Positions 1 through 64,000 of a stretch of DNA of 64,000 nt are shown in pieces. This DNA comes from a phage. The translations under genes and the position numbers were made by a program. The notes under the pieces were generated by a model. That model was not told the origin of the DNA. It saw only the letters and a program-made list of their open reading frames with translations, and did not search any database. The DNA is taken from sequence record PZ154895.1, one strand, 5' to 3'. The stretch's first letter is position 1, and each line of letters begins with the position of its first letter.

Positions 1-1
1 C

Positions 2-217
2 AATGCTCCTTTTACTTTCTATAAAGTTCTTACAAATAATGGTAAGATTGAGTATGATCGTCCACTAATTGTATCTCTTGCTAAACGAGCTGGATTCACA
101 TCTCTTAACATTCGTTATCCAGTCATTTTCATTAATGATTCTAGACAAAAGAACATTAAACACTTCAAAGAAACTCTCATTTCACTTGGATATGATAGAG
201 ATATCATAGAAGACTAA
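2..217 (+). CDS. 3' end of a glutaredoxin-like protein (NrdH-like), partial at window edge
   Basis: Frame open from window edge to TAA 215-217; tail ...RYPVIFINDSRQ...LISLGYD resembles glutaredoxin C-terminus; lies upstream of the gene 55 cluster. Confidence 0.4.
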   Translation, partial: NAPFTFYKVLTNNGKIEYDRPLIVSLAKRAGFTSLNIRYPVIFINDSRQKNIKHFKETLISLGYDRDIIED

Positions 218-218
218 G

Positions 219-241
219 ACGGGCCCTCTGGGCCTTTCTTT
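219..241 (+). terminator. GC hairpin (GGGCCC-tct-GGGCC) followed by T-rich run
   Basis: Inverted repeat directly after stop codon, then TTTCTTTCT. Confidence 0.45.
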
Positions 242-313
242 CTCACATTCTGTATATTACCATTCTAACTATCATTCACTTCTTATCATTCCCTAAAATA
301 ATTTCACAAAGTT

Positions 314-343
314 GTTTACAACAAGTTCAAACTGTGGTATTAT
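314..343 (+). promoter_or_regulatory. T4-type early promoter (GTTTACA, 17-18 nt spacer, TGnTATTAT)
   Basis: GTTTACA at 314-320, extended -10 TGGTATTAT at 335-343, about 30 nt before ATG 374. Confidence 0.6.
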
Positions 344-373
344 TAACATATGAATTGCCTTTGAGGATTTGAT

Positions 374-556
374 ATGGTTGTGGTTGATAAAGAAATTAAA
401 AAGGGACAATATTATTTTATTAATGGTAATGTTGTTCGTGTTACTTACGTAAACGGTTTTGAAGTTTATTATCTTATACTCAAGTTACATAAACAGATGA
501 TTTGTGATCGTGCTGTATTTAGTTCAGTTGCTAAGGAAATTAAACTCCATGGGTAA
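374..556 (+). CDS. hypothetical protein, 60 aa
   Basis: ORF directly downstream of early promoter; stop overlaps next start. Confidence 0.4.
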   Translation: MVVVDKEIKKGQYYFINGNVVRVTYVNGFEVYYLILKLHKQMICDRAVFSSVAKEIKLHG

Positions 557-842
557 AACGTATCGTCGTAAAGATTTAAAAGTACGTGATTATGACTATT
601 TTGGAAAGCGCAAAGCTCCTGATGGTGTAAGTCATAAAGATATGGTTGAAAACATTTTTCGCTCTGATAAATGGCGTAGAATGAAAGGCATTGATTCAGA
701 AGTTAAAGATGAGCTAAATCGTCAATTACGTAGTGAAGTAAGAAAGTTGAAAAAATCAGTTTACATTGACGATGATTTTGATTATAATACTTCTCAACGA
801 GTTGCTAAGCGTAAATCAAACGAGTGCTATCGTTACAGCTGA
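549..842 (+). CDS. hypothetical basic protein, 97 aa
   Basis: ATG 549 overlaps stop of upstream ORF; track ORF 504 trimmed to this ATG. Confidence 0.4.
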   Translation: MGKTYRRKDLKVRDYDYFGKRKAPDGVSHKDMVENIFRSDKWRRMKGIDSEVKDELNRQLRSEVRKLKKSVYIDDDFDYNTSQRVAKRKSNECYRYS

Positions 843-849
843 GGAAAAT

Positions 850-981
850 ATGAATATCAAACGAATGCTTTTTAAACAAGGATTATACACTTTAAATGTT
901 GCTCCAAAAGGTGATACGACTAAGTGGTCAATAAATGACTGGATTAAATTCATTGATGAAAACGGTAACTGGAAAATTTAA
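850..981 (+). CDS. hypothetical protein, 43 aa
   Basis: GAGGAAA RBS then ATG 850; track ORF 766 trimmed. Confidence 0.35.
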   Translation: MNIKRMLFKQGLYTLNVAPKGDTTKWSINDWIKFIDENGNWKI

Positions 982-1182
982 ATGAATCCTGAATCTAAAT
1001 TATCGCAACGAATTGCTGAAGCTCGTCGCCAGTTCTTTGAAAATATGATATCTCAAGGTATTGATGACGAAGTTTTTCTAAACTGGTTTTGGAATCACAA
1101 ATATTCAAGTTGCTCAGGAGCAATATTAATATCAGCCGCAATGATGTACGAAGGCTGGAAGGGTGCCAAGAAGTTTAGCTAA
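982..1182 (+). CDS. hypothetical protein, 66 aa
   Basis: TAAATG overlap with upstream ORF; followed by terminator. Confidence 0.4.
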   Translation: MNPESKLSQRIAEARRQFFENMISQGIDDEVFLNWFWNHKYSSCSGAILISAAMMYEGWKGAKKFS

Positions 1183-1200
1183 GGGCTTCGGCCCTTTTTG
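1181..1200 (+). terminator. intrinsic terminator AAGGGC-TTCG-GCCCTT plus T run
   Basis: 6-bp GC stem, UUCG tetraloop, TTTTT. Confidence 0.8.
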
Positions 1201-1234
1201 GATAATAAAATTTTAATGTAATTGAGGATAATGT

Positions 1235-1561
1235 ATGACTATTCAAATTAAAAACGCCATCAATTCTTACGCATATGATAAAGTAGTTTCTTTGCTAGAA
1301 AAAGGCGATATTGTAACTCCTCAAATTTTGGATAAATGGGAAAAAGAGCTTCATCAGACGATGAAACAGAATGATCAGAAAATTGGACGCAATACTGTCC
1401 GTGAATTGTTGGTTCAATATATCTTGTCAGAATTTGATGTTAAAGCTTTTGGTGTAGAATCTAAAGCTTATCAAAAACATGAAATTTCCGATAAAACTAT
1501 TCGTCGTATGAAAAATCAACGCAAGAAAAAATTTGCTGACCTGAAAATTGCTAAGGTATGA
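1235..1561 (+). CDS. hypothetical protein, 108 aa
   Basis: ORF with AGGA RBS; gene-55-proximal small-ORF cluster. Confidence 0.5.
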   Translation: MTIQIKNAINSYAYDKVVSLLEKGDIVTPQILDKWEKELHQTMKQNDQKIGRNTVRELLVQYILSEFDVKAFGVESKAYQKHEISDKTIRRMKNQRKKKFADLKIAKV

Positions 1562-1779
1562 ATATGAACGAAGCTCTTATTAACGATTTGCGTCTTGCCG
1601 GATATGAAGTAAATACAAATGGCATTGGTTTAACTCAAATTGAAGGAAATGGATTCATCCTTGAGTATGAATTTAGCCAATGGTGGTTATACGCTAATTA
1701 TGGCGAATTGATTGAATACGTTGACCAATTTGATTCACTAGATGCAGCTCTTGAAGCGGCTAAGTTGATGAATGTATGA
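1558..1779 (+). CDS. hypothetical protein, 73 aa
   Basis: Start overlaps upstream stop (ATGA). Confidence 0.45.
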   Translation: MNMNEALINDLRLAGYEVNTNGIGLTQIEGNGFILEYEFSQWWLYANYGELIEYVDQFDSLDAALEAAKLMNV

Positions 1780-2045
1780 AATTTATTAATATTTCTATTA
1801 CTATTGAAAATTATGGAATTTTCTATGTTGATCAATACATGAAAATTTCATTTTTCCCAAATAAGACTGGTGTTGGATATTGGGAAAGCCATGTTTCTGA
1901 ATTAAATGAAAGTGAATATGCTAGCACACATGAAAAGTTTTTAGACTTTTTATATCATGCTGATTTAACTAGTCATTATATAGATATTCATGAATTTAAA
2001 AAGATGATGGAGAAAGTGTTCCAAGCATACTGCTTACTTAGATAA
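1776..2045 (+). CDS. hypothetical protein, 89 aa
   Basis: Start overlaps upstream stop (ATGA). Confidence 0.45.
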   Translation: MKFINISITIENYGIFYVDQYMKISFFPNKTGVGYWESHVSELNESEYASTHEKFLDFLYHADLTSHYIDIHEFKKMMEKVFQAYCLLR

Positions 2046-2057
2046 CTGATATCCTCT

Positions 2058-2094
2058 ATGCTTTAAGATAGATCTTCAAATATTATGATATAAT
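2058..2094 (+). promoter_or_regulatory. candidate MotA-dependent middle promoter upstream of gene 55
   Basis: aTGCTTtA MotA-box-like at 2058-2065 and TATTAT/TATAAT about 17-25 nt downstream. Confidence 0.3.
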
Positions 2095-2123
2095 AGATCT
2101 ATGAATTGAGCTAAGAGGTGAAA

Positions 2124-2681
2124 ATGTCAGAAACTAAGCCTAAATATAATTACGTAAACAATAAAGAGCTTTTACAAGCTATTATTGATTGGAAAACAGA
2201 ATTAGCAAATAATAAAGACCCAAATAAAGTAGTTCGTCAGAATGATACTATCGGATTAGCCATTATGCTTATTGCAGAAGGTTTATCTAAACGTTTCAAC
2301 TTTTCAGGATACACCCAGTCTTGGAAACAAGAAATGATTGCAGATGGTATAGAAGCTTCTATTAAAGGACTTCATAATTTTGATGAAACGAAATATAAAA
2401 ACCCACATGCATATATAACTCAAGCTTGTTTTAATGCATTCGTCCAACGTATTAAAAAAGAACGTAAGGAAGTTGCAAAGAAATACAGTTACTTCGTTCA
2501 CAATGTCTATGACAGTCGTGACGACGATATGGTTGCGTTAGTAGATGAAACTTTTATTCAAGACATCTACGATAAAATGACGCATTACGAAGAATCAACC
2601 TATAGAACACCGGGGGCTGAAAAGAAAAGTGTTGTAGACGATTCTCCTAGTTTGGATTTTTTATATGAGGCTAACGATTAA
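2124..2681 (+). CDS. 55: gp55, sigma factor for late transcription
   Basis: 185 aa; [20 protein letters not shown]... matches T4 gp55 as recalled; AAGAGG RBS; track GTG start at 2118 trimmed to ATG. Confidence 0.93.
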
Positions 2682-2883
2682 CCTCTCCGGATTCTTGGAA
2701 GAAATACCTGAAGTTGAAGCTATTCCCTATTTACTTAAAATGTATCTCAGGGAAGTTTTAGCTCTTGACATTGATATTGATCCAGAAAATCCGTATGATA
2801 CCGCTTTTAAATCTAATGGTGTAGAATTAAACTATCGGTATCATTTAACAGATGATGATTTTTATTTTATATTAGAGAAATAA
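2665..2883 (+). CDS. hypothetical protein, 72 aa
   Basis: ORF overlapping 3' end of gene 55. Confidence 0.4.
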
Positions 2884-2884
2884 T

Positions 2885-3202
2885 ATGACTGATAAACCCG
2901 AAATTAATGATGAAGTGGAAAAGCTTATTTCTTCTATTGAAGAAAAGAACCGTCTTGAAGCAGAAAGAAAAGCAAATAAGTTATTGTCTAAAAATAAACG
3001 CGAACTGAACCGTCTTTATAAGCACGCTCAGATTGCAGCTGAAAACAATAATTTCGCTCAATACGAATATGCTATCAAGAAAAGTCGGGATATTCTAAAA
3101 CAGCCATATAACGATGAACTCATTAGTATTCTTTGGAAGACTACTAGATCGCAGATTGAGGATATGATTGATGCTTACACGCGTAAAATTCAAGCGTCTT
3201 AA
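2885..3202 (+). CDS. hypothetical coiled-coil protein, 105 aa
   Basis: ORF starting 1 nt after upstream stop. Confidence 0.5.
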   Translation: MTDKPEINDEVEKLISSIEEKNRLEAERKANKLLSKNKRELNRLYKHAQIAAENNNFAQYEYAIKKSRDILKQPYNDELISILWKTTRSQIEDMIDAYTRKIQAS

Positions 3203-3374
3203 AATTAATGCAGGATTTACTGAATCTTTGAATGGTCATCTTTGCGTGAAAATTTCTGAAAAAGAATACCATGATAGTTCAATTAAAGAAGTTAATCCTC
3301 CTATTGTAAGAGCAGACCCTAATATGAAAGTGTGGGTTGATTCCTATCAAGTCAAAAAATGGTGGCAGCTGTGA
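3168..3374 (+). CDS. hypothetical protein, 68 aa
   Basis: Six-frame ORF overlapping upstream ORF by 35 nt. Confidence 0.3.
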   Translation: MMLTRVKFKRLKINAGFTESLNGHLCVKISEKEYHDSSIKEVNPPIVRADPNMKVWVDSYQVKKWWQL

Positions 3375-3377
3375 AAG

Positions 3378-3551
3378 ATGAACACCCAGACTTCTGAAAT
3401 AGATTATAATAAAATTCGTTCCTCTAAAGTAGAAATGATGAGGCGCTTTAAAGAGTCTCATGATAAAGCTAAAGCAGAAGGAACTATAACACATAAACGT
3501 ATAAAATTTAGAAGCTCTAATGAGCCTCTGTATGGCGTATTATGTGGATAG
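3378..3551 (+). CDS. hypothetical basic protein, 57 aa
   Basis: ATG 3378 to TAG 3549-3551, immediately followed by terminator; not in ORF track (under 60 aa). Confidence 0.3.
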   Translation: MNTQTSEIDYNKIRSSKVEMMRRFKESHDKAKAEGTITHKRIKFRSSNEPLYGVLCG

Positions 3552-3570
3552 GAGCTTCGGCTCCTATATT
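3551..3570 (+). terminator. intrinsic terminator GGAGC-TTCG-GCTCC
   Basis: 5-bp stem, UUCG loop, T/A-rich tail. Confidence 0.6.
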
Positions 3571-3617
3571 GCTTTACAAATTTTTGGTAAAATAAACCAA
3601 AACAATGAGGATATTAA

Positions 3618-4820
3618 ATGAAAGTATGCATTTTTATGGCTCGAGGTCTTGAAGGTTGTGGCGTAACTAAATTTTCTCTTGAGCAACGTGATTGGTTTAT
3701 TAAAAATGGTCATGAAGTAACTTTGGTTTATGCTAAAGATAAATCATTTACTCGTAATTGCGCACATGATTATAAGTCATTTTCAATTCCGGTTTTATTG
3801 GCAAAAGAATACGATAAAACACTTAAGTTGGTAAATGATTGTGATATTCTAATTATCAATTCAGTTCCTGCTACTTCAGTAGAAGAAGACACTATTAATA
3901 ACTATAAAAAAATTATTGATAACATTAAACCTTCAGTTCGTGTTGTAGTTTATCAGCATGACCATTCTTCTCTTTCTTTGCGCCGAAATTTGGGATTAGA
4001 AGAAACTGTTCGTCGAGCTGATGTTATTTTTAGTCATTCTGATAATGGTGATTTTAATAAAGTTCTGATGAAAGAATGGTATCCGGAAACTGTTTCTCTG
4101 TTTGATGATATTGAAGAAGCACCGACCGTATATAACTTTCAGCCTCCTATGGATATTGCGAAGGTTCGATCAACTTACTGGAAAGATGTTTCTGAAATTA
4201 ACATGAATATCAACCGTTGGATTGGTCGTACTACTACATGGAAAGGCTTTTATCAGATGTTTGATTTTCACGAAAAACATCTTAAACCTGCAGGACTAAG
4301 TACTATTATGGAAGGTCTGGAACGTTCTCCAGCGTTCATTCCTATTAAAGAAAAAGGAATTCCATACGAGTATTATCGTCTTCATCAAGTAGACCAAATT
4401 AAAATTGCTCCTAATTTGCCAACGCAAATTCTCGACCGTTATGTAAATAGCGAAATGCTTGAACGCATGAGTAAATCCGGATTTGGTTATCAGCTGAGTA
4501 AATTAGATAAAAAATATCTACAACGTTCTTTAGAATATACTCATCTCGAGCTTGGTGCATGCGGAACAATTCCAGTATTTTGGAAATCTACTGGCGAAAA
4601 TTTAAAATTCCGTGTTGATAATACTCCGTTAATTTCTCATGATAGCGGTATCGTTTGGTTTGATGAAAATGACATGGAATCAACATTTGAGCGTATTAAA
4701 GAACTGTCATCTGACCGAGCTCTTTATGACCGTGAACGCGAAAAAGCTTATGAATTTTTGTATCAGCATCAAGATTCAAGCTTCTGCTTTAAAGAACAGT
4801 TTGACATTATTACAAAATAA
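3618..4820 (+). CDS. a-gt: DNA alpha-glucosyltransferase
   Basis: 400 aa; near-identical along its length to T4 alpha-gt as recalled (ends ...SSFCFKEQFDIITK). Confidence 0.95.
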   Translation: MKVCIFMARGLEGCGVTKFSLEQRDWFIKNGHEVTLVYAKDKSFTRNCAHDYKSFSIPVLLAKEYDKTLKLVNDCDILIINSVPATSVEEDTINNYKKIIDNIKPSVRVVVYQHDHSSLSLRRNLGLEETVRRADVIFSHSDNGDFNKVLMKEWYPETVSLFDDIEEAPTVYNFQPPMDIAKVRSTYWKDVSEINMNINRWIGRTTTWKGFYQMFDFHEKHLKPAGLSTIMEGLERSPAFIPIKEKGIPYEYYRLHQVDQIKIAPNLPTQILDRYVNSEMLERMSKSGFGYQLSKLDKKYLQRSLEYTHLELGACGTIPVFWKSTGENLKFRVDNTPLISHDSGIVWFDENDMESTFERIKELSSDRALYDREREKAYEFLYQHQDSSFCFKEQFDIITK

Positions 4821-4838
4821 AGGGCTTCGGCCCTTTAG
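4821..4838 (+). terminator. intrinsic terminator AGGGC-TTCG-GCCCT
   Basis: Directly after a-gt stop. Confidence 0.75.
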
Positions 4839-4859
4839 CTTTATACGGAGTTTGATATA

Positions 4860-5000
4860 ATGATATTTCTTGGATATGTGATACTTTTTCTAGCGTTTTA
4901 TTTGTTCACCAGAGCATGTTGGATTGGGTTCTTTAGTACTCCAGATGGATTTATTTCAATAATTTTATTTTGCATTTCAATGACGGTTCTTGATATATGA
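4860..5000 (+). CDS. hypothetical small hydrophobic protein, 46 aa
   Basis: GGAG RBS, ATG 4860; single predicted TM helix; not in track. Confidence 0.3.
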   Translation: MIFLGYVILFLAFYLFTRACWIGFFSTPDGFISIILFCISMTVLDI

Positions 5001-5620
5001 AAAAATATATAACTTATTTAACAATATATAGTGGAGATAAACTTCCTCCTTTTTATATTGGATCTACATCTTTAGACAGGCATTTAGCCGGATATCATGG
5101 ATCAGTTTTATCTAAAAAGTATAAGAAAATTTATAATGAAGAACTTTCAAATAACCCACATTTATTTGATTCATGCATTTTAGATGAATTTGATACACGC
5201 GAAGAAGCTATTAAATGCGAGCTATATTATCAACGTTTGCATGATGCGGTTAAAAATCCATTATTCTTTAATATGTCATATGCTGCTCCAAAAGGTTCAT
5301 TTGGAAGAGATATTAAAGGACAAAATCATCCATTATATGGTTCTCATAATTGTAAAGGAAACATACATTCACATGACCCATTAACAGGAAAATCTGCCTT
5401 TTTACCGTATATTCCAGAAGGTTATGTAAAAGGAAGGTCAAATAAATTTAAAGCTTCATCACATAATAAAGGTAAAAAATGGTATAATAACGGAGTTAAG
5501 CAAATGTTATGTCATGAACCTCCTGGTCCTGAATGGACAAAAGGAAAAATTAAAGAACTAGTTTCAAAAGCAGCTAAATTAGGATGGAAAAGACACCATG
5601 AAAATACTAAACTTGGGTGA
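4997..5620 (+). CDS. Seg-like (degenerate GIY-YIG) freestanding endonuclease
   Basis: 207 aa; N-terminal ITYL...PPFYIGST...R..H block and E..YYQ..NP.FFN block; paralogous to ORF 61737-62369. Confidence 0.5.
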   Translation: MKKYITYLTIYSGDKLPPFYIGSTSLDRHLAGYHGSVLSKKYKKIYNEELSNNPHLFDSCILDEFDTREEAIKCELYYQRLHDAVKNPLFFNMSYAAPKGSFGRDIKGQNHPLYGSHNCKGNIHSHDPLTGKSAFLPYIPEGYVKGRSNKFKASSHNKGKKWYNNGVKQMLCHEPPGPEWTKGKIKELVSKAAKLGWKRHHENTKLG

Positions 5621-6617
5621 TTGGCATTTAGGCGTTAAAGCTGATGATGAATGGATTCGCGGTATTCAAATTGATGGAATTAAGCAAGCGATAGAATATT
5701 CTAAGAAAAATGGAATTACTGTATGGATTCAATACGGTGATATTTTTGATGTACGAAAAGCGATCACGCATAAAACTATGGAGTTTGCCCGTGAAATAGT
5801 TCAAATGCTTGATGCCGCTGGAATCACATTACATACTATTGTAGGAAATCACGATCTCCACTATAAAAATGTAATGCATCCAAATGCTTCTACTGAGCTT
5901 TTGGCTAAATATCCTAATGTTAAAGTATATGATAAGCCTACTACAGTAGATTTTGACGGATGTTTGATTGATTTAATTCCTTGGATGTGTGAAGAAAATA
6001 CCGGTGAAATTCTTGAACACATCAAAACTTCATCTGCTTCTTTTTGTGTCGGTCACTGGGAGCTGAATGGATTTTATTTTTATAAAGGAATGAAATCTCA
6101 CGGTCTTGAACCTGATTTCCTTAAGACTTATAAAGAGGTGTGGTCTGGTCACTTCCATACTATCTCTGAGGCTGCTAACGTCAGATATATTGGGACACCA
6201 TGGACACTAACTGCAGGTGACGAGAATGACCCTCGTGGGTTCTGGGTGTTTGATACAGAAACAGAACGAATGGAATTTATTCCAAACAACACTACCTGGC
6301 ATCGTCGAATTCAATATCCATTTAAGGGAAAAATTGACTATAAAGATTTTACAAATCTATCAGTGCGTGTTATAGTAACTGAAGTAGACAAAAATCTAAC
6401 GAAGTTCGAATCTGAACTAGAAAAAGTTGTGCATTCATTACGAGTTGTGTCAAAGATTGATAACTCTGTCGAGTCAGATGATAGTGAAGAAGTTGAAGTT
6501 CAATCTCTTCAGACATTGATGGAAGAATACATTAATGCAATTCCAGACATCACTGATTCTGACCGTGAAGCACTTATTCAATATGCAAATCAGTTATATG
6601 TAGAGGCAACACAATGA
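5598..6617 (+). CDS. 47: gp47 recombination nuclease subunit (SbcD/Mre11-like)
   Basis: 339 aa; phosphoesterase motifs (GDWHLG, GNHD, GHWE, GHFH); synteny with gene 46. Confidence 0.93.
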   Translation: MKILNLGDWHLGVKADDEWIRGIQIDGIKQAIEYSKKNGITVWIQYGDIFDVRKAITHKTMEFAREIVQMLDAAGITLHTIVGNHDLHYKNVMHPNASTELLAKYPNVKVYDKPTTVDFDGCLIDLIPWMCEENTGEILEHIKTSSASFCVGHWELNGFYFYKGMKSHGLEPDFLKTYKEVWSGHFHTISEAANVRYIGTPWTLTAGDENDPRGFWVFDTETERMEFIPNNTTWHRRIQYPFKGKIDYKDFTNLSVRVIVTEVDKNLTKFESELEKVVHSLRVVSKIDNSVESDDSEEVEVQSLQTLMEEYINAIPDITDSDREALIQYANQLYVEATQ

Positions 6618-6877
6618 CTTTTGATGAATTTAAAAATGATATGATGAGTCAGCATTTTGAATGCGAAGTAAAAGATGATATTGGGCATAAAGAAATTATT
6701 GAATATTGGTTTGAACCGCTAGAAGTTGAAGATAATTGTATTAAAAAGGTTACGGTCTGTACTGACTGGGCTGTATCTTTTAACTTCAACATTTTAGATA
6801 ATGACACACCTAAATCATTACAAGATATGGCTGTATCTTGTATTAAGGATGCATACTGTGAAGTTTTCGACATTTGA
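6614..6877 (+). CDS. hypothetical protein, 87 aa
   Basis: ATGA overlap with gene 47 stop. Confidence 0.5.
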   Translation: MTFDEFKNDMMSQHFECEVKDDIGHKEIIEYWFEPLEVEDNCIKKVTVCTDWAVSFNFNILDNDTPKSLQDMAVSCIKDAYCEVFDI

Positions 6878-7064
6878 CATTAACGATGAATTCATAGCAA
6901 ATATTGATTACACCGAAGAAGATTCTAGATATGTTGGAATAATTTATATCACATCAAAAGCAGCACAAGGTGTTGTTTGCATGGCTGAATTTGATGAATA
7001 CTTTTTAGATTATGATGATATGATAGAATGGTCTAAAAGATACATTAAAAGGAATCTTTTGTGA
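6849..7064 (+). CDS. hypothetical protein, 71 aa
   Basis: Track ORF 6801 trimmed to ATG 6849; stop overlaps gene 46 start. Confidence 0.4.
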   Translation: MHTVKFSTFDINDEFIANIDYTEEDSRYVGIIYITSKAAQGVVCMAEFDEYFLDYDDMIEWSKRYIKRNLL

Positions 7065-8749
7065 AGAATTTTAAACTAAACCGAGTTAGGTATCAAAATA
7101 TAATGTCAGTAGGTGGAAATCCTATTGACATTCAACTAGATAAGGTTCAAAAAACTCTTATTACTGGGCGAAATGGTGGTGGTAAGTCTACTATGTTAGA
7201 AGCCATCACATTTGGGCTTTTTGGCAAGCCATTTCGTGATGTAAAGAAAGGTCAATTAATAAACAGCACAAATAAGAAAGAACTTTTAGTTGAACTGTGG
7301 ATGGAATATGATGAGAAAAAGTACTATATCAAAAGAGGACAAAAACCAAACGTTTTCGAAATCACCGTTAACGGTACACGTCTTAATGAATCTGCCAGCA
7401 GTAAAGATTTCCAAGCAGAATTTGAACAGCTTATCGGAATGTCATATGCCAGTTTCAAGCAGATTGTTGTCCTTGGTACAGCAGGGTATACCCCTTTCAT
7501 GGGTTTGTCGACCCCTGCGCGAAGAAAGCTTGTGGAAGACCTGCTCGAGGTAGGAACATTAGCTGAAATGGATAAGCTTAATAAAGCACTAATACGTGAA
7601 TTAAATTCACAAAACCAAGTGCTTGATGTTAAAAAAGATAGTATTATCCAACAAATTAAAATATATAATGATAACGTTGAACGCCAGAAAAAATTAACTG
7701 GTGATAACCTTACTCGTCTGCAGAACATGTATGATGATTTGGCAAAAGAAGCTAGAACGTTAAAATCGGAAATAGAAGAAGCTAATGAAAGATTAGTTAA
7801 TATTGTTTTGGATGAAGACCCGACTGATGCATTTAATAAAATCGGTCAAGAAGCATTTTTAATTAAATCAAAAATTGACTCGTATAATAAAGTCATTAAT
7901 ATGTATCACGAAGGTGGATTATGTCCAACCTGTTTGTCACAATTAAGTTCCGGTGATAAAGTTGTTTCTAAAATTAAAGATAAAGTTTCTGAATGCACGC
8001 ATTCATTTGAACAGCTTTCAACACATCGTGATAATTTAAAAGTTCTTGTTGATGAATACCGAGATAATATTAAAACCCAGCAGACGTTGGCAAATGATAT
8101 TCGCAATAAAAAGCAATCCTTAATCACGACGGTAGATAAAGCTAAAAAAGTTAAAGCGGCTATAGAAAAAGCATCATCTGAGTTTATTGACCATGCTGAT
8201 GAAATAGCACTGCTTCAAGAAGAACTTGATAAAATTGTTAAGACAAAAACTAATTTAGTAATGGAAAAATACCACAGAGGAATTTTGACTGATATGCTCA
8301 AAGATTCTGGTATTAAAGGTGCTATTATTAAAAAGTACATTCCATTATTTAATAAGCAGATTAACCATTATCTTAAAATAATGGAAGCGGATTATGTGTT
8401 TACATTAGATGAAGAATTTAATGAAACAATTAAATCCCGTGGTCGTGAAGATTTTAGTTATGCTTCATTTAGTCAAGGTGAAAAAGCACGAATTGATATT
8501 GCTCTTTTATTTACTTGGCGTGATATTGCTGAAAAAGTTTCAGGTGTTAAAATAAGCTGTTTATTTCTTGATGAAGTATATGACGGTGCATTTGATGCTG
8601 AAGGTATTAAAAATGTAGCTAAAATTTTAGATGGTTTGAAGGATACCAACTTCTTCATAATTTCGCATAAAGACCATGACCCACAAGAATATGGTCAGCA
8701 TATTCAGATGGAAAAAGTTGGTAGATTTAGTTTAGCTAAGATTAGCTAG
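7061..8749 (+). CDS. 46: gp46 recombination nuclease subunit (SbcC/Rad50-like ATPase)
   Basis: 562 aa, GTG start; Walker A GRNGGGKST, zinc hook CPTC, coiled coil, Walker B LFLDE. Confidence 0.93.
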   Translation: MKNFKLNRVRYQNIMSVGGNPIDIQLDKVQKTLITGRNGGGKSTMLEAITFGLFGKPFRDVKKGQLINSTNKKELLVELWMEYDEKKYYIKRGQKPNVFEITVNGTRLNESASSKDFQAEFEQLIGMSYASFKQIVVLGTAGYTPFMGLSTPARRKLVEDLLEVGTLAEMDKLNKALIRELNSQNQVLDVKKDSIIQQIKIYNDNVERQKKLTGDNLTRLQNMYDDLAKEARTLKSEIEEANERLVNIVLDEDPTDAFNKIGQEAFLIKSKIDSYNKVINMYHEGGLCPTCLSQLSSGDKVVSKIKDKVSECTHSFEQLSTHRDNLKVLVDEYRDNIKTQQTLANDIRNKKQSLITTVDKAKKVKAAIEKASSEFIDHADEIALLQEELDKIVKTKTNLVMEKYHRGILTDMLKDSGIKGAIIKKYIPLFNKQINHYLKIMEADYVFTLDEEFNETIKSRGREDFSYASFSQGEKARIDIALLFTWRDIAEKVSGVKISCLFLDEVYDGAFDAEGIKNVAKILDGLKDTNFFIISHKDHDPQEYGQHIQMEKVGRFSLAKIS

Positions 8750-9458
8750 GTTTATATTTACAGTTATCATTATGCCATCTTGATAAATTTCCGAAAGTGG
8801 TAACTTTACCACAATGGACGCAAGTACCAGTCTTTTCAGTTTTCTTGCGTCCATTTGGATTTTTCTTGCAGAAATTTCTATGCGCTGCGATAACGCATTT
8901 CTTGCCTATCATTCCACAGAATTCGCAGGATGTTTCTTCAAGAACGATTGCTTTAAGCCCGTTTGAGATATTATTTCTGTGTTCTTTAGACATTGGTGGT
9001 CTAACTTTAGGATTAGGGTGATTTGGACAGTTATCAAAATGCCAACGATTCATATTCCCGCTTAATCCAGACTTACCGCAATGAGGACAAGTTAGTCTTG
9101 CTTTATTAGCTACTGCATCAGACATTTTCTTTCGTGTCTCCTGGGAGAATTCTTTGTTCTTTTCTATTTCCCAGAGTTTACGACGAATCCAACCGAAAGT
9201 TTTATTGTTGCGTTTAGCGTATTTCGTGGAAACTGTCATCATGTTAGCAGCATAGACTAATTTTGGTTCAGAAGGATAAATTTTTACTAAAAGTTGATGA
9301 GCTACATAGTGCTCTTCTGGCGTTAAATCTACTAAGTTTGAAGCATCATCACTACCGTTTAAACAGCGTGGTATAATGTGATGAGATTCAGTATAGCAAT
9401 CAAGTTTTCGAGATTTAGCATTAGAGATTAACTTTTCATAAATTAGTTTATAATTCAT
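8742..9458 (-). CDS. HNH homing endonuclease with three C-terminal CxxC...W..DNC zinc-finger repeats
   Basis: 238 aa; HNH motif ESHHIIPRCLNGSDDASNLVDLTPEEHYVAH; opposite strand to flanking genes. Confidence 0.7.
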   Translation of the reverse strand: MNYKLIYEKLISNAKSRKLDCYTESHHIIPRCLNGSDDASNLVDLTPEEHYVAHQLLVKIYPSEPKLVYAANMMTVSTKYAKRNNKTFGWIRRKLWEIEKNKEFSQETRKKMSDAVANKARLTCPHCGKSGLSGNMNRWHFDNCPNHPNPKVRPPMSKEHRNNISNGLKAIVLEETSCEFCGMIGKKCVIAAHRNFCKKNPNGRKKTEKTGTCVHCGKVTTFGNLSRWHNDNCKYKPS

Positions 9459-9509
9459 AACATATCCTTTTGATACAGCGAGTGATAAACATATTTATAC
9501 GGAGGAACT

Positions 9510-9701
9510 GTGGCAGAATATTTAACTGGACAGCATCTATTAACTATTCCTGAAATAAAACGATATATTCTGAGAAATAATTTTTCTAATGAAGAGCATA
9601 TAGTTACTGAATCTATGCTTAAGAATGCATTTAAATCAGAATATACGAAAATAATGTCCAACAGGAATGAAGCTTGGACTGTTACTGATTATTATGACTA
9701 A
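9510..9701 (+). CDS. hypothetical protein, 63 aa
   Basis: ORF with GGAGGAA RBS. Confidence 0.45.
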   Translation: MAEYLTGQHLLTIPEIKRYILRNNFSNEEHIVTESMLKNAFKSEYTKIMSNRNEAWTVTDYYD

Positions 9702-9710
9702 AGGTGTATT

Positions 9711-10100
9711 ATGACTAAAATTACTGTGAATTATACTGTTGATGTAAAAGATATTCAGCCAAAACACGTGCGTTCTGAATCAAATCCGCAAAACCAAAAT
9801 AAAATTCGTCGAGCATGGGTTTTGTCTCTTTCTGATAACGCAATGGAAGTTATTCAGAATAAAATTAAATCTGCACCTGCTCGTCATGCGTATTATGAAG
9901 CTATCGATCGTGAAGTGAGTGATAAATGGATTGAACTAATGCGCAAACATACGACAGAATCTCTAAATGCTGGCGCTAAATTTATTATGACTTCATGCGG
10001 TGAACGCCTTGAAGATGATTATTGCGGTAATGCAGATGAACGTCTAATTGTTGCTGCTCAAATTGTTGCGGAAACAATTGCTGCTGATTTTAATCGTTAA
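9711..10100 (+). CDS. rpbA: RNA polymerase binding protein RpbA (by position and size)
   Basis: 129 aa ORF directly upstream of gene 45, as in T4. Confidence 0.6.
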
Positions 10101-10124
10101 TTGCTTTATTAAATTAGTTATAAA
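10101..10124 (+). promoter_or_regulatory. MotA-dependent middle promoter of gene 45
   Basis: MotA box tTGCTTtA at 10101-10108, -10 TATAAA at 10119-10124. Confidence 0.55.
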
Positions 10125-10155
10125 ATTAAATCTCATTTGAATTGAAGGAAATTAC

Positions 10156-10842
10156 ATGAAACTGTCTAAAGATACTACTGCTCTGCTTAAAAATTTCGCT
10201 ACTATTAACTCCGGTATTATGCTTAAATCCGGTCAATTTATTATGACTCGCGCAGTTAATGGTACAACTTATGCAGAAGCAAATATTTCTGACACTATTG
10301 ATTTTGATGTAGCAATTTACGATTTGAACGGTTTTCTCGGTATTCTGTCTCTAGTTAATGACGATGCAGAAATTTCCCAGTCAGAAGATGGAAATATTAA
10401 AATTGCTGATGCCCGTTCAACAATTTTTTGGCCAGCAGCCGATCCGAGTACAGTAGTTGCTCCTAATAAACCAATTCCATTCCCGGTAGCATCTGTTGTT
10501 ACTGAAATTAAAGCTGAAGACCTTCAACAACTGTTGCGTGTATCTCGCGGTCTGCAGATTGATACAATTGCTATCACAGTAAAAGAAGGTAAAATCGTAA
10601 TTAACGGTTTTAATAAAGTAGAAGATTCTGCTTTGACCCGTGTTAAATATTCTTTGACTCTTGGTGATTATGATGGTGAAAATACATTTAATTTCATTAT
10701 CAATATGGCAAATATGAAAATGCAACCAGGAAATTATAAACTTCTGCTCTGGGCAAAAGGTAAACAAGGCGCTGCTAAATTTGAAGGTGAACATGCGAAT
10801 TATGTAGTAGCTCTTGAAGCTGATTCTACCCACGATTTTTAA
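10156..10842 (+). CDS. 45: gp45 sliding clamp
   Basis: 228 aa; MKLSKDTTALLKNFATINSGIMLKSGQF... matches T4 gp45. Confidence 0.95.
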   Translation: MKLSKDTTALLKNFATINSGIMLKSGQFIMTRAVNGTTYAEANISDTIDFDVAIYDLNGFLGILSLVNDDAEISQSEDGNIKIADARSTIFWPAADPSTVVAPNKPIPFPVASVVTEIKAEDLQQLLRVSRGLQIDTIAITVKEGKIVINGFNKVEDSALTRVKYSLTLGDYDGENTFNFIINMANMKMQPGNYKLLLWAKGKQGAAKFEGEHANYVVALEADSTHDF

Positions 10843-10844
10843 TA

Positions 10845-10862
10845 AAGGGCTTCGGCCCTTTA
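10845..10862 (+). terminator. intrinsic terminator AAGGGC-TTCG-GCCCTT
   Basis: Directly after gene 45 stop. Confidence 0.75.
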
Positions 10863-10893
10863 TAATTTACACTAAAACTTGAATGAGGAAATT

Positions 10894-11853
10894 ATGATTA
10901 CTGTAAATGAAAAAGAACACATTCTTGAACAGAAATATCGTCCATCTACTATCGATGAATGTATTCTTCCCGCCTTTGATAAAGAAACCTTTAAATCTAT
11001 TACAAGTAAAGGTAAGATTCCACATATTATTCTTCATTCTCCTTCTCCAGGAACAGGTAAAACAACTGTAGCAAAAGCATTGTGTCATGATGTAAATGCT
11101 GATATGATGTTTGTGAATGGGTCAGATTGTAAAATTGATTTCGTTCGTGGTCCTTTGACTAATTTTGCTAGTGCAGCTTCATTTGATGGTCGTCAAAAAG
11201 TAATTGTTATTGATGAATTTGACCGTTCAGGGTTAGCAGAGTCTCAGCGACATCTTCGTTCCTTTATGGAAGCTTATAGTTCAAACTGTAGTATTATTAT
11301 TACTGCTAACAATATTGATGGTATTATTAAACCGCTTCAGTCACGCTGCCGAGTTATTACGTTCGGTCAACCGACCGATGAAGATAAAATTGAAATGATG
11401 AAGCAGATGATTCGTCGATTGACTGAAATCTGTAAGCATGAAGGAATTGCTATAGCTGATATGAAAGTTGTAGCAGCTTTGGTTAAAAAGAATTTTCCTG
11501 ATTTTCGTAAAACTATTGGTGAGCTCGATAGTTATTCATCTAAAGGTGTTTTGGATGCTGGTATTTTATCACTGGTTACTAACGATCGTGGTGCTATTGA
11601 TGATGTTCTTGAGTCTCTCAAAAATAAAGATGTTAAACAGCTCAGAGCTTTAGCACCAAAATATGCAGCTGATTATTCGTGGTTCGTTGGTAAACTTGCC
11701 GAAGAAATCTATACACGTGTAACTCCGCAAAGTATTATTCGTATGTATGAAATTGTTGGTGAAAATAACCAGTATCATGGAATTGCGGCTAATACGGAAT
11801 TACATTTAGCATATCTTTTCATTCAATTAGCATGCGAAATGCAGTGGAAGTGA
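10894..11853 (+). CDS. 44: gp44 clamp-loader ATPase subunit
   Basis: 319 aa from MITVNEKEH...; Walker A GTGKTT; track TTG start trimmed to ATG. Confidence 0.93.
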
Positions 11854-11854
11854 T

Positions 11855-12418
11855 ATGAGCTTATTTGAAGATGATATTCAATTAAACGAGCATCAAGTTG
11901 CTTGGTATTCAAAAGATTGGACAGCTGTCCAATCTGCTGCTGATTCTTTCAAGGAAAAAGCTGAAAATGAATTTTTTGAAATAATTGGGGCTATCAATAA
12001 TAAAACTAAATGCTCTATTGCTCAAAAAGATTATTCAAAATACATGGTTGAGAATGCATTATCACAATTTCCTGAATGCATGCCAGCTGTATATGCTATG
12101 AATTTAATTGGATCAGGTTTAAGCGATGAAGCCCATTTTAATTACCTGATGGCTGCTGTTCCTCGGGGTAAAAGATATGGTAAATGGGCAAAACTGGTCG
12201 AAGATTCTACTGAAGTATTGATTATTAAGTTACTTGCTAAGCGGTATCAAGTTAATACAAATGATGCAATTAACTATAAATCAATTCTTACTAAAAATGG
12301 AAAACTTCCTTTAGTATTAAAAGAACTAAAAGGTTTAGTCACGGATGATTTTTTGAAAGAAGTGACTAAGAACGTAAAAGAACAGAAACAACTCAAAAAA
12401 CTAGCATTGGAATGGTAA
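11855..12418 (+). CDS. 62: gp62 clamp-loader subunit
   Basis: 187 aa; position between 44 and regA. Confidence 0.9.
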
Positions 12419-12419
12419 A

Positions 12420-12788
12420 ATGATTGAAATTACTCTTAAAAAACCTGAAGATTTTCTGAAAGTAAAAGAAACTTTGACTCGCATGGGAATTGCTAATAAT
12501 AAAGATAAAGTTCTGTATCAGTCCTGTCATATTCTTCAGAAAAAAGGACTATACTATATCGTTCATTTTAAAGAAATGCTTCGTATGGATGGTCGCCAGG
12601 TTGAAATGACAGAAGAAGATGAAGTTCGTCGTGATTCGATTGCATGGCTGTTAGAAGATTGGGGGCTGATTGAAATCGTTCCTGGTCAAAGAACTTTTAT
12701 GAAAGATTTAACCAATAACTTCCGAGTTATTTCTTTTAAACAAAAACATGAATGGAAACTCGTTCCAAAATATACGATTGGTAATTAA
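12420..12788 (+). CDS. regA: RegA translational repressor
   Basis: 122 aa; MIEITLKKPEDFLKVKETLTRMGIA... matches T4 RegA. Confidence 0.9.
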   Translation: MIEITLKKPEDFLKVKETLTRMGIANNKDKVLYQSCHILQKKGLYYIVHFKEMLRMDGRQVEMTEEDEVRRDSIAWLLEDWGLIEIVPGQRTFMKDLTNNFRVISFKQKHEWKLVPKYTIGN

Positions 12789-12789
12789 T

Positions 12790-13011
12790 ATGACTGCTAT
12801 AACCCCGCAAGAATACATGGCGTCTCTTAAAGAAAAATATAATCTTTCTGCAACAGAAACACTTTTTGATTTACCAGAAAATCTCCAACTAAAATTTCAG
12901 GTAGAATTTCAAAAATTAGTTCACCCAGAACAAAAACACTTTACCGCAGTGGTTAAGTCAATTAATGCAGATGGATTGACAATTTTTCACCGACAAATGG
13001 TATTAATTTAA
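12790..13011 (+). CDS. hypothetical protein, 73 aa
   Basis: Track ORF 12748 trimmed to ATG 12790. Confidence 0.45.
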   Translation: MTAITPQEYMASLKEKYNLSATETLFDLPENLQLKFQVEFQKLVHPEQKHFTAVVKSINADGLTIFHRQMVLI

Positions 13012-13014
13012 GCA

Positions 13015-13035
13015 AGGGGCTTCGGCCCCTTATTT
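13015..13035 (+). terminator. intrinsic terminator AGGGGC-TTCG-GCCCCT
   Basis: 6-bp stem, UUCG loop, TATTT. Confidence 0.7.
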
Positions 13036-13089
13036 AGAGTATAATATATCAAGAGCCTAATAACTCGGGCTATAAACTAAGGAATATCT

Positions 13090-15786
13090 ATGAAAGAATT
13101 TTATATCTCTATCGAAACAGTCGGAAATAATATTGTTGAGCGTTATATTGATGAAAACGGAAAGGAACGTACTCGTGAAGTAGAATATCTTCCGACTATG
13201 TTTAGGCATTGTAAGGAAGAGTCAAAGTACAAAGACATTTACGGTAAAAATTGCGCTCCTCAAAAATTTCCATCAATGAAAGATGCACGAGACTGGATGA
13301 AGCGAATGGAAGACATCGGTCTCGAAGCTCTTGGTATGAACGATTTTAAACTCGCTTATATCAGTGATACATATGGTTCAGAAATTGTTTATGACCGAAA
13401 ATTTGTTCGTGTAGCTAACTGTGACATTGAGGTTACTGGCGATAAATTTCCTGACCCAATGAAAGCAGAATATGAAATTGATGCTATCACTCATTATGAT
13501 TCAATTGACGACCGTTTTTACGTCTTTGATTTGTTGAATTCAATGTACGGTTCAGTATCAAAATGGGATGCAAAGTTAGCTGCTAAACTTGACTGTGAAG
13601 GTGGTGATGAAGTTCCTCAAGAAATTCTTGACCGAGTAATTTATATGCCATTTGATAATGAGCGTGATATGCTCATGGAATATATTAATCTCTGGGAACA
13701 GAAACGACCTGCTATTTTTACTGGTTGGAATATTGAGGGATTTGACGTTCCGTATATCATGAATCGCGTTAAAATGGTTCTTGGTGAACGTAGTATGAAA
13801 CGCTTCTCTCCAATCGGTCGAGTAAAATCTAAACTAATTCAAAATATGTACGGTAGCAAAGAAATTTATTCTATTGATGGCGTATCTATTCTTGATTATT
13901 TAGATTTGTACAAGAAATTCGCATTTACTAATTTGCCATCATTCTCTTTGGAATCAGTTGCTCAACATGAAACCAAAAAAGGTAAATTGCCGTACGATGG
14001 TCCTATTAATAAACTTCGTGAGACTAATCATCAACGATACATTAGTTATAACATTATTGACGTAGAATCAGTTCAAGCAATTGATAAAATTCGTGGGTTT
14101 ATCGATCTAGTTTTAAGTATGTCTTATTATGCTAAAATGCCTTTTTCTGGTGTAATGAGTCCTATTAAAACTTGGGATGCTATTATTTTTAACTCACTGA
14201 AAAGTGAACATAAGGTTATTCCTCAACAAGGTTCGCACGTTAAGCAGAGTTTTCCAGGCGCATTTGTGTTTGAACCTAAACCGATTGCCCGTCGATACAT
14301 TATGAGTTTTGACTTGACATCTCTGTATCCTAGCATTATTCGTCAGGTTAACATTAGTCCTGAGACTATTCGTGGACAGTTTAAAGTTCATCCAATTCAT
14401 GAATATATCGCAGGAACAGCTCCTAAGCCAAGTGATGAATATTCTTGTTCTCCGAATGGATGGATGTATGATAAGCACCAAGAAGGTATCATTCCAAAGG
14501 AAATCGCTAAAGTATTTTTCCAGCGTAAAGATTGGAAAAAGAAAATGTTCGCCGAAGAAATGAATGCCGAAGCTATTAAAAAGATTATTATGAAAGGTGC
14601 AGGGTCTTGCTCAACTAAGCCAGAAGTTGAACGATATGTTAAGTTCAGTGATGATTTCTTAAATGAATTATCGAATTACACCGAATCTGTTCTTAATAGT
14701 CTGATCGAAGAATGTGAAAAAGCAGCTACACTTGCTAACACAAATCAGCTGAACCGTAAAATTCTTATCAACAGTCTTTATGGTGCTCTTGGTAATATTC
14801 ATTTCCGTTACTATGATTTGCGAAATGCTACTGCTATCACAATTTTTGGTCAAGTTGGTATTCAGTGGATTGCTCGTAAAATTAATGAATATCTGAATAA
14901 AGTGTGTGGAACTGATGGTGAAGATTTCATCGCAGCAGGTGATACTGATTCGGTATATGTTTGTGTAGATAAAGTAATTGAAAAAGTAGGTCTTGACCGC
15001 TTTAAAGAACAAAATGATTTAGTTGAATTCATGAATCAGTTTGGTAAGAAAAAGATGGAACCTATGATTGATGTTGCATATCGTGAGTTATGTGATTATA
15101 TGAATAACCGCGAGCATCTGATGCATATGGACCGTGAAGCTATTTCTTGCCCTCCACTCGGTTCAAAGGGTGTTGGTGGATTTTGGAAAGCGAAAAAACG
15201 TTATGCTCTGAACGTTTATGATATGGAAGATAAGCGATTTGCTGAACCACATCTAAAAATCATGGGTATGGAAACTCAACAGAGTTCAACACCAAAAGCA
15301 GTGCAAGAAGCTCTCGAAGAAAGTATTCGTCGTATTCTTCAGGAAGGTGAAGAGTCTGTCCAAGAATACTATAAGAACTTTGAGAAAGAATACCGTCAAC
15401 TTGACTATAAAGTTATTGCTGAAGTAAAAACCGCGAACGATATAGCAAAATATGACGATAAGGGTTGGCCAGGATTTAAATGTCCGTTCCATATTCGTGG
15501 TGTGCTAACTTATCGTCGAGCTGTTAGCGGTTTAGGTGTAGCTCCAATTTTGGATGGAAATAAGGTAATGGTTCTTCCGTTACGTGAGGGAAATCCATTT
15601 GGTGACAAGTGTATTGCTTGGCCGTCGGGCACAGAACTTCCAAAAGAAATTCGTTCTGATGTACTGTCTTGGATTGACTACTCAACTTTGTTCCAAAAAT
15701 CGTTTGTTAAACCGCTTGCGGGCATGTGTGAATCGGCAGGTATGGACTATGAGGAAAAAGCTTCGTTAGACTTCCTGTTTGGCTGA
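13090..15786 (+). CDS. 43: gp43 DNA polymerase (family B, proofreading)
   Basis: 898 aa, same length as T4 gp43; MKEFYISIETVGNNIVERYIDENGKER...; no intein or intron. Confidence 0.97.
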   Translation: MKEFYISIETVGNNIVERYIDENGKERTREVEYLPTMFRHCKEESKYKDIYGKNCAPQKFPSMKDARDWMKRMEDIGLEALGMNDFKLAYISDTYGSEIVYDRKFVRVANCDIEVTGDKFPDPMKAEYEIDAITHYDSIDDRFYVFDLLNSMYGSVSKWDAKLAAKLDCEGGDEVPQEILDRVIYMPFDNERDMLMEYINLWEQKRPAIFTGWNIEGFDVPYIMNRVKMVLGERSMKRFSPIGRVKSKLIQNMYGSKEIYSIDGVSILDYLDLYKKFAFTNLPSFSLESVAQHETKKGKLPYDGPINKLRETNHQRYISYNIIDVESVQAIDKIRGFIDLVLSMSYYAKMPFSGVMSPIKTWDAIIFNSLKSEHKVIPQQGSHVKQSFPGAFVFEPKPIARRYIMSFDLTSLYPSIIRQVNISPETIRGQFKVHPIHEYIAGTAPKPSDEYSCSPNGWMYDKHQEGIIPKEIAKVFFQRKDWKKKMFAEEMNAEAIKKIIMKGAGSCSTKPEVERYVKFSDDFLNELSNYTESVLNSLIEECEKAATLANTNQLNRKILINSLYGALGNIHFRYYDLRNATAITIFGQVGIQWIARKINEYLNKVCGTDGEDFIAAGDTDSVYVCVDKVIEKVGLDRFKEQNDLVEFMNQFGKKKMEPMIDVAYRELCDYMNNREHLMHMDREAISCPPLGSKGVGGFWKAKKRYALNVYDMEDKRFAEPHLKIMGMETQQSSTPKAVQEALEESIRRILQEGEESVQEYYKNFEKEYRQLDYKVIAEVKTANDIAKYDDKGWPGFKCPFHIRGVLTYRRAVSGLGVAPILDGNKVMVLPLREGNPFGDKCIAWPSGTELPKEIRSDVLSWIDYSTLFQKSFVKPLAGMCESAGMDYEEKASLDFLFG

Positions 15787-15799
15787 TAGAATAAATCTA

Positions 15800-15820
15800 G
15801 GGACCTCCGGGTCCCTTTTT
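15800..15820 (+). terminator. intrinsic terminator GGGACC-TCCG-GGTCCC-TTTTT
   Basis: Directly after gene 43. Confidence 0.8.
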
Positions 15821-15903
15821 CATACAAGTAATATAAATCTATACTTAGGAAAAATAGATGATTCTAGGTCCTGTAAATTCATTAAAAATTTTTTCACAAA
15901 ACT

Positions 15904-15933
15904 GTTTACATCCCCGTTCTTCCATGGTACTAT
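15904..15933 (+). promoter_or_regulatory. T4-type early promoter cassette
   Basis: GTTTAC 15904-15909, 18 nt, TGGTACTAT; near-identical copy at 63326-63366. Confidence 0.6.
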
Positions 15934-15967
15934 ACAACTATCAACTGATATGGATTTGGAGAATAAA

Positions 15968-16204
15968 ATGAAAATTGTTTATGGTTGTTTAGCAGTGTGT
16001 TTAGTTGCATTAGCAACTGTTCCATTTATTGATATTGAAAATGACACTCAGAATGTGATTGAATCTAATACTATTATTCACATGAATGGTAAAGTATCAA
16101 CAAAAATTGATGATAATCTTCATATGAATACTAATGGAACGTTGGGTGTTCAATTAGGTAATACCTGTGTAAGCACTACTGGAGTAATTACTACTTGTAT
16201 TTGA
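15968..16204 (+). CDS. hypothetical secreted or membrane protein, 78 aa
   Basis: TTGGAGAATAAAATG leader; N-terminal hydrophobic signal-like segment. Confidence 0.45.
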   Translation: MKIVYGCLAVCLVALATVPFIDIENDTQNVIESNTIIHMNGKVSTKIDDNLHMNTNGTLGVQLGNTCVSTTGVITTCI

Positions 16205-16214
16205 GGAAATTATT

Positions 16215-16595
16215 ATGAAAATCGCTATTTTGGTTATTGCATTAGGTCTTACTGGCTGTGTAGCTCAAGGACCAGTAGTAAATCAGTCTGATGTAGGAAA
16301 AATTGTAAACTGTTCAAGCAAATTTTATAATCCTAACGTCAAGTGTTATAAAGAAGCTCCAAAACAGACAGTAGAACAAATGCAGGCGAATTTTGACGAA
16401 GCTATTCGTCCAGATGAATCTGCTCAAGCATATCGTAATTCAGATGTGATTACACGTGAAGAAAAAATTGAAAACTACTGTGCTGAACTTTGGGCAAATT
16501 GGGCTAATAATTACCAATGGCGTACCGGTAAAAATGCTCCGATGGAGTATGTAGTAAATTCTTATAATTCATGCGTAAAAAATTTGACTAAGTGA
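16215..16595 (+). CDS. putative lipoprotein, 126 aa
   Basis: Signal peptide with lipobox LTGC; next to imm. Confidence 0.55.
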   Translation: MKIAILVIALGLTGCVAQGPVVNQSDVGKIVNCSSKFYNPNVKCYKEAPKQTVEQMQANFDEAIRPDESAQAYRNSDVITREEKIENYCAELWANWANNYQWRTGKNAPMEYVVNSYNSCVKNLTK

Positions 16596-16602
16596 GGAAA
16601 AC

Positions 16603-16854
16603 ATGGAAACTTTAGTAGCAGGTTCAATTTTTATGGTTTTAGTTTCAGGCGTGTTGGCTATTATTATATACATGCTTCCATGGTTCATCGCCTTGATGCG
16701 TGGGTCAAAATCGACAGTAGGAATCTTTTTCACATCTTTACTGTTTAACTGGTCAATCATTGGTTGGTTTATTACATTTATTTGGTCAATTGCAGGTGAA
16801 ACTAAAAAATCTGTACAGCAAAATCAAGTAATTATCATCAGAGAGAAGGAATGA
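16603..16854 (+). CDS. imm: Imm superinfection immunity membrane protein (by size and position)
   Basis: 83 aa, two hydrophobic helices, between genes 43 and 42 as in T4. Confidence 0.6.
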   Translation: METLVAGSIFMVLVSGVLAIIIYMLPWFIALMRGSKSTVGIFFTSLLFNWSIIGWFITFIWSIAGETKKSVQQNQVIIIREKE

Positions 16855-17000
16855 AAAGCAAAATTTTAGCAGTATTGCTTTTAATCTTGATGATTATAAT
16901 AAGTATATACTATAGCGTAACAGTTCCTTGTATGATTCCAACGCTTATTATAGGGTGGAGTTTATTACTGTTACAAGTTAAATATGAATGCATCAATTGA
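16851..17000 (+). CDS. hypothetical small membrane protein, 49 aa
   Basis: ATGA overlap with imm stop; hydrophobic; not in track. Confidence 0.3.
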   Translation: MKSKILAVLLLILMIIISIYYSVTVPCMIPTLIIGWSLLLLQVKYECIN

Positions 17001-17007
17001 GGTTTAA

Positions 17008-17748
17008 ATGATTAACGATTATATGACAGTTGAAGAAATCCGTCTTGATTTGGGTCTTGCATTAAAGGAAAAAGATTTCGTAATTGATAAAACCGGTGTT
17101 AAAACTATTGAAATTATTGGTGCATCATTTGTAGCAGATGAACCTTTTATTTTTGGCGCTCTTAATGATGAATACATTCAACGTGAACTTGAATGGTATA
17201 AGTCTCAAAGTCTGTTTGTTAAAGATATTCCAGGTGAAACGCCGAAGATTTGGCAGCAGGTAGCATCTTCTAAAGGCGAAATTAACTCGAATTATGGTTG
17301 GGCCATCTGGTCAGAAGATAACTATGCCCAGTATGATATGTGTTTAGCTGAACTTGGTCAAAATCCTGATTCTCGACGCGGTATCATGATTTATACTCGT
17401 CCATCCATGCAGTTTGACTACAATAAAGATGGTATGTCAGATTTCATGTGTACGAATACAGTACAGTACCTGATTCGTGATAAGAAAGTCAATGCAGTAG
17501 TAAGCATGCGTTCAAATGACGTAGTCTTCGGATTCCGTAATGATTATGCGTGGCAAAAATACGTACTAGATAAATTAGTATCTGATTTGAATGCAGGTGA
17601 TTCAACTCGTCAGTATAAAGCAGGTTCCATTATATGGAATGTCGGGAGCCTTCATGTGTATTCCCGTCATTTTTATTTGGTTGACCATTGGTGGAAAACT
17701 GGCGAAACTCATATTGCGAAAAAAGATTATAACGGTGAGTGGAAATGA
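17008..17748 (+). CDS. 42: gp42 dCMP hydroxymethylase
   Basis: 246 aa; closely matches T4 gp42 as recalled. Confidence 0.95.
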   Translation: MINDYMTVEEIRLDLGLALKEKDFVIDKTGVKTIEIIGASFVADEPFIFGALNDEYIQRELEWYKSQSLFVKDIPGETPKIWQQVASSKGEINSNYGWAIWSEDNYAQYDMCLAELGQNPDSRRGIMIYTRPSMQFDYNKDGMSDFMCTNTVQYLIRDKKVNAVVSMRSNDVVFGFRNDYAWQKYVLDKLVSDLNAGDSTRQYKAGSIIWNVGSLHVYSRHFYLVDHWWKTGETHIAKKDYNGEWK

Positions 17749-18587
17749 TTCAATTCGTAATTCCAAGCTATCAACGCGGAGGGGCAGTTTCTGCCCTTGA
17801 TATGTTTCCGACTGATTATGAACCTCATATTGTAGTACGTGAACACGAAGAAAAAGCTTATTATGACGCTTACGGGTCTAGAGCTAAAATTATAACTATT
17901 CCTGATGATGTTAATGGAATTGCTGGTACTCGTAAAGCAATTACTGATATGTATGCAGGTCAACGAATCTGGATGATTGATGATGATACTACTATTCGTA
18001 TGAGTTCAATGCGAAAGAAAGATGATCGTCGCTGTGTAGATAAAATTAATCAATTAACTCGTGAACAGTTCTATGAATTGATTCAATACGTGGAAGATGC
18101 CATGGATTGCGGGTATTATCACGGCCATGCTCGTCTACCTATTTTTAAAATTACTTCATCTTGGGGTAATTATCGTGAAAATTCATACGGATTCACGAAT
18201 ACCTGGTATGATTTAGGAAAACTTACAACAGAACAAATTGGGTATGGAAAAATTGATTTATGCGAAGATATGTATGCATTTCTCAATTTAATTAATCAAG
18301 GTTATCCGCATTTGGCCTTGTTCAAATATCTAGTTGTATCTGGAAAAGCGCAAGCTCCTGGCGGATGTAGTTCAATTCGTAGTAATTCAAAACATAATAG
18401 AGCTCTTGAGCAAATCAATAGAGAGTTTCCAGAGCAAGCTCGTTGGAAAACTTCTAATATTGAAAAACGAAAATCGTTGGGTGAAGAAGACGAGCCATTA
18501 AAGGTTCTTCGCATGTGTGTTTCGCGCAAAGAAAAGTCAGAAGCATTTCATAAGTTTAATGCTATTCATCCAATAGCAGTTGATTAA
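17745..18587 (+). CDS. putative DNA-modifying glycosyltransferase (GT-A-like, DxD motif) occupying the beta-gt slot
   Basis: 280 aa; WMIDDDTTIRM acidic motif; ATGA overlap with gp42; too short and dissimilar to T4 beta-gt (351 aa). Confidence 0.6.
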   Translation: MIQFVIPSYQRGGAVSALDMFPTDYEPHIVVREHEEKAYYDAYGSRAKIITIPDDVNGIAGTRKAITDMYAGQRIWMIDDDTTIRMSSMRKKDDRRCVDKINQLTREQFYELIQYVEDAMDCGYYHGHARLPIFKITSSWGNYRENSYGFTNTWYDLGKLTTEQIGYGKIDLCEDMYAFLNLINQGYPHLALFKYLVVSGKAQAPGGCSSIRSNSKHNRALEQINREFPEQARWKTSNIEKRKSLGEEDEPLKVLRMCVSRKEKSEAFHKFNAIHPIAVD

Positions 18588-18611
18588 TGCCTAAATTTAT
18601 TGTGTTATAAT
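18587..18611 (+). promoter_or_regulatory. candidate middle promoter for uvsX
   Basis: Partial MotA box aTGCcTaA and extended -10 TGTGTTATAAT. Confidence 0.35.
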
Positions 18612-18664
18612 TACCCTATCTTTAACCAGTGAGGAAAATATAATGATGCCTATGGAAAAAATGA

Positions 18665-19846
18665 ATGTCTATTGCAGATTTAAAATCCCGTTTGATTAAA
18701 GCTTCCACTTCTAAAATGACTGCTGAACTGACTACATCTAAATTCTTTAATGAAAAGGATGTAATCCGTACAAAAATCCCAATGCTTAATATCGCTATTT
18801 CCGGTGCGATTGATGGTGGAATGCAGTCTGGTTTAACCATTTTTGCAGGTCCTTCTAAACACTTTAAATCAAATATGTCTTTGACTATGGTTGCGGCGTA
18901 TTTGAACAAATATCCTGATGCGGTTTGTTTATTCTATGATAGCGAATTTGGTATTACTCCAGCTTATTTGCGATCCATGGGAGTTGACCCGGAACGAGTA
19001 ATTCATACACCAATTCAGTCAGTTGAACAGCTGAAAATTGATATGGTGAATCAGCTTGAAGCTATTGAGCGCGGTGAAAAGGTTATTGTATTCATCGACT
19101 CAATCGGTAATATGGCTTCTAAGAAAGAAACGGAAGATGCCTTGAATGAAAAATCTGTGGCAGATATGACTCGTGCTAAATCACTGAAGTCATTATTCCG
19201 TATTGTTACTCCTTATTTTAGTATCAAAAACATTCCATGTGTTGCGGTTAACCATACAATTGAAACAATTGAAATGTTTAGTAAAACCGTGATGACAGGT
19301 GGTACAGGCGTAATGTATTCGGCTGATACTGTATTCATTATCGGTAAGCGTCAGATTAAAGATGGTTCTGATCTTCAGGGGTATCAATTTGTTCTAAATG
19401 TAGAAAAATCTCGTACCGTCAAAGAAAAAAGTAAATTCTTTATTGATGTTAAATTTGACGGTGGTATCGATCCTTATTCTGGATTGTTAGATATGGCTCT
19501 TGAATTAGGATTTGTAGTAAAACCTAAAAATGGCTGGTATGCTCGTGAATTTCTTGATGAAGAAACCGGCGAGATGATTCGCGAAGAAAAATCTTGGCGC
19601 GCAAAAGATACCAACTGTACTACATTCTGGGGTCCTTTATTTAAGCATCAACCATTCCGAGATGCTATTAAACGCGCTTATCAGTTGGGTGCTATTGATA
19701 GTAATGAAATTGTTGAAGCTGAAGTTGATGAATTAATTAACTCAAAGGTTGAAAAATTTAAATCTCCAGAAAGTAAAAGTAAATCAGCAGCTGATTTAGA
19801 AACTGACCTAGATCAGTTAAGTGATATGGAAGAATTTAATGAATAA
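18665..19846 (+). CDS. uvsX: UvsX recombinase (RecA-like)
   Basis: 393 aa; MSIADLKSRLIKAST... and C-terminal half match T4 UvsX. Confidence 0.95.
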   Translation: MSIADLKSRLIKASTSKMTAELTTSKFFNEKDVIRTKIPMLNIAISGAIDGGMQSGLTIFAGPSKHFKSNMSLTMVAAYLNKYPDAVCLFYDSEFGITPAYLRSMGVDPERVIHTPIQSVEQLKIDMVNQLEAIERGEKVIVFIDSIGNMASKKETEDALNEKSVADMTRAKSLKSLFRIVTPYFSIKNIPCVAVNHTIETIEMFSKTVMTGGTGVMYSADTVFIIGKRQIKDGSDLQGYQFVLNVEKSRTVKEKSKFFIDVKFDGGIDPYSGLLDMALELGFVVKPKNGWYAREFLDEETGEMIREEKSWRAKDTNCTTFWGPLFKHQPFRDAIKRAYQLGAIDSNEIVEAEVDELINSKVEKFKSPESKSKSAADLETDLDQLSDMEEFNE

Positions 19847-20183
19847 AGATGATTTGGATTTAGATCTAGAAATTATCGACGAATCCCCCTCTTCGGAGGG
19901 GGAAGAAGAAAGAAAAGAACGTCTTTTTAATGAATCTCTTAAGATAATTAAATCTGCCATGGAAAATGTTATCCAGGAGATTGTCATTAAACTAGAAGAC
20001 GGTTCTACACACATTGTGTATGTGACAAAATTAGATTGGGTTGATGGAAAAGTCGTAATGGACTTTGCTGTTCTTGACCAAGAAAGAAAAGCTGAGTTAG
20101 CTCCTCATGTAGAAAAATGTATTACAATGCAACTACAAGATGCATTTAATAAAAGGTCAAAGAAAAAATTTAAATTCTTTTAA
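19839..20183 (+). CDS. 40: gp40 head vertex assembly chaperone (by position)
   Basis: 114 aa from ATG 19839 overlapping uvsX stop; track GTG start 19821 trimmed. Confidence 0.6.
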   Translation: MNKDDLDLDLEIIDESPSSEGEEERKERLFNESLKIIKSAMENVIQEIVIKLEDGSTHIVYVTKLDWVDGKVVMDFAVLDQERKAELAPHVEKCITMQLQDAFNKRSKKKFKFF

Positions 20184-20192
20184 GGAGTAAGT

Positions 20193-21620
20193 GTGGTAGA
20201 AATTATTCTTTCTCATCTCATATTTGATCAAGCTTATTTTTCAAAAGTTTGGCCATATATGGATTCAGAATATTTTGAAAGTGGTCCAGCTAAAAATACA
20301 TTCAAATTAATTAAATCTCATGTTAATGAATACCATAGCGTTCCATCTATTAATGCGTTAAATGTTGCATTAGAAAATAGTTCATTTACTGAAACAGAAT
20401 ATTCTGGTGTAAAAACACTTATTTCAAAACTGGCCGATTCTCCGGAAGACCATAGCTGGTTAGTAAAAGAAACAGAAAAATATATTCAGCAAAGGGCGAT
20501 GTTTAACGCCACATCTAAAATAATTGAAATTCAAACTAATGCTGAGCTTCCTCCGGAAAAACGAAATAAGAAAATGCCAGATGTAGGTGCTATTCCTGAC
20601 ATCATGCGCCAAGCATTATCAATTTCATTTGATAGCTACGTTGGTCATGATTGGATGGATGACTACGAAGCACGTTGGCTATCTTATATGAATAAAGCTC
20701 GTAAGGTTCCATTTAAACTCAAAATTCTAAATAAAATTACTAAAGGCGGAGCTGAGACTGGAACACTGAACGTTTTAATGGCTGGTGTTAACGTTGGTAA
20801 GTCATTAGGATTGTGTTCATTGGCAGCAGATTATTTGCAGCTCGGACACAATGTTCTTTACATTTCCATGGAAATGGCAGAAGAAGTCTGCGCTAAGCGT
20901 ATTGACGCTAACATGCTCGATGTTTCTCTTGATGACATTGATGATGGGCATATTTCTTACGCTGAATATAAAGGAAAAATGGAAAAATGGCGTGAGAAAT
21001 CTACTCTTGGACGTTTAATCGTTAAACAGTATCCTACTGGTGGAGCAGACGCTAATACATTTCGGTCGCTTTTAAATGAATTAAAGCTCAAGAAGAATTT
21101 TGTTCCAACAATCATTATTGTTGACTATCTGGGTATTTGTAAATCTTGCCGCATTAGAGTTTATTCAGAAAATAGTTACACAACTGTTAAAGCCATCGCA
21201 GAAGAATTGCGTGCTCTGGCTGTTGAAACCGAAACTGTTCTTTGGACTGCAGCACAGGTTGGTAAGCAAGCTTGGGATTCTTCTGATGTTAACATGAGCG
21301 ATATTGCAGAATCTGCCGGTCTTCCAGCAACAGCCGATTTTATGCTTGCGGTCATTGAAACCGAGGAGTTAGCAGCTGCTGAACAACAACTCATTAAGCA
21401 AATCAAATCACGATACGGTGATAAGAATAAATGGAATAAGTTTTTGATGGGTGTTCAAAAAGGAAATCAGAAATGGGTAGAAATTGAACAAGATTCTACT
21501 CCAACTGAAGTGAACGAAGTAGCAGGTTCACAGCAGATTCAGGCTGAACAGAATCGCTATCAAAGAAACGAATCCGCTCGAGCTCAGTTAGATGCTTTGG
21601 CAAATGAATTAAAATTTTAG
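20193..21620 (+). CDS. 41: gp41 replicative DNA helicase (DnaB-like)
   Basis: 475 aa, GTG start; MVEIILSHLIFDQAYFSKVW... matches T4 gp41; Walker A GVNVGKS. Confidence 0.95.
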   Translation: MVEIILSHLIFDQAYFSKVWPYMDSEYFESGPAKNTFKLIKSHVNEYHSVPSINALNVALENSSFTETEYSGVKTLISKLADSPEDHSWLVKETEKYIQQRAMFNATSKIIEIQTNAELPPEKRNKKMPDVGAIPDIMRQALSISFDSYVGHDWMDDYEARWLSYMNKARKVPFKLKILNKITKGGAETGTLNVLMAGVNVGKSLGLCSLAADYLQLGHNVLYISMEMAEEVCAKRIDANMLDVSLDDIDDGHISYAEYKGKMEKWREKSTLGRLIVKQYPTGGADANTFRSLLNELKLKKNFVPTIIIVDYLGICKSCRIRVYSENSYTTVKAIAEELRALAVETETVLWTAAQVGKQAWDSSDVNMSDIAESAGLPATADFMLAVIETEELAAAEQQLIKQIKSRYGDKNKWNKFLMGVQKGNQKWVEIEQDSTPTEVNEVAGSQQIQAEQNRYQRNESARAQLDALANELKF

Positions 21621-21657
21621 TTTACAAGCCGACAAGACTATGGTATAGTAGTCTTGT
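21620..21657 (+). promoter_or_regulatory. early promoter with inverted repeat around the -10
   Basis: Stop TAG fused to GTTTAC (21620-21625); -10 TATAGT 21644-21649 inside stem ACAAGACTA/TAGTCTTGT (21632-21657). Confidence 0.55.
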
Positions 21658-21678
21658 TGGTTAAATGAGGAGATTTTT

Positions 21679-21861
21679 ATGGAATTGGTAAAGGTAGTTT
21701 TTATGGGGTGGTTTAAGAATGAAAGCATGTTTACTAAAGAAATCACAATGATGAAAGATGACGTTCAATGGGCTACTACTCAATATGCTGAAGTTAATAA
21801 AGCGCTAGTTAAAGCTTTCATTGATGACAAGAAAGTATGCGAAGTGGATTGCCGAGGATAA
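21679..21861 (+). CDS. dmd: Dmd antitoxin (discriminator of mRNA degradation)
   Basis: 60 aa; MELVKVVFMGWFKNESMFTKEI... matches T4 Dmd as recalled. Confidence 0.8.
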   Translation: MELVKVVFMGWFKNESMFTKEITMMKDDVQWATTQYAEVNKALVKAFIDDKKVCEVDCRG

Positions 21862-21862
21862 T

Positions 21863-22120
21863 ATGCATATTGTTTTATTTAAACCTACTCCGTATAACGT
21901 CAGGAAAAATACTCAATTCAAAGCACTTATCGCAGATACGTGGGAATTGGTATTAGATATTCCAGCAGAAGAAAGCCCTCCATTTGGTCGAGTGGAATTT
22001 ATTAAGTTTGCTGTGCGCCCTACGAAGCGACAGATTCGTCAATGCAAAAGATACTTTCGTAAAATCGTCAAGTTAGAGAAACAGTTTGTAACATGTGATT
22101 ATACAGAAGTTTTAAAATAG
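21863..22120 (+). CDS. hypothetical protein, 85 aa (61.4 position)
   Basis: ATG 2 nt after dmd stop; track ORF 21821 trimmed. Confidence 0.45.
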   Translation: MHIVLFKPTPYNVRKNTQFKALIADTWELVLDIPAEESPPFGRVEFIKFAVRPTKRQIRQCKRYFRKIVKLEKQFVTCDYTEVLK

Positions 22121-22122
22121 TA

Positions 22123-22164
22123 GTTTACAAGCTGATAGAGTTGTGTTATAGTAATTCTATCAGC
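22123..22164 (+). promoter_or_regulatory. early promoter with inverted repeat around the -10
   Basis: TAG-GTTTAC fusion; -10 TATAGT 22147-22152 between GCTGATAGA and TCTATCAGC. Confidence 0.55.
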
Positions 22165-22183
22165 TAATCGCGGAGAAAAGAAA

Positions 22184-22438
22184 ATGATGCTAGTTAATAG
22201 AGAATATCAGTTTAAATCAGAAGAAGATTTGGAAAAATTCGCGAGTGGTTGTGAACTGAATAGACGCACAGCTAAAGTCATAGGATTAAAACCCTTTACA
22301 GTTCTAGATTGTGAAGTTTCTAAATTCCGCAGAGGGTGTTCTATTAGCAGTCATGCTCTGGTTGATGGGAACACATTTTTCTTTGTTTTTAGCGTCAGAG
22401 AACTTTTATTGATTAACGAACTTGAGGAAATAAAATAG
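22184..22438 (+). CDS. hypothetical protein, 84 aa
   Basis: ORF downstream of early promoter. Confidence 0.45.
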   Translation: MMLVNREYQFKSEEDLEKFASGCELNRRTAKVIGLKPFTVLDCEVSKFRRGCSISSHALVDGNTFFFVFSVRELLLINELEEIK

Positions 22439-22502
22439 TTTACTTTTGTTTTAAACATGTTATTATAGACCTATCAAAACAAACGAGTAAATGGAGAATA
22501 AA

Positions 22503-22682
22503 ATGTCTAAAGTATCAGGTTATCAATTATTAACACAAGAACAACGTTCAGAGATGGATTCTTTACAAGAACGGTGTCAGCATAGAAATAACGCACTTGA
22601 TTCATTTTTATTAATTGAATATGAAAACTTGTGCTCTAGACTTGAAAAAGAATATGTTCATCAACATGGAGGAGAAGAATGA
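22503..22682 (+). CDS. hypothetical protein, 59 aa
   Basis: GGAGAATAAAATG leader; track ORF 22491 trimmed. Confidence 0.4.
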   Translation: MSKVSGYQLLTQEQRSEMDSLQERCQHRNNALDSFLLIEYENLCSRLEKEYVHQHGGEE

Positions 22683-22730
22683 AACTGAAATCACCAATTA
22701 TTGTAATTTGTCTGTTTGCTTCTACTAGTG

Positions 22731-22760
22731 TTTACTTTTGTTGAAAATTGAGATACTATA
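22731..22760 (+). promoter_or_regulatory. early promoter upstream of sp
   Basis: GTTTAC 22731-22736, 18 nt, TACTAT 22755-22760. Confidence 0.5.
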
Positions 22761-22785
22761 AACATAAACTACTGAGGAGATTATC

Positions 22786-23079
22786 ATGAAAAAATTTATC
22801 TTTGCTGCAATTTTTGCTTTATCTTCTTGCGCTGCTCAGCCTACTATGGCAGGCTATGATAAAGATTTGTGTGAGTGGTCTATGACTGCAGATCAGACTG
22901 AAGTTGAAACTCAAATTGAAGCCGATATTATGAATATCGTTGAGCGTGATCGTCCTGAAATGAAAGCTGAAGTGCAAAAACAACTTAAGTCTGGTGGTGT
23001 AATGCAGTATAATTATGTTCTGTATTGCGATAAAAACTTTAATAATAAAAATATCATCGCTGAAGTGGTAGGTGAGTAA
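22786..23079 (+). CDS. sp: Spackle (Sp) periplasmic superinfection-exclusion protein
   Basis: 97 aa with N-terminal signal peptide; sequence and position between dmd and 61 match T4 sp. Confidence 0.75.
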   Translation: MKKFIFAAIFALSSCAAQPTMAGYDKDLCEWSMTADQTEVETQIEADIMNIVERDRPEMKAEVQKQLKSGGVMQYNYVLYCDKNFNNKNIIAEVVGE

Positions 23080-23091
23080 ATAGAGGTTAGT

Positions 23092-23448
23092 ATGTATAGT
23101 TCTGAATTTTCATATTTAAAAATGGAAAAAATTTCATACGATTTCATAGATGAAAAGATTTATTACAGTTTCCATGAACCACGTTTTAATAGTGAAGTTG
23201 GGTTTATTGTAGTAAAAGACAATTTCATTTTAAAAATATATTCGGCATTAAAGGATTTTCACTACGAAAATATTAACCTAAAATTTGATAAAGAAAACGT
23301 TCGTAATTGCGCAGTAACAATTACAGGAAATAAAGGTACATGCGTTATGCTATCTGATGAAATTAATGATTTGTTAAATGATGCCGAAAAGGTTGCTATT
23401 CCATCGATTGATGACCAAATTTTTAATGCTTTTATGAATAGAGGTTAA
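23092..23448 (+). CDS. hypothetical protein, 118 aa
   Basis: ORF with RBS between sp and 61. Confidence 0.5.
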   Translation: MYSSEFSYLKMEKISYDFIDEKIYYSFHEPRFNSEVGFIVVKDNFILKIYSALKDFHYENINLKFDKENVRNCAVTITGNKGTCVMLSDEINDLLNDAEKVAIPSIDDQIFNAFMNRG

Positions 23449-23449
23449 T

Positions 23450-23614
23450 ATGAAAACATATAAAGAATTTATCAAAGAAGATATGGTAGCTGGAGATTCG
23501 GGTGGTAATCCTGAAAATATCTCTACTGGAACAACGTCAGGCGCTGTAGTAAATAAAGGTCCTGAACAGATTCCTAAAAAGAAAAAAGAGGAATCTAAAG
23601 AAAAAGAAGAGTAA
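23450..23614 (+). CDS. hypothetical Lys/Glu-rich protein, 54 aa
   Basis: ATG 23450 to TAA 23612-23614, 2 nt before gene 61; not in track. Confidence 0.35.
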   Translation: MKTYKEFIKEDMVAGDSGGNPENISTGTTSGAVVNKGPEQIPKKKKEESKEKEE

Positions 23615-23616
23615 AA

Positions 23617-24645
23617 ATGTCATCAATACCTTGGATTGATAATGAGTTTGCATATCGTGCATTAGCTCATTTACCTAAATTCACACAAGTAAATAATAGT
23701 TCAACTTTTAAATTACGGTTTAGATGCCCTGTTTGTGGAGATTCAAAAACCGACCAAAATAAAGCCCGTGGATGGTATTATGGCGATAATAATGAAGGAA
23801 ATATTCATTGTTATAACTGCAACTATCATGCACCAATCGGAATATATTTAAAGGAGTTTGAACCCGATTTATATCGTGAGTATATCTTTGAAATAAGAAA
23901 AGAAAAAGGTAAAAGTCGTCCAGTAGAAAAACCTAAAGAACTTCCTAAACAACCTGAGAAGAAAATAATTAAATCTCTTCCGTCATGCATTAGATTAGAT
24001 AAATTGGCGGAAGACCATCCAATTATAAAATATGTAAAAGCTCGCTGTATTCCAAAGGATAAATGGAAATATCTTTGGTTTACAACCGAATGGCCTAAAT
24101 TAGTTAATAGCATAGCACCAGGAACATACAAAAAGGAAATACCTGAGCCTCGTCTTGTTATTCCAATTTATAATGCTAATGGAAAAGCTGAGTCTTTTCA
24201 AGGACGTGCATTAAAGAAAGATGCTCCTCAAAAATATATCACCATCAAAGCTTATCCTGAAGCAACAAAAATCTATGGCGTTGAACGAGTTAAAGATGGT
24301 GATGTATATGTTCTAGAAGGACCTATAGATTCACTTTTTATTGAAAATGGTATAGCTATTACGGGCGGTCAATTAGACCTAGAAATTGTTCCATTTAAAG
24401 ATAGACGTGTGTGGGTTTTGGATAATGAACCTCGTCATCCTGACACTATTAAACGAATGACTAAATTAGTTGATGCAGGAGAAAGGGTTATGTTTTGGGA
24501 CAAATCTCCCTGGAAATCAAAAGATGTTAATGATATGATTAGAAAGGAAGGTGCAACCCCTGAACAAATTATGGAATATATGAAAAATAATATTGCCCAG
24601 GGGTTGATGGCTAAAATGCGGCTATCTAAATATGCTAAGATTTAA
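23617..24645 (+). CDS. 61: gp61 DNA primase
   Basis: 342 aa; zinc ribbon CPVCGDS...CYNC; length equals T4 gp61. Confidence 0.95.
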   Translation: MSSIPWIDNEFAYRALAHLPKFTQVNNSSTFKLRFRCPVCGDSKTDQNKARGWYYGDNNEGNIHCYNCNYHAPIGIYLKEFEPDLYREYIFEIRKEKGKSRPVEKPKELPKQPEKKIIKSLPSCIRLDKLAEDHPIIKYVKARCIPKDKWKYLWFTTEWPKLVNSIAPGTYKKEIPEPRLVIPIYNANGKAESFQGRALKKDAPQKYITIKAYPEATKIYGVERVKDGDVYVLEGPIDSLFIENGIAITGGQLDLEIVPFKDRRVWVLDNEPRHPDTIKRMTKLVDAGERVMFWDKSPWKSKDVNDMIRKEGATPEQIMEYMKNNIAQGLMAKMRLSKYAKI

Positions 24646-24842
24646 ATTAACCCAACTAAAGCAAATGCTAAATCTACGAATGTATCAAGAGTAATTACTG
24701 GAATATTAACACCATGAGCAATAGCAATTGGTGATAAAACAAAATTCCAAAGTAAAATTCCTACCATAGCAGAAATAGTAAAAGCTATACGTTTTTTATT
24801 ACCTTTTATGGCATTAACAAGTGCCATTAATTTTTGTACCAT
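24642..24842 (-). CDS. hypothetical small membrane protein, 66 aa (antisense to flanking genes)
   Basis: Strong TAAGGAGG RBS 4 nt before ATG on - strand; two hydrophobic segments. Confidence 0.4.
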   Translation of the reverse strand: MVQKLMALVNAIKGNKKRIAFTISAMVGILLWNFVLSPIAIAHGVNIPVITLDTFVDLAFALVGLI

Positions 24843-24854
24843 ATGTCCTCCTTA

Positions 24855-24879
24855 TTGCTTTATATATTTATTGTATAAT
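24855..24879 (+). promoter_or_regulatory. MotA-dependent middle promoter of gene 56
   Basis: MotA box TTGCTTTA 24855-24862, -10 TATAAT 24874-24879. Confidence 0.55.
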
Positions 24880-24913
24880 TAATCTACTAACCCATGAATT
24901 GAAAGGAAAAATA

Positions 24914-25432
24914 ATGGCATACTTTAATGAATGTTCACAACTGATCGAAGGCGCTGATAAAGCTCAAAATGAATACTGGGATATTCTCGGTGATGAAAAA
25001 GACCCACTACAGGTTATGCTTGATATGCAGAAATCTTTGCAGGTTCGTTTAGCTAAAGATAAACCTGAATATAACCGTCATCCTGATGATTTGGCTACTG
25101 CAGGCGAAGTTGTTGATTGGCTGCGTAATCAAAAAGATTATATTGACGATGAATTCCGTGAACTTCTGACTTCTCTTGGCGGCATGAGCAATGGTGAAAA
25201 AGATGCATCTGCTGTATGGAAGCCTTGGAAAGCTCAACATGGTGAACGCCGTGAAACTCTAATTACTGATTTGTCTCCGCAAGATCAGTTGGAAATTAAA
25301 TTCGAAATGATTGATATTCTTCATTTCGTTCTGAACATGTTCCAAGGTCTTGGTCTTACGGCTGAAGAAATCTTTAAACTTTATTATCTGAAAAATGCTG
25401 AAAACTTCGCTCGTCAAGACCGAGGTTATTGA
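24914..25432 (+). CDS. 56: gp56 dCTPase/dUTPase
   Basis: 172 aa from MAYFNECSQLIEGADKAQNEYWDILGDEKDPLQVMLDMQ...; matches T4 gp56; track start trimmed. Confidence 0.9.
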   Translation: MAYFNECSQLIEGADKAQNEYWDILGDEKDPLQVMLDMQKSLQVRLAKDKPEYNRHPDDLATAGEVVDWLRNQKDYIDDEFRELLTSLGGMSNGEKDASAVWKPWKAQHGERRETLITDLSPQDQLEIKFEMIDILHFVLNMFQGLGLTAEEIFKLYYLKNAENFARQDRGY

Positions 25433-25632
25433 TGGCTCGTTTAAATAAACGCCAGCTTAAGAAAGCCCGCAAGAAACGTATTGACCAGCTATTTAAAAAT
25501 TATGATAAGGAGCTCGTATGTGAGCTCTTATCTAATCAGCTCCGCAAAGCTCACACAATTAAAACTGGACATATACCAGGTAAGTGGGTGCATGAAGAAG
25601 CCTTAAAATTAATTATAGAGCATTCAAAATGA
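25429..25632 (+). CDS. hypothetical basic protein, 67 aa
   Basis: ATGA overlap with gene 56 stop. Confidence 0.45.
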   Translation: MMARLNKRQLKKARKKRIDQLFKNYDKELVCELLSNQLRKAHTIKTGHIPGKWVHEEALKLIIEHSK

Positions 25633-25838
25633 AATTTGATTTTTATGCATGGCAAAAAGCCGGTAGACCTGCTAGTCGAGCATTTGGTTCTGATGGATAT
25701 AATATTAGAGCCCATTGGAAGTTTAATGCTCCAGCCGATTATTCTCCGGTAATTATTAATGGTGATGTTGTTATATTAACTAAAATTGGATATTTTAACG
25801 TTCCGCGAGAATTTATTATAAATAATCATGTAATTTAA
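25629..25838 (+). CDS. hypothetical protein, 69 aa
   Basis: ATGA overlap with upstream ORF. Confidence 0.45.
   Translation: MKFDFYAWQKAGRPASRAFGSDGYNIRAHWKFNAPADYSPVIINGDVVILTKIGYFNVPREFIINNHVI
25817..25824 (+). promoter_or_regulatory. late promoter TATAAATA for soc
   Basis: Exact TATAAATA about 30 nt upstream of soc ATG. Confidence 0.65.
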
Positions 25839-25854
25839 ATAAAAGGAGAATTAC

Positions 25855-26100
25855 ATGGCTAGTACTCGCGGTTATGTTAATATCAAAACGTTTGAGCAGA
25901 AATTAGATGGAAATAAGAAAATTGAAGGAAAGGAAATTTCTGTAGCTTTCCCTCTTTATTCTGATGTTCACAAAATTTCTGGCGCTCATTACCAGACATT
26001 CCCTTCAGAAAAAGCAGCATATTCTACAGTATATGAAGAAAATCAACGTACTGAATGGATTACTGCAAACGAAGATTTGTGGAAAGTAACTGGTGAATAA
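25855..26100 (+). CDS. soc: Soc small outer capsid protein
   Basis: 81 aa; MASTRGYVNIKTFEQKLDGNKKIEGKEISVAFPLYSD... matches T4 Soc. Confidence 0.9.
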   Translation: MASTRGYVNIKTFEQKLDGNKKIEGKEISVAFPLYSDVHKISGAHYQTFPSEKAAYSTVYEENQRTEWITANEDLWKVTGE

Positions 26101-26105
26101 ATTCA

Positions 26106-26130
26106 AGGACTCCTCCGGGAGTCCTTTTTT
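26106..26130 (+). terminator. intrinsic terminator GGACTCC-TCCG-GGAGTCC-TTTTTT
   Basis: Directly after soc. Confidence 0.8.
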
Positions 26131-26196
26131 CATTTTACTGGTTTACTTTCCAAAATGAGTATGGTATAATAGAATTATCTTATAGAGGAGAGCACT

Positions 26197-26403
26197 ATGT
26201 TAAATCGTTGGATTAAACCAAATGAAGATTTAGATATTATCATTTCACGGCATGTAATGAAGAAATATGAACTGCAGCCATGGTCTACAGAAGTTGTTGT
26301 GCATTCATTTATGATGTACGCAGATGGTTCTGTCGAATTTAATGCAGAGATTCGATATGATTATGGCGAGAAGCAAGTTGAATTCAAGAGAGGCTTTTTG
26401 TAA
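26197..26403 (+). CDS. hypothetical protein, 68 aa
   Basis: ORF with AGGAG RBS. Confidence 0.45.
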   Translation: MLNRWIKPNEDLDIIISRHVMKKYELQPWSTEVVVHSFMMYADGSVEFNAEIRYDYGEKQVEFKRGFL

Positions 26404-26744
26404 TGTTTATCTTTAATTGGTTTAAAAGCTTCTTTACAGATTTTTTCTCTACAACTCCTGGAGAAGGTGTAGTTCCTATTTCAAACGACTACCTTCCTTT
26501 AACTGTAGTTGAATATGTTTATATGGGAGATGGAACAGTAGAAGCAGTTACTATGACTTATGAAGAAGCCCAAGAATATTATAAAAATCCTTGGCGCTGG
26601 TCAACACCTACTACATCATCTAATACGCAGAATACACAGTCTAGTTCTGATTCATATGACACTAATGTTCCTGTTCATGTATGGACGGGCGATTCGTGTG
26701 GAAGTTCTTGCGATTCTAGTTGTTCATCTACATCTTGTGATTGA
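26403..26744 (+). CDS. hypothetical protein with Ser/Cys-rich C-terminal tail, 113 aa
   Basis: Tail ...[19 protein letters not shown]; start overlaps upstream stop. Confidence 0.45.
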
Positions 26745-27238
26745 GGAAAATTATGGAAGCGATTTTGTTTGAAATGTATATTAGCAGTGATAGCATGGCG
26801 TTTGCTAAAGATATTCCAATTACAGTAGCAGTAATGATTGATAAAAGATATGATAATAACATGTATCTAGTAGAAGATTTTATTTCAATGCCAGTTCCAG
26901 AAGATGTTGAAATAAAACTTAAAAAGATCGGAATTATTGAAACTGTACGAAATTCTCCATTTATGTCAATTCAAGCATTTACTAAATCTAACTATATTGA
27001 TGTTGCTGAATCATATTATAACAATAAACCATTGCCATTATATTCATATGATTCAATATATGACTGGAAAATAGATAAGGGAAATAAATTTATAATTACA
27101 GAAGAAAATGCACTATCATATTTTATTACCTCTTTATGGAATAATTTAAATCCAAATTTACTCAAAATTCATAAATTTGACGATGCTCCTACTGTTGTTT
27201 TAGGTAAAACAAATGAAAGTTCTGAAGAAAATGCTTGA
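26741..27238 (+). CDS. hypothetical protein, 165 aa (mrh position)
   Basis: ORF in soc-to-modB interval. Confidence 0.5.
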
Positions 27239-27416
27239 ATGGTTCAGTAGACCAAACTCAATGTACATTGACGATGGTTGGGTTGAACAAGCAAATAAAG
27301 AAATGCAGAACGAATCAGAAGAATGGATGAAATCAATGATTAGCGTTGAGAAAGAAAAGAAATTAGAACGCTCAGCGCTTAAATTGATGAGAGACATCTA
27401 TGGGGATAAATCATGA
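27213..27416 (+). CDS. hypothetical protein, 67 aa
   Basis: Six-frame ORF overlapping upstream ORF 3' end. Confidence 0.35.
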
Positions 27417-27577
27417 ACAAAGATATAACGTTAGAAGAGGCTAAAGCTAAAGCAAATGAAGCATTGGATTTGCTTCTTAAAATTGGCAGTAAAATGATGG
27501 AAGAAAATGAGAAATATATCCAGGAAAACAAAATTCCTGACGGCCCATTAGTAGGCAAGAGGAAATCACATGATTGA
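27413..27577 (+). CDS. hypothetical protein, 54 aa
   Basis: ATGA overlap both ends; not in track. Confidence 0.35.
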
Positions 27578-28040
27578 AGTAGCAAAACATTATTCAATAG
27601 AATTTATGTCTAAAGAAGGTAAATCAGTAAATACACTTGATAAAAAGTGCTCATTAATTATTCCTTTAGCAGAAAATCCGGATATTTTAATTAAAGATAT
27701 AAAAGAAAGAAAATATCCAGAAAATGTTATTCTAATTATAAAGCATACTGAAGATATTTTGCAGAATACTGATTCACCATTTTCTTCTTCTGAAGCTTTA
27801 ACTATTAAAGGCTATAAAAGAGCTCATGAATATGGTCTTTTTGACCTGTTTGAAGACGATAAAGTTAAATTAGCGAGTCAACCTTCTAAAAGTAAAACAT
27901 TCATTATTGAAGATATTAAAGATATAAATGCATTTGTTAAGATGGTCTGGGCTCATTTTGATGTTGGACTGCGCTGGAGAATGTCCGAAGAAGAAAGAAA
28001 AATTATTGAAGCTAATCGTTATTTTGGTTTTTATCGCTAG
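27570..28040 (+). CDS. hypothetical protein, 156 aa
   Basis: ORF with GAGGAAA RBS. Confidence 0.5.
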
Positions 28041-28048
28041 GAATTAAT

Positions 28049-28231
28049 ATGGATTTATTTGAGATGTTAGAAGATAATCATTCTACGAATATCCAGAATG
28101 ATTCTAGTGATTATAAGAAAGAGTACCGTATAGTATTACAGAATTATGGAATTGAAGCCCCAGATGCTCTTCTAGAAGAACTAGCTTCATACCATCTTGA
28201 CCCTCCGCCCTGGGCTCCCTGGGCAAAATAA
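28049..28231 (+). CDS. hypothetical acidic protein, 60 aa
   Basis: ORF upstream of mod promoter. Confidence 0.4.
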   Translation: MDLFEMLEDNHSTNIQNDSSDYKKEYRIVLQNYGIEAPDALLEELASYHLDPPPWAPWAK

Positions 28232-28242
28232 TTCACAAAGTT

Positions 28243-28272
28243 GTTTACTTTCCTTCCTAACAATGATATGAT
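28243..28272 (+). promoter_or_regulatory. early promoter upstream of modB
   Basis: CACAAAGTTGTTTAC cassette (as at 301-320), 18 nt, TATGAT. Confidence 0.5.
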
Positions 28273-28298
28273 AGCTTCTGAAGTATATGGAGGCTATC

Positions 28299-28922
28299 AT
28301 GATTATTAATCTTGCAGATGTTGAACAATTATCTATAAAAGCTGAAAGCGTTGATTTTCAATATGATATGTATAAAAAAGTCTGTGAAAAATTTACTGAC
28401 TTTGAACAGTCAGTTCTTTGGCAATGTATGGAAGCCAAAAAGAATGAAGCTCTTCATCGGCAGTTGAATAAAATCGTTAAAAAGCATTTAACTAAATCGC
28501 CTTATCAGTTATATCGTGGTATATCAAAATCGACAAAAGAACTCATTAAAGATTTACAAGTTGGAGAAGTGTTTTCAACGAACAGAGTAGATTCATTTAC
28601 TACTAGTTTGCATACAGCGTGTTCTTTTTCTTATGCTGAATATTTCACTGAAACAATACTTCGCTTAAAAACTGATAAAGCTTTTAATTACTCTGACCAT
28701 ATCAGCGATATTATACTTTCTTCTCCTAATACTGAGTTTAAGTATACATATGAAGATACTGATGGATTAGATTCAGAACGTACTGATAACTTAATGATGA
28801 TTGTGCGTGAACAAGAATGGATGATTCCAATTGGAAAGTATAAAATAACTTCTATTTCAAAAGAAAAATTACACGATTCATTTGGAACATTTAAAGTGTA
28901 TGATATTGAGGTAGTTGAATGA
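28299..28922 (+). CDS. modB: ADP-ribosyltransferase ModB (by position, size and motifs)
   Basis: 207 aa; ART-like Arg / S-T-S / EQEWMIP motifs; tandem with paralogue. Confidence 0.6.
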   Translation: MIINLADVEQLSIKAESVDFQYDMYKKVCEKFTDFEQSVLWQCMEAKKNEALHRQLNKIVKKHLTKSPYQLYRGISKSTKELIKDLQVGEVFSTNRVDSFTTSLHTACSFSYAEYFTETILRLKTDKAFNYSDHISDIILSSPNTEFKYTYEDTDGLDSERTDNLMMIVREQEWMIPIGKYKITSISKEKLHDSFGTFKVYDIEVVE

Positions 28923-29521
28923 AATATTCAGCAATGCAATTAAAAGATTTTAAAATCAAATCAATGGATGCATCGGTGCGTGCTTCTATTCGTGAAGAAT
29001 TACTTTCTGAAGGATTTAATTTATCTGAAATTGAACTTTTAATTCATTGTATTACTAATAAGCCAGACGATCATTCTTGGTTAAATGAAATAATCAAATC
29101 TCGTTTGGTTCCAAACGATAAACCTCTTTGGAGAGGTGTTCCAGTTGAGACTAAGCAGGCGTTAAATCAAGGAATTGATATTATTACATTTGATAAAGTA
29201 GTATCAGCTTCATATGATAAAAATATAGCTCTACATTTTGCTTCTGGATTAGAATACAATACGCAAGTTATTTTTGAATTCAAAGCTCCTATGGTATTTA
29301 ATTTTCAGGAGTATGCTATAAAAGCTCTACGTTGTAAAGAATATAGTCCGAGTTTTAAATTTCCGGATAGCCATCGTTATCGTAATATGGAATTAGTTTC
29401 AGATGAACAGGAAGTAATGATACCAGCTGGAAGTGTATTTAGAATTGCGGATAGATATGAGTATAAAAAGTATTCAACATACACTATCTATACTCTTGAC
29501 TTTGAAGGATTTAATCTATAA
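28919..29521 (+). CDS. modA: ADP-ribosyltransferase ModA (by position, size and motifs)
   Basis: 200 aa; LWRG...EQEVMIPAGSVF motifs; ATGA overlap with modB. Confidence 0.6.
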   Translation: MKYSAMQLKDFKIKSMDASVRASIREELLSEGFNLSEIELLIHCITNKPDDHSWLNEIIKSRLVPNDKPLWRGVPVETKQALNQGIDIITFDKVVSASYDKNIALHFASGLEYNTQVIFEFKAPMVFNFQEYAIKALRCKEYSPSFKFPDSHRYRNMELVSDEQEVMIPAGSVFRIADRYEYKKYSTYTIYTLDFEGFNL

Positions 29522-29577
29522 TGGAAGGACTTAGATTCATTATACCATGAAAGTTTTAAAGCATTTTTCATAAAGTT

Positions 29578-29607
29578 GTTTACAAGCTAAAGTAAAAATG
29601 ATATAGT
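29578..29607 (+). promoter_or_regulatory. early promoter upstream of srd
   Basis: GTTTAC 29578-29583, 18 nt, TATAGT. Confidence 0.5.
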
Positions 29608-29636
29608 ATAAGTAGTTAACCGTCCGTGAGAAAAAT

Positions 29637-30383
29637 ATGAAACTGTCTAATAATCAAATTCGTAAAATTACACGTCGTTTAGAGCACACTCAGGCATCTG
29701 CCAAAAGACGTTCTAAAGATTTTAACTTAGACTTCAATTACATTAAGAACATTTTAGATCAGAAAGTTTGCGCTTACTCGGGAGAACCTTTTGATAATCG
29801 TATTGAAGGAGAGAAATTATCATTAGAACGTTTTGATAATAATGTTGGATACATTAAAGGGAATGTTATTGCAGTAAAGAAAAAGTATAATACATTTCGT
29901 TCTGATTATACTTTAGAAGAGTTGATTGAAAAGCGTGATTTATTTGCTTTGCGAATTGGTCGTTCATCTGCGAAAAAAGTTCATAAACTAAATTTAGATG
30001 AAAAGAAATGGGCTAAAATCAAAAAGACTTATAATCAAATTAAAGCTATACAGAAAAAACGTGAAAACCGAATTGAGCACATTTCTCAGCTTTCTAAATC
30101 AAAACAAACTTCTGACGTTAAGCTAACGATTATAGCACTCAAAGCTCGTATTGATGGTTCTCGTATAGCAGAAGGCGCTGAAGTTGTTAAATTGAACGTT
30201 CTTCTTAAAGGCTCGGATTGGAAAACTGTGAAAAAGCTGTCAGAAGCAGAAATGCAATATGATATGTGTGATAAAATTATTCAAGGTGTAGAGCGGTATC
30301 AAAACTTGTCTTTTATTGATAAACTTAAACTGAAAAGAGGATACCCGCTAAATTGTTCAATTTTTAAACTTATCCGAGGATAA
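29637..30383 (+). CDS. srd: Srd (sigma-70-related anti-sigma-like protein), by position and size
   Basis: 248 aa basic protein between modA and dda as in T4. Confidence 0.55.
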   Translation: MKLSNNQIRKITRRLEHTQASAKRRSKDFNLDFNYIKNILDQKVCAYSGEPFDNRIEGEKLSLERFDNNVGYIKGNVIAVKKKYNTFRSDYTLEELIEKRDLFALRIGRSSAKKVHKLNLDEKKWAKIKKTYNQIKAIQKKRENRIEHISQLSKSKQTSDVKLTIIALKARIDGSRIAEGAEVVKLNVLLKGSDWKTVKKLSEAEMQYDMCDKIIQGVERYQNLSFIDKLKLKRGYPLNCSIFKLIRG

Positions 30384-30384
30384 T

Positions 30385-30696
30385 ATGTTTTATGTATATG
30401 CGATAGTGTATAGAGATAAAGATGGATTTGCGGTGCCTGTTCCTCTTGATGAACATCGTCCTGCTGTATTTTTTGAAAGGGAGATTGCTGATAAAGTATT
30501 TACTACTCTTAAAGAGCAGTATCGACTAGCTTTAGGTATGGGAATTCCGAGATTAGTTGAGACTCCACGCAAGTTTTGGTTTAATAAAATAGAAGTTAAA
30601 CATGTTAAGCCTGATGTAGACACACAAAGATTATATCAGCGAATTTTAGATACTGGGCGTATTGTTAGTATACCAATTGCAGGGAATTTACGATGA
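30385..30696 (+). CDS. hypothetical protein, 103 aa (dda.1 position)
   Basis: ORF abutting dda start. Confidence 0.5.
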   Translation: MFYVYAIVYRDKDGFAVPVPLDEHRPAVFFEREIADKVFTTLKEQYRLALGMGIPRLVETPRKFWFNKIEVKHVKPDVDTQRLYQRILDTGRIVSIPIAGNLR

Positions 30697-32012
30697 CATT
30701 TGATGATTTGACAGAAGGCCAGAAAAATGCCTTTAACATCGTTATGAGGGCTATTAAAGAAAAGAAACATCATGTAACTATTAATGGACCTGCTGGTACT
30801 GGTAAGACTACTCTTACTAAGTTCATCATTGAAGCCTTAATATCTACGGGCGAAACTGGCATTATTTTAGCAGCTCCTACACATGCAGCTAAAAAGATTC
30901 TTTCAAAACTATCAGGAAAAGAAGCAAGTACTATTCACAGTATTCTTAAAATTAACCCAGTAACATACGAAGAAAACGTTCTTTTTGAACAAAAAGAAGT
31001 ACCGGATTTAGCTAAATGCAGAGTATTAATCTGCGACGAAGTGTCAATGTATGATAGAAAGCTATTTAAAATTCTGCTTTCAACTATCCCGCCATGGTGT
31101 ACTATAATTGGAATAGGTGATAATAAGCAAATTAGACCTGTTGACCCAGGAGAAAACACTGCTTATATTAGTCCATTCTTTACGCACAAAGACTTTTATC
31201 AGTGTGAACTCACTGAAGTTAAACGCAGTAATGCTCCTATTATTGATGTAGCTACTGATGTTCGTAACGGTAAGTGGATTTATGATAAAATTGTTGACGG
31301 ACATGGAGTACGTGGATTTACTGGTGATACCGCTTTACGCGATTTTATGGTAAATTATTTTTCAATCGTCAAATCACTAGATGATTTGTTTGAAAATCGT
31401 GTAATGGCATTTACGAATAAATCTGTTGATAAGTTAAATAGCATTATTCGTAAAAAGATTTTTGAAACTGATAAAGATTTTATTGTCGGTGAAATTATTG
31501 TAATGCAGGAACCATTAATTAAAACATATAAAATTGATGGAAAGCCTGTGTCAGAAATTATTTTTAATAACGGACAATTAGTTCGTATTATAGAAGCAGA
31601 ATATACATCAACATTTGTTAAAGCTCGTGGTGTTTCTGGAGAATATCTAATTCGTCATTGGGATTTAACAGTAGAAACTTACGGCGATGATGAATATTAT
31701 CGTGAAAAGATTAAAATAATTTCATCTGATGAAGAGCTGTATAAGTTTAACTTATTTTTAGGTAAAACTGCAGAAACTTACAAAAATTGGAATAAAGGTG
31801 GAAAAGCTCCGTGGAGTGATTTTTGGGATGCTAAATCACAGTTTAGTAAAGTGAAAGCACTTCCTGCATCAACATTCCACAAAGCTCAGGGCATGTCTGT
31901 AGACCGTGCTTTCATCTATACGCCTTGTATTCATTATGCAGACGCTGAACTAGCTCAGCAGCTTCTTTATGTTGGTGTAACACGTGGTCGTTATGATGTG
32001 TTTTATGTATGA
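30693..32012 (+). CDS. dda: Dda DNA helicase (SF1B)
   Basis: 439 aa; MTFDDLTEGQKNAFNIVM...; Walker A GPAGTGKTT; matches T4 Dda. Confidence 0.95.
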   Translation: MTFDDLTEGQKNAFNIVMRAIKEKKHHVTINGPAGTGKTTLTKFIIEALISTGETGIILAAPTHAAKKILSKLSGKEASTIHSILKINPVTYEENVLFEQKEVPDLAKCRVLICDEVSMYDRKLFKILLSTIPPWCTIIGIGDNKQIRPVDPGENTAYISPFFTHKDFYQCELTEVKRSNAPIIDVATDVRNGKWIYDKIVDGHGVRGFTGDTALRDFMVNYFSIVKSLDDLFENRVMAFTNKSVDKLNSIIRKKIFETDKDFIVGEIIVMQEPLIKTYKIDGKPVSEIIFNNGQLVRIIEAEYTSTFVKARGVSGEYLIRHWDLTVETYGDDEYYREKIKIISSDEELYKFNLFLGKTAETYKNWNKGGKAPWSDFWDAKSQFSKVKALPASTFHKAQGMSVDRAFIYTPCIHYADAELAQQLLYVGVTRGRYDVFYV

Positions 32013-32018
32013 TTAAAT

Positions 32019-32279
32019 TTGAGGAAGCTATTCGTGGAAATAACTAAAGACCAGTTTTATCTACTTCAAGATAAAGTGAGCGAAATTTATGAAATAGCTT
32101 ATAGTAAAAATCGCAAAAATGTGAAAATTGAATCAGGCAAGTTAATGCTTCAATTGGAAGAAATTGAACGAGATTTGATTGCGTTAGAATTCTTTTGCGG
32201 TGAAGTGAAAACTGTTACAATCAGTGATTATGTTTTAGGTGAAATTAGTCATCTTTATAAGGCGATTATTAATGATTGA
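32019..32279 (+). CDS. hypothetical protein, 86 aa
   Basis: ORF after dda. Confidence 0.45.
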   Translation: MRKLFVEITKDQFYLLQDKVSEIYEIAYSKNRKNVKIESGKLMLQLEEIERDLIALEFFCGEVKTVTISDYVLGEISHLYKAIIND

Positions 32280-32514
32280 ATTAAGTTTGCATCAGTTTAA
32301 ATCTCTTATGACAAATGTTAAAGCTGTCATTGAGGAAAATCCAGGACCTGATAATGTTACTATTCGCGAAAAAGCTTCAAAGATAGTATACAGTCTTGAA
32401 GAGATACAAAAAGATATTGAATCTATGGAAAAATTTATTGATGAGCCCATTAATAAAGTTTATATCCAAGATTATACTGTAGGTCAAATTCGCGATTTAG
32501 CGAGGAAAATTTAA
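32272..32514 (+). CDS. hypothetical protein, 80 aa
   Basis: ATG 32272 overlapping upstream stop; paralogue-like of previous ORF (both end ...KDI/RDL). Confidence 0.45.
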   Translation: MIELSLHQFKSLMTNVKAVIEENPGPDNVTIREKASKIVYSLEEIQKDIESMEKFIDEPINKVYIQDYTVGQIRDLARKI

Positions 32515-33197
32515 TGTTTGATTTTATTATAGATTTTGAAACAATGGGAAGCGGTGAAAAGGCAGCTGTTATTGATTTGGCTGTTATTGCCTTTGACCCT
32601 AATCCAGAAGTAGTTGAAACATTTGATGAATTAGTTTCACGCGGCATTAAAATCAAGTTTGATTTAAAAAGCCAAAAAGGACATCGTCTTTTTACTAAAA
32701 GCACTATCGAATGGTGGAAAAATCAGTCTCCCGAAGCTCGAAAAAATATTGCACCATCAGATGAAGATGTAAGCACCATCGATGGTATTGTAAAATTTAA
32801 TGATTACATCAATGCACATAACATCGATCCTTGGAAATCTCAAGGCTGGTGCCGTGGAATGTCGTTTGATTTTCCAATTTTAGTCGATCTCATTCGCGAT
32901 ATTCAACGTCTTAATGGCGTTTCTGAGAATGAACTTGACACATTTAAGTTAGAACCATGTAAATTCTGGAATCAGCGTGATATTCGTACCAGAATTGAAG
33001 CACTTCTCCTTGTTCGTGATATGACCACGTGTCCTCTTCCAAAGGGAACTTTAGATGGATTCGTTGCACATGATTCTATTCATGACTGTGCGAAAGACAT
33101 CCTGATGATGAAGTATGCTTTGCGGTATGCTATGGGTCTTGAAGATGCTCCGTCAGAGGAAGAGTGCGATCCTCTATCTCTTCCAACAAAACGATAA
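32514..33197 (+). CDS. dexA: DexA exonuclease A (DnaQ-like 3'-5' exonuclease)
   Basis: 227 aa; MFDFIIDFETMG... DEDD-type motifs; length equals T4 DexA. Confidence 0.9.
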   Translation: MFDFIIDFETMGSGEKAAVIDLAVIAFDPNPEVVETFDELVSRGIKIKFDLKSQKGHRLFTKSTIEWWKNQSPEARKNIAPSDEDVSTIDGIVKFNDYINAHNIDPWKSQGWCRGMSFDFPILVDLIRDIQRLNGVSENELDTFKLEPCKFWNQRDIRTRIEALLLVRDMTTCPLPKGTLDGFVAHDSIHDCAKDILMMKYALRYAMGLEDAPSEEECDPLSLPTKR

Positions 33198-33203
33198 AAA
33201 GTT

Positions 33204-33233
33204 GTTTACTTCCTCGGTTAGTTGTGGTATTAT
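33204..33233 (+). promoter_or_regulatory. early promoter
   Basis: GTTTAC 33204-33209, 18 nt, TGTGGTATTAT. Confidence 0.5.
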
Positions 33234-33260
33234 AACACCATAGCTACTGAGGATAATAAA

Positions 33261-33761
33261 ATGAAAATTTATCGTGTTGAATCATCGTTTAGTATTCTTG
33301 ATTATGAAGATGCTATAACAATACGTCGAAATCTTTGTGTTCAAATAACGCCGTACAGGAGTATAATAGATTCATGGAGCGAAGAGTGGCTATTACACGT
33401 AGGTTATGACAGACCTAATTTTATGCATCATAGCGATAATAATAAAAGAATTCCTTTACCGCACGAAGATAAACTATTAGTTAAAAACGCTAATATAGTA
33501 ATTAATACTAAGTTCAAGAAAGATTATGTTGGAGTAGAATATCATATTCCAGGATGGTTTATAGCTCTTTATCATTTTGCTTTCGCTAGCGAATATGATA
33601 TGATGAGATGGTTCACACGAGAAGAGCGGGAAGAATTATCTTCTAAAGGATTTTATCTCGCTGTATACGAAGTTCCTGAAGATGAAGTTATCATTGGCGG
33701 GCACCAAGTAATGTTCCGCAAATCGCATGCTGAACTCATAGATTTTATTGAAATGAGATAA
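33261..33761 (+). CDS. hypothetical protein, 166 aa
   Basis: GGATAATAAAATG leader. Confidence 0.5.
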   Translation: MKIYRVESSFSILDYEDAITIRRNLCVQITPYRSIIDSWSEEWLLHVGYDRPNFMHHSDNNKRIPLPHEDKLLVKNANIVINTKFKKDYVGVEYHIPGWFIALYHFAFASEYDMMRWFTREEREELSSKGFYLAVYEVPEDEVIIGGHQVMFRKSHAELIDFIEMR

Positions 33762-33763
33762 TT

Positions 33764-34306
33764 ATGAAATTTAATTATAATCCTGAATACATACCAAATC
33801 CGGTAGCTAAACTGATTGATTTTGATGTTGTAAGCACTTATGTATGCCCTGTTAAACCATTGGAAATTAAGGAACCTACTATGACTACCGCTATTGAAAT
33901 CGGCAAAACCTACAAACTGGTTGAACCTGAAATTAAAACTAATGCCTTGATTTCCGGCCATAAAACTCTGACTGATGTTTTTGGTGAAGGCGAATTTACT
34001 GTTGAAGACTTTGAAAAAAGTAAATGGTTTACTAAATCTTATATTGTCCACGGTCGTCGTTTAGACAATAACAAAATAGAGAAAATCCTGGTTTATGAAG
34101 CAGAGTTCATCCTGTTCCAAGAAGTTGAAGAACAAGACCCTACAGACCTTCTAACTCGTGCGGTAGCTATCAAGACTCCATTTATTTCAGTCTGTGGTTG
34201 GGTAACAGACCAATGGATTGAAGATGGCGTTGAACTTCTGAACGTTGTTCATGCAGGTGATTTTAGCGTAGTACCTCGTAGTGCAGTGGTAGCTATTTTG
34301 AATTAA
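33764..34306 (+). CDS. hypothetical protein, 180 aa; paralogue of downstream MotB-like ORF
   Basis: C-terminal TDQWIEDGVELLNVV shared with ORF 34383-34880 (TDQWVEDGVKLYNAV). Confidence 0.5.
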   Translation: MKFNYNPEYIPNPVAKLIDFDVVSTYVCPVKPLEIKEPTMTTAIEIGKTYKLVEPEIKTNALISGHKTLTDVFGEGEFTVEDFEKSKWFTKSYIVHGRRLDNNKIEKILVYEAEFILFQEVEEQDPTDLLTRAVAIKTPFISVCGWVTDQWIEDGVELLNVVHAGDFSVVPRSAVVAILN

Positions 34307-34308
34307 TA

Positions 34309-34344
34309 GTTTACAAACTCTTGGGACCAGAGTATAATGGTCCC
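34309..34344 (+). promoter_or_regulatory. early promoter with inverted repeat around the -10
   Basis: TAG-GTTTAC fusion; TATAAT 34333-34338 inside GGGACCA/TGGTCCC stem. Confidence 0.55.
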
Positions 34345-34382
34345 GCGGAGTATAAAATCTTTTTAACAAGTGAGAGATAACT

Positions 34383-34880
34383 ATGATTATTAATATTGGT
34401 GAAATTGCTCGTGTATCTGATAAATCCCGTTCTAAAGCAGCAGGAAAATTGGTCGAAATTGTAAGCATTCAGCTTAAACATGGTGTTAAAGATGAAGATT
34501 CTGAAGTAAAAGTGCGTATCATTCCTAAAGATGGAAAGTCTAAACCTCAGTTTGGCTATGTTCGTGCGAAATTTCTTGAGTCTGCGTTTTTGAAAGCTGT
34601 TCCTGCTAAAGGAATTGAAACGATTGATACTTCGCATGTAGGTGTAGACTTTAAGTGGAAACTCGGTCAGGCTATTAAGTTCGTTGCTCCTTATGAATTC
34701 GAATTTACTGAAGATGAGGAAGGGGTTGTTCAAAAACATCGTACTCGTGCTATGTGTGCATACATTACTGATCAATGGGTAGAAGATGGTGTTAAGCTAT
34801 ACAACGCGGTATTTTTAGGAACATACAAAGTCATTCCTGAAAGTTGGATTAAACACTATAGCAAAGCTCGCTGTGCATAA
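34383..34880 (+). CDS. motB: MotB-like protein (by position and size)
   Basis: 165 aa between dexA and gene 39 blocks. Confidence 0.45.
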   Translation: MIINIGEIARVSDKSRSKAAGKLVEIVSIQLKHGVKDEDSEVKVRIIPKDGKSKPQFGYVRAKFLESAFLKAVPAKGIETIDTSHVGVDFKWKLGQAIKFVAPYEFEFTEDEEGVVQKHRTRAMCAYITDQWVEDGVKLYNAVFLGTYKVIPESWIKHYSKARCA

Positions 34881-34977
34881 AGTTTAAAATTTTTTCATAA
34901 AACTATATACATCAGTAGTTGATTATGGTACTATATCAATATCAACTACTGATACAGAAAACAACTTGGAGAATAAA

Positions 34978-35247
34978 ATGGAAAACTTAATTATCATCGA
35001 GCAATCTTTCAACGATTATGGTATGGCTTACGGTTATCGTGCGATAATGGAAGATTCTTGTGGATGTGTTATCGATATTGCTGAATGTAAAGATTTACTG
35101 CAGCTTTTGAAGATTGTTCGTAAAAATTGGGATTGTGAAAACATTAAAGTTCGTGTTGTAACGGAAGAAGAAACTGTTTTTCATGATGTAAAATTTGCCA
35201 AAGGTGCTGCTACTCTTCTGAAACGCATCGCTCCACTGTTCAATTAA
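34978..35247 (+). CDS. hypothetical protein, 89 aa
   Basis: TTGGAGAATAAAATG leader; track ORF trimmed. Confidence 0.45.
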   Translation: MENLIIIEQSFNDYGMAYGYRAIMEDSCGCVIDIAECKDLLQLLKIVRKNWDCENIKVRVVTEEETVFHDVKFAKGAATLLKRIAPLFN

Positions 35248-35260
35248 TGAGGAAATTGTA

Positions 35261-35476
35261 ATGAAACGTAAAATTGTTCAGAACTGCACTAATGACGAAT
35301 TTGAAGATGTATTATTCGATCCAGATTTGGTAGTAGTTCAAAAGGAACACACCATTAAGTTTACTCACTTGACTTCGGTTTATGTTTATGAAAAGGTTGG
35401 TGATAAACAGCCAATTTACGGTGTATTTCGTGAAATTACTGAAGATGGCACAACTTACTGGAAGGAAATTTATTAA
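35261..35476 (+). CDS. hypothetical protein, 71 aa
   Basis: GAGGAAA RBS. Confidence 0.45.
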
Positions 35477-35895
35477 TGGCTATTAGATTTGAAGTTAATA
35501 AATGGTATCAATTTAAAAATAAACAAGCTCAAGAAAATTTTATTAAAGACCATACTGATAACGGAATCTATGCACGACGTTTAGGTATGTATCCTTTTAA
35601 AATTTTAGATGTGGACGCTCTTGGGCGTCCTATTAAAATTTTGTCATCTACTGGAAATTTAGTACTATCTTCTGGTAAAGATGTTTTGGATGAAGACTTT
35701 ATTTGGCTTTCAAAAAGTGAAGCTGGGTTCTTTGATGAAGTGGAAAATCCATATCAGGCTGCTGAAGAACAAGAGCAGGAAGAGCAAGAACAAATAGAAG
35801 ATTTCACAGAATTCCCGGTAATGAAAGTTACTATTGAAAATAATGAACAGGCATGGTCCTTGTATCAGATGTTGAAAGCACATTTTAAGGAATAA
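35476..35895 (+). CDS. hypothetical protein with acidic [10 protein letters not shown] tract, 139 aa
   Basis: ORF with start overlapping upstream stop. Confidence 0.45.
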
Positions 35896-35897
35896 TT

Positions 35898-36074
35898 ATG
35901 CCAATGTATGATTATAAATGCCAATCCGAAGATTGTGGGCATGAATATGAAAAAATTAAAAAGATTTCTGAACGAGAAAATGATGTTTGCCCTAAATGTC
36001 ATCGTTTGTCTACTCGTCGGCCTTCTGCTCCTAAGCATGTGAATGGTGGATTTTACGACTTACTTAAAGGGTGA
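35898..36074 (+). CDS. small zinc-ribbon protein (CxxC-N-CxxC), 58 aa
   Basis: MPMYDYKCQSEDCGHEYE...CPKCH; not in track. Confidence 0.45.
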   Translation: MPMYDYKCQSEDCGHEYEKIKKISERENDVCPKCHRLSTRRPSAPKHVNGGFYDLLKG

Positions 36075-36076
36075 TT

Positions 36077-36448
36077 ATGTTTAAAATCGGTAAGAAATAT
36101 CGTGTTCGCGAAGGTGAAGAAAAGAAATATCTACTTTCTGCTAGTAATAGGAATAGTTCTATTAATGCTGTAATATTGACTAGTGAATTTATCGTTGAAG
36201 ATATGAAAGGTCATAATGTTACAATGATTAGTACAGCATCTGGAAATGATGGAAAAGTTCTTCATAGTCTGCGGAGTAGTGTTCTAATTTATGATGAAGA
36301 ATTTGACTTCTTCAAAGAAGTTTCCGAAGATTTTGATTTTGAATGCACTATCACTATGAAATCTGGCGACCCTCTTTCTTTTACAGTTAAAGATGAAAGA
36401 AGTCGCTTGAGAATTATTAGTCTTCTTCAAGCCATTAAATTTGAGTGA
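36077..36448 (+). CDS. hypothetical protein, 123 aa
   Basis: Track ORF 36071 trimmed to ATG. Confidence 0.45.
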   Translation: MFKIGKKYRVREGEEKKYLLSASNRNSSINAVILTSEFIVEDMKGHNVTMISTASGNDGKVLHSLRSSVLIYDEEFDFFKEVSEDFDFECTITMKSGDPLSFTVKDERSRLRIISLLQAIKFE

Positions 36449-36713
36449 AATTATGAAATATGTTAATCGTTCTATCGCGGCAATAGTATTAGCAGTATCT
36501 TTAGTAGGATGTACTGATGCTGATAATGCAACCAAAGTTCTGTCTTCAAGTGGTTTTACTAATATTGAAATCACTGGATATAATTGGTTCGGTTGCTCTG
36601 AAAATGATTTCCAACATACTGGATTTCGTGCTATTGGACCTACCGGGCAGAAAGTAGAAGGAACAGTATGTTCTGGTCTTTTCTTCAAGGATTCGACTAT
36701 CCGTTTTAAATAA
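36441..36713 (+). CDS. putative lipoprotein, 90 aa
   Basis: Signal peptide with lipobox LVGC. Confidence 0.5.
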   Translation: MSEIMKYVNRSIAAIVLAVSLVGCTDADNATKVLSSSGFTNIEITGYNWFGCSENDFQHTGFRAIGPTGQKVEGTVCSGLFFKDSTIRFK

Positions 36714-36732
36714 AAGGCCTTCGGGCCTTTAG
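36714..36732 (+). terminator. intrinsic terminator AAGGCC-TTCG-GGCCTT
   Basis: Directly after lipoprotein ORF. Confidence 0.75.
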
Positions 36733-36782
36733 CTTTATGATTACCGGAGTATAATATTCCCGAAACCAAACGAGGATAAGTG

Positions 36783-38600
36783 ATGATTAAGAATGAAATT
36801 AAAATTCTGAGCGATATTGAACATATCAAAAAGCGTAGCGGCATGTACATTGGTTCTTCTGCTAATGAAATGCATGAGCGCTTTCTGTTTGGTAAATGGG
36901 AAAGTGTTCAGTATGTACCTGGTCTTGTTAAGCTTATTGATGAAATTATCGATAACTCAGTAGATGAAGGTATTCGTACTAAGTTTAAATTCGCAAATAA
37001 AATTAATGTTACTATTAAAAACAATCAAGTAACAGTTGAAGATAACGGTCGTGGTATTCCGCAGGCGATGGTTAAAACACCTACTGGTGAAGAAATTCCT
37101 GGTCCAGTTGCTGCATGGACTATTCCAAAAGCAGGTGGTAACTTCGGTGATGATAAAGAACGCGTCACTGGTGGTATGAACGGTGTTGGTTCTAGTTTAA
37201 CTAACATTTTTTCTGTGATGTTTGTCGGTGAAACTGGTGATGGTCAAAATAATATTGTAGTTCGTTGTTCAAACGGCATGGAAAATAAATCGTGGGAAGA
37301 TATTCCTGGAAAATGGAAAGGAACTCGCGTTACTTTCATTCCTGATTTTATGTCATTTGAAACTAATGAGCTATCTCAAGTTTATCTTGACATTACACTG
37401 GATCGTCTCCAGACACTTGCAGTAGTTTATCCTGATATTCAATTTACATTTAATGGTAAAAAGGTTCAGGGTAATTTTAAGAAATATGCACGCCAATATG
37501 ATGAACATGCTATTGTTCAAGAACAAGAAAATTGTTCTATTGCGGTCGGTCGTTCACCTGATGGTTTTCGTCAATTAACATACGTCAATAACATTCATAC
37601 TAAGAATGGTGGCCATCATATTGACTGTGTTATGGATGATATTTGTGAAGACCTTATTCCACAAATCAAACGTAAATTCAAAATTGATGTAACTAAAGCA
37701 CGTGTTAAAGAATGCTTGACTATCGTTATGTTTGTTCGTGATATGAAAAACATGCGATTTGATTCTCAAACTAAAGAGCGTTTGACTTCTCCATTTGGTG
37801 AAATCCGTAGTCATATTCAGCTTGATGCTAAAAAGATTTCACGTGCTATTTTGAATAATGAAGCAATTTTAATGCCAATTATTGAAGCTGCATTGGCTCG
37901 TAAATTGGCGGCAGAAAAAGCAGCTGAAACTAAAGCAGCTAAAAAGGCCTCTAAAGCTAAGGTTCATAAACATATTAAAGCGAATCTTTGTGGTAAAGAT
38001 GCTGACACTACTCTTTTCTTGACTGAGGGTGATTCTGCTATCGGATATCTTATTGATGTTCGTGATAAAGAACTTCATGGCGGTTATCCATTGCGTGGTA
38101 AAGTTCTCAACAGTTGGGGTATGTCATATGCTGATATGCTTAAAAACAAAGAACTGTTTGATATTTGCGCAATCACTGGATTAGTTCTTGGTGAAAAAGC
38201 CGAAAACTTGAATTATCATAATATTGCTATTATGACTGATGCTGACCATGATGGTCTAGGAAGCATTTATCCTTCTCTGCTCGGATTTTTTAGTAATTGG
38301 CCAGAATTGTTTGAACAAGGAAGAATTCGCTTTGTCAAAACTCCTGTAATCATCGCTCAGGTCGGTAAAAAACAAGAATGGTTTTATACAGTCGCTGAAT
38401 ATGAGAGTGCCAAAGATGCTCTACCTAAACATAGCATCCGTTATATTAAAGGACTTGGCTCTTTGGAAAAATCTGAATATCGTGAGATGATTCAAAATCC
38501 AGTATATGATGTTGTTAAACTTCCTGAGAATTGGAAAGAGCTTTTTGAAATGCTCATGGGAGATAATGCTGACCTTCGTAAAGAATGGATGAGCCAGTAG
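36783..38600 (+). CDS. 39: gp39 topoisomerase II large subunit, uninterrupted (GyrB-like, includes the part encoded by gene 60 in T4)
   Basis: 605 aa single ORF; GHKL ATPase and TOPRIM motifs; C-terminus ...MGDNADLRKEWMSQ. Confidence 0.93.
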   Translation: MIKNEIKILSDIEHIKKRSGMYIGSSANEMHERFLFGKWESVQYVPGLVKLIDEIIDNSVDEGIRTKFKFANKINVTIKNNQVTVEDNGRGIPQAMVKTPTGEEIPGPVAAWTIPKAGGNFGDDKERVTGGMNGVGSSLTNIFSVMFVGETGDGQNNIVVRCSNGMENKSWEDIPGKWKGTRVTFIPDFMSFETNELSQVYLDITLDRLQTLAVVYPDIQFTFNGKKVQGNFKKYARQYDEHAIVQEQENCSIAVGRSPDGFRQLTYVNNIHTKNGGHHIDCVMDDICEDLIPQIKRKFKIDVTKARVKECLTIVMFVRDMKNMRFDSQTKERLTSPFGEIRSHIQLDAKKISRAILNNEAILMPIIEAALARKLAAEKAAETKAAKKASKAKVHKHIKANLCGKDADTTLFLTEGDSAIGYLIDVRDKELHGGYPLRGKVLNSWGMSYADMLKNKELFDICAITGLVLGEKAENLNYHNIAIMTDADHDGLGSIYPSLLGFFSNWPELFEQGRIRFVKTPVIIAQVGKKQEWFYTVAEYESAKDALPKHSIRYIKGLGSLEKSEYREMIQNPVYDVVKLPENWKELFEMLMGDNADLRKEWMSQ

Positions 38601-38629
38601 TTTACTTTACCACAAGGATGTGGTATAAT
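38600..38629 (+). promoter_or_regulatory. early promoter
   Basis: TAG-GTTTAC fusion with gene 39 stop; 18 nt; TGTGGTATAAT. Confidence 0.55.
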
Positions 38630-38654
38630 TAATTGGGTAAATGAGGATATTGAA

Positions 38655-38858
38655 ATGAAATCATATAGAGTAAATTTAGAACTTTTTGATAAAGCAGTTC
38701 ATCGAGAATATAGAATCATTCAACGCTTTTTCGATATGGGAGAAGCCGAAGAGTTTAAAAACCGCTTTAAGGACATTAGAGATAAAATTCAATCCGACAC
38801 TGCAACTAAAGATGAACTACTAGAAGTTGCTGAAGTTATTAAACGCAATATGAATTAA
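38655..38858 (+). CDS. hypothetical protein, 67 aa
   Basis: ORF directly upstream of rIIA. Confidence 0.45.
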
Positions 38859-38868
38859 TGAGGAAATT

Positions 38869-41046
38869 ATGATTATCACCACTGAAAAAGAAACAATTCT
38901 TGGTAATGGTTCTAAATCAAAAGCATTTAGCATCGCAGCAAATCCTAAAGTATTTAAAATTCTATCATCTGATTTGTATACAAACAAGATTCGTGCAGTA
39001 GTCCGTGAATTGATTACCAACATGATTGATGCCCATGCTCTCAATGGAAATCCTGAAAAATTTATCATTCAAGTTCCAGGACGATTAGATCCGCGATTTG
39101 TTTGTCGAGATTTTGGTCCGGGTATGAGCGATTTTGATATTCAGGGTGATGATAATTCTCCTGGGTTGTATAATTCATACTTTAGTTCATCTAAGGCTGA
39201 ATCTAACGATTTCATTGGCGGATTTGGTTTAGGTTCTAAATCCCCGTTTAGTTATACTGATACATTCAGTATTACTTCATATCATAAAGGCGAAATTCGC
39301 GGTTATGTAGCTTACATGGATGGTGACGGTCCGCAAATTAAACCTACATTCGTAAAAGAAATGGGTCCAAATGATAAAACTGGTATTGAAATCGTAGTTC
39401 CAGTTGAAGAAAAAGATTTTAGAAACTTTGCTTATGAAGTTTCTTATATCATGCGACCATTCAAAGATTTAGCTATCATTAACGGTCTTGACCGCGAAAT
39501 TGATTATTTTCCGGATTTTGATGATTATTACGGCGTAAATCCAGAAAGATACTGGCCAGATCGCGGTGGATTGTATGCTATCTATGGCGGCATTGTTTAT
39601 CCTATCGAAGGTGTTATTAGAGATCGTAACTGGTTAAGCATCCGCAATGAAGTGAATTACATTAAGTTTCCAATGGGTTCACTTGATATTGCTCCATCAC
39701 GCGAAGCTCTTTCATTAGATGATCGTACTCGTAAAAATATTATTGAGCGTGTTAAAGAGCTTAGTGAAAAGGCATTCAATGAAGATGTAAAACGATTTAA
39801 AGAATCTACATCTCCTCGTCATACATACCGTGAATTGATGAAGATGGGATATTCTGCTCGAGATTATATGATTAGTAATTCAGTCAAATTTACGACTAAA
39901 AATCTGTCATATAAGAAGATGCAGAGCATGTTTGAACCTGATAGTAAACTATGCAATGCAGGAGTTGTGTATGAAGTAAATCTTGACCCTCGACTGAAAC
40001 GCATTAAGCACAGCCATGAAACTTCAGCCGTTGCATCAAGTTATCGTCTGTTTGGTATTAATACGACAAAAATTAATATTGTTATTGATAATATTAAAAA
40101 TCGTGTTAATATTGTCCGTGGATTAGCACGTGCATTAGATGATAGCGAATTTAATAACACCTTAAATATTCATCACAATGAACGCCTTTTGTTTATTAAT
40201 CCGGAAGTAGAATCACAGATTGATTTGCTTCCTGATATTATGGCAATGTTTGAAAGTGATGAAGTTAACATTCATTATTTGTCAGAAATTGAGGCTTTAG
40301 TTAAAAGTTATATTCCAAAGGCAGTAAAAAGTACAGCTCCTCGTCCTAAAACTGCTACTGCATTTAAGTTTGAAATTAAAGACGGGCGTTGGGAAAAAGA
40401 GGAACTGTTTACACTTACGTCAGAAGCAGATGAAATTACTGGTTATGTAGCATACATGCATCGTTCTGATATTTTCTCTATGGATGGTACTACATCGCTT
40501 TGTCATCCATCTACGAATATTTTGATTCGTATGGCTAATCTTATTGGCATTAATGAATTTTATGTTATTCGTCCGCTTTTACAGAAAAAGGTAAAAGAAC
40601 TTGGTCAGTGCCAATGTATTTTTGAAACTCTACGTGATTTATATGTAGATGCTTTTGACGATGTAGATTATGATAAGTATGTAGGTTATTCAAGTTCAGC
40701 TCAGCGATATATTGATAAAATTATTAAGTATCCTGAACTTGATTTTATGATGAAATATTTCAGTACAGATGAAGTTTCCGAAGAATATACTCGCCTTGGT
40801 AATATGGTTAGTTCATTGCGGGGCGTATATTTCAATGGTGGAAAAGATACCATCGGTCATGACATCTGGACCGTAACTAATCTTTTTGATGAATTATCAC
40901 GTAATGCTTCAAAAAACAGTGATAAAATGGTTGCTGAGTTTACCAAGAAATTCCGTATTGTTTCCGACTTCATCGGTTATCGCAATTCTTTAAGTGATGA
41001 TGAAGTTTCCCAAATCGCTAAAACTATGAAGGCCCTTGCGGCCTAA
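38869..41046 (+). CDS. rIIA: rIIA protein
   Basis: 725 aa; [20 protein letters not shown]... matches T4 rIIA; same length. Confidence 0.95.
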
Positions 41047-41057
41047 TAAGGAAAATT

Positions 41058-41996
41058 ATGTACAATATTAAATGCCTGACCAAAAACGAACAAGCTGAAA
41101 TTGTCAAACTGTATTCAAGTGGTAATTACACCCAACAGGAATTGGCTGATTGGCAAGGTGTATCGGTTGATACAATCCGTCGTGTTTTGAAAAATGCTGA
41201 AGAAGCTGAGCGCTCCAAAGTTACCATTAACGGTGACATTACAGTTGAAGTTAAGAGCGATGTAGCTATTGCTCCAGTTGCTAAATCTGACATTATTTGG
41301 AATGCATCTAAAAAATTCATTTCAATTACTGTTGACGGTGTAACTTATAACGCAACTCCTAATACTCATTCAAACTTCCAAGAAATTCTTAATCTGCTTG
41401 TTGCAGATAAATTGGAAGAAGCAGCGCAAAAAATTAACGTTCGTCGCGCTGTTGAAAAATATATTTCCGGCGATGTTCGAATTGAAGGTGGAAGCTTGTT
41501 CTATCAAAACATTGAATTGCGGTCTGGTTTAGTTGATCGTATTCTCGATTCGATGGAAAAAGGCGAAAACTTTGAATTTTATTTTCCGTTCTTGGAAAAT
41601 CTGCTGGAAAACCCAAGCCAAAAAGCGGTATCTCGACTCTTTGATTTCTTGGTAGCAAACGATATTGAAATTACAGAAGACGGCTACTTCTATGCTTGGA
41701 AAGTAGTTCGCAGCAATTACTTTGACTGTCACTCAAATACCTTTGATAACAGTCCTGGTAAAGTAGTTAAAATGCCACGTACTCGTGTAAATGACGATGA
41801 TACACAAACTTGTTCTCGTGGTCTGCATGTGTGTTCTAAATCTTATATTCGTCACTTTGGCAGTTCAACCAGCCGAGTTGTAAAAGTTAAAGTACATCCT
41901 CGCGATGTAGTATCAATTCCGATTGATTACAACGATGCTAAAATGCGTACCTGCCAATATGAAGTAGTCGAAGACGTTACTGAACAATTTAAATAA
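41058..41996 (+). CDS. rIIB: rIIB protein
   Basis: 312 aa; MYNIKCLTKNEQAEIVKLYSSGNYTQQELADWQGVSVDTIRRV... matches T4 rIIB. Confidence 0.95.
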   Translation: MYNIKCLTKNEQAEIVKLYSSGNYTQQELADWQGVSVDTIRRVLKNAEEAERSKVTINGDITVEVKSDVAIAPVAKSDIIWNASKKFISITVDGVTYNATPNTHSNFQEILNLLVADKLEEAAQKINVRRAVEKYISGDVRIEGGSLFYQNIELRSGLVDRILDSMEKGENFEFYFPFLENLLENPSQKAVSRLFDFLVANDIEITEDGYFYAWKVVRSNYFDCHSNTFDNSPGKVVKMPRTRVNDDDTQTCSRGLHVCSKSYIRHFGSSTSRVVKVKVHPRDVVSIPIDYNDAKMRTCQYEVVEDVTEQFK

Positions 41997-42012
41997 GGGC
42001 TTCGGCCCTTAT
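41995..42012 (+). terminator. intrinsic terminator AAGGGC-TTCG-GCCCTT
   Basis: Directly after rIIB. Confidence 0.75.
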
Positions 42013-42028
42013 CACATTAAGGAAAATT

Positions 42029-42223
42029 ATGTTAGGTTATCAAGCACGAGTAAAAGAAGAATACGATCAATTAATGCTCAAAATTAATGCACTGAGCAAA
42101 TTTTTAGAAAGCGCAAAGTTTCTAACAGTTAGCGCAGTTGAGCAAGAACTGCTACTTTCGCAGTTTATCTCAATGAAATCTTATGCTGAATGTCTAGAGA
42201 AAAGAATTGCACAATTCAAGTAA
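42029..42223 (+). CDS. hypothetical protein, 64 aa
   Basis: ORF between two terminators. Confidence 0.45.
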   Translation: MLGYQARVKEEYDQLMLKINALSKFLESAKFLTVSAVEQELLLSQFISMKSYAECLEKRIAQFK

Positions 42224-42227
42224 AATA

Positions 42228-42246
42228 AAGGGCTTCGGCCCTTTTG
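42228..42246 (+). terminator. intrinsic terminator AAGGGC-TTCG-GCCCTT-TTG
   Basis: 6-bp stem, UUCG loop, T run. Confidence 0.8.
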
Positions 42247-42309
42247 TTTTAAGGGAAGTTATGATTTATTATATGAATATCAGTAATTCCGACGTGAAAG
42301 GAAAGTTTA

Positions 42310-42867
42310 ATGCAGAAAACAAATCCGGGTTTACAGAGACTATTTCAGATTCCGACATTTATCCTATCGAACGGTGACTTGACTAGTGAAATGAAGGTCA
42401 AAATTGCTGATACAGCAAGATACTCTTTAAAACAAAATCCTAATCAGGATAAAGCAGAAGTCATCGAAAGATGCCGTATCGCTGTGTATGCAGAGTTTTT
42501 TGTAGCAGATTGGCTGAGCGGGTATGTTAACAAAGGCCAAGAGGATGTTAATGACCCGTATACATACGCATGGGATGTATTGGCGCATCCAAGATATTGC
42601 GGGCTTCGTGTAGAAGTTAAGACACACCAAACTGACTCACGTTGGATTTCTGTAACAACCGGATGCAGCGGAGAGTATCCATATGGTTCTGGAATAAATC
42701 TAGGGCCCATTCTAAATCATCAAGTCGCTGACTGTATAATTATATTCAACACTAAAGAAATTCATCCAGGTGTCATCCAGTACACTCCGAAGTTCATCGG
42801 TGACAGAGAAGACCTTCGTAAGGTTGTAAGAAAAAGCAACTACAACGGATGGTATCTTTCCATTTAA
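42310..42867 (+). CDS. denB: DenB endonuclease IV (by size and position)
   Basis: 185 aa ORF next to rIIB, as in T4. Confidence 0.75.
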   Translation: MQKTNPGLQRLFQIPTFILSNGDLTSEMKVKIADTARYSLKQNPNQDKAEVIERCRIAVYAEFFVADWLSGYVNKGQEDVNDPYTYAWDVLAHPRYCGLRVEVKTHQTDSRWISVTTGCSGEYPYGSGINLGPILNHQVADCIIIFNTKEIHPGVIQYTPKFIGDREDLRKVVRKSNYNGWYLSI

Positions 42868-42885
42868 AAAAAATTTCACAAAACA

Positions 42886-42915
42886 GTTTACATACCACAA
42901 GGACTGTGGTACTAT
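42886..42915 (+). promoter_or_regulatory. early promoter cassette
   Basis: GTTTAC 42886-42891, 18 nt, TGGTACTATAC. Confidence 0.55.
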
Positions 42916-42942
42916 ACAACTATCAGCTACGGAGGAGTAAAA

Positions 42943-43206
42943 ATGAAATTTAAATTTTATTACGCTAAACATAAAATTACCGGTGAATTTATTGCATTTA
43001 CGACTTCAACTACAGGTGAAGGAGATATTTTTACTGCAGTATTTTTATCAAAATGGGAATCAGATCAACCTTACTTATCATCACGTGAAGATCTCCAACG
43101 ATTAGTTAATGGAGAATATAATGATTCATGGTCATATTTAGTCCATGATTGTGTTAAAAAGGCAATAAAACAAAAACACCTGGAAATCGTTGAGATTGAA
43201 CTATGA
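42943..43206 (+). CDS. hypothetical protein, 87 aa
   Basis: GGAGGAG RBS. Confidence 0.45.
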   Translation: MKFKFYYAKHKITGEFIAFTTSTTGEGDIFTAVFLSKWESDQPYLSSREDLQRLVNGEYNDSWSYLVHDCVKKAIKQKHLEIVEIEL

Positions 43207-43391
43207 GTTCACTGTGGTGGTGTTTTGTTTGGTTAATTAGTATTCCAGTAATTTGTTTAACATTTACTTTTGTGATGAGGTTATTATGAAAATTTTGAAT
43301 TCTGTACTTATTGCTTGTGCGTGGTGGGTTGTGCAAGTTTCAGCGGTAGTAGTTGGTATTCACATTTATTACGAATATTTTTAAAAAAGTT

Positions 43392-43421
43392 GTTTACAAG
43401 ACTGTTCTTCCGTGGTACTAT
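43392..43421 (+). promoter_or_regulatory. early promoter cassette
   Basis: GTTTAC 43392-43397, 18 nt, TGGTACTAT. Confidence 0.55.
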
Positions 43422-43449
43422 TACCCTATCAACTACGGAGGAACAGAAA

Positions 43450-43563
43450 ATGAAAAAGATTGTTAAAGCTATATGGAATGTAGTTATAATACTAATAGTT
43501 TTGAGTATATTCCCAATCGTTTTAATGATTGATGTATTAAACGTTTACTTTGGATTTATGTGA
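43450..43563 (+). CDS. hypothetical small membrane peptide, 37 aa
   Basis: GGAGGAA RBS; single TM helix; track ORF 43315 trimmed. Confidence 0.3.
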   Translation: MKKIVKAIWNVVIILIVLSIFPIVLMIDVLNVYFGFM

Positions 43564-43570
43564 GGAAAAT

Positions 43571-43768
43571 ATGAAGCGTAAACGCAGTGCTTTTACATTT
43601 ATTGAATGGTTTTTCGATAATATTTTTCCGGCTTTATTCATTTTCATGCTGATTTTTGCCTTAGGTTCAGTTGTAGTTGGAATCTATTTGATGACAGTAG
43701 TCGGAATTGATATTCGTCAAAATGGTTTAAAATCTGTGGTTGAAACAATTTGGAATGGTGTAAAATAA
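43571..43768 (+). CDS. hypothetical small membrane protein, 65 aa
   Basis: GAGGAAA RBS; hydrophobic core. Confidence 0.4.
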   Translation: MKRKRSAFTFIEWFFDNIFPALFIFMLIFALGSVVVGIYLMTVVGIDIRQNGLKSVVETIWNGVK

Positions 43769-43871
43769 GCATTTGGTTTTATATTCTTATGTTTTACATT
43801 GGTGCAAATTTTCCATATTGGATGGGATGGTCAACAACTGCATTTGGATTTTATACTCCTTGAGGTGAATT

Positions 43872-44087
43872 ATGAAAAGTTTTAAAGATGTAAAAGTTGG
43901 TGAAATTTTTTGTTTAGATAACGGTGATCAGTTAATTCGTATTTCACCTCTTAAGAGCACTAGCGAGAAACCGACAGTTAACGCTACTTTAGCAAATAAC
44001 AGTAATGAACGTTTCTGTATTGAAAATGATACTGAAACTTATACCGTAGAAGAGTTCTGGGAATTGAGCGTCGACTGCGACGATTAA
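43872..44087 (+). CDS. hypothetical protein, 71 aa
   Basis: ORF with GAGG RBS. Confidence 0.45.
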   Translation: MKSFKDVKVGEIFCLDNGDQLIRISPLKSTSEKPTVNATLANNSNERFCIENDTETYTVEEFWELSVDCDD

Positions 44088-44146
44088 TTTATCGGCCGTA
44101 TGTATTCATGCGGCCTTGGAGTAGAAAATAATTAGAGGAAATTAAT

Positions 44147-44605
44147 ATGAAATATATGACTGTTACTGATCTGAACAATGCAGGCGCTACTGTTATTGGT
44201 ACAATCAAGGGTGGTGAATGGTTTTTAGGAACTCCGCATAAAGATATTTTATCTAAACCTGGATTTTACTTTTTAGTAAGTAAATTAGATGGTCGTCCAT
44301 TTAGTAATCCATGTGTGTCTGCACGATTTTATGTAGGTAATCAGCGTTCTAAGCAAGGATTCAGTGCAGTTCTAAGTCATATTCGTCAACGTCGGTCTCA
44401 GCTTGCACGTACTATTGCAAATAACAATGTTCCATACACAGTATTTTATCTGCCTGCTTCTAAGATGAAACCTCTGACGACGGGATTTGGTAAAGGTCAG
44501 TTAGCTTTGGCGTTTACTCGTAATCATCATTCTGAGTATCAAACACTTGAAGAAATGAATCGTATGTTGGCTGATAACTTTAAATTCGTTTTGCAGGCAT
44601 ATTAA
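44147..44605 (+). CDS. ndd: Ndd nucleoid disruption protein (by size and position)
   Basis: 152 aa, immediately upstream of stp as in T4. Confidence 0.8.
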
Positions 44606-44685
44606 TGAGTAATTTCCACAACGAACACGTGATGCAGTTCTATCGTAACAATCTTAAAACCAAAGGCGTCTTCGGACGCCAGTGA
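44605..44685 (+). CDS. stp: Stp peptide (activator of host PrrC anticodon nuclease)
   Basis: 26 aa [26 protein letters not shown] matching T4 Stp as recalled; TAATG overlap with ndd. Confidence 0.75.
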
Positions 44686-44692
44686 GGAAAAT

Positions 44693-44851
44693 ATGAATAT
44701 CGCAAAATTATTAGGAGTTATTTCATTTATTTGTTGGATAGTAGCATGTGTTTTAACTATCTGTATTGATGCCAGCAGTGTGTTTTCGCAAGCTTTAGCT
44801 CAGGGTATGTGTGCATATTTAACATTTGTGTTGTTATCTACTAATGATTAA
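44693..44851 (+). CDS. ac: small membrane protein at the ac (acridine sensitivity) position
   Basis: 52 aa hydrophobic ORF between stp and gene 52. Confidence 0.45.
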   Translation: MNIAKLLGVISFICWIVACVLTICIDASSVFSQALAQGMCAYLTFVLLSTND

Positions 44852-44984
44852 GAAAATCTTGGGCTATTCATTAGCCCTTGCTATTTTATTGATAGCATTA
44901 TATTACGGAATAATGTTCGGATTAATTCAAGTCGTGCTTTTCATTTCCGATGTTATTATGGCACTACATTCACTAGTATGGTAA
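44844..44984 (+). CDS. hypothetical small membrane protein, 46 aa
   Basis: Hydrophobic ORF overlapping ac stop; not in track. Confidence 0.3.
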   Translation: MIKKILGYSLALAILLIALYYGIMFGLIQVVLFISDVIMALHSLVW

Positions 44985-44988
44985 ATTT

Positions 44989-46317
44989 ATGCAACTGAAT
45001 AATCGCGATTTAAAAAGTATCATTGATAATGAAGCATTGGCTTATGCTATGTACACGGTTGAAAATCGTGCTATTCCAAATATGATTGATGGATTTAAGC
45101 CAGTCCAACGATTTGTTATTGCTCGAGCTCTTGATTTGGCGCGAGGAAATAAAGATAAGTTTCACAAACTTGCTTCTATTGCAGGTGGTGTAGCGGACCT
45201 TGGATATCATCATGGTGAAAACTCTGCGCAAGACGCGGGGGCTTTGATGGCTAATACTTGGAATAATAACTTTCCTTTGTTAGATGGTCAAGGAAACTTT
45301 GGTTCTCGTACCGTTCAAAAAGCAGCGGCAAGTCGTTATATTTTTGCTCGTGTAAGTAAAAATTTCTATAGCGTATATAAAGATACTGAATATGCTCCGG
45401 TACATCAAGATAAAGAACACATTCCTCCTGCTTTCTATTTGCCTATTATTCCTACTGTTCTTCTTAATGGTGTTTCCGGTATTGCAACTGGTTATGCAAC
45501 TTACATTCTTCCTCATAGTGTTTCTTCTGTCAAGAAAGCTGTATTGCAAGCTCTTCAAGGAAAGAAAGTAACTAAACCGAAGGTAGAATTCCCAGAATTT
45601 CGCGGTGAAGTCGTTGAAATTGACGGTCAATATGAAATTCGTGGAACGTACAAGTTTACTTCACGAACTCAAATGCATATCACTGAGATTCCGTATAAGT
45701 ATGATCGTGAAACTTATGTGAGTAAAATCTTAGACCCGCTTGAAGATAAAGGCTTCATTACGTGGGATGATGCTTGCGGTGAGCATGGTTTTGGCTTTAA
45801 AGTTAAATTCCGCAAAGAATATTCTTTGAGCGATAACGAAGAAGAACGCCATGCAAAAATCATGAAAGACTTCGGGTTGATTGAGCGTCGTTCCCAAAAT
45901 ATTACAGTCATCAACGAGAAAGGAAAGTTACAAGTTTACGATAACGTAGTTGATTTAATTAAAGACTTCGTTGAAGTTCGTAAAACTTATGTCCAAAAAC
46001 GAATTGATAACAAAATCAAAGAAACTGAATCAGCATTTCGTTTAGCCTTTGCCAAGGCGCATTTCATTAAGAAAGTAATTTCAGGTGAAATTGTTGTGCA
46101 GGGTAAAACTCGTAAAGAACTGACCGAAGAACTTTCTAAAATTGAGATGTATTCTTCTTATGTTGATAAACTAGTCGGAATGAATATTTTTCATATGACT
46201 TCCGACGAAGCAAAGAAACTTGCTGAAGAAGCTAAAGCTAAGAAAGAAGAAAACGAATATTGGAAAACTACTGATGTAGTTACAGAATACACCAAAGATT
46301 TAGAGGAAATCAAATGA
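44989..46317 (+). CDS. 52: gp52 topoisomerase II medium subunit (GyrA-like)
   Basis: 442 aa; ...IDGFKPVQRFVIARA... active-site region. Confidence 0.93.
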   Translation: MQLNNRDLKSIIDNEALAYAMYTVENRAIPNMIDGFKPVQRFVIARALDLARGNKDKFHKLASIAGGVADLGYHHGENSAQDAGALMANTWNNNFPLLDGQGNFGSRTVQKAAASRYIFARVSKNFYSVYKDTEYAPVHQDKEHIPPAFYLPIIPTVLLNGVSGIATGYATYILPHSVSSVKKAVLQALQGKKVTKPKVEFPEFRGEVVEIDGQYEIRGTYKFTSRTQMHITEIPYKYDRETYVSKILDPLEDKGFITWDDACGEHGFGFKVKFRKEYSLSDNEEERHAKIMKDFGLIERRSQNITVINEKGKLQVYDNVVDLIKDFVEVRKTYVQKRIDNKIKETESAFRLAFAKAHFIKKVISGEIVVQGKTRKELTEELSKIEMYSSYVDKLVGMNIFHMTSDEAKKLAEEAKAKKEENEYWKTTDVVTEYTKDLEEIK

Positions 46318-46463
46318 GTCCATTTATAGGTATTACAAGCGCTGCATTAGTATCCGGTGGCATTTTACTGGCGGGTTTAGGTGTTGTTCCAGCTGTAGCA
46401 GGAGGTCTTCTTGCGTTCGGCATTCAACGTGTTATCATGACAGTTATCACAGTCATGCAGTAA
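46314..46463 (+). CDS. hypothetical small membrane protein, 49 aa
   Basis: ATGA overlap with gene 52; Gly/Ala-rich hydrophobic; not in track. Confidence 0.35.
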   Translation: MSPFIGITSAALVSGGILLAGLGVVPAVAGGLLAFGIQRVIMTVITVMQ

Positions 46464-46468
46464 TTTTA

Positions 46469-46490
46469 GGGAGAGCCGAGGCTCTCCCTT
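46469..46490 (+). terminator. intrinsic terminator GGGAGAGC-CGAG-GCTCTCCC
   Basis: 8-bp stem then TT. Confidence 0.6.
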
Positions 46491-46553
46491 CCAAAGCATA
46501 CTGTGGTACTATACAACTATCAACTACTGATACAGAATTACGGAGATTAGAAA

Positions 46554-47189
46554 ATGTCTAAAGTAACTTACATCATCAAAGCTTCTAACGATGTTCTGAA
46601 TGAAAAAACTGCTGCGATTTTAATTACCATTGCTAAGAAAGATTTCATTACAGCTGCAGAAGTTCGTGAGGTGCATCCAGATTTAGGTAACGCAGTAGTT
46701 AATAGTAATATTGGGGTATTGATTAAAAAAGGCCTGGTGGAGAAATCTGGTGATGGATTAATCATTACAGGTGAAGCTCAGGATATTATTTCAAATGCAG
46801 CAACTTTATACGCACAGGAAAACGCTCCTGAACTGCTGAAAAAACGAGCAACTCGTAAAGCTCGTGAGATTACTTCTGATATGGAAGAAGATAAAGACTT
46901 CATGTTAAAACTTTTAGATGAAAATGGATTTGTTCTTAAAAAGGTTGAAACTTATCGTAGTAACTATCTCGCTATTTTAGAAAAACGCACTCACGGAATT
47001 CGCAATTTTGAAATTAACAACAATGGAAATATGCGAATTTTTGGATACAAAATGATGGAACATCATATTCAGAAATTTACTGATATCGGAATGTCATGTA
47101 AAATCGCTAAAAACGGTAATGTGTATCTTGACATTAAACGCTCAGCAGAAAACATTGAAGCTGTAATCACCGTGGCATCTGAACTGTGA
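46554..47189 (+). CDS. motA: MotA middle-transcription activator
   Basis: 211 aa; MSKVTYIIKASNDVLNEKTAAILITIAKKDFITAAEVREVHPDLGNAVVNSNIGVLIKKG... matches T4 MotA. Confidence 0.95.
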   Translation: MSKVTYIIKASNDVLNEKTAAILITIAKKDFITAAEVREVHPDLGNAVVNSNIGVLIKKGLVEKSGDGLIITGEAQDIISNAATLYAQENAPELLKKRATRKAREITSDMEEDKDFMLKLLDENGFVLKKVETYRSNYLAILEKRTHGIRNFEINNNGNMRIFGYKMMEHHIQKFTDIGMSCKIAKNGNVYLDIKRSAENIEAVITVASEL

Positions 47190-47199
47190 GGAATAAATA

Positions 47200-47529
47200 A
47201 TGAACAAGTTAGAAATTATTAATGAACTTCGTCGCTGTGCAGAACCCACTCAAGAGGGGTGGGACATCTGGTACCACGGGGCTTATCTTGGAACCATCGT
47301 AAAGATTAAGACCGGTAAATACATGATTATTCGTGAAAGTAAAGATGCTCCAGTAGGTATTCGCAATAATTTCATGGCAGCGATAAGTTCCTTTACGGAT
47401 TCAGCTTACGAAATTTACCTTGCTGATTATAAAGAATTCCAGGAATCTCAACCGGTTATTCGTTCAATTGGTGTTAACAAAGCTCAACAGAAAACTTTGT
47501 GGCAGCGTATTAAAGGATGGTTTAAATGA
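47200..47529 (+). CDS. hypothetical protein, 109 aa
   Basis: ORF after motA. Confidence 0.45.
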
Positions 47530-47987
47530 ACCCATTTATCAATCGTTTAAAAATGCTGAATGTTCCTTTATCTCGTGAAACTCCAGAAAGTCTTGTTGAA
47601 AAATTTAAAGCGCATGGTTATAAATGCACAGAAGAAGATATTCTGAAAGAAGTTCCTGAAATTTGTTGGCAGACTGCATATTGGGATGAAAACCAAAAGT
47701 ATCAACGACGAATTGTCTGTGCAGCCAACCGTTTTAAATTAAAAGATGGACGAACTCTTGTTATTCCAGGTGCTCGTCATTATTCTAAAGATATGGCAGA
47801 AGTTTTAGATGTAGTTAAACCTCAATTAGTTACTCAACAAGTTTGTGATGATGACCAAGGGTTTATTGACCAATATAGTAATTATTGGACACGTGAAGAA
47901 GCAATGATTATTGCAACTTACGCTGGACAAGTACGTATTGAACGTGGTGGTAGTGAAAAAGAACTTTACTCCGAGGACCTTTACTAA
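47526..47987 (+). CDS. hypothetical protein, 153 aa
   Basis: ATGA overlap. Confidence 0.5.
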
Positions 47988-48283
47988 TGAATATTAAAAA
48001 GTTTCAAATTGATGGAATTATGAATCAAATCCAGGCATTGGAATATGCCAATAAAATGATGTCAACCAAATGGGGAATTTATGCCAATGAACCGGCATTT
48101 CAGTTCTGTAATATGGAATTCACTAAAAAGCTCGTAGGAAAAGATTATGTATGTCCATTTAGTTCCCCAATAAATGGAATGCTAAAACCTGCTTTACGCG
48201 ATCTTTATATTGCGATGAACGAAGAGATGATAAAAGAGCTAAAACGTCAACTGAAGGTGATTCAATTTGGCCAGGGAAATTAA
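47987..48283 (+). CDS. hypothetical protein, 98 aa
   Basis: TAATG overlap. Confidence 0.45.
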   Translation: MNIKKFQIDGIMNQIQALEYANKMMSTKWGIYANEPAFQFCNMEFTKKLVGKDYVCPFSSPINGMLKPALRDLYIAMNEEMIKELKRQLKVIQFGQGN

Positions 48284-48485
48284 TTCAAAATCCGATTATT
48301 TTAATTCTCTCAATGATAAAGATAAAAATCTAATACGACATTTTATCGTTGAGATGGGATATACTGACACGCGTGATTTAAGAGAACATATATTTGAATG
48401 TGGTGTAGCTAAAAAGTTTTCATTCACATGCAAATGTTTAAGAGAGGTAATTCAACATTATGAACAATTTAGTCGCAAAACATAA
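48267..48485 (+). CDS. hypothetical protein, 72 aa (TTG start, doubtful)
   Basis: Six-frame ORF with alternative start only. Confidence 0.3.
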   Translation: MAREINSKSDYFNSLNDKDKNLIRHFIVEMGYTDTRDLREHIFECGVAKKFSFTCKCLREVIQHYEQFSRKT

Positions 48486-48568
48486 TTTTAATAAAGCTTC
48501 TGTTCATAAAGATAAGAAGAAAGCGTTTAAAGAATCTAATCGCAAACAGAAACATAAGGGGAAGGTCT

Positions 48569-48847
48569 ATGATTATTGATTCTCAATCTGTGGTTCAATA
48601 CACAATCAAAATTGATATTCTAGAAAAGCTATATAAGTTTCTACCAAATTTATACCACTCAATTGTTAATGAATTAGTTGAAGAACTACATCTTGAGAAT
48701 AATGATTTCTTGGTTGGAACTTATAAAGACCTCTCAAAAGCAGGGTATTTTTACGTAATTCCAGCTCCAGGAAAAAGTATTGATGATGTATTAAAAACTA
48801 TAATGATTTACGTCCATGATTACGAAATTGAAGACTATTTCGAATGA
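48569..48847 (+). CDS. arn: Arn anti-restriction (McrBC inhibitor, DNA mimic), by size and position
   Basis: 92 aa acidic protein upstream of asiA. Confidence 0.55.
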   Translation: MIIDSQSVVQYTIKIDILEKLYKFLPNLYHSIVNELVEELHLENNDFLVGTYKDLSKAGYFYVIPAPGKSIDDVLKTIMIYVHDYEIEDYFE

Positions 48848-48996
48848 GTCATAATCTTGAAAAGGTAATCGAGCATAATGTAGCTCAGGAACGCGAGTCG
48901 TTCAAGGAATTCGTAGAAAAAATTTTTGAAGAAAATAACACAGACCAGTTTACAAATCAAGCGTCTGATGATATTATAATAAAGTCAACTAATTGA
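48844..48996 (+). CDS. hypothetical protein, 50 aa
   Basis: ATGA overlap with arn; not in track. Confidence 0.35.
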   Translation: MSHNLEKVIEHNVAQERESFKEFVEKIFEENNTDQFTNQASDDIIIKSTN

Positions 48997-49008
48997 GTGG
49001 TATAGTTA

Positions 49009-49281
49009 ATGAATAAAAACATTGATACAGTTCGTGAAATTATTACTGTTGCGTCTATTTTGATTAAATTTTCCAGAGAAGATATTGTTGAGAATCGTGC
49101 TAATTTTATTGCATTTCTGAATGAGATTGGAGTAACGCATGAAGGTAGAAAGTTAAATCAGAATTCATTCCGTAAAATTGTTTCTGAATTAACTCAAGAA
49201 GATAAGAAAACCCTCATCGACGAATTCAACGAGGGTTTTGAGGGTGTATATCGATATCTAGAGATGTATACAAACAAATAA
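49009..49281 (+). CDS. asiA: AsiA anti-sigma-70 factor
   Basis: 90 aa; MNKNIDTVREIITVASILIKFSREDIVENRANFIAFLNEIG... matches T4 AsiA. Confidence 0.9.
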   Translation: MNKNIDTVREIITVASILIKFSREDIVENRANFIAFLNEIGVTHEGRKLNQNSFRKIVSELTQEDKKTLIDEFNEGFEGVYRYLEMYTNK

Positions 49282-49938
49282 TTATTTAGCCCTTCCTAAT
49301 ATTCTGGCCGCCTGAGCACATATTGATTCAAGGCGGTCATTACTTATATGATCATTTCTATACCAGTACATGGTTATTGTTCCAGCATAGATATTATCCA
49401 AATTGAAATATGGACAACTGTACATGTAATTTATTTCGGGAGTAGGCTTTTTAGTTGGTAAAAAAGCAAATTTTGAATTGGAATAATAGTGACGTCCATT
49501 TAAATGAACTGTATATTCATCCATAGTTTTATCAACAGGATATCCTCCAAGTGATTTTTCAGTTATTGTTGAAGGTAATCTTCCTTCGTATGCTATAATA
49601 TCAACAAAATAGTTTAAGTTTTTAGGGCGGAAAGAATACACCGCACTAAAGTCTGCCTCAGATGATATATGAACTATCTGGAGTTGTTCCAGGGCGACAG
49701 ATTCAAAGCGTGCAGTTCTTTCCTTTTCAATAATTTCACTGTATGTTTCATACTTTGATTGCTTATAGTACTCAAAGAAACTATCTCCCCTATACCAAAC
49801 AATCGCCATCATAAATAAAAGAATTACGACAGCTACTCGGGAAGCAAGAACTTTCCCGGTAGCGTTATCTTTGAACAAGCGATCTAGAACACCAAATAGA
49901 ATATCAGAGGGCGAAAATGATATTCTAGGTGCTGCCAT
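49282..49938 (-). CDS. t: holin T
   Basis: 218 aa; MAAPRISFSPSDILFGVLDRLFKDNATGKV... matches T4 holin; single N-terminal TM. Confidence 0.93.
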   Translation of the reverse strand: MAAPRISFSPSDILFGVLDRLFKDNATGKVLASRVAVVILLFMMAIVWYRGDSFFEYYKQSKYETYSEIIEKERTARFESVALEQLQIVHISSEADFSAVYSFRPKNLNYFVDIIAYEGRLPSTITEKSLGGYPVDKTMDEYTVHLNGRHYYSNSKFAFLPTKKPTPEINYMYSCPYFNLDNIYAGTITMYWYRNDHISNDRLESICAQAARILGRAK

Positions 49939-49956
49939 AGACCCTCCTTTTTAAGA

Positions 49957-49964
49957 TATTTATA
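49957..49964 (-). promoter_or_regulatory. late promoter TATAAATA for t
   Basis: Exact TATAAATA on - strand 18 nt upstream of t ATG. Confidence 0.6.
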
Positions 49965-50511
49965 CGTAATGCTTGAATAAACGCTTATACCAAGGCTTCC
50001 GTTCTTTTTCAGGCCATGCAGGGAATTCACCACCTAAATGCTCATGCTTTTCTAAAAGAGCAAAGAACCGTTTAAGGTTTTGATGATAGAATTTTTCCTT
50101 TTTATTTGCAGCTGAAGCTTCGATCATATTACTCAATACTTGAAATTCTTTATATAATTCTTCAATTTTTCTATTACGAATTAAAACCCGTTTATATGTT
50201 TCATCTTCTTTCCAACCATCATCAGTCCATATGTCAAATTCGCCGGGTTCATCAAAAGTTATACCAACTGGGCTTCCAATGTCATTTATAAAAATTTCTT
50301 CTTTATTAAAAGTCCATGCTCGTTTGCCGCGATGGTCTTCTTCATAAATCCAATCCTGAATACGTTCATCAAATACAACCGCGTATCCTTCTTTAGGTTC
50401 TAAAGGTTTTTTAATTGTTGAATGAGCAGGAAGACCAAGACCTTTAATCGGTTTGTAATTTTCTTCTTTGTAAAATTCTTTTGTGTCAAAATAATAATGA
50501 TAGATTTTCAT
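49960..50511 (-). CDS. 38: gp38 tail-fibre assembly chaperone (T4 type)
   Basis: 183 aa, same length as T4 gp38; downstream of gene 37. Confidence 0.85.
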   Translation of the reverse strand: MKIYHYYFDTKEFYKEENYKPIKGLGLPAHSTIKKPLEPKEGYAVVFDERIQDWIYEEDHRGKRAWTFNKEEIFINDIGSPVGITFDEPGEFDIWTDDGWKEDETYKRVLIRNRKIEELYKEFQVLSNMIEASAANKKEKFYHQNLKRFFALLEKHEHLGGEFPAWPEKERKPWYKRLFKHYV

Positions 50512-50540
50512 ATTTAGAAGGGGCCGAAGCCCCTCTCCTT
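50512..50540 (-). promoter_or_regulatory. gene 38 translation initiation region: SD and AUG separated by a stable hairpin
   Basis: - strand reads AAGGAG-AGGGGC-UUCG-GCCCCU-UCUAAAU-AUG; SD overlaps gene 37 stop. Confidence 0.6.
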
Positions 50541-53500
50541 ATGCTAAACGAACGATATAGTTAAAAGCAATGTTTTTAACCGTGTTTTCTGTATTACCTG
50601 TACTATTTACAGTGATAGTATGACCATGCGAACCAATCGCTACCGTGTGGGTATGAGCACCAATACCTACAGAGTGGGAATGGTTACCATCACCGCTTGT
50701 AGTACCAGACCATGTGTGTGTATGGTTACCAGTTGTGTTAGTGTTAGGGAACTTATTGTCTCTTCTGTCAAGCCAGTCAAGTGTTCTAGGTAGACTGTTA
50801 CCAATGGTTGTATAACCGTACAAAGCATCACCGCCGTTAACTAATAGTAGACCTAAGTGATGAGCGTGGTTACCAGCAGCACTTGTTGTACCACTTACAG
50901 AGTGAGTGTGAGCACCAGTACTATTAGTGTTCTTCGTACCATAGTCAAAGCTTGATGTGGTTTTAGTGCCTAAGTCAGTACTTGAAGCAGATGCACTATG
51001 GCTATGAGCCTTAACACCATCTTCTTCTGTGCTCAAAACAGCACGACCACTTGGTTTACCTTTGATAGTTTGCCCGCGCATATCTGGAATAACACCGCTA
51101 GGATATGCAACAGCTAGCTTTGGATATGCAGACTTATCAAAGGTCTGACCTTCCATAATAGCGTAACCGTTAGGAGGAGTATCTGTAGGCCATGGAATTG
51201 GAGCTCCAATAGGATAACTTGAAACAATATCAGTTTTAAGTGATTCAATTGTACTGTTTAAGTTAGCAAAATTACCAGAACCACCAGTAATATTACCATC
51301 AGTGCCAAGAGTGGCAGCGCCGGCAATAATTTTACCTGCCGCGCGGAAATCGCCTGTGCGACGGAATTCCCAACTCAAATCTACGCCATTGGTGCTAGTT
51401 CCCTGGTGATAATGGACGCGGAAGTCTCCCTGAGAAATCAAGGTACCAATAGAATAAGTACTATCTCCTTGAACGTAACGTTGCTTCAAAATTGGAATAT
51501 AAGTACTATTATCACCACGGTCGATATTCATATAGAACGGTGCACGAACATTTTCGTTATTCTGTGAAGCAAACGAACCAGCACCTGCCGGGCGAACAGA
51601 GTTAGTGCATTCAACATCAATATAAGACGAGTGGCCTATTTGCATGCGGAAATTAGGGCTTAATCTGGTATTAGAAGTTATCACAACAAGTTTACTATCA
51701 TTATCAATAGTAACCATATTGCCGCCTAATCCATCGTCGCCTAATGTAACCGAATGACGCATTTGTACCATACCATTATTAAGACTAATACTTAATGGGC
51801 GGAGATTACTTATTCCACCACTTTCACCAGCATCTTTAGGAGTCGGGATAATATGTAATGCTGCTTCTGAACGACGGAAAATAGCACCGTATTCAGCATT
51901 CCAAATTCTCAATGCATCAGCTGTTCCACCAATTTTTACTTGGCCTGTAATAGAAGAACCCCCAGTTAAATTAAGCCCATTGCTCATTGTAACTGCGCCG
52001 ACTAAAGTGCTCAATCCATTAACTTTAAGATTTCCTGCAGTGCTAATAGAGCCGTTAGCATTAACTGGTCCATTGAACTGGGTTACAACGGGCCCAACAG
52101 TTTCAGAACCTTCTGGGCGCTGGCGTTGTGAATAAAAATAATAACCTTGTGAATCATATACTTCAAATACAGTTTCTCTAATACCGGGAACTGAGTTAAA
52201 GGCATTACCCCATGCTTTAATTGAAACAGTATTTTTATTCTGTCCGTTACGAGTGCCTGCATCCCAGTTAATAGTTTTGGTACCATCTACACCGGAAGGA
52301 GCTTTAAACGATAAAGCATTAGTATTATCATCACCATTTAAAAACAAGCCCGTACGCATAGAAATACGTTGGGTTGAGTCAAATGTACCATCTGCTCTAA
52401 TAGCAACTCTATTAGACCCAGTTTTAATATCTAAAATACCTGGCTCAACAAGAAGTCCATCGCCCATGCTAACAGACATACGACCCGTGCCACGGAAATA
52501 GTGATACATTTTAGAATTACTGTTATAACCGATATGAGTTTGCCCATCACCGTTATTATTGCCATCAACATCAGTACGTGCAGTAAACATTGCTTGGTTG
52601 TTATTTGGGAAAACCCAAGTAGAACCGGAATCTCGACTATAACCAACCATCAATTTTTTAGTACTGTTAATACCATTATTAATAATAGTCGCCGCAGAAA
52701 TACCGTTAGCCATCAGGTCATAAACGCCATCACGGACCCATTTAATACCGGTGTCATTATCACCAATTGCAATACCGATAGAAATGGCAGAATCTAAAGG
52801 ATAACGTCCATTTGCACCGTTATCAGGAAGACCTACTGAAATAGATTTACCTGCAGTAATACGACCGGAGATATCAAACGCCCATAGGAAAGATTCCGGG
52901 CCTACGCCTGTCCACCAAGAAATTTCTTGTGGCTTACCTTTTCGGCAATCGGCAATTTCATGGAAAATACTTGCTGCACTTGATGCACGCAATTTACGCA
53001 AATAGTTTAAACCATTAGTGGTATTATCAGAACCATCAGCCGGTGGGTTATAAACCCAAGTAGGTAAAGAAACCCAATCATACCCGATGTTGGCGTTAGC
53101 GACAAATGTTTTTGTACTGAAATTAATATTTTTAGTAACAATTTCAGGCCCGGTGATAATACCATTAGCGGAGTTAATATTGCCTGACGCAGAAATATTA
53201 CCGGCACGAACTTCAATACTACCGGAATCTACGATGAAATTACCATTTCTATTAAAAGTCCAGTATTTTGAATCACCAGATTCATTGATATATTGAATTT
53301 TAAAACTTCCTTCATTTACTAACGTACCAACAGAAAAAGTTCCATCTTTATAGCGTTGTTTAATTAGCGGATGGTATTCTGAAGTAGAAGTAGTTGAACT
53401 CAAATCGGTAAAGATAGGAGCTTTATTTTTATGTTGGTTTGCCCAAGCACCATTACCCGCGGTTTTAGGCAGGAATTCAATATATTTACCAGCATAAACA

Positions 53501-53742
53501 AACTGGTTTCCATTAAGATTATATGTTCCATTTTGTAAATAATCACCAGTTTGAGTGATATTTCCACTGATATTACCGCCAGCGGAAATGCTTAAGTCGA
53601 TGATATTTCCTGAATCATCTTTAGTAAAAATTGTTCTATCTTTTAAGTTTATAGCCAATTCACCTTCGGCTAATACTGAAGCAGCAGGACGTGCACCTGC
53701 GGTTTTGCTTCTTTTAAATTGTATTTGTTTTAAAGTAGCCAT
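50539..53742 (-). CDS. 37: gp37 long tail fibre distal subunit (receptor-binding)
   Basis: 1067 aa; C-terminal HxH repeats and ...NYIVRLA end as in T4 gp37. Confidence 0.95.
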
Positions 53743-53750
53743 AAGTCCTC

Positions 53751-54413
53751 TTAATAATAGCCGAAATCTTGAACAGAATCCTTAATTACGATTTGGTCAA
53801 ATCGTGGAACGTGTGAAGGTTGAGATGCAGGATTCTGCGAGAAAAAGTTTGGTGCTGTTAAGTTACCCGTCATAGTGTCGCCAGATCGTAACACTCTAGA
53901 GTTCGCATTTGCCGTAACAGTATTTATTGCTCCATCAACATAGTCCTTTCTAGTAAGGTCATTTGCTGATACAGGAGAAACTGCATTACTTCTTATTTGA
54001 CCTACTGCTGTCACAACGCCTTTTGTACTAATATCACCATTACGTGCATTAATTACAACAGTTCGGTCTGCTGAACCTTGTGATGATTTAAAACCAATAC
54101 CATTCCACGAAACGATGTCAATATTTGCCATAGCAAAAGTAGCTGCATCACCGTTACCTGGATAAACACCGCACTGTTGACTACTACCTATAGTAGGAAC
54201 ATGTACTCCTCCATTAAATCGAACAGTCGCGGCATAAGTACCACCATTAGCTTTAGAAACGAAATCGTTATCAGCAGCTTGTGGTTTATTGTATTCTGAA
54301 TATATTTTAAATGATTTATAGAGTACATCGTCACCGGCTGGATTCAATGGAAAATTTCCTTGATGCCAAATGACAGAGCCTCCAGTTGTTGAACCTACTT
54401 TTAAATCAGCCAT
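53751..54413 (-). CDS. 36: gp36 long tail fibre hinge/distal connector
   Basis: 220 aa; position between 35 and 37. Confidence 0.9.
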
Positions 54414-54436
54414 TGTATGCCCCTTTATTTTAATAG

Positions 54437-54444
54437 TATTTATA
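54437..54444 (-). promoter_or_regulatory. late promoter TATAAATA for gene 36
   Basis: Exact TATAAATA on - strand about 24 nt upstream of gene 36 ATG. Confidence 0.6.
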
Positions 54445-54470
54445 AAGAAAAAGGGAACCCGAAGGCTCCC
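54445..54470 (-). terminator. intrinsic terminator after gene 35 (GGGAGCC-UUCG-GGUUCCC plus U run)
   Basis: 7-bp stem with one G-U pair, UUCG loop, UUUUUCUUU on - strand. Confidence 0.6.
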
Positions 54471-54475
54471 TCAAT

Positions 54476-55591
54476 TTATACTTCTCTAAATTCTTGCCCA
54501 AACACTTTACCAGTTTTAGACGATGCTTGCGTAGGAAGTACCATTATATCCGGAGGTGAAGCAGATTCACAGATATAATTAACACGAATGCCGTTGACGC
54601 CAAATTCAGCAGGTTTCGAAATACCTCCATTTCTTGACACTTCAGAAAAGCTTAAATTTCTCATGCCACCTTGACCAGCTTGTGCTGTTCTTTGTGCATA
54701 TATCGTAAATCCCACAGCGTTTTCTGGAACAACTACATAATCTTCCTTTAATTCCCAAGACCCAGCTTGTCCGGTAAACTCAGCTTGTGTTGAAGAAATA
54801 TATCCATTTGATGCGTTATAAAAACGGATAGATATATTTGTGGTTCCAAGCGCAAGTAAATCGGCATCAGCATATAACTGAGCTTTAAGATAAAGAACAT
54901 CGCCAGGAATTAAATTATAATCAGAGAGTTTACTTATAGCAGCTGAAGTTGGCAATCGCGCAATTTCGTTATTAGTTCCACCAACCGCTGACATAAATTG
55001 CTCGATGCTTTCATATGTTCTTTTAGGAAATCCCGTAGCTCCAACGTCTTCTAAACTGTCAAATACAACATCTAAAATAGTTTGATAGTCATCTGTGCTT
55101 TTTCTATTACTTAGTTTAACGTGTTCTAATGCAATAGCTCTTTTAGAAGAAGTGTAAAAAGCAGCATATGATACGTCAAATCTTGACAATATAGAATCAG
55201 ATGGAAAAGCAGACGTTCCTGCGGTTCTTAGCCAAGATACTACTTCAGGAGGAAAATTAACCTTTCCGTTAGTTAATATAGCAACAAGTCTATTATTCGC
55301 CAAAGAATTCATGAAACTAACAAAAGCAGCTGATGTAGTATCATTTGAAGTCGAAAAAGCATATGACTTACTATCAACTAATGCTCCGGTGGAAGGGTCA
55401 AAAACTCTTAAATGAAGACCCGCGCTAAATGTTTGACTTCCAACCGGATTATCTTGAAATTTAACGTATGGTCCTGCAGTAGAAAGCGGGCAAGAACCCG
55501 CTATACTTATTTTGTATCTTACTGAATTACTTTCCGATAAAAATGGCGTTTGGACATATCCTTGTCCAAACTCTGCCATAAATTTTTCCAT
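54476..55591 (-). CDS. 35: gp35 long tail fibre hinge
   Basis: 371 aa; position after gene 34. Confidence 0.9.
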   Translation of the reverse strand: MEKFMAEFGQGYVQTPFLSESNSVRYKISIAGSCPLSTAGPYVKFQDNPVGSQTFSAGLHLRVFDPSTGALVDSKSYAFSTSNDTTSAAFVSFMNSLANNRLVAILTNGKVNFPPEVVSWLRTAGTSAFPSDSILSRFDVSYAAFYTSSKRAIALEHVKLSNRKSTDDYQTILDVVFDSLEDVGATGFPKRTYESIEQFMSAVGGTNNEIARLPTSAAISKLSDYNLIPGDVLYLKAQLYADADLLALGTTNISIRFYNASNGYISSTQAEFTGQAGSWELKEDYVVVPENAVGFTIYAQRTAQAGQGGMRNLSFSEVSRNGGISKPAEFGVNGIRVNYICESASPPDIMVLPTQASSKTGKVFGQEFREV

Positions 55592-55599
55592 AATACCTC

Positions 55600-58500
55600 T
55601 TATTCAATCCATTCAAATTTAACAGATTTATTCACTGGGTCAGGAATAATGCGAACATTACCAATTCGTAAGAAATCACGAATAGTAAGATTCCCTATTG
55701 TAGCATTATCAGATGGCAAAGCACCGATATCAGACGGCTGAGGAGGGTTACCTCCATCAAATACCTGAACAAAACTCGACCAAGAATTTTTGGTTTTCTG
55801 CCATGTACGTGTCCAGCGAGTGGTACGTGCTTCTGGAGTCGTTGGATAAGTAATCCAATCTTGGTAAAGCGAATCAAGTGTGTTACCAAACTGGGTCAAT
55901 GTACCAGGAGATTTAACCTCTTCTCCGCGTTCTAAGTATGGAAGTCCAGTCACTTCATTAGTTTTTTCAACCATTTTAAAATAACCTGGGAACTGGTTAT
56001 AAGTAGCTGAATCATTAATGTCAATTGACCAGAATCCTACAGTATCAGATGTTGGCGCTCGGGTGTATAGGTCAGCAGTTTTAGTGCCCTGAGAACGAAT
56101 TCTCGAGTTAACAGTTAAACCACCTGAATTTATAGTAGCACCTTTGGCAATGATTAAGCTTTCACCAATCGTTACTTGACCGGACTGATTATTAATAGCT
56201 AAAGGGCGTAATCCATTAAATCCACCAGTCTGATCGCCCGATGCAGTGAGCATAAAATATGTGCTGCCGCCATCATTCCTGATAAAGAATCCATAATTAC
56301 CACTTATTGCTCTAAAAGCATTCGATGACTTGCTGATGAATTCACCATTAGCAGTAACTGAACTACCAAATGTTGCAACGCCGTTCGCGTTCAAAGAACC
56401 CGAAGCATTGACATTTATCGGCATCACAGTACCATTGATACTAAACGTTATATTCCCAGCTTTATTACGTTGAGAATAAAAGTGATTAGACGTTTCATCA
56501 CCAACTTCAAATACAGTAGAACGTGTTGTATCTGAACCGCCACCAAACTGATTTCCCCAAACTCTGATAGTCATCGTCTGTACTGGGTTAGTTCCAGTTT
56601 GAGGTCCTTTCTCAAAAATCAGACGAGTTGCCGTTCCAGTATTAGAAATAGTTAATGTGCTGTTTGCCGAAACTGATCCGCCAAACGTAGCAGTACTAGA
56701 TGATACAAGAGGGGCACTCAGATTCGTTTGCTGGGTTAATGTTAGTGAACCATTAACCGTCTGTGCAATATCCCTACGAATGAACTGGGATGAATCTAGA
56801 CCATCCAATAAATTTGTGTCAGCGGCTTTTGCTTTTAACGGCAAATAATTTGCTAATACACGGTTTAATTCATATGGTGATACTGCATAGCTATTTTTCT
56901 CATATAACTCTAAGTCCTGCGTAGAACCAGCTGTATCATTACCAACGAATGTAATTGAACCAGATGAAGTTTTAACAAAGCCTCTTATCGCAGTAGTAGC
57001 TGCCCAAGTAGGTTCACTCTGCACAATCCATTTTAAATTTTTTGGAGATACAGCAGTATTTGCTGACGTTCCAGTTACAGTTTCAGACTGAGTTGCAACT
57101 TTAATAACACCTTCTTGCGATTCGGTAGATTTAGTACCTAAAAGCTTTTTAGGAGTTATTAAAACATTATCCAATGTTCCTGCAGCAGCTTCAACCTGTG
57201 TAGCCACACGAAGTGTACCACGCTGTGTCTCATTTGCTTCAAGAATATTAAGGGTATAATGGTCCCAGAGAGTTCCTGATTCAACTAATCCAGATAGAGC
57301 AACAACAGAAGTACGATCAGTACTATTAAATCTAGTTTTAATTTTTAATGGTGTAGAGATACGAGTATCGTCGACGCCTGCGTCGAATTCAACTTGTGTA
57401 GCAATTTCAGCTACACCACTTAAACTTTCAGTTGCTTTACGGTCATTTAAAGTTTTAGGAGTGACTGCACGAGTATAATCAGTTCCTGTATTAACTTCAC
57501 TTTGCGTAGCAATTTCAATTAAACCAATTCTTCCATCAGTTGATGTCTTTTTATGTAACGTTTCTGGCGTTACAACAGCATTTGCCCATCCTTCTTGACT
57601 CTGTCCAGCAATTACTTCACTTTCAACTGCTAAAATTACTGCACCTTGCTGTGTTGGAGTAGCTTTATACTGATCCAAAGCTTTAGGCGAAACGACTAAA
57701 TTATTAGTGTTTTTATTATAAACGTTTGTACCATTTAATTCACGGCTAGAAGCTGGAGTAGCTCCTGCAGTAGATACAAAGGTTACAATACCAGATAATG
57801 ATTCAGAACCTTGACGAGCTTGAAGCTTTTTAGGAGTGATGATTGTAGTATCATCAGTACCTGCATTAGTTTCCTGCTGCGTAGCAATTTCAGCGACACC
57901 TCTACGAGTTTCTGTAGCAGTTCTTTCATTCAGCTTTTTAGGAGTAATGATAATATCATCAGCAAAAGAGAATGTGGTGTTCTGATTTACTTGAGCAGTG
58001 GTTGCTATTCTTGCGATACCTCTACGAGTTTCTGTAGCAGTACGGTTAGCTAATGTTTCTGGAGTAATTGCTAATTCTTTTTGCGGAGAATTTTCTAAAT
58101 CGACATTAGCTTGAGCTTGTGTAGCTAAAGCAATTACGCCTAATCTTGCTCTAGTAGAATTATTTAAAGAATCGACTCTTTCAACCGTTGGAACGTTTTG
58201 TTGTACAACCCAGTATTTTCCGTCAGAATCTTCTATATAAGCAAGTTGTAAAACCGGAACATAATTGGTTTCGCCGTTAAAAACTAATTCTTGAACAGTC
58301 ACCCATTCAGCTTCAGGTGGATATTCTGAACGTTTTGGGAATTGCAGCAATTGAACTGAAGAAGCAATTTTATCTTCACCGGCAGCTTTGATTTTAACTG
58401 TTTGTCCTTTTCTCATGTAATTCATGGAAATTTTAACAGTATCACCAATGGAAATATCGGTTGGAAGCTGAAGTTCAATTGTTTGGGCTGTTCCGTTATT

Positions 58501-59469
58501 CGCACCAAATACCATAACTTCTTCATTTGGACGAATATTAGAATTAGTTGTTATAATGCGTAAACGTGCTTTACTATCCCCGTCAAACAGTCTCCATAAT
58601 TTTTCATTATCATCATACATCAAGAAACCATCAATCGATGTACGGCCTTCAATAGAATGAGTTCCATCTTCTTGTATTGAAGTAGTTTCATCGTATGTAG
58701 TAACAATTGTATGATAAAGAGGATTTAATTTATCCAAATCGACGAAATTAATAATATCGCCGTGATTAGCAAATCTCGGAAGTTTAATATTTATCGGTGC
58801 AGCAGAAGTAAATCTACGTACGATAAAATCATTAGATTGCGCTTGATAAGTATTCGCTGGTGTTACAACTACAGCTTCTCTACTATAATCAGCTACATAC
58901 ATTTGCCACAGACGATTACTAAAAATTAAAACTAACTGCGACTTTGGATGAGTCATTAGTACTGAACGTACTTGTTCGCCTCTAAAGTTTACAATACTTT
59001 GCACTGGAGCTACAATTAAAACTTGATTAACTCCAGGTTTTCCTCCAATATCTTGGAGAACGATAGTATCACCGTCAATTGGAGTAGATGGTAAAGTAAA
59101 TGTAATATCATTACCAGCTGCAGTGTTAACTGAAATAGCTTCACCGGATTTTAATTGATATGAACCAGATGAAACTGTAATCCAGTTAGCATCAGTACGT
59201 AATGCTCTCCAGCGCCCGCTATTAAAAGCTCCTGCCGGTTTTGGAATATCATTTATAGCAGCCCAAAAGCGGTTATCATAAATGATTACAAAATCTTTTA
59301 AATATCCACGAGTTGGATCATATTGTTGAACTGTGTTTTCTTGAATTAGGTAATCAACGTTAACACCGTCAGTTCCTACGGTACGATCAGCTAAAGCTAC
59401 GTTGATTATTTTATCGCCACCTGCGTCCAGACCATCTTCTGCTCTGAACTTTCTTTTAATCTCGGCCAT
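55600..59469 (-). CDS. 34: gp34 long tail fibre proximal subunit
   Basis: 1289 aa, same length as T4 gp34; MAEIKRKFRAEDGLDAGGDKIINVALADRTVGTDGVNVDYL... Confidence 0.95.
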   Translation of the reverse strand: MAEIKRKFRAEDGLDAGGDKIINVALADRTVGTDGVNVDYLIQENTVQQYDPTRGYLKDFVIIYDNRFWAAINDIPKPAGAFNSGRWRALRTDANWITVSSGSYQLKSGEAISVNTAAGNDITFTLPSTPIDGDTIVLQDIGGKPGVNQVLIVAPVQSIVNFRGEQVRSVLMTHPKSQLVLIFSNRLWQMYVADYSREAVVVTPANTYQAQSNDFIVRRFTSAAPINIKLPRFANHGDIINFVDLDKLNPLYHTIVTTYDETTSIQEDGTHSIEGRTSIDGFLMYDDNEKLWRLFDGDSKARLRIITTNSNIRPNEEVMVFGANNGTAQTIELQLPTDISIGDTVKISMNYMRKGQTVKIKAAGEDKIASSVQLLQFPKRSEYPPEAEWVTVQELVFNGETNYVPVLQLAYIEDSDGKYWVVQQNVPTVERVDSLNNSTRARLGVIALATQAQANVDLENSPQKELAITPETLANRTATETRRGIARIATTAQVNQNTTFSFADDIIITPKKLNERTATETRRGVAEIATQQETNAGTDDTTIITPKKLQARQGSESLSGIVTFVSTAGATPASSRELNGTNVYNKNTNNLVVSPKALDQYKATPTQQGAVILAVESEVIAGQSQEGWANAVVTPETLHKKTSTDGRIGLIEIATQSEVNTGTDYTRAVTPKTLNDRKATESLSGVAEIATQVEFDAGVDDTRISTPLKIKTRFNSTDRTSVVALSGLVESGTLWDHYTLNILEANETQRGTLRVATQVEAAAGTLDNVLITPKKLLGTKSTESQEGVIKVATQSETVTGTSANTAVSPKNLKWIVQSEPTWAATTAIRGFVKTSSGSITFVGNDTAGSTQDLELYEKNSYAVSPYELNRVLANYLPLKAKAADTNLLDGLDSSQFIRRDIAQTVNGSLTLTQQTNLSAPLVSSSTATFGGSVSANSTLTISNTGTATRLIFEKGPQTGTNPVQTMTIRVWGNQFGGGSDTTRSTVFEVGDETSNHFYSQRNKAGNITFSINGTVMPINVNASGSLNANGVATFGSSVTANGEFISKSSNAFRAISGNYGFFIRNDGGSTYFMLTASGDQTGGFNGLRPLAINNQSGQVTIGESLIIAKGATINSGGLTVNSRIRSQGTKTADLYTRAPTSDTVGFWSIDINDSATYNQFPGYFKMVEKTNEVTGLPYLERGEEVKSPGTLTQFGNTLDSLYQDWITYPTTPEARTTRWTRTWQKTKNSWSSFVQVFDGGNPPQPSDIGALPSDNATIGNLTIRDFLRIGNVRIIPDPVNKSVKFEWIE

Positions 59470-59503
59470 TCTCCCGGGCTCCTATTGTGTTTTCAATAAT
59501 AAG

Positions 59504-59511
59504 TATTTATA
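59504..59511 (-). promoter_or_regulatory. late promoter TATAAATA for gene 34
   Basis: Exact TATAAATA on - strand 34 nt upstream of gene 34 ATG. Confidence 0.6.
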
Positions 59512-59514
59512 CTT

Positions 59515-59544
59515 GTTTACTTTAAGATTCGGATGGTATATAAT
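59515..59544 (+). promoter_or_regulatory. early promoter for rnh (divergent from gene 34 late promoter)
   Basis: GTTTAC 59515-59520, 18 nt, TGGTATATAAT. Confidence 0.6.
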
Positions 59545-59573
59545 AGAAATCTCACTAATTGAACGAGGTTCAT

Positions 59574-60491
59574 ATGGATTTAGAAATGATGCTGGATGAA
59601 GATTACAAAGAAGGAATCTGCTTAATTGATTTTAGTCAAATTGCGCTTTCAACTGCTCTAGTAAACTTCCCAGATAAAGAAAAAATTAATTTATCAATGG
59701 TTCGTCATTTGATATTGAACTCAATTAAGTTTAATGTCAAAAAAGCAAAAACTCTTGGATACACTAAAATTGTACTGTGTATTGATAACGCGAAATCTGG
59801 ATACTGGCGTCGTGATTTCGCGTACTATTACAAGAAAAACCGTGGAAAAGCACGAGAAGAATCTACTTGGGATTGGGAAGGTTATTTTGAATCCAGTCAT
59901 AAAGTTATAGATGAATTGAAAGCTTATATGCCATACATCGTTATGGATATTGATAAGTATGAAGCAGATGACCATATTGCTGTTCTTGTTAAAAAGTTCT
60001 CCTTAGAAGGACATAAGATTTTAATCATTTCGTCGGATGGTGACTTTACTCAACTTCACAAATACCCAAATGTTAAGCAATGGTCACCGATGCACAAGAA
60101 ATGGGTTAAAATTAAAAGCGGTTCTGCTGAAATTGACTGTATGACTAAAATCCTTAAAGGTGACAAAAAGGATAACGTTGCTTCAGTTAAAGTACGATCT
60201 GACTTTTGGTTTACCAGAGTTGAAGGTGAACGAACTCCTTCAATGAAAACCTCTATTGTTGAAGCTATTGCTAATGACCGTGAGCAAGCTAAGGTGCTTC
60301 TCACTGAATCTGAATATAATCGGTATAAAGAAAATTTAGTTCTAATTGATTTTGATTATATTCCTGATAATATTGCTTCAAACATTGTGAATTACTATAA
60401 TTCATATAAATTACCACCGCGCGGCAAAATTTATTCATATTTTGTAAAAGCGGGTCTTTCTAAATTAACTAATAGCATTAATGAATTTTGA
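59574..60491 (+). CDS. rnh: RNase H (5'-3' exonuclease, FEN-1 family)
   Basis: 305 aa from MDLEMMLDEDYKEGICLIDF...; matches T4 RNase H; track start trimmed. Confidence 0.93.
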   Translation: MDLEMMLDEDYKEGICLIDFSQIALSTALVNFPDKEKINLSMVRHLILNSIKFNVKKAKTLGYTKIVLCIDNAKSGYWRRDFAYYYKKNRGKAREESTWDWEGYFESSHKVIDELKAYMPYIVMDIDKYEADDHIAVLVKKFSLEGHKILIISSDGDFTQLHKYPNVKQWSPMHKKWVKIKSGSAEIDCMTKILKGDKKDNVASVKVRSDFWFTRVEGERTPSMKTSIVEAIANDREQAKVLLTESEYNRYKENLVLIDFDYIPDNIASNIVNYYNSYKLPPRGKIYSYFVKAGLSKLTNSINEF

Positions 60492-60499
60492 GGTGAATA

Positions 60500-60769
60500 A
60501 TGGCTAAAAAAGAAATGATTGAATTTGATGAAGCTATCCATGGCGAAGACTTAGCTAAATTTATTAAAGAAGCATCTGATCATAAACTGAAAATTTCTGG
60601 TTATAATGAATTGATTAAAGATATTCGAATTCGTGCCAAAGATGAACTTGGCGTTGATGGTAAGATGTTTAATCGTCTGTTAGCTTTGTATCATAAAGAT
60701 AACCGTGATGTGTTTGAAGCTGAAACCGAAGAGGTAGTTGAACTTTATGACACAGTTTTCTCTAAATGA
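60500..60769 (+). CDS. dsbA: DsbA double-stranded DNA binding protein (late transcription)
   Basis: 89 aa; MAKKEMIEFDEAIHGEDLAKFIKE...; position between rnh and 33. Confidence 0.85.
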   Translation: MAKKEMIEFDEAIHGEDLAKFIKEASDHKLKISGYNELIKDIRIRAKDELGVDGKMFNRLLALYHKDNRDVFEAETEEVVELYDTVFSK

Positions 60770-61085
60770 TATTCGTCCGGTCGATGAGACCGGTCTTTCA
60801 GAAAAAGAACTTTCAATTAAGAAAGAAAAGGATGAAATAGCAAAACTTCTTGACCGTCAAGAAAATGGATTTATTATTGAAAAAATGGTAGAAGAATTTG
60901 GAATGAGTTATCTTGAAGCTACAACAGCATTCTTGGAAGAAAATTCTATTCCTGAAACTCAATTTGCTAAATTTATTCCTTCGGGTATAATTGAAAAAAT
61001 TCAGTCAGAAGCTATCGACGAAAATCTTTTACGTCCTTCTGTTGTTCGTTGTGAAAAAACTAATACATTAGATTTTCTACTATGA
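60747..61085 (+). CDS. 33: gp33 late transcription co-activator
   Basis: 112 aa from MTQFSLNDIRPVDETGLSEKEL...; track start trimmed. Confidence 0.88.
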   Translation: MTQFSLNDIRPVDETGLSEKELSIKKEKDEIAKLLDRQENGFIIEKMVEEFGMSYLEATTAFLEENSIPETQFAKFIPSGIIEKIQSEAIDENLLRPSVVRCEKTNTLDFLL

Positions 61086-61735
61086 TTAAACTCCGCATGC
61101 CTGCTGGTGGTGAAAGATACATTGATGGTAAATCAGTTTATAAATTATACTTAATGATAAAACAACATATGAATGGAAAGTATGATGTAATTAAGTATAA
61201 TTGGTGCATGCGGGTGTCTGATGCCGCTTATCAAAAGCGAATGGATAAGTATTTTTTCCAGAAGTTATCAGAAAAATATAAATTAAAGGAACTTGCTTTA
61301 ATCTTTATAAGCAATCTTGTTGCTAACCAAGATGCTTGGATTGGTGACATCTCTGACGCTGATGCACTTGTGTTTTATCGTGAATATATCGGACGCTTAA
61401 AGCAAATTAAATTTAAGTTTGAAGAAGATATTCGCAACATTTATTATTTTAGTAAAAAAGTTGAAGTTTCTGCTTTTAAAGAAATTTTTGAATATAATCC
61501 AAAAGTTCAATCAAGTTATATTTTTAAACTACTTCAATCGAATATAATTTCGTTTGAGACGTTTATCTTGCTTGATTCGTTTTTAAATATAATTGATAAA
61601 CATGATGAACAGACTGATAATTTAGTCTGGAATAATTATTCTATAAAGTTAAAAGCTTATAGAAAAATTTTAAATATTGATTCACAGAAAGCTAAAAGTG
61701 TTTTCATTGAAACTGTGAAATCCTGTAAGTATTAA
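61082..61735 (+). CDS. 59: gp59 helicase loader
   Basis: 217 aa; MIKLRMPAGGERYIDGKSVYKLYLMIKQHMNGKYDVIKYNW... Confidence 0.93.
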   Translation: MIKLRMPAGGERYIDGKSVYKLYLMIKQHMNGKYDVIKYNWCMRVSDAAYQKRMDKYFFQKLSEKYKLKELALIFISNLVANQDAWIGDISDADALVFYREYIGRLKQIKFKFEEDIRNIYYFSKKVEVSAFKEIFEYNPKVQSSYIFKLLQSNIISFETFILLDSFLNIIDKHDEQTDNLVWNNYSIKLKAYRKILNIDSQKAKSVFIETVKSCKY

Positions 61736-61736
61736 T

Positions 61737-62369
61737 ATGAATATAGTATATTGGTTTACATTTGAAGACCGTGTCAAAAATAAGACTCCGCCGTACTACT
61801 ATATCGGCAGTAAATTAAATTGCTCATTTGAGAATGGAATAATATATGACTCTTCCGGAAAGGAATACTGGAGCTCATGTAAACAAAAAAGATTTTTGAA
61901 TGCGGTAATGCTTCAAAAACCGAGCGTTAAAATAATTCAAATTGATGATGACTTGGATGTTATTGAAGCAGAACGAAAATACCAACTTGAAGTAAATGCC
62001 AGAGATAATCCAGACTATTTCAATCTGGTATATGCTGGTGGTGGATTTGGTGTGAGTGGTGAAACTCATCCAGCCAAAGACCCGGAAGTTAGAGAGCATA
62101 TGAGATTGGCTAATTATATGAACCGTGACGATTTTAGACCTTGGAAAACATCACGAGCTAATATAGAGTCTTGGAAATTATCTCATATTGCTTACGAGAA
62201 TTATGTGTTATTATTATCCTCTAATCTGTACGGTAAAACTCCTGGATGGCGAAGAGTTAGAGGTAATATAAATATAACTGATGCAACTGCTAAATCGATG
62301 GTAAAGTATTTCAACTCAGGTTGGATACCTCTCGAAGACCCAGAGTATTGCGAATTATGCCAGCTATGA
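61737..62369 (+). CDS. Seg-like (degenerate GIY-YIG) freestanding endonuclease at the segG position
   Basis: 210 aa between 59 and 32; IVYWF...PPYYYIGSK and EAERKYQLEVNARDNPDYFN blocks; paralogue of ORF 4997-5620. Confidence 0.5.
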   Translation: MNIVYWFTFEDRVKNKTPPYYYIGSKLNCSFENGIIYDSSGKEYWSSCKQKRFLNAVMLQKPSVKIIQIDDDLDVIEAERKYQLEVNARDNPDYFNLVYAGGGFGVSGETHPAKDPEVREHMRLANYMNRDDFRPWKTSRANIESWKLSHIAYENYVLLLSSNLYGKTPGWRRVRGNINITDATAKSMVKYFNSGWIPLEDPEYCELCQL

Positions 62370-62424
62370 GGTAAAGTGTCATAGCACCAACTGTTAATTA
62401 AATTAAATTAAAAAGGAAATAAAA

Positions 62425-63381
62425 ATGTTTAAACGTAAATCTACTGCTGAACTCGCTGCACAAATGGCTAAACTGGCTGGAAATAAAGGTGGTTTTTCTT
62501 CTGAAGATAAAGGCGAGTGGAAACTGAAACTCGATAATGCGGGTAACGGTCAAGCAGTAATTCGTTTTCTTCCGTCTAAAAATGATGAACAAGCACCATT
62601 CGCACTTCTTGTAAATCACGGTTTCAAGAAAAATGGTAAATGGTATATTGAAACATGCTCATCTACCTACGGTGATTACGATTCTTGCCCAGTATGTCAG
62701 TACATCAGTAAAAATGATTTGTACAACACTGACAATAAAGAGTACAGTCTTGTTAAACGTAAAACTTCTTACTGGGCTAACATTCTTGTTGTAAAAGACC
62801 CGGCTGCTCCAGAAAATGAAGGTAAAGTATTTAAATACCGTTTTGGTAAGAAAATCTGGGATAAAATCAATGCAATGATTGCAGTTGATGTTGAAATGGG
62901 TGAAACTCCGGTTGATGTAACTTGTCCGTGGGAAGGTGCTAACTTTGTACTGAAAGTTAAACAAGTTTCTGGTTTTAGTAACTACGACGAATCTAAATTC
63001 CTGAATCAATCTGCGATTCCAAACATTGATGATGAATCTTTCCAGAAAGAACTGTTCGAACAAATGGTTGACCTTTCTGAAATGACTTCTAAAGATAAAT
63101 TCAAATCGTTTGAAGAACTGAGCACTAAGTTCAGTCAAGTTATGGGAACTGCTGCTATGGGTGGTGCCGCAGCAACTGCCGCTAAGAAAGCCGATAAAGT
63201 TGCTGATGATTTGGATGCATTCAATGTTGATGACTTCAAAACAAAAACTGAAGATGATTTTATGAGCTCAAGCTCTGGCAGTTCATCTAGTGCTGATGAC
63301 ACGGACCTGGATGACCTTTTGAATGGCTGTTTACATCCTTGTCCTTCCGTGGTACTATACAACTATCGGCAATACTGCTGA
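62425..63381 (+). CDS. 32: gp32 single-stranded DNA binding protein with non-canonical C-terminal tail
   Basis: 318 aa; matches T4 gp32 through ...[18 protein letters not shown], then 18 extra residues [18 protein letters not shown] read through an early-promoter cassette. Confidence 0.88.
63329..63358 (+). promoter_or_regulatory. early promoter cassette embedded in the 3' end of the gene 32 ORF
   Basis: GTTTAC 63329-63334, 18 nt, TGGTACTATAC; near-identical to cassette at 15901-15945. Confidence 0.55.
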
Positions 63382-63401
63382 TGATTAAAGAGGAAAATAA
63401 T

Positions 63402-63629
63402 ATGGCTAAAGTTGATATTGACATCGTTGATTTTGAATATATTGAAGAAATTATTCGTAATCGTTATCCTGAACTTAGTATCACAAGCGTGCAAGATTCT
63501 AAGTTTTGGAGTATTCAAATCGTTATTAAAGGTCCTCTTGAAGACCTCACCCTCTTTATGGCTAATGAATATTGTGATGGCATGGATTCTGAAGACGCAG
63601 AATTTTACATGGGACTGATTGAACAATAA
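63402..63629 (+). CDS. hypothetical acidic protein, 75 aa
   Basis: GAGGAAAATAATATG leader; track ORF 63339 trimmed. Confidence 0.45.
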
Positions 63630-63665
63630 TTATCAAGGGGCTATTACAGCCCCGTTAAAATGAGG

Positions 63666-64000
63666 AAAATCAAAAATGGAAATCGGCAAAAAATATGAGT
63701 TAAATCCACACCGTATTAAATCTTTCATTGATATTAGTTCATCAAATGCTAGTATGGTCGGCATCATTCAAGAAAATGGTGGTTGGTTTGAAGTTAAATC
63801 AATATCAAGTTTAGATGGCTTTGATTATGTAACCGAAATCATTTGTGCTAACGGTGAAATCTATAATGATGATGGTATGGGTGATGATTATTTTGAACTT
63901 AGTGAAGAAGAGTTTTATTGTTTCCGCGAATATAAAGAACCGACTTCTGAAGAGGATGAAGTTAAAGACAAGGTTTCTGGCGTAACAAAAATTCACTGCA
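63666..64000 (+). CDS. hypothetical protein, 5' part (runs off window end)
   Basis: GAGGAAA RBS, ATG 63666, open to window end. Confidence 0.45.

Follow-up and report, generated by a model that had tools for sequence, protein, structure and literature searches.

The 64,000-nucleotide stretch of phage DNA analyzed here (record PZ154895.1; hereafter the window) is likely to carry two homing endonuclease genes of the Seg (GIY-YIG) family of T4, which are free-standing and independent of each other: segG and an uncharacterized gene, ORF1, which is borne on a 601-bp cassette at the start of gene 47 and would home by a mechanism that we propose by analogy with SegA-SegG. Both ORF1 and segG are ordinary mobile elements of T4-type phages; segG is already known, and ORF1 is new and uncharacterized, no published description of the element having been found in a literature search.

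Results

Genomic context of the two genes

In megablast, hundreds of phages of Escherichia, Shigella, and Yersinia match the window with 97-99% identity, which assigns it to the genus Tequatrovirus (T4-like phages). Its genes are arranged in the order α-gt, 47.1, (ORF1), 47, 46.2, 46.1, 46 ... rnh, dsbA, 33, 59, (ORF2), 32, and the + strand of the window corresponds to the strand of T4 early-gene transcription. A previous, sequence-only reading had described two paralogous, degenerate Seg-like GIY-YIG endonuclease genes, one between α-gt and gene 47 and the other between genes 59 and 32, where T4 carries segG. Two ORFs indeed lie at these places, ORF1 at 4997-5620 (+ strand, 207 aa) and ORF2 at 61737-62369 (+ strand, 210 aa). 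The left-hand neighbor region of ORF1 contains α-gt (3618-4820) and, more precisely, ORF1 is located between gene 47.1 (4860-5000, + strand; PHROG 6693, E = 1.5e-31), which lies directly 5' of it and encodes a predicted membrane protein of 46 aa, and gene 47 (5598-6617, + strand), which encodes an Mre11/SbcD-like recombination nuclease subunit and is the presumed target gene of ORF1. The 5' and 3' neighbors of ORF2 are gene 59 (61082-61735) and gene 32 (62425-63381), respectively. A perfect hairpin, AAAGGGC-TTCG-GCCCTTT, is found at 4820-4837, right after the stop codon of α-gt and before 47.1, and a terminator annotated in the record of phage fPS-90 overlaps the α-gt stop codon at the corresponding place; the hairpin may limit read-through into 47.1-ORF1-47.

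ORF2 is identified by its sequence as segG

Judging from its sequence, ORF2 is T4 segG itself (T4 gene 32.1; PHROG 7504, E = 1.4e-132), an already known gene about which the window holds nothing new. The identity between ORF2 and T4 segG is 98.9% at the nucleotide level and 98.6% at the amino acid level (207/210 residues), and the slot between genes 59 and 32 is the one given to segG in the T4 annotation. The earlier description of the ORF as sitting where T4 carries segG was therefore right about the slot and understated the identity of the gene. SegG is an experimentally active GIY-YIG endonuclease (PMC2988022, Table 1), and calling it degenerate is not borne out in functional terms; it cuts gene 32 of phages that do not have segG and, in crosses between T4 and T2, is over-inherited (PMC2988022). 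The middle and late promoters of T4 gene 32 are embedded in segG (PMC2988022), and in the window the T4 late-promoter consensus TATAAATA is present at 62267-62274 (+ strand), inside segG and upstream of gene 32. The gene occurs in 142 phage records, being itself a presence/absence polymorphism.

The 3' end of the neighboring gene 32 (63320-63381) is unusual in that about 77 nt fewer are found there than in T4, and the next ~17 nt also differ. The stretch that is missing relative to T4 comprises the last two codons and the stop codon of gene 32, a hairpin terminator (GGGGACC...GGTCCCC followed by a T-run), and the spacer to the frd.3 promoter, with the result that the gp32 ORF runs on to 318 aa and its T4-type ending ...DDLLNDL is replaced. 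All of the 30 best-matching phages align in two pieces and have ~75 nt more than the window at this end, and the change looks, from these alignments, either private to this genome or like an assembly error. If it is real, the extension of gp32 could matter, given that the acidic C terminus of the protein mediates protein contacts.

A 601-bp insertion at the start of gene 47

In both T4 and T2, from which ORF1 is absent, genes 47.1 and 47 share an ATGA, in which the stop codon of the former and the start codon of the latter overlap. Comparison with the α-gt-to-47 interval of T4, which the sequence-only reading had proposed as a check, shows that the two sequences are identical on the left as far as ...GATATATGAAAA and that identity resumes on the right with ATGAAAAT...; the window therefore contains an insertion of 601 bp, absent from T4, that carries ORF1 and is bounded by the 7-nt repeat ATGAAAA. 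The left copy of the repeat (4997-5003, + strand), at the edge of the insertion in the T4 alignments, contains the start codon of ORF1, and the right copy (5598-5604, + strand), inside the 3' end of ORF1, contains that of gene 47. The ORF1 start codon thus stands where T4 has that of gene 47 and shares ATGA with the TGA stop codon of gene 47.1, while a new start codon for gene 47 is formed 23 nt ahead of the stop of ORF1. The two genes overlap out of frame by these 23 nt (5598-5620), and the stop codon of ORF1 is the TGA found within the GGT GAT codons of gene 47.

No convincing promoter or terminator of its own was found for ORF1, the count of promoter-like sequences being lower than the expectation from shuffled sequences, and no late-promoter consensus TATAAATA occurs near it. 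From its sequence, ORF1 looks like a promoter-less cassette that rides on an existing transcript, as several T4 seg genes do. Sequences 95-100% identical to ORF1 are present in 69 deposited phage records, only about 13% of those of Tequatrovirus, and an uninterrupted T4-type junction is found in about 465. ORF1 is, as expected for a member of the Seg family, a free-standing cassette between conserved genes that is cleanly absent from some close relatives. Both ORF1 and segG are presence/absence polymorphisms among close relatives, as would be expected of elements driving local gene conversion, and the proposal of such a role in the sequence-only reading is supported by this distribution. Further copies were not detected in the window by tblastn with ORF1 and SegG as queries.

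ORF1 is a divergent Seg-family GIY-YIG protein

The sequence blocks on which the two ORFs had been linked are present, KLPPFYIGSTSL and CELYYQ...NPLFFN in ORF1 and KTPPYYYIGSKL and AERKYQ...NPDYFN in ORF2. BLASTP of ORF1 against ORF2 gives a single alignment of 109 residues with 28% identity (E = 1e-6 as a single comparison) that contains both blocks, and a profile of 35 ORF1 homologs matches the Glu-to-Asn half of ORF2 with 95.2% probability (E = 2.7e-8). The likeness is thus genuine and not confined to the N-terminal block, while the region common to the two proteins is the catalytic domain only. Among the T4 nucleases, BLASTP finds SegG as the best match of ORF1 (27.5% over 109 aa, E = 2e-5), followed by SegE (27.6% over 196 aa, E = 2e-4), so that its similarity to the two is about equal; nothing above noise was obtained with the HNH proteins MobB-MobE of T4. 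In addition, the ORF1 family and an alignment of SegA-SegE match in hhalign over 178 columns with a probability of 97.2% (E = 2.8e-11), meaning that both halves of ORF1 match these enzymes.

The only Pfam match of ORF1 is GIY-YIG (PF01541), with an E-value of 9e-4 and a score of 19.9 bits, which is below the gathering threshold of 22.6. SegG (ORF2) is not matched by the Pfam GIY-YIG model at all, and neither ORF has a match in NCBIfam. A domain search of the kind proposed in the sequence-only reading thus gives a match for ORF1 that falls short of the threshold and none for SegG. When the 35 homologs of ORF1 were searched, GIY-YIG was found at E <= 0.01 in 16 (best E-value, 2.4e-5) and NUMOD3 in 15. 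The sub-threshold score comes from the divergence of the subfamily, which the model scores poorly, and does not reflect the absence of a defining structural feature. Y7, Y20, I21, G22, S23, Y33, G35, E75, and N92 are invariant in the 35 homologs, whose identity to ORF1 goes down to 35%. The canonical Arg of GIY-YIG enzymes, ~8-10 residues after YIG, corresponds to R28 in ORF1, and R, K, or N occupies this column in the relatives; R68 is nearly invariant among the homologs.

An AlphaFold2 model of ORF1 built from the 35-sequence alignment has a mean pLDDT of 84; within residues 1-90, the means of the blocks are 89-98. Residues 1-100 (4997-5296, + strand) form the predicted GIY-YIG catalytic domain, which consists of strands 4-11, 19-25, and 57-65 and helices 26-30, 40-52, and 68-81; the three-stranded sheet bearing the GIY and YIG strands and flanked by helices, which defines the fold, is thus present in the model. 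The best matches of the model in the PDB are I-TevI, UvrC, and other GIY-YIG domains; in a Foldseek comparison, the catalytic domain of I-TevI accounted for all credible hits (probability 0.98-1.0). The likeness to I-TevI surfaced only in this fold comparison, as a sequence search of the PDB with the ORF1-family profile returned nothing at E <= 1. Residues 101-207 (5297-5620, + strand) make up the presumed DNA-binding half, where an NHPLYG NUMOD3-like element, two β-hairpins including GKKWYNNG, a short helix, and a disordered tail were recognized; neither a zinc finger nor a helix-turn-helix was detected in ORF1.

For five intact Tequatrovirus copies of ORF1, dN/dS is 0.02-0.08 (~0.05) in nine of the ten pairs, with dS up to 0.17, and the tenth pair, which is outside this range, is near-identical and differs at only three sites. 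Based on the profile and fold matches, the invariant residues, and the low dN/dS, ORF1 is therefore assigned to the Seg family as a selectively maintained GIY-YIG protein, for which endonuclease activity is predicted. The identity of both genes as Seg-type nucleases, as originally proposed, is upheld in this way for ORF1 and by the identity with segG for ORF2, while the word degenerate fits ORF1 only in the sense of its poor match to the Pfam model, and is at odds with its invariant Tyr/Tyr/Glu/Asn residues, predicted fold, and dN/dS of about 0.05.

A block of silent substitutions in gene 47 is linked to ORF1

Gene 47 of the window differs from that of T4 by four silent substitutions within 10 nt of codons 3-6 (5606-5615, + strand; T>A at 5606, T>C at 5607, T>C at 5612, and A>G at 5615), reading ATA CTA AAC TTG in place of ATT TTA AAT TTA. 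The block is present in all five intact ORF1-bearing loci that were read (the window, Killian, REP1, TadeuszReichstein, and fPS-90) and in KNP5, in which a run of N breaks up ORF1; about 68 of the 69 ORF1-bearing records keep it, based on a junction match of 98-100%. The partial copies of KNP1 and KNP5 were considered as decayed ORF1 and rejected, the gap being a run of N, i.e., an assembly gap. By contrast, the T4 form is seen in all nine empty-site Tequatrovirus loci that had not been picked for carrying the block, save for one of the four changes in RB14. A scan of IMG/VR with gp47 gave only empty-site loci for Tequatrovirus, and the ORF1-bearing loci were taken from GenBank phage records. 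In a haplotype table of 17 genomes, only the block is linked to ORF1 within +/-300 nt, and the other polymorphisms are reshuffled.

The two exceptional combinations are also found. Nine records, representing the eight phages SHFML-26, BCPSen_003, BCPEco_001, Ec_YwIITB1, PBM-1, UGKSEcP1, UGKSEcP2, and EPIMAM01, have the block without ORF1, and the junction in these phages is exactly the one that a deletion between the two ATGAAAA repeats would produce. Conversely, the sole copy of ORF1 seen beside a T4-type gene 47 allele is that of Escherichia phage ERS-1 (PP337211.1, 1501-2124), which contains several frameshifts; the record is flagged UNVERIFIED (UNVERIFIED_ORG) and is ridden with frameshifts that may be sequencing errors and not decay, and we kept this error-prone-looking copy only as a weak hint of decay. 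The four-change block is probably, as far as sequence comparison can tell, a cleavage-resistant allele, and we infer that ORF1-bearing loci with the block, the ERS-1 locus, loci having the block without ORF1, and empty T4-type loci are stages of the usual cycle of gain, decay, and loss. Because the block is no more than 17 nt (8-17 nt) from the insertion, the linkage could also be due to plain hitch-hiking or to a donor flank imported with the cassette. Selection on the overlapping tail of ORF1 could be another cause, as the block changes the tail to NTKLG from NFKFR. However, the tail (residues 194-207) has a pLDDT below 50, is disordered in the model, and is variable among relatives, which weakens this last alternative, though not hitch-hiking or import of the donor flank.

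Relatives of ORF1 are found beside gene 47 in other phages

All seven of the relatives checked that have an ORF1-type C-terminal half, with 50-78% identity in the alignment, are encoded directly 5' of the homologs of genes 47 and 46. The gene overlaps the start of gene 47 by 23 nt in Aeromonas phage L9-6, by 17 nt in a Logan contig represented by a protein cluster named for Klebsiella phage KP185, and by 14 nt in Erwinia phage FBB1; it abuts the start in Escherichia phage AV109, lies 121 nt upstream of it in Serratia phage LC53, and is directly upstream of gene 47 in IMG/VR loci L023 and L027. An out-of-frame arrangement with 0-23 nt of overlap is therefore seen in four of the five relatives with gene calls. 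The upstream neighbor varies among these loci (α-gt/47.1 or DUF2654-type genes), and gene 47 is the neighbor that all of them share. The phages with ORF1 or such a relative at this site come from several T4-like groups, with isolates on Escherichia/Shigella, Klebsiella, Serratia, Erwinia, and Aeromonas. The relatives with the ORF1-type C-terminal half end in x-E-N-(S/T/N), which is the gene 47 start ATGAAAAT read out of frame.

Relatives that resemble ORF1 in the catalytic domain only and have other C termini occupy different sites, namely those preceding gene 39 in Yersinia phage TG1 and gp53 in a metagenome-assembled genome. This pattern fits the modular design of GIY-YIG homing enzymes, composed of a nuclease part and a DNA-binding part. 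The 5' end of gene 47 encodes MKILNLGDWHLG in the window, and its conserved form, MKIL..GD(W/L)H.GVK, is phosphoesterase motif I; invariant sequence of this kind is a typical type of target for homing enzymes.

Other homing genes in the window

The HNH gene mentioned in the sequence-only reading exists at 8742-9458 (- strand) and encodes a Mob-type protein of 238 aa. ORF1 and the HNH gene flank the 47-46 operon, the former 5' and the latter 3' in antisense orientation, and the suggestion that such genes bracket recombination genes holds. The HNH gene lies just downstream of gene 46, whose end it overlaps by 8 nt, in a slot where T4 has nothing, and is found in 66 phage records; it is preceded by the late-promoter consensus TATAAATA at 9492-9499 (- strand). 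The N-terminal ~120 aa of its product show 43% identity to T4 MobB/MobE, and the C-terminal half has CxxC-rich repeats. No counterpart of T4 SegA-SegF, I-TevI, or I-TevII was found in the window, nor one of mobB; in T4, mobB lies between α-gt.2 and α-gt (region 3202-3618 of the window), segA between uvsX and β-gt, and segF between 56 and soc. The set of homing endonuclease genes in the window (ORF1, the HNH gene, and segG) therefore differs from that of T4, and the best-matching phage differs for each gene, which is a mosaic pattern.

Discussion

By analogy with SegA-SegG, ORF1 would be expressed from the 47.1-47 transcript and, upon co-infection with a phage bearing an empty T4-type 47.1/47 junction, its C-terminal half would bind the conserved 5' end of gene 47, near which the N-terminal GIY-YIG domain would cut the DNA. 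The break would then be repaired by the recombination-dependent replication of T4 with the ORF1-bearing genome as the template, and ORF1 would be copied into the recipient together with a short flank. The carrier genome would be shielded from its own enzyme by the insertion and by the four silent changes in codons 3-6. Indirect support for cleavage of alleles that lack ORF1 comes from the use of one site in several other T4-like groups and from the linked four-change allele. Since the cuts made by Seg enzymes are frequently tens to hundreds of bases away from the insertion site, the true cleavage site of ORF1 may lie elsewhere than in these codons.

Comparison with known systems clarifies the position of ORF1 in the Seg family. 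ORF1 resembles SegG in the PPxYIGS and E..YQ...NP.xFN motifs, size, and free-standing, promoter-less layout, but differs in the C-terminal half, the insertion site, and the target gene, which is presumably 47 for ORF1 and is 32 for SegG, the identity of 28% being confined to the N-terminal 109 residues. With SegA-SegE, ORF1 is homologous almost from end to end, the YIG...GY.GS block, the Glu helix, the Asn residue, and a C-terminal W...G element all being included, and like these genes, especially segE, which lies between inh and uvsW, ORF1 is an intergenic cassette beside the gene that it presumably cuts. However, ORF1 is less than 30% identical to any of SegA-SegE, has a different presumed target, and has Y-x-T-Y-L-T-I-Y as the first motif in place of their consensus Y-x-Y-x-I-T-N. 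I-TevI, the endonuclease of the td intron, is the structural prototype of GIY-YIG homing enzymes. Unlike I-TevI, ORF1 is not encoded in an intron, and hhalign of the ORF1 family against I-TevI gave a non-significant probability of 3.5%. SegH and Hef of T4-related phages, reportedly described by Sandegren et al. in 2005, are likewise of the Seg or Mob type, with a fixed intergenic position in certain T-even relatives and no copy there in T4; their positions are the mobC and mobE slots near the nrd genes and not the 47.1/47 junction.

The resemblance of ORF1 to SegG might suggest that the two genes are true paralogs, which were duplicated in this genome lineage and then diverged. The unusual PP(F/Y)YIGS and E..YQ...NP.(F/Y)FN blocks common to both, together with the rank of SegG as the best BLASTP match of ORF1 among T4 nucleases (E = 2e-5), are what such an origin would leave. 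Nevertheless, we regard it as very improbable because the identity is only 28% and limited to the catalytic domain, while SegE matches ORF1 over 196 residues and the SegA-SegE profile over 178 columns; each gene occurs without the other in many phages (69 records for ORF1 and 142 for segG), and the gene 47 site is held by ORF1 relatives in other genera. On the sequence evidence, ORF1 and ORF2 are separate insertions of related mobile genes, with no duplication in this genome, and the term paralogous, as used in the sequence-only reading, is misleading. Even less credit can be given to the annotation of ORF1 as an HNH endonuclease, which is propagated in RefSeq and PHROG 10820: nothing favors it except the database labels themselves, whereas no HNH profile matches ORF1, its sole Pfam match is GIY-YIG, its fold matches are GIY-YIG domains, and comparison with T4 MobB-MobE yields only noise. 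The results on fold and profiles refute an HNH identity, and the label is wrong.

Two further explanations concern the state and the beneficiary of ORF1. It would be the relic of a homing endonuclease gene that has decayed and lost its catalytic activity if the sub-threshold Pfam score (with none for SegG) and the variation at the canonical Arg position were signs of lost function, and its persistence would then be explained by the difficulty of precise deletion, because the start codon and ribosome-loading region of gene 47 lie inside ORF1 and would favor its retention, as has been argued for other seg genes (PMC2988022). Such a relic is, however, improbable in view of the dN/dS of about 0.05 over the whole of ORF1 at dS values up to 0.17, the invariance of Tyr/Tyr/Glu/Asn in homologs down to 35% identity, and the high confidence with which the catalytic domain is modeled as a GIY-YIG fold; moreover, the sole disrupted copy seen is in the UNVERIFIED record of ERS-1. 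Alternatively, ORF1 might be kept mainly for the benefit of the phage, by excluding T4-type competitors through the cutting of gene 47 or by providing or tuning the translation of gene 47, with homing as a by-product. That the target region belongs to an essential recombination gene, that the promoter-less cassette is translationally linked to both 47.1 and 47, and that ORF1 is under strong purifying selection all agree with this idea, and marker exclusion is a known phenotype of SegF and SegG (PMC2988022). Yet only about 13% of Tequatrovirus records carry ORF1, phages with the empty site do well, and the eight phages that have the linked allele without ORF1 are as expected from selfish cycles of gain and loss. 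We therefore consider a primary role in phage fitness unlikely, though it deserves more weight than a dead relic; it differs from selfish homing in the beneficiary and not in the mechanism.

Within the preferred reading of ORF1 as a homing endonuclease gene, a more specific proposal can be made, about which we are still slightly more doubtful than convinced. It holds that the ORF1 lineage consists of Seg endonucleases that are specialized on the first few codons of gene 47, track this site across T4-like groups, and supply the translation-initiation region of gene 47; that the four-change block is a genuine immunity allele; and that the eight phages having the block without ORF1 and the one frameshifted copy represent a cycle of gain, decay, loss, and resistant empty site within one genus. 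If this is true, the lineage targets the gene for an Mre11-like nuclease that is needed to process the same breaks that ORF1 would make.

ORF1 would add an eighth, as yet uncharacterized Seg-type specificity to the toolkit of the T-even phages, the predicted target of which is the start of a well-studied essential gene. The distribution of ORF1 also constitutes a natural experiment, with 69 occupied sites, about 455 empty sites of the sensitive type, and eight phages that combine an empty site with the linked allele, which can be used for measuring homing, the length of co-conversion tracts, and target-site immunity. For the engineering of Tequatrovirus phages and their use in therapy cocktails, the point of interest is that such genes bias the survival of alleles around recombination genes in mixed infections.

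Follow-up and report, generated by a model that had tools for sequence, protein, structure and literature searches.

Our analysis of a 64,000-nt stretch of phage DNA (PZ154895.1; hereafter the window, taken at its full length) indicates that a minus-strand ORF next to gene 46 is probably a free-standing homing endonuclease gene that is active or was so until recently, a judgement that extends to the mechanism proposed below as a whole. The source phage is a Tequatrovirus. The gene is real and is an already catalogued member of a well-known class, with a putative homing function; it is not new, since its counterpart in RB32 (sequenced in 2006) is annotated and two mob-like HNH genes were counted in that phage by Petrov et al. 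2010 (PMC2993671). The stakes are modest: some T-even phages have a presumably selfish endonuclease cassette in their 46/45 replication-recombination region, which bears on how mosaicism and marker exclusion are read, both in crosses and in phage-therapy cocktails made from T4-like phages.

An intact minus-strand ORF beside gene 46

8742..9458, minus strand: putative homing endonuclease gene, free-standing, 238 aa (ORF listing, PHROG 655, RB32ORF054w orthologue)
7061..8749, plus strand: gene 46 (SbcC-like recombination nuclease subunit), putative target gene
9510..9701, plus strand: gene 45.2, 63 aa, right-hand neighbour of the cassette (PHROG 1045 at 1.9e-32)

The 238-aa ORF was found at 8742..9458 (-) as a preliminary description of this DNA had given it, intact and with an ATG start. 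Gene 46 and the endonuclease gene are convergent, so that their 3' ends share the 8 nt (8742–8749) that had been reported as an overlap with the gene 46 stop. The same description placed the ORF between gene 46 and rpbA; gene 46 does lie on its left, but the immediate right neighbour is the small gene 45.2, and rpbA begins only after that, at 9711. The gene 46 product is 562 aa long in the window versus 560 aa in T4, and gene 45.2 starts with GTG in the window and with ATG in T4. The further claim that this is the sole antisense gene of the early region stands for the range covered (1–49 kb, ORFs of at least 110 aa): all other minus-strand ORFs of that size are nested within larger plus-strand genes, and a PHROG scan of two of them gave no match.

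Three results show that the ORF did not arise by chance: PHROG 655 ‘homing endonuclease’ is matched at 8.6e-69, the protein has more than 2300 homologues, and the codons that vary among six phages comprise 32 with synonymous changes only and 4 with amino-acid changes, a pattern indicative of purifying selection. All six gene copies examined are full length and free of stops. No paralogue was found elsewhere in the 64-kb window by tblastn, and a second HNH gene in the window (4997..5620) is unrelated to this one.

A Mob-type HNH nuclease domain

9159..9458, minus strand: predicted N-terminal Mob-type HNH nuclease domain, aa 1 to about 100
9297-9389, minus strand: predicted catalytic core, aa 24-54, with H26, H27, N41, H50 and H54

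The HNH block named in the preliminary description, ESHHIIPRCLNGSDDASNLVDLTPEEHYVAH, is present at aa 24–54. In an alignment of 70 family members His26, His27, Asn41, His50 and His54 are invariant, so the loss of catalytic His or Asn residues, which that description had singled out as speaking against its reading, was not seen; catalytic residues and zinc ligands alike are kept among homologues down to 42% identity. BLASTP matches to MobB (2e-29), MobE (1e-28), MobD (3e-23) and MobC (4e-22) are confined to aa 1 to about 134, with nuclease-domain identities of 53% (MobD), 44% (MobB), 42.5% (MobE) and 37% (MobC). An AF2 model (pLDDT 93.8) places strands at 24–27 and 42–45 and a helix at 47–60, the predicted beta-beta-alpha arrangement of an HNH / His-Me finger core. 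That class is marked by a beta-beta-alpha-metal core with a His as general base, an Asn in a structural role and a His/Asn that binds the metal, a pattern to which the sequence and the model conform. The Pfam HNH model (PF01844) scored 16.9 bits, under its gathering score of 21.4 (E 0.0072), and was matched by 38 of the 70 family members at E up to 0.01 (best 2e-5), suggesting that the sub-threshold score reflects a divergent subfamily and not loss of the motif. A search by sequence for relatives of solved structure returned only marginal matches (E above 0.1). The assignment of the protein as a probable HNH homing endonuclease is supported by these sequence comparisons.

A predicted DNA-binding tail with three zinc fingers

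9027..9089, minus strand: predicted zinc finger 1, CPHCGKSGLSGNMNRWHFDNC, aa 124-144, C124 C127 H140 C144
8868..8927, minus strand: predicted zinc finger 2, CEFCGMIGKKCVIAAHRNFC, aa 178-197, C178 C181 H193 C197, CX2CX11HX3C
8760..8822, minus strand: predicted zinc finger 3, CVHCGKVTTFGNLSRWHNDNC, aa 213-233, C213 C216 H229 C233

Three finger modules ending in a shared RWHxDNC motif had been described. Three CxxC...H...C units are indeed there, all fitting CX2CX11-12HX3C, but RWHxDNC occurs only in fingers 1 and 3, and finger 2 reads AAHRNFC. The ligands of finger 3 are invariant in 70 of 70 aligned family members and those of finger 1 in 16 close full-length homologues; finger 2 is kept in the 12 closest aligned homologues and is missing or degenerate in more distant family members. 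The AF2 model predicts a beta-hairpin plus helix for fingers 1 and 2. Ahead of finger 1 lies a NUMOD3-like helix (about aa 103–117), and a second helix (aa 158–170) precedes finger 2. Pfam NUMOD3 (PF07460) gives a weak hit of 12.6 bits at aa 103–115, below its cut-off of 20.4, while 46 of the 70 family members match it (best 1.7e-29), with helices 106–117 and 158–170 at corresponding positions; for the fingers themselves no Pfam or NCBIfam family reaches threshold. In the computational analysis the tail comprises two tentatively NUMOD3-like helices and three predicted zinc fingers, an array predicted to bind DNA.

Finger 1 with its preceding helix is 44% identical to T4 NrdB.1, and fingers 2 and 3 are 37–38% identical by BLASTP to the first and the second finger of I-TevIII, respectively (1e-7 for the T4 I-TevIII relic, 7e-8 for the full-length RB7 protein). 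Fingers 2 and 3 are homologous to the two I-TevIII fingers, with zinc binding predicted, and the protein as a whole is a chimera of a Mob-type nuclease domain and an I-TevIII-type finger tail. This pairing illustrates module shuffling and gives the protein a mechanistic anchor. The fingers also resemble C2H2 zinc fingers such as those of CTCF and Tramtrack in their C-X2-C-X12-H-X3-(C/H) spacing and predicted hairpin-plus-helix fold, and the top Foldseek matches were C2H2 arrays, at non-significant levels (E at least 0.02, TM at most 0.2). They differ from classical C2H2 fingers in having Cys as the last ligand and long helix-containing linkers (13 and 33 residues), and the likeness is one of structure only.

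Distribution among T4-like phages

About 60 of some 530 Tequatrovirus records (about 11%, or roughly 1 in 9) carry the gene, in copies that are 95–100% identical and that span several ICTV species and genomic backgrounds. The window gene is 98.5% identical to RB32ORF054w (YP_802996.1), annotated as ‘homing endonuclease, similar to mobB’; further carriers include JE01, G28, PhiZZ30, fFiEco06, Ozark, teqhad, slur07 and Aplg8. RB32ORF054w and such copies, at 98.5–100% nucleotide identity, lie antisense at the same 46/45.2 site, and nothing substantive sets them apart. The ORF is absent from T4, T2, RB18, fPS-90 and others. T4 has no gene at all at this site, in agreement with the preliminary description, and the opposite pattern, presence in T4 and all close relatives, was not seen, as T4, T2, RB18 and most relatives are without the gene. 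Among nine IMG/VR loci found via RpbA, it is missing from all six that are Tequatrovirus-like, which serve as additional empty-site examples; the remaining three gave no usable test. Like Mob-type genes, it is free-standing, lies between conserved genes and is variably present in close relatives.

Diverged copies occupy the 46/45.2 junction, again antisense, in Dhakavirus, Mosigvirus and Klebsiella phages, with 56–68% amino-acid identity over all pairs, while the flanking core genes have cross-genus identities of 60–83% (gp46) and 60–78% (gp45). Between the window and FL31 the two are incongruent, at 57.8% for the endonuclease and 82.6% for gp46. The suggestion of a lineage-specific mobile insertion stands in part: the gene sits in a discrete cassette, sporadically distributed over unrelated backgrounds, but it is not confined to a single lineage, given that members of its family are found at this site in four genera.

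Cassette and empty site

8730..9516: inserted cassette, 786 nt, replacing a 72-nt empty site (BLAST breakpoints, junction alignments)

Alignment of the 46–rpbA interval with T4-like relatives, a comparison proposed at the outset, defined the insertion boundaries as 786 nt in place of 72 nt. The breakpoints were identical against 13 loci without the gene; they were taken from BLAST because a MAFFT alignment of the window with T4 misplaces the left flank at the insertion. The cassette provides the final codons of gene 46 as well as the new GTG start of 45.2. At the same time, it removes a MotA-type middle promoter, ATGCTTTA-N12-TATAAT, which the empty site bears. The 72-nt empty segment is near-identical in 13 of 13 Tequatrovirus loci without the gene, across both gene 46 haplotypes described below, and the Mosigvirus empty-site spacer is substantially unlike it.

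Predicted promoters and the 5' UTR

9492..9499, minus strand: predicted T4-type late promoter TATAAATA, 33 nt upstream of the ATG (position, conservation)
9465-9469, minus strand: Shine-Dalgarno AAGGA
8949..8974, plus strand: MotA-box-like middle-promoter match TGCTTTA-N13-TATTAT, within the endonuclease gene on the opposite strand (regex scan)

The late-promoter motif TATAAATA has four minus-strand matches in the window, the other three of which precede tail-fibre late genes, and it recurs ahead of the orthologues in KR8, Roth19, Bp7 and FL31, with conservation across the four genera that have the gene. As the window-wide count of the motif is not above chance, the argument for this promoter rests on position and conservation. 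The MotA-like match at 8949 is a candidate, possibly a replacement middle promoter: all six Tequatrovirus carriers retain its MotA box and -10 element, G28 with single flanking or spacer substitutions, and it is absent at the corresponding position in the other genera. As the 64-kb window has 26 such matches on the plus strand, this one may also be a chance occurrence. Sigma-70 promoter-like sites were below expectation, and no intrinsic terminator was predicted downstream of the endonuclease gene.

The 5' UTR sequence is conserved across genera. RNAalifold predicted 0 pairs for a conserved UTR structure of the kind found in mobE and I-TevI, an RBS-sequestering hairpin, and the single-sequence folding z-score was -0.4. 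An I-TevI-style operator resembling the target was considered and rejected, as the best match between UTR and empty site (15/20) was equalled by 63 of 200 shuffles and was not significant.

A linked tract in the last part of gene 46

8530..8729, plus strand: divergent gene 46 3' tract, proposed co-conversion tract (linkage to the endonuclease gene)

Carriers differ from phages without the gene by 20 fixed differences in this tract (17–28% divergence), and among themselves by at most 2%; the right flank has no comparable linked tract. The pattern recurs in Mosigvirus; in two genera, then, the final ~190 nt of gene 46 and the endonuclease gene show tight linkage, and more distant DNA mixes freely with that of phages without the gene. 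In a nearest-neighbour test, distal gene 46 and the right flank were closest to a phage without the gene in six of six carriers, and the proximal 200 nt of gene 46 grouped by carrier status. Two codons, that for Phe in LILDEVFD and that for Asn in K-N-T-N, distinguish carriers from non-carriers across genera. Bp7 gene 46 was left out of the flank analysis owing to frameshifts there in its record. A recent import of the tract from the sampled Klebsiella-phage or Mosigvirus lineages was rejected, the tract being only 62–80% identical to theirs.

This one-sidedness suggests a putative cleavage or immunity site in the 3' end of gene 46, and would narrow the candidate cut region to 8530–8729, that is, LILDEVFD (which we take to be the Walker B motif of gp46, as in ABC-type ATPases generally) and the residues after it. 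At the same time, the tract could be cassette-borne DNA of a divergent donor, uninformative on the position of the cut, and the high recombination of T4-like phages could yield such a mosaic pattern even with no homing. Phages without the gene fall into two very different haplotypes at the gene 46 end (T4 type and T2 type), and the region therefore varies for reasons that are not fully explained.

Proposed mechanism and alternatives

We propose that, late in infection, gp55-RNA polymerase would transcribe the endonuclease gene antisense to the early genes. Upon co-infection with a phage lacking the gene, the finger array would bind the DNA of that phage near the 46/45.2 junction, and the tethered HNH domain would either nick the recipient in the manner of MobE or, if dimeric, make a double-strand cut like that of I-TevIII; the final ~200 bp of the recipient gene 46 would be the likeliest place. 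Recombination-dependent repair would then copy the cassette from the carrier genome, and a differing 3' end of gene 46 would shield the carrier itself. DNA lying between the cut and the cassette would be co-converted, leading to localized marker exclusion; exclusion of markers around genes 46/45, already suggested in the preliminary description, is what we infer from this scheme. The ~190-nt tract linked in two genera and the occurrence of the cassette in unrelated backgrounds would lend indirect support to such biased inheritance.

The position of the cut is where the best-surviving alternative departs from this scheme. It is conceivable, though we give it limited credence, that the enzyme recognises the 72-nt empty junction (gene 46 stop, middle promoter and 45.2 start) that the cassette deletes, in which case the immunity of carriers would follow simply from the missing site, as it does for intron-encoded enzymes, and the divergent tract of gene 46 would have hitch-hiked in as donor DNA and would not determine immunity. 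Given its near-identity in 13 loci, this segment would be a target better conserved than the end of gene 46, which is polymorphic, and I-TevIII, with which the finger domain is shared, cuts 14–16 bp from its own insertion site (PMC1865063). Yet a cut at the junction would not force a one-sided ~190-nt tract fully linked in two genera, the characterised free-standing T4 enzymes MobE and SegG act inside a neighbouring gene, and the empty-site spacer of Mosigvirus differs substantially from that of Tequatrovirus.

Conservation of site, orientation and promoter in four genera would also fit a mainly vertical, resident or domesticated gene that no longer homes, its patchiness due to repeated loss and ordinary recombination, which we regard as unlikely. 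Expressed late, its product might be a weapon or exclusion nuclease that acts on competitors, or it might bind DNA as a regulator or autorepressor; alternatively, the gene might supply late antisense RNA against gene 46. Ancient residence is compatible with a protein divergence (56–68%) comparable to that of gp46 and gp45, and purifying selection on the gene appears strong; in addition, late transcripts with no predicted terminator would run antisense into gene 46, and the 5' UTR is conserved across genera, with I-TevI as a known autorepressor precedent (PMC2988022). Against this stand the ~11% of Tequatrovirus that carry the gene, as near-identical copies in several species and backgrounds, the incongruent endonuclease and gp46 identities, catalytic residues that are all intact, and a UTR with neither significant similarity to empty-site DNA nor a conserved RNA fold.

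Bolder, and in our estimation improbable, is a combined reading in which a conserved late antisense module, more than a selfish passenger, attacks the gene 46 Walker-B segment of competitors with three classical-like CCHC fingers that read glucosylated hydroxymethylcytosine DNA, the cassette keeps its place by providing 45.2–rpbA–45 with the 8949 match as a replacement middle promoter, and read-through silences gene 46; if true, such a module would be a natural phage zinc-finger nuclease as well as a regulator of its host operon. A relic that is decaying or inactive, as I-TevIII and mobA are in T4, is already disfavoured and hardly credible, and so is an antisense frame that is open by chance: inactive endonuclease relics are common in T4 (PMC2988022), the Pfam HNH score is sub-threshold and finger 2 deviates from the motif of fingers 1 and 3, but the six stop-free copies with their 32:4 codon pattern, the catalytic residues and zinc ligands conserved to 42% identity and the confident structure model all argue against decay.

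Comparison with known systems

Homing by a free-standing gene, the reading we prefer, has close parallels in the T4 Mob enzymes. Our literature search found no cleavage, nicking, binding or cross experiments on a protein of the RB32ORF054w type. Mob proteins are defined by a conserved N-terminal HNH domain and a protein-specific C-terminal domain (PMC2790892), a definition that the window protein fits; with MobB–E of T4 it has in common the N-terminal HNH domain, an MNY..IY..L start and then HHIIPR....D..NLV.LT..EH. T4 Mob genes are likewise free-standing, intergenic, located beside a conserved DNA-metabolism gene and sporadic. MobE, the characterised Mob enzyme, nicks 122–126 nt into nrdB (Wilson & Edgell 2009, PMC2790892), and SegG has been described as acting from a distant cleavage site (PMC2993671). 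Unlike the window protein, T4 MobB–E as annotated lack a CX2C..HX3C finger; the product of T4 nrdB.1, just downstream of mobE, does have one CCHC finger after a NUMOD3-like helix, in a region 44–58% identical to window fingers 1 and 3.

I-TevIII of RB3/RB7 has a similar layout, with an N-terminal HNH domain bearing H26/H27/N/H and C-terminal tandem CX2CX12-13HX3C fingers. The I-TevIII fingers are zinc-binding, and both DNA binding and cleavage depend on them (Robbins et al. 2007, PMC1865063). The enzyme acts as a dimer, leaving a double-strand break with 2-nt 3' overhangs, and its mutated catalytic residues H26/H27/N39/H48 (PMC1865063) have H26/H27/N41/H50 as their window counterparts. BLASTP of the N-terminal 120 residues against RB7 I-TevIII gave no alignment between the HNH domains. 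The two proteins also differ in size and number of fingers (238 aa and three versus 269 aa and two), and I-TevIII is encoded within the nrdB group I intron, whereas the window gene stands free between gene 46 and 45.2.

In orientation the window gene departs from the T4 mob genes, which are all co-oriented with their neighbours and many of which have no promoter of their own (PMC2988022), being itself antisense with its own predicted late promoter. The sole T4 homing endonuclease gene oriented against its neighbours is segD (Edgell review, PMC2988022), which belongs to the GIY-YIG class, lacks a recognisable promoter and is presumed to be scarcely expressed, whereas the window gene is of the HNH class and is preceded by a conserved putative late promoter, which makes it a clear-cut case of an antisense endonuclease gene supplied with a predicted promoter of its own.

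Gene position and neighbourhood

The HNH endonuclease ORF reported in a preliminary description of this sequence lies at 8742..9458 on the minus strand, with the HNH block quoted there at aa 24-54, and its 3' end overlaps the gene 46 stop by 8 nt, as described. Its description as the sole antisense gene of the early region holds from 1 to 49 kb, where no other minus-strand gene is supported. Its placement between gene 46 and rpbA holds as an interval, gene 45.2 standing between the endonuclease gene and rpbA.

7061..8749, plus strand: gene 46, converging with the endonuclease gene (8-nt overlap)
8742..9458, minus strand: endonuclease ORF, 238 aa, ATG start
8949, plus strand: MotA-like match inside the endonuclease gene
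6 nt ahead of the endonuclease ATG, minus strand: AAGGA
9499-9492, minus strand: perfect T4 late promoter TATAAATA, 33 nt ahead of the endonuclease ATG
9510..9701, plus strand: gene 45.2, 63 aa, immediate right-hand neighbour of the endonuclease gene, followed by rpbA

A second, unrelated HNH endonuclease gene (4997..5620, plus strand, 207 aa; PHROG 10820 at 2.3e-93) occupies the a-gt/gene 47 interval, overlapping the gene 47 start, where T4 carries nothing but the 46-aa 47.1; two different free-standing endonuclease genes thus flank the 47-46 nuclease operon. In T2 (L020 1..308) and G28 (L024 1..546) a further annotated 'homing endonuclease' lies ahead of gene 46 in the 46.1/46.2 region; it directly abuts gene 46 in G28, and one small ORF intervenes in T2. 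Insertions of endonuclease genes appear to be concentrated in the 47-46-45 region, a likely hotspot. Extra ORFs between rpbA and gene 45 in the Mosigvirus phages FL31 (L007 3660..4550) and FL18 (L030 3998..4889), and between genes 45 and 44 in Bp7 (L005 4641..5219), none of them present in T4, may be further mobile insertions.

Nuclease domain and zinc fingers

The protein matches PHROG 655 ('homing endonuclease') at 8.6e-69 and has more than 2300 homologues in a large protein collection. Its N-terminal ~110 residues share 44% identity with T4 MobB, 42.5% with MobE and 37% with MobC, and MobD is 53% identical to the N-terminal region over 70 residues. No loss of catalytic His or Asn residues was seen on alignment: H26, H27, N41, H50 and H54 are invariant in 70 homologues. 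Pfam HNH scores 16.9 bits on the window protein, just under the 21.4 cut-off, and at family level HNH is matched in 38 of the 70 members and NUMOD3 in 46. With the 70-sequence alignment as input, AlphaFold gives a confident model (mean pLDDT 93.8) that predicts a beta-beta-alpha nuclease core, then three hairpin-plus-helix fingers, with a NUMOD3-like helix ahead of finger 1 and of finger 2 each; fold searches with the whole model gave weak, thematic matches only (C2H2 arrays, HNH domains).

aa 124-144: finger 1, CX2C...HX3C, ...RWHxDNC
aa 178-197: finger 2, CX2C...HX3C, ...AAHRNFC
aa 213-233: finger 3, CX2C...HX3C, ...RWHxDNC

Three modules are therefore present, as the triple CxxC...(R)WHxDNC repeat first described would have it, with RWHxDNC confined to fingers 1 and 3. 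No family in curated Pfam or NCBIfam covers the finger.

The inserted cassette and its expression signals

BLAST breakpoints, constant against 13 empty sites, bound the insertion at 8730..9516, a cassette of 786 nt in place of a 72-nt empty site. The replaced 72 nt contain the last gene 46 codons, a MotA-type middle promoter (ATGCTTTA-N12-TATAAT; the fPS-90 record carries this annotation) and the 45.2 ATG; the cassette supplies a gp46 end of ...RFSLAKIS (562 aa, versus ...RFTVMV and 560 aa at the empty site) and a GTG start for 45.2. The MotA-like match at 8949 might substitute for the lost middle promoter, or could be a chance match.

On the minus strand of the window TATAAATA occurs three more times, each time ahead of tail-fibre late genes, and the motif is kept ahead of orthologues in four other phages of three other genera. 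Because the TATAAATA count over the whole window is not above chance, it is position and conservation that carry the case for a late promoter. Downstream of the endonuclease gene no terminator is predicted, so that late transcripts probably extend antisense into gene 46. The 5' UTR beyond the late promoter (9459..9491, minus strand) is conserved across genera (window, L004, Bp7 and FL31) as GTTTATCAnTCGCTGTATCA, in contrast to the endonuclease proteins at only ~60% identity. It yielded no RNA structure prediction and no significant resemblance to empty-site DNA, and may be an operator or an opposite-strand signal for 45.2.

Distribution among phages

The window is from a Tequatrovirus (T4-like coliphage), with phage JE01 as best match (99.0%) over the 2.2-kb query 8000-10200. 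As the preliminary description had supposed, T4 has nothing intervening at this site (46 - 45.2 - rpbA - 45), and the gene is also absent from T2, RB18, fPS-90, FL33, CrRp10, slur03 and a15 and from all six Tequatrovirus-like IMG/VR loci. The insert is present in 60 of 668 records matching region 8000-10200 (59 records at at least 95% identity in a gene-only search), and carriers make up roughly 11% of ~530 Tequatrovirus records. In PV654520.1 ('Pseudomonas phage vB_PSGBLB0006', 142 kb, labelled a P. aeruginosa phage) the gene occurs at 97.3% beside T4-like sequence, and the host label or assembly looks doubtful. RB32 is a carrier (RB32ORF054w, 'homing endonuclease, similar to mobB') and has been credited with two mob-like HNH genes (Petrov et al. 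2010, PMC2993671), so the gene is already catalogued; no experimental work on it was found in the literature searched.

The suggestion of a lineage-specific insertion stands in part: the gene is sporadic in Tequatrovirus, but the same family occupies the same junction, antisense, in Dhakavirus Bp7, Mosigvirus FL31 and the Klebsiella phages Phi_KR8 and Roth19; where the record permits judging, the overlap with the gene 46 stop is there too.

Evidence of mobility and a putative target in gene 46

We compared the flanks of six carrier loci with those of 13 non-carrier loci. Within gene 46, the final ~190 nt (8530-8729) hold 20 fixed differences, with 17-28% divergence between carriers and non-carriers and at most 2% among carriers, while the right flank has zero fixed differences. 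Clustering is strictly by carrier status in the proximal 200 nt of gene 46, whereas the nearest neighbour is a non-carrier for 6/6 carriers both in distal gene 46 (7070-8500) and to the right of the cassette (9517-10800), so that the cassette and its one-sided 190-nt tract move as a unit through different backgrounds, as expected of the mobile insertion first proposed. In gene 46, FL31 is nearly identical to three non-carrier relatives over the first 1500 nt and differs from them in the last 190 nt (22, 21 and 7 differences per 60 nt); on this alignment, the linked tract recurs independently in Mosigvirus.

Double-strand-break repair requires co-conversion of all DNA from the cut to the endonuclease gene. 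Taken with the one-sidedness of the tract, this would place the cut ~160-200 bp inside gene 46 and suggests a putative cleavage site in its 3' end, near the segment coding for LILDEVFD, which we take to be the Walker B motif of gp46 (ABC-type ATPases). A Phe codon (8579-8581) and the Asn codon of K-N-T-N (8641-8642) are kept in all non-carriers across genera and differ in all carriers. Alternatively, the recognition site could be the 72-nt junction that carriers have lost, whose sequence varies less among non-carriers than the gene 46 end does; in that case the linked tract would be donor DNA carried along by hitch-hiking.

Bp7 gene 46 (L005 803..2303) is annotated in two pieces, its translation being broken by frameshifts and stops located precisely in the region equivalent to LILDEVFD, next to the endonuclease gene, either from sequencing error or from true damage at the proposed target region. 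Non-carriers fall into two sharply distinct haplotypes at the gene 46 3' end (compared to window 8530..8729), T4-type (L001, L009-L011, L022) and T2-type (L008, L012, L017-L021, L023), which diverge by 21-30% in the final ~250 nt and are elsewhere in the gene 92-100% identical (97-100% for the greater part). The differences include amino-acid changes past LILDEVFD, and the haplotypes may be footprints of earlier invasion and loss, or of selection for cleavage resistance.

The gene could instead be a largely vertical, domesticated late gene, given the same site in four genera and divergence similar to that of core genes; low carrier frequency, near-identical copies in several species and mosaic backgrounds argue against this, and between the window and FL31 the endonuclease (57.8% identity) and gp46 (82.6%) are incongruent. 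Variable codons (32 synonymous-only versus 4 amino-acid-changing) place the gene under purifying selection. A relic or chance ORF is ruled out by this conservation and by the residues invariant in 70 homologues.

Comparison with known systems

Overall, the initial observation is confirmed and its interpretation supported, and by homology the element belongs with the phage HNH homing endonucleases of the Mob/I-TevIII class and had already been annotated. Useful additions are that its fingers are homologous to those of I-TevIII, that its antisense late promoter is conserved, and a prediction of the target region that can be tested.

Endonuclease genes of T4 are co-oriented with their neighbours, save promoter-less segD (Edgell review, PMC2988022), which makes an antisense endonuclease gene with its own predicted late promoter somewhat unusual. 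The likeness to I-TevIII is limited to fingers 2 and 3, which have homologues both in the full-length RB7 enzyme (E 7e-8) and in the C-terminal remnant left in T4 (E 1e-7). The CX2CX12-13HX3C fingers of I-TevIII bind zinc and are required for DNA binding, its double-strand break is made by a dimer, and its mutated catalytic residues H26/H27/N39/H48 (Robbins et al. 2007, PMC1865063) correspond to H26/H27/N41/H50/H54 here. With its Mob-type N-terminus, the protein is, judging from these homologies, a module chimera in which a Mob-type nuclease is fused to three I-TevIII-type fingers.

One more finger of the CX2CX12-13HX3C type occurs in T4 nrdB.1 (L033 9717..9968), directly downstream of the short mobE ORF, where a NUMOD3-like helix and one CCHC finger share 44-58% identity with fingers 1 and 3, which suggests that mobE and nrdB.1 are two halves of a formerly longer Mob protein. 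Finally, the proposed gene 46 target and the codon differences of carriers would parallel MobE: that enzyme nicks nrdB at 122-126 nt into the gene, and polymorphisms in its own host are protective (PMC2790892).

Follow-up and report, generated by a model that had tools for sequence, protein, structure and literature searches.

Genomic setting of the repeated promoters

The window analysed here is a 64,000-nucleotide stretch of phage DNA. More than 490 Tequatrovirus genomes are matched by a 2-kb probe around the cassette, with identities of 90-98% and in every case on the minus strand of the record. As the matches lie on that strand throughout, the window can be identified as a T-even phage sequence that is reverse-complemented relative to the T4 map. 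The following landmarks were located.

13090-15786: gene 43
20193-21620: gene 41
36780-38600: gene 39, unsplit
38869-41996: rIIA/rIIB
49282-59469: tail-fibre genes, minus strand
62425-63381: gene 32

Gene 39 is present as one ORF of 606 aa (36780-38600), without the gene 60 split, mobA or the 50-nt translational bypass of T4. A 219-bp insertion at 12789-13007, between regA and gene 43, is missing in T4, KNP1, phiD1 and the close viral contigs compared, and its product is a member of the RB18 ORF43.1 family (PF25760, E 3e-29). Three segments, at 4997-5620 (+), 8742-9458 (-) and 61737-62369 (+), are insertions relative to some relatives and resemble homing-endonuclease genes: weak matches to GIY-YIG and to HNH are given by one segment each, while the remaining one, an ORF of 210 aa, occupies the position of segG in T4 and is missing in KNP1 and phiD1.

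A promoter-like sequence built around GTTTAC recurs along the plus strand of the window. The copies and the features beside them are listed below.

314-343 (+): early promoter at the nrdH/55.6 junction, with canonical UP element, GTTTACA, TGG and TATTAT; no hairpin (z +0.5); T4 orthologue at 41706
15882-15950 (+): cassette 3' of gene 43 and a terminator (15799-15816), of the TGGTACTATACAACTATC subfamily; no hairpin
15968-16204: extra ORF downstream of the 15882-15950 cassette; imm.1 also lies downstream
21618-21660 (+): dmd promoter; the TAG of gene 41 overlaps GTTTACA, and the hairpin loop holds the -10, TATAGT
22118-22165 (+): 61.4 stop and a tandem TAG that overlaps GTTTACA; hairpin AGCTGATAGA/TCTATCAGCT around the -10, TATAGT
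22436-22466 (+): stop-fused promoter TAGTTTACT with a 16-bp spacer and TATTAT, between ORFan 1 and ORFan 2
22730-22759 (+): promoter upstream of sp; its core, GTTTACTTTTGTT, is the crossover site in RB5 and L027
26105-26170 (+): soc/mrh.2 junction; a terminator hairpin with T-run (26105-26126) adjoins the promoter GTTTACT-N17-TATAAT
28243-28301 (+): modB promoter; the -10 (TATGAT) and the next bases pair with the modB SD and AUG
29578-29607 (+): early promoter at the modA/srd junction; no hairpin
33204-33253 (+): promoter after dexA; in a strong hairpin, the spacer and -10 are paired to the leader that follows, the SD GAGGA included
34304-34344 (+): motB promoter; TAA and a tandem TAG that overlaps GTTTACA; GGGACCA/TGGTCCC around the -10, TATAAT
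34883-34950 (+): subfamily member located between motB and the ORF that follows it; its -35 is degenerate (ATATACA)
38598-38629 (+): the TAG of gene 39 overlaps GTTTACT; spacer hairpin TACCACA-AGGA-TGTGGTA (z -2.4)
42865-42935 (+): subfamily cassette after denB; spacer hairpin TACCACA-AGGAC-TGTGGTA
43392-43445 (+): promoter of the ndd.5/ndd.4 region; CTTCC in the spacer pairs with the SD GGAGG
46468-46521 (+): half cassette upstream of motA; terminator stem GGGAGAGCC/GGCTCTCCC, then spacer, TGG TACTAT and ACAACTATC
48948-48977 (+): asiA promoter, inside the asiA.1 ORF
59515-59544 (+): promoter upstream of rnh
63325-63381 (+): deletion junction 63325/63326; frd.3 promoter with GTTTACA at 63329 and TACTAT at 63353

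Identification of the repeats as T4-type early promoters

A preliminary description of this DNA had listed 13 sites, and a GTTTAC box followed by a -10-like hexamer is found at 13 of 13 coordinates. The spacing proposed for them, GTTTAC-N18-TGGTACTATAC, was in error: as written, it gives 0 matches with up to 2 mismatches. The corrected form is GTTTAC-N15-TGGTA, i.e. TTTACA-N17-TAnnnT, for which 10 matches are obtained when up to 3 mismatches are allowed, all ten on the plus strand, against 0.09 expected. A scan by box and spacing, which replaced a 65-column weight matrix made from the 13 sites that proved over-fitted, returned about 18 good copies on the plus strand, which is the early-gene strand, and nothing of comparable quality on the minus strand. 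Early-promoter copies absent from the earlier list lie at 22438, 22730, 26141, 34905, 48948 and 46504, the last having been overlooked because its -35 is gone. In the 18 plus-strand sites the -35 reads GTTTAC(A/T), the spacer is of 17 bp or, rarely, 16 bp, and the -10 is TAnnnT, preceded in most copies by the TGn of an extended -10. Upstream of copies that are not fused to a stop codon there is a conserved AAAWWTTTTTCACAAAGTT, while in the fused copies the same stretch is coding sequence. When scanned for generic sigma-70 promoters, this A/T-rich genome shows no enrichment (93 matches versus 87.9 expected), and the signal thus belongs specifically to the T4-type motif.

Two full matches to GTTTACA-N17-TAnAAT lie within genes: one at 58987-59016 (+), in coding sequence and antisense within gene 34, with a T4 counterpart at 151291, and one at 759-788 (+), within a plus-strand ORF, with a T4 counterpart at 41261.

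T4 has a GTTTAC promoter at every orthologous junction, in the same orientation and on the early strand, and the products of dmd, modB and motB are early T4 proteins (PMC9697503). The early promoters of T4 consist of UP, -35, TGn and -10 elements together with further conserved positions, giving an unusually long consensus (PMC2988021). The window sites share the UP, -35, TGn and -10 elements, the early strand and the position upstream of early genes with the promoters reviewed by Hinton in 2010 (PMC2988021); embedded hairpins are not discussed in that review, and in promoter function itself there is no difference. The cassette at 15904 is 97% identical across 65 bp to the msp1 promoter of T4, located elsewhere in the T4 genome, for which the depositors annotated -35 and -10 signals. 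Judged from sequence and orthology together, the identity of these sites as promoters is secure. They would be recognised by unmodified host sigma-70 RNA polymerase, presumably with immediate-early timing, and the order of elements would be an A/T-rich UP element, GTTTAC(A/T), a 17-bp spacer, TGn, TAnnnT, a short leader, SD and ATG.

The copies had also been called near-identical. When aligned, they are not so as a group, with a median pairwise identity of 36% outside the promoter core over a background of 27%, and the description suits only a subfamily of five (15904, 34905, 42886 and 43392, with 63329), whose identity outside the core is 58-65%, more than is seen in any random pair. Exact copies of the 18-mer TGGTACTATACAACTATC lie at 15925, 42907, 46504 and 63350, i.e. 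4 times versus 0.04 expected. Of the four sites at 15901, 42886, 43392 and 63329 that were said to share an extended sequence, three do contain this 18-mer, but 43392 differs from it at 4 positions. We considered whether the sites could merely be strong promoters optimised by convergence, alike owing to contacts with RNA polymerase, with incidental inverted repeats and no mobility of cassettes, which appears unlikely. The low identity among copies outside the core would be expected on such grounds, each copy has a positional orthologue among the T4 promoters, and the T4 early consensus is known to be unusually long (PMC2988021); the likeness of spacer and leader within the subfamily, exceeding that of any random pair, and the excess of exact 18-mers speak against convergence.

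Stop codon fusion and hairpins in the window

At some copies, the stop codon of the upstream gene runs directly into the promoter. The TAG codons at four sites had been taken to supply the first bases of the promoter. This is correct at 21618-21620 (gene 41) and 38598-38600 (gene 39), where the true stop overlaps the G of GTTTAC, but at 22121 and 34307 (34306 in the earlier description) the ORF has already been closed, by TAG at 22118 and TAA at 34304, respectively, and the overlapping TAG is an additional stop in the same frame directly after it. A third true overlap, earlier unlisted, is at 22436-22438, where the last base of the TAG that closes the small ORF 22184-22438 is also the G of GTTTAC.

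Inverted repeats that hold the -10 in their loop were confirmed at 21632-40/21649-57 (9 bp), 22131-39/22156-64 (9-10 bp) and 34323-29/34338-44 (7 bp). Folded as RNA, the 21618 hairpin comprises 12-15 bp (21627-21662) at -21.8 kcal/mol (z -6.9), and the corresponding values are -18.0 kcal/mol (z -5.2) for the 22118 hairpin and -19.7 kcal/mol (z -4.6) for that at 34304. All three share a single register, i+j=51 when the G of GTTTAC is position 1, and their loop covers positions 22-29, TGnTAnnn, with its centre between -12 and -11. There is no T-run 3' of these -10-enclosing stems, and for this reason a canonical intrinsic terminator was rejected. The 3' arms at 21620 and 22123 end 3-6 nt short of the SD; as the SD lies beyond the stem, masking of the ribosome-binding site (RBS) is inapplicable at these two sites.

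Other copies fold differently. The spacer hairpins at 38600 and 42886 are weaker than the -10-enclosing type. At 33204 the hairpin reaches -23.1 kcal/mol (z -6.6) with the SD paired in its 3' arm, at 43392 it reaches -22.7 kcal/mol (z -5.1), again with the SD paired, and at 28243 the SD and AUG of modB are paired in a hairpin of -15.4 kcal/mol (z -2.4). These three sites fit a geometry for RBS masking in which the promoter occupies the 5' arm of a hairpin and the SD/AUG its 3' arm. Canonical terminators stand upstream of two copies, immediately 5' of 26141 and about 90 nt 5' of 15904 (15799-15816). Stems are thereby found over the -10 at 21620, 22123 and 34309, in the spacer at 38600 and 42886, and upstream at 26105 and 15799. 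No hairpin was found in the RNA folds of 314, 15904, 29578 and 63329. Overall, about 5-8 of the 18 copies carry a hairpin, and more than half of the promoters are without one.

Comparison with published promoter/stem-loop cassettes

The repeated motif had been likened to T4-type early promoters and to promoter/stem-loop cassettes (PeSLs). This is a correct recognition of known elements, as the PeSL is already published and a subset of the window copies shows its exact anatomy (PMC2839356, PMC4122927). As described for RB49 and phi1 by Arbiol et al. in 2010, a PeSL comprises an upstream stop codon, an A/T-rich stretch, a sigma-70-like promoter, a stem-loop, an SD and an ATG (PMC2839356), and the stem-loop is mostly between -35 and -10 or overlaps the -10 (PMC2839356). 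Promoter activity, terminator activity and mini-circles were shown by experiment for the RB49/phi1 elements, with only an RB49 stem used in the terminator reporter assay (PMC2839356). In the window, the composite of stop, promoter, stem-loop, SD and ATG within about 100 bp fits 21618, 22118, 34304, 38598 and 42865, and does not fit the stemless copies at 314, 15904, 29578, 59515 and 63329. The likeness to the RB49/phi1 elements extends point by point through the anatomy and, most clearly at 61.4-sp, to ORFan modules flanked by cassettes and to excision or insertion between neighbouring cassettes (PMC2839356). The two differ in that RB49 has near-perfect TTGACA/TATAAT boxes and stems made of a G-run and a C-run, whereas the window has a GTTTAC -35 and arms of mixed sequence.

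PeSLs were extended to the T-even pair PST/T4 by Comeau, Arbiol & Krisch in 2014, with the consensus TTTACW-N17-TAYWAT (PMC4122927). These resemble the window copies in phage group, promoter consensus, A/T-rich upstream region and 3' SD and ATG. Small variable ORFs lie nearby in both, e.g. in the ndd.4/ndd.5 region, and half cassettes in which one box is lost were described for PST/T4 (PMC4122927), comparable to the window copy at 46504. According to a figure legend (PMC4122927), the stem-loops of PST lie just upstream of the promoter; in the window three stems instead enclose the -10, and the upstream type is seen at 26105-26126 and 15799-15816.

A further precedent is found in the T4 genes e, soc, 49 and I-TevI, where the promoter sits in the 5' arm of a hairpin and the SD/AUG in the 3' arm (Uzan & Miller 2010, PMC3014915), such that the read-through RNA is masked and locally initiated RNA can be translated (PMC3014915). 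Window sites 33204, 28243 and 43392 share this geometry. The T4 cases use late promoters, whereas the window sites are early, and the hairpins at 21620 and 22123 exclude the SD. Lambdoid morons are similar to the window cassettes in that a single gene with its own promoter and terminator forms an insertable unit, but the sequences on either side of a moron are not repeats of a conserved kind, and exchange is not attributed to them (PMC2839356).

Early expression of the T4 type is known to have its switchboard in these cassettes, which also provide one of the known routes for the swapping of small accessory genes between phages. One more T-even genome with PeSLs adds little. Several observations may nevertheless be useful to specialists: a single register around the -10 that spans genera, the link between stop fusion and embedded stems, RBS-masking hairpins at early promoters, a clean natural four-state exchange of cassette-bounded ORFans, and, on the negative side, the lack of a statistical preference for cassettes over ordinary gene junctions as breakpoints.

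Promoter-embedded stems across T4-like relatives

To place the window hairpins among relatives, 45 gene 41 loci were taken from T4-like viral contigs of several genera, with gp41 identities of 59 to 99%. Many of these loci have a stop-fused GTTTAC promoter with a -10 hairpin right after the gene 41 stop, and the arms are unrelated to those in the window. In 46 T4-like sequences, we found 157 distinct promoter 50-mers on the gene strand and 1 on the other strand. The stop codon of a long upstream ORF lies 0-6 nt before the G in 79 of the 157 promoters, indicating that stop fusion is a general habit of T4-like genomes; an overlapping TAG is seen in 23 of these 79. Stems are commoner where there is a fusion, being present in 31/79 fused and 13/78 unfused promoters (p=0.002).

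Perfect stems of at least 6 bp fall into register 51 in 30 cases among the 157 promoter 50-mers, with 7 each in registers 34 and 35, 5 in register 45 and 0-5 elsewhere, and the 30 register-51 stems have 24 different left arms. Pair counting over 20 cassettes gave 90.8% of cells paired, with double changes in 11 of 12 pairs, and 31-45% in slid-partner controls. Because these 20 cassettes were preselected for stems, the count is partly circular, and the unselected register scan is the fair test. Both the specificity of the enrichment for one register (30 versus 0-7 in any other) and the fact that differing arms stay complementary, with z values down to -6.9, are difficult to reconcile with inverted repeats that are incidental to convergent promoters.

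Folding of promoter 62-mers gave z < -3 for 37%, compared to 2.5% of random 62-mers. Among these strong folds, 56 of 58 straddle the region of the -10 and start, and 27 of 58 pair the SD. The spacer hairpin of the 38598 type is also found in other genera. Likewise, the hairpin that joins the -10 to the SD/AUG recurs with co-varying arms in many of the 45 T4-like loci. Examples are L042:18062, L014:17993, L020:17241, L049:17835 and L026:16376, and the window copy is at 28267-28301; modB as the downstream gene was mapped in the window only. Such a hairpin would limit translation of the downstream gene to transcripts from its own promoter.

Mismatches within stems, read on the sense strand, are G.T in 19 cases and A.C in 6, a count that rests on related sequences and in which 5 of the 19 G.T fall at one pair involving an invariant T of the -10. 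The asymmetry hints that the sense strand is under selection as RNA, but does not count as independent evidence. It also bears on whether the inverted repeats might act as DNA, either as a cruciform or single-strand hairpin that aids melting of the -10, or as recombination or nuclease targets that drive cassette exchange. The centre of symmetry does fall exactly between -12 and -11, where melting starts. A fixed register can, however, be accounted for if the arms fill the sole positions of the promoter that are free of constraint, the excess of sense-strand G.T over A.C suggests that one strand, the sense strand, is what matters, RNA being the simplest case, and the pairing of related hairpins with the SD/AUG is sensible only in RNA. 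We regard a DNA-level role as quite improbable.

An inverted repeat centred on the -10 is also the classic geometry of an operator, and a dimeric DNA-binding regulator that shuts off early promoters might be imagined to bind there. The arms are wholly different even within one genome (ACAAGACTA, GCTGATAGA, GGGACCA and TACCACA), and across genera it is the complementarity, not the sequence, that is conserved. A repressor operator was rejected because one protein could not read all of these arms, and we consider this reading extremely unlikely.

A model for stem-bearing early promoters

Taken together, we consider it probable that the sites are T4-type immediate-early sigma-70 promoters, a subset of which are compact cassettes of the PeSL kind with stems that act on read-through RNA. 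Where there is no intergenic room, the stop codon of the upstream gene would come to abut or overlap the -35. The inverted repeat may then fill only those promoter positions that are free, namely the spacer and the +1 region, and this would place the -10 in the loop. The promoter's own transcript is predicted to start about 7 nt after the -10; with a start at that point, the 5' arm would be present only in read-through RNA arriving from upstream. Promoter-initiated transcripts would remain unstructured, and the hairpin could serve in attenuation or in 3'-end stabilisation of the read-through transcripts. The stems might in effect replace a separate terminator where the upstream ORF leaves no space for one. 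In the variants at 33204, 28243 and 43392, with the SD/AUG in the 3' arm, the ribosome-binding site may be masked in read-through RNA.

More tentatively, the -10 stems, found in one register in several genera, and the SD/AUG hairpins could together constitute a general insulator code of early promoters, although we think this rather doubtful at present. If it were true, the genes concerned would be expressed only from their own immediate-early start, and read-through RNA would be structurally silenced or trimmed. Such a code would extend the logic of the gene e late promoter to the early class, and would account for the commoner occurrence of stems in stop-fused promoters.

Cassettes and the exchange of small ORFs

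The preliminary description had proposed that the cassettes mediate modular shuffling. The window was compared with eight relatives (T4, KNP1, phiD1 and five close viral contigs). Shuffling is clear at 61.4-sp, but breakpoints are not significantly enriched at cassette junctions overall: a breakpoint is present at 9 of the 18 gene junctions that have a cassette and at 29 of the 84 that do not (odds ratio 1.9, p=0.17). Cassettes thus contribute to modular exchange and are not demonstrably preferred sites in this sample, which differs from the picture given for PST/T4.

At 61.4-sp, the window holds two ORFans (22184-22682) and three tandem promoters, at 22123, 22438 and 22730. The ORFans are of 84 and about 59-63 aa, SH-2 is 99.3% identical there, and no Pfam family was found for either product. 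All four states of ORF presence or absence are found at this locus among T-even phages. RB5 and L027 have the first ORFan only, with the junction inside the shared GTTTACTTTTGTT; ECP2301 has the second only, with the junction in the SD; and T4, T2 and RB51 have neither. Coverage of at least 80% of the 61.4-sp stretch is seen in only 17 of 515 matching records, and in a spread sample of 45 records most align over about one third of the stretch, which is the size of the empty form.

These data bear on the convergent-promoter explanation in both directions, as the absence of significant breakpoint enrichment at cassette junctions agrees with it, while a four-state ORF polymorphism with junctions inside cassette cores does not. 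Under the preferred reading of PeSL-kind cassettes, the short conserved cores (GTTTAC... and SD-ATGAAAA) may double as microhomology for the gain and loss of small ORFan modules. Extra ORFs are found directly 3' of the cassettes at 15904, 34905 and 42886, and here the junctions are at ATGAAAA-type starts, not in the promoter; the ORFan downstream of the 42865-42935 cassette (42943-43206) is absent from T4. Most ORF-sized indels are bounded by SD/ATGAAAA microhomology, read by eye at the indel flanks, or by homing-endonuclease genes, and many other indels coincide with homing-endonuclease genes or plain gene boundaries. The endonuclease-like insertions explain several breakpoints that have no cassette.

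Deletions at the gene 32 and motA junctions

One cassette had been thought to have invaded the 3' end of gene 32. The copy at 63329 is indeed inside the gene 32 ORF, but it came to be there through a 77-bp deletion. In T4 and SHBML-50-1, gene 32 ends in ...LLNDL-stop and is followed by a terminator (GGGGACC...GGTCCCC and a T-run), a UP element and the frd.3 promoter. Alignment of the window to these two genomes shows that the loss begins with the final two codons and the stop and extends through the terminator to the end of the UP element, at a clean junction with about 1 bp of microhomology. Invasion by a cassette is excluded, as the -35 and spacer are resident at the locus and differ by one base from SHBML-50-1; the same -35 and spacer are resident downstream of gene 32 in many relatives.

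The extended gp32 is of 318 aa, with its stop at 63379-63381. Its last 18 codons read through the frd.3 promoter, and three cysteines are present in the new 18-residue tail. Across the gap, the match is broken into two pieces in the best of the 532 matching records and, with a single exception, in the 40 that were sampled; none thus appears to share the junction. In phiC600P9 there is an independent, larger deletion at the same site. The 318-aa form may reflect either genuine variation or a fault in the assembly.

A comparable loss is seen upstream of motA, where a 37-bp deletion relative to T4 and phiD1 has removed the T-run of the terminator, the UP element and the -35, leaving the stem, TGn and -10 in the half cassette (46504). 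The deletions at motA and gene 32 would each convert a terminate-and-restart junction into a read-through junction. The short motA allele is common to IME537, Sfk20, SP21535, GEP001, phiC600P9 and others.

Follow-up and report, generated by a model that had tools for sequence, protein, structure and literature searches.

The gene between gene 42 and uvsX of a Tequatrovirus-type phage: very probably ba-gt, the secondary DNA glucosyltransferase gene of T2 and T6

Which enzyme is encoded between the dCMP hydroxymethylase gene 42 and uvsX, and which sugar does it add to the phage DNA? In T4, the slot after gene 42 holds beta-gt, which codes for 351 amino acids, and the homing endonuclease gene segA. 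In the DNA studied here (phage record PZ154895.1; 64,000 nucleotides, below called the window), the gap between gene 42 and uvsX (17749-18664) is ~0.9 kb long and is occupied by an ORF for 280 amino acids. A sequence-only reading of this DNA had interpreted the ORF as a glycosyltransferase of non-T4 type and had left the choice between a second sugar of the T2/T6 gentiobiosyl type and something different; as checks, it named a profile search, a structure prediction, and an alignment with the T6 enzyme. The features needed for the argument are the following.

3618-4820, plus strand: alpha-gt, the primary glucosyltransferase gene whose product makes the acceptor; T2-type allele, intact, 400 amino acids
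17008-17748, plus strand: gene 42, dCMP hydroxymethylase; 95.5% identity to T4 gp42 over 245 amino acids
17734-17739, plus strand: Shine-Dalgarno-like GGTGAG, 5 nt upstream of the ATG of the 280-residue ORF and within the end of gene 42
17745-18587, plus strand: ORF assigned to ba-gt (ggt), beta-glucosyl-HMC-alpha-glucosyltransferase; intact, 280 amino acids plus stop codon, with T2/T6, PHROG, and Pfam matches
17979-17987, plus strand: codons of D79-D80-D81, a DxD-type motif directly after a predicted strand (residues 74-77)
18264-18269, plus strand: codons of E174-D175 (CEDMY), a candidate catalytic-base motif, conserved in the family
18665-19846, plus strand: uvsX, the downstream edge of the slot; 90% identity to T4 UvsX, no segA in the gap
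24914-25429, plus strand: gp56-like dCTPase of the hmC pathway; tblastn with the NR1 dCTPase, 71.5% over 172 amino acids

Inspection of the sequence confirmed both the size of the gap and the extent of the ORF, which is full length and contains neither an internal stop codon nor a frameshift. The ORF listing opens the frame earlier, at GTG 17739; ATG 17745 is the start of the 843-nt ba-gt CDS in T2, NR1, Solly, and Geo. As had been noticed before, this start overlaps the end of gene 42: the TGA (17746-17748) shares bases with the ATG (17745-17747), which gives ATGA at 17745-17748. The GGTGAG site is identical in a nucleotide alignment of the window, T2, and T6. We infer that translation of ba-gt is coupled to that of gene 42 via the ATGA overlap. 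In a promoter scan of positions 16900-18800, promoter-like sites were no more frequent than in shuffled sequence, and a terminator scan of the same interval identified one hairpin, located within the ba-gt ORF. This G+C-rich hairpin (AGGGGCAG-TTT-CTGCCCTT, 8 pairs; 17780-17798, plus strand) lies in the 5' end of the gene, has a terminator-like score, and is unchanged in T2, T6, and the window. The record of phage fPS-65 has a terminator feature annotated somewhere beneath its ba-gt match.

The identity of the protein follows from its relatives. BLASTP over the full length gave 275 identical residues out of 280 for T2 (AP018813; 5 differences) and 273 out of 280 for T6 (AP018814; 7 differences); from the enzymes of Solly and NR1, the protein differs at 3 and 4 positions, respectively. 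PHROG 842, which is named beta-glucosyl-HMC-alpha-glucosyltransferase, matches with an E-value of 7e-88. The Pfam family TAGT (PF20691) scores above its gathering cut-off (37 bits versus 27.5 bits, E-value 4e-9), which is a weak similarity relating residues 5-207 to positions 4-205 of the 205 model positions; none of the Pfam GT2 models was matched at E-values up to 1. When the ORF was compared with 50,697 phage records by means of megablast, 480 records matched; in 475 of these, the match extends over 80% or more of the gene, with a nucleotide identity of 90-99%. Because hundreds of full-length homologues exist, the ORF is not a chance frame. The records bearing ba-gt are nearly all of the Tequatrovirus type and comprise phages of Escherichia, Shigella, Yersinia, Salmonella, and Citrobacter; in many of them the gene is annotated "beta-glucosyl-HMC-alpha-glucosyltransferase" and adjoins dCMP hydroxymethylase. 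The exact sequence of 280 amino acids is absent from a collection of 15 billion proteins, the closest phage records being 99.6% identical to it. There is very little doubt that the ORF is the Tequatrovirus gene ba-gt, encoding the secondary DNA glucosyltransferase of T2/T6-type phages; no evidence contradicting this assignment came up in the analysis.

This assignment settles the question of novelty, which the sequence-only reading had implied while naming near-identity to the T2/T6 enzyme as the finding that would speak against it. As the protein is 98% identical to both characterised beta-alpha-glucosyltransferases, it is a known enzyme. With its T2 and T6 counterparts it shares length, slot, ATGA overlap, the DDD and CED motifs, the alpha-gt partner, and the lack of an accompanying beta-gt. 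The window shares the order 42, ba-gt, uvsX with T2, T6, NR1, Solly, and Geo, and 20 kb around ba-gt are 97-98% identical to the Shigella phages SH-1 and SH-2 and to phage ime09. Because of the T2/T6-like protein, the same gene order, and this level of identity, the window reads as DNA of an ordinary T2/T6-type Tequatrovirus. The arrangement is the norm in Tequatrovirus (~475 records), and it is T4 that constitutes the exception. Enzyme, gene position, fold class, and product had all been published already; the original cloning of ba-gt (ggt) from T2 and T6 was reportedly the subject of Winkler & Rueger 1993, Nucleic Acids Res 21:1500.

The expectation that the enzyme in the beta-gt slot is not of the T4 type was borne out. 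T4 beta-gt has no BLASTP similarity to the window protein (best E-value 3.3), and for neither T4 beta-gt nor T4 segA was a tblastn match found anywhere in the 64-kb window; with regard to T4 itself, the sequence-only reading had rightly placed beta-gt in the slot and had missed segA. The two enzymes occupy the same slot, and both are associated with UDP-glucose, a beta linkage, and phage hmC DNA. They differ in fold, T4 beta-gt being a GT-B enzyme and ba-gt a GT-A enzyme according to our model and the literature, and in their place in the pathway: hmC itself is the substrate of T4 beta-gt, a primary transferase, whereas ba-gt, a secondary one, acts on the glucose placed by alpha-gt.

The motif WMIDDDTTIRM, which had been taken as a sign of a GT-A-type enzyme, corresponds to residues 76-86 of ba-gt, and this interpretation held. 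Residues D79-D81 are invariant in a 10-sequence family alignment reaching down to 32% identity, and the window protein retains every invariant column of this alignment. D175 is invariant and E174 nearly so in both family alignments. Given a GT-A fold, D79-D81 would hold the metal and UDP-glucose, and E174/D175 may be likened to the ED/TED motif of inverting GT2 enzymes, which makes them a candidate catalytic base. The mechanism is presumably inverting and metal-dependent, the latter property being deduced from the fold. Modeling with AlphaFold2, based on the 10-sequence family alignment, gave a structure of moderate confidence (pTM 0.69, mean pLDDT 68); residues 1-80 reach pLDDT values of 81-93, and residues 126-151 and 194-211 are below 50. 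The model consists of a single Rossmann-like nucleotide-sugar-binding domain and resembles solved GT-A structures, the sequence identity to the structural neighbours being 7-17%; the fold is predicted to be GT-A-like and not GT-B. A sequence search of the PDB returned only chance matches (E-values of 0.76 or worse) and no solved relative detectable by sequence. An AlphaFold3 model of the T6 enzyme has been placed in the GT-A superfamily as a sister to GT2, in contrast to T4 alpha-gt and beta-gt, which are GT-B enzymes (bioRxiv 10.64898/2025.12.06.692756; PMC13216743), and our prediction agrees with this placement. Members of TAGT (PF20691) and cellular GT-A enzymes of the GT2 type have in common with ba-gt the Rossmann-like core and a motif rich in Asp that follows a beta strand. 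However, the cellular enzymes act on a lipid or polysaccharide, whereas the acceptor of ba-gt is a sugar on DNA.

The function of ba-gt depends on the enzymes preceding it. alpha-gt, which the sequence-only reading had likewise described as intact, is identical to the T2, T6, and T4 proteins at 396, 366, and 364 of 400 residues, respectively, and differs from those of Solly and NR1 at 2-3 residues. The gp56-type dCTPase is far more diverged from its NR1 counterpart (71.5%) than the neighbouring genes are (95-99%), which suggests a mosaic allele. T2 and Geo have a Dam methyltransferase next to gp56, of which no homologue was found in the window. In the proposed pathway, gp56 and gp42 would turn the dCTP/dCMP pool into hm-dCMP, with hmC replacing C, and alpha-gt would attach an alpha-linked glucose to hmC in the DNA. 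The 280-residue enzyme would then add glucose derived from UDP-glucose in a beta-1,6 linkage onto the first glucose, yielding alpha-gentiobiosyl-hmC. Judged from the literature and from our own inference, the most likely function of ba-gt is hence a UDP-glucose-dependent, inverting beta-1,6 transfer onto alpha-glucosyl-hmC, because the protein is nearly identical to the T2/T6 enzymes and similar to those of Solly and NR1, because alpha-gt and the dCTPase are present, and because the window lacks a beta-gt.

Published work accords with such a pathway. The T2/T6 enzyme glucosylates alpha-glucosylated hmC to gentiobiosyl-hmC. Phages that possess transferases of the T-even type have, as a rule, a primary transferase, either alone or accompanied by a secondary one; the pair of an alpha-transferase and a secondary transferase is common, and the two primary transferases of T4 are a rare exception (PMC13216743). 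The DNA of the Tequatrovirus phages NR1 and Solly contains, according to HPLC/MS, about one-third 5-hmdC and two-thirds alpha-gentiobiosyl-mdC, and the authors point to a TAGT gene syntenic with T4 beta-gt (PMC13390438). Since ba-gt adjoins gene 42 and alpha-gt is kept, the DNA of the window phage should be both hydroxymethylated and doubly glucosylated, as had been supposed. With respect to the second sugar, the T2/T6-type gentiobiosyl option is favoured and the option of something different found no support, as phages whose enzyme is only 3-4 residues away carry alpha-gentiobiosyl-hmC (PMC13390438).

The ratio of mono- to di-glucosylation is the sole point which is unpredictable, as it lies beyond what a sequence alone can tell. 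Classically, gentiobiosylation amounts to 5% for T2 and 72% for T6 (values quoted in PMC11078745); given that the two ba-gt enzymes are just 6 residues apart, small differences between them can matter. Intermediate values were found for Geo, whose DNA contains hmC, mono-glucosyl, and gentiobiosyl forms at roughly 1:2:2 (PMC13390438). It is therefore worth considering whether the same enzyme might work at a low, T2-like output in the window phage, which would leave mostly mono-alpha-glucosyl-hmC and a few per cent of gentiobiosyl-hmC. Relative to Solly, its nearest characterised relative, the window enzyme carries the private or minority substitutions V12G, R92K, and V101I; the exchanges Y40N, D55G, and R106H of T6 are absent from it. 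None of these affects a family-invariant position, and it is V12G that may give some weight to a low output, as this private exchange adjoins the invariant R11 in the N-terminal IPSYQR motif; position 12, however, is naturally variable and is occupied by V, A, or P across the family. The T2 allele of alpha-gt, too, fits a T2-like pattern, but this type of alpha-gt also occurs in NR1 and Solly, at a distance of 1-3 residues from T2 and the window, and gentiobiosyl-mdC makes up about two-thirds in these phages. Moreover, the window enzyme has neither R11H nor P251S, which are private to T2. On balance, we regard a low output as improbable, though worth keeping in mind.

The alpha-gt proteins fall into two allele classes, one comprising T2, NR1, Solly, and the window and the other T6, T4, and Geo. 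Out of 400 residues, ~34 distinguish the two classes, with most of the differences in the stretches 47-118 and 221-298. The allele was considered as the determinant of the mono- to di-glucosylation ratio and was rejected, because NR1 and Solly are rich in gentiobiosyl-mdC in spite of their T2-type alpha-gt; Geo, with an alpha-gt of the T6/T4 type, is intermediate.

In ba-gt, the exchanges R11H and P251S occur in all three T2-type records; in the 10-sequence family alignment, R11 is invariant and P251 nearly so. They could be the cause of the low (~5%) gentiobiosylation of T2. As in T6, NR1, and Solly, the window enzyme keeps both residues (R11 at 17775-17777, P251 at 18495-18497). For this reason, a majority of gentiobiosyl-hmC, as in Solly and NR1, is the better guess for the window phage. 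The more comprehensive proposal that T2 ba-gt is a natural hypomorph and that, owing to the consensus R11 and P251, gentiobiosyl-hmC is in the majority in the window phage as it is in T6 and Solly, even though the alpha-gt is of the T2 type, is put forward only tentatively, as a possibility with the odds somewhat against it.

A more radical deviation from gentiobiosylation would be a TAGT enzyme with altered donor or acceptor, which uses arabinose or another hexose or acts directly on hmC, such that the second modification is not gentiobiose. The TAGT/GT-A family is broad, with members at 47-65% identity in phages of Klebsiella, Enterobacter, Salmonella, and Serratia, and arabinosylated cytosines, disaccharide forms included, are known as an alternative sugar decoration in the T4-like RB69 and its Mosigvirus relatives (PMC13390438). 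These arabinosyl phages, however, belong to another genus and use a different pathway; the name given to their nucleoside, 5-arabinosyl-2'-deoxycytidine, contains no methyl and is not that of an hmC derivative (PMC13390438). Unlike Mosigvirus, the window has the pair of alpha-gt and ba-gt, and it is set apart from the arabinosyl systems by their published description. Considering also the 98% identity to the T2 and T6 enzymes, the distance of 3-4 residues to phages with measured gentiobiosyl-hmC, the retention of all family-invariant residues, and the intact alpha-gt which makes the acceptor, an altered specificity is highly implausible.

That ba-gt is a decaying or inactive copy, as apparently in some laboratory stocks of T6 (two public T6 records, MH550421 and AP018814, carry lesions in the gene), is just as hard to believe for a full-length ORF with every invariant family column, the ATGA coupling, and the Shine-Dalgarno-like site preserved.

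The T6 lesions deserve a description of their own. In MH550421, codon 10 is an amber codon (CAG to TAG), which is why the CDS is annotated from the internal Met20. In AP018814 and its RefSeq copy, a deletion of 3 nt has removed one Asp of the DDD motif. Natural variation between DD and DDD was considered and rejected, because the deletion is confined to this record and its RefSeq copy; the gene spans 843 nt in MH550421 and in every other relative listed. The lesions may be mutations of laboratory stocks or sequencing errors, and the window gene has neither of them.

Further observations concern other parts of the window. An ORF of 238 amino acids (8742-9458, minus strand) lies directly past the end of an ORF of 562 amino acids on the opposite strand (7061-8749), which occupies the place of the annotated recombination endonuclease subunit of NR1. 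The shorter ORF matches NR1_187 at 99.6% identity and, at 44% identity, the N-terminal half of MobB, an HNH homing endonuclease of T4; it probably represents an inserted mobile homing-endonuclease gene, which T2, T4, and T6 lack at this site. Between imm and gene 42, a hydrophobic ORF of 49 amino acids (16851-17000, plus strand), whose start overlaps the imm stop, is kept at 88-90% in T2, T4, and T6; the records of NR1, Solly, and Geo have an annotation for it, in contrast to the T4, T2, and T6 records examined. The interval between DNA polymerase and imm.1 is variable and contains an ORF of 141 amino acids with a TTG start (15779-16204, plus strand). Its first ~100 residues are 53-62% identical to the corresponding sequence of T2, T4, and T6, and weak internal matches occur at 34888-34983 and 43366-43521 of the window.

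For annotation, the assignment of ba-gt means that the phage can be labelled as one whose hmC bears alpha-glucose and gentiobiose. On the basis of published work (PMC13216743, PMC11078745, PMC13390438), resistance to McrBC-type restriction would be predicted. In T6, deletion of ba-gt turns the DNA into a substrate of the Brig1 glycosylase and increases the sensitivity of the phage (PMC11078745); the DNA of the window phage would accordingly be protected from Brig1, albeit partially, and enzymes of the GmrSD/BrxU type should still be effective. The tentative reading of T2 ba-gt as a hypomorph bears on T2 more than on the window phage. In this respect, the window gene helps to frame an old question, namely how the nearly identical enzymes of T2 and T6 come to be associated with ~5% and ~72% gentiobiosyl-hmC.
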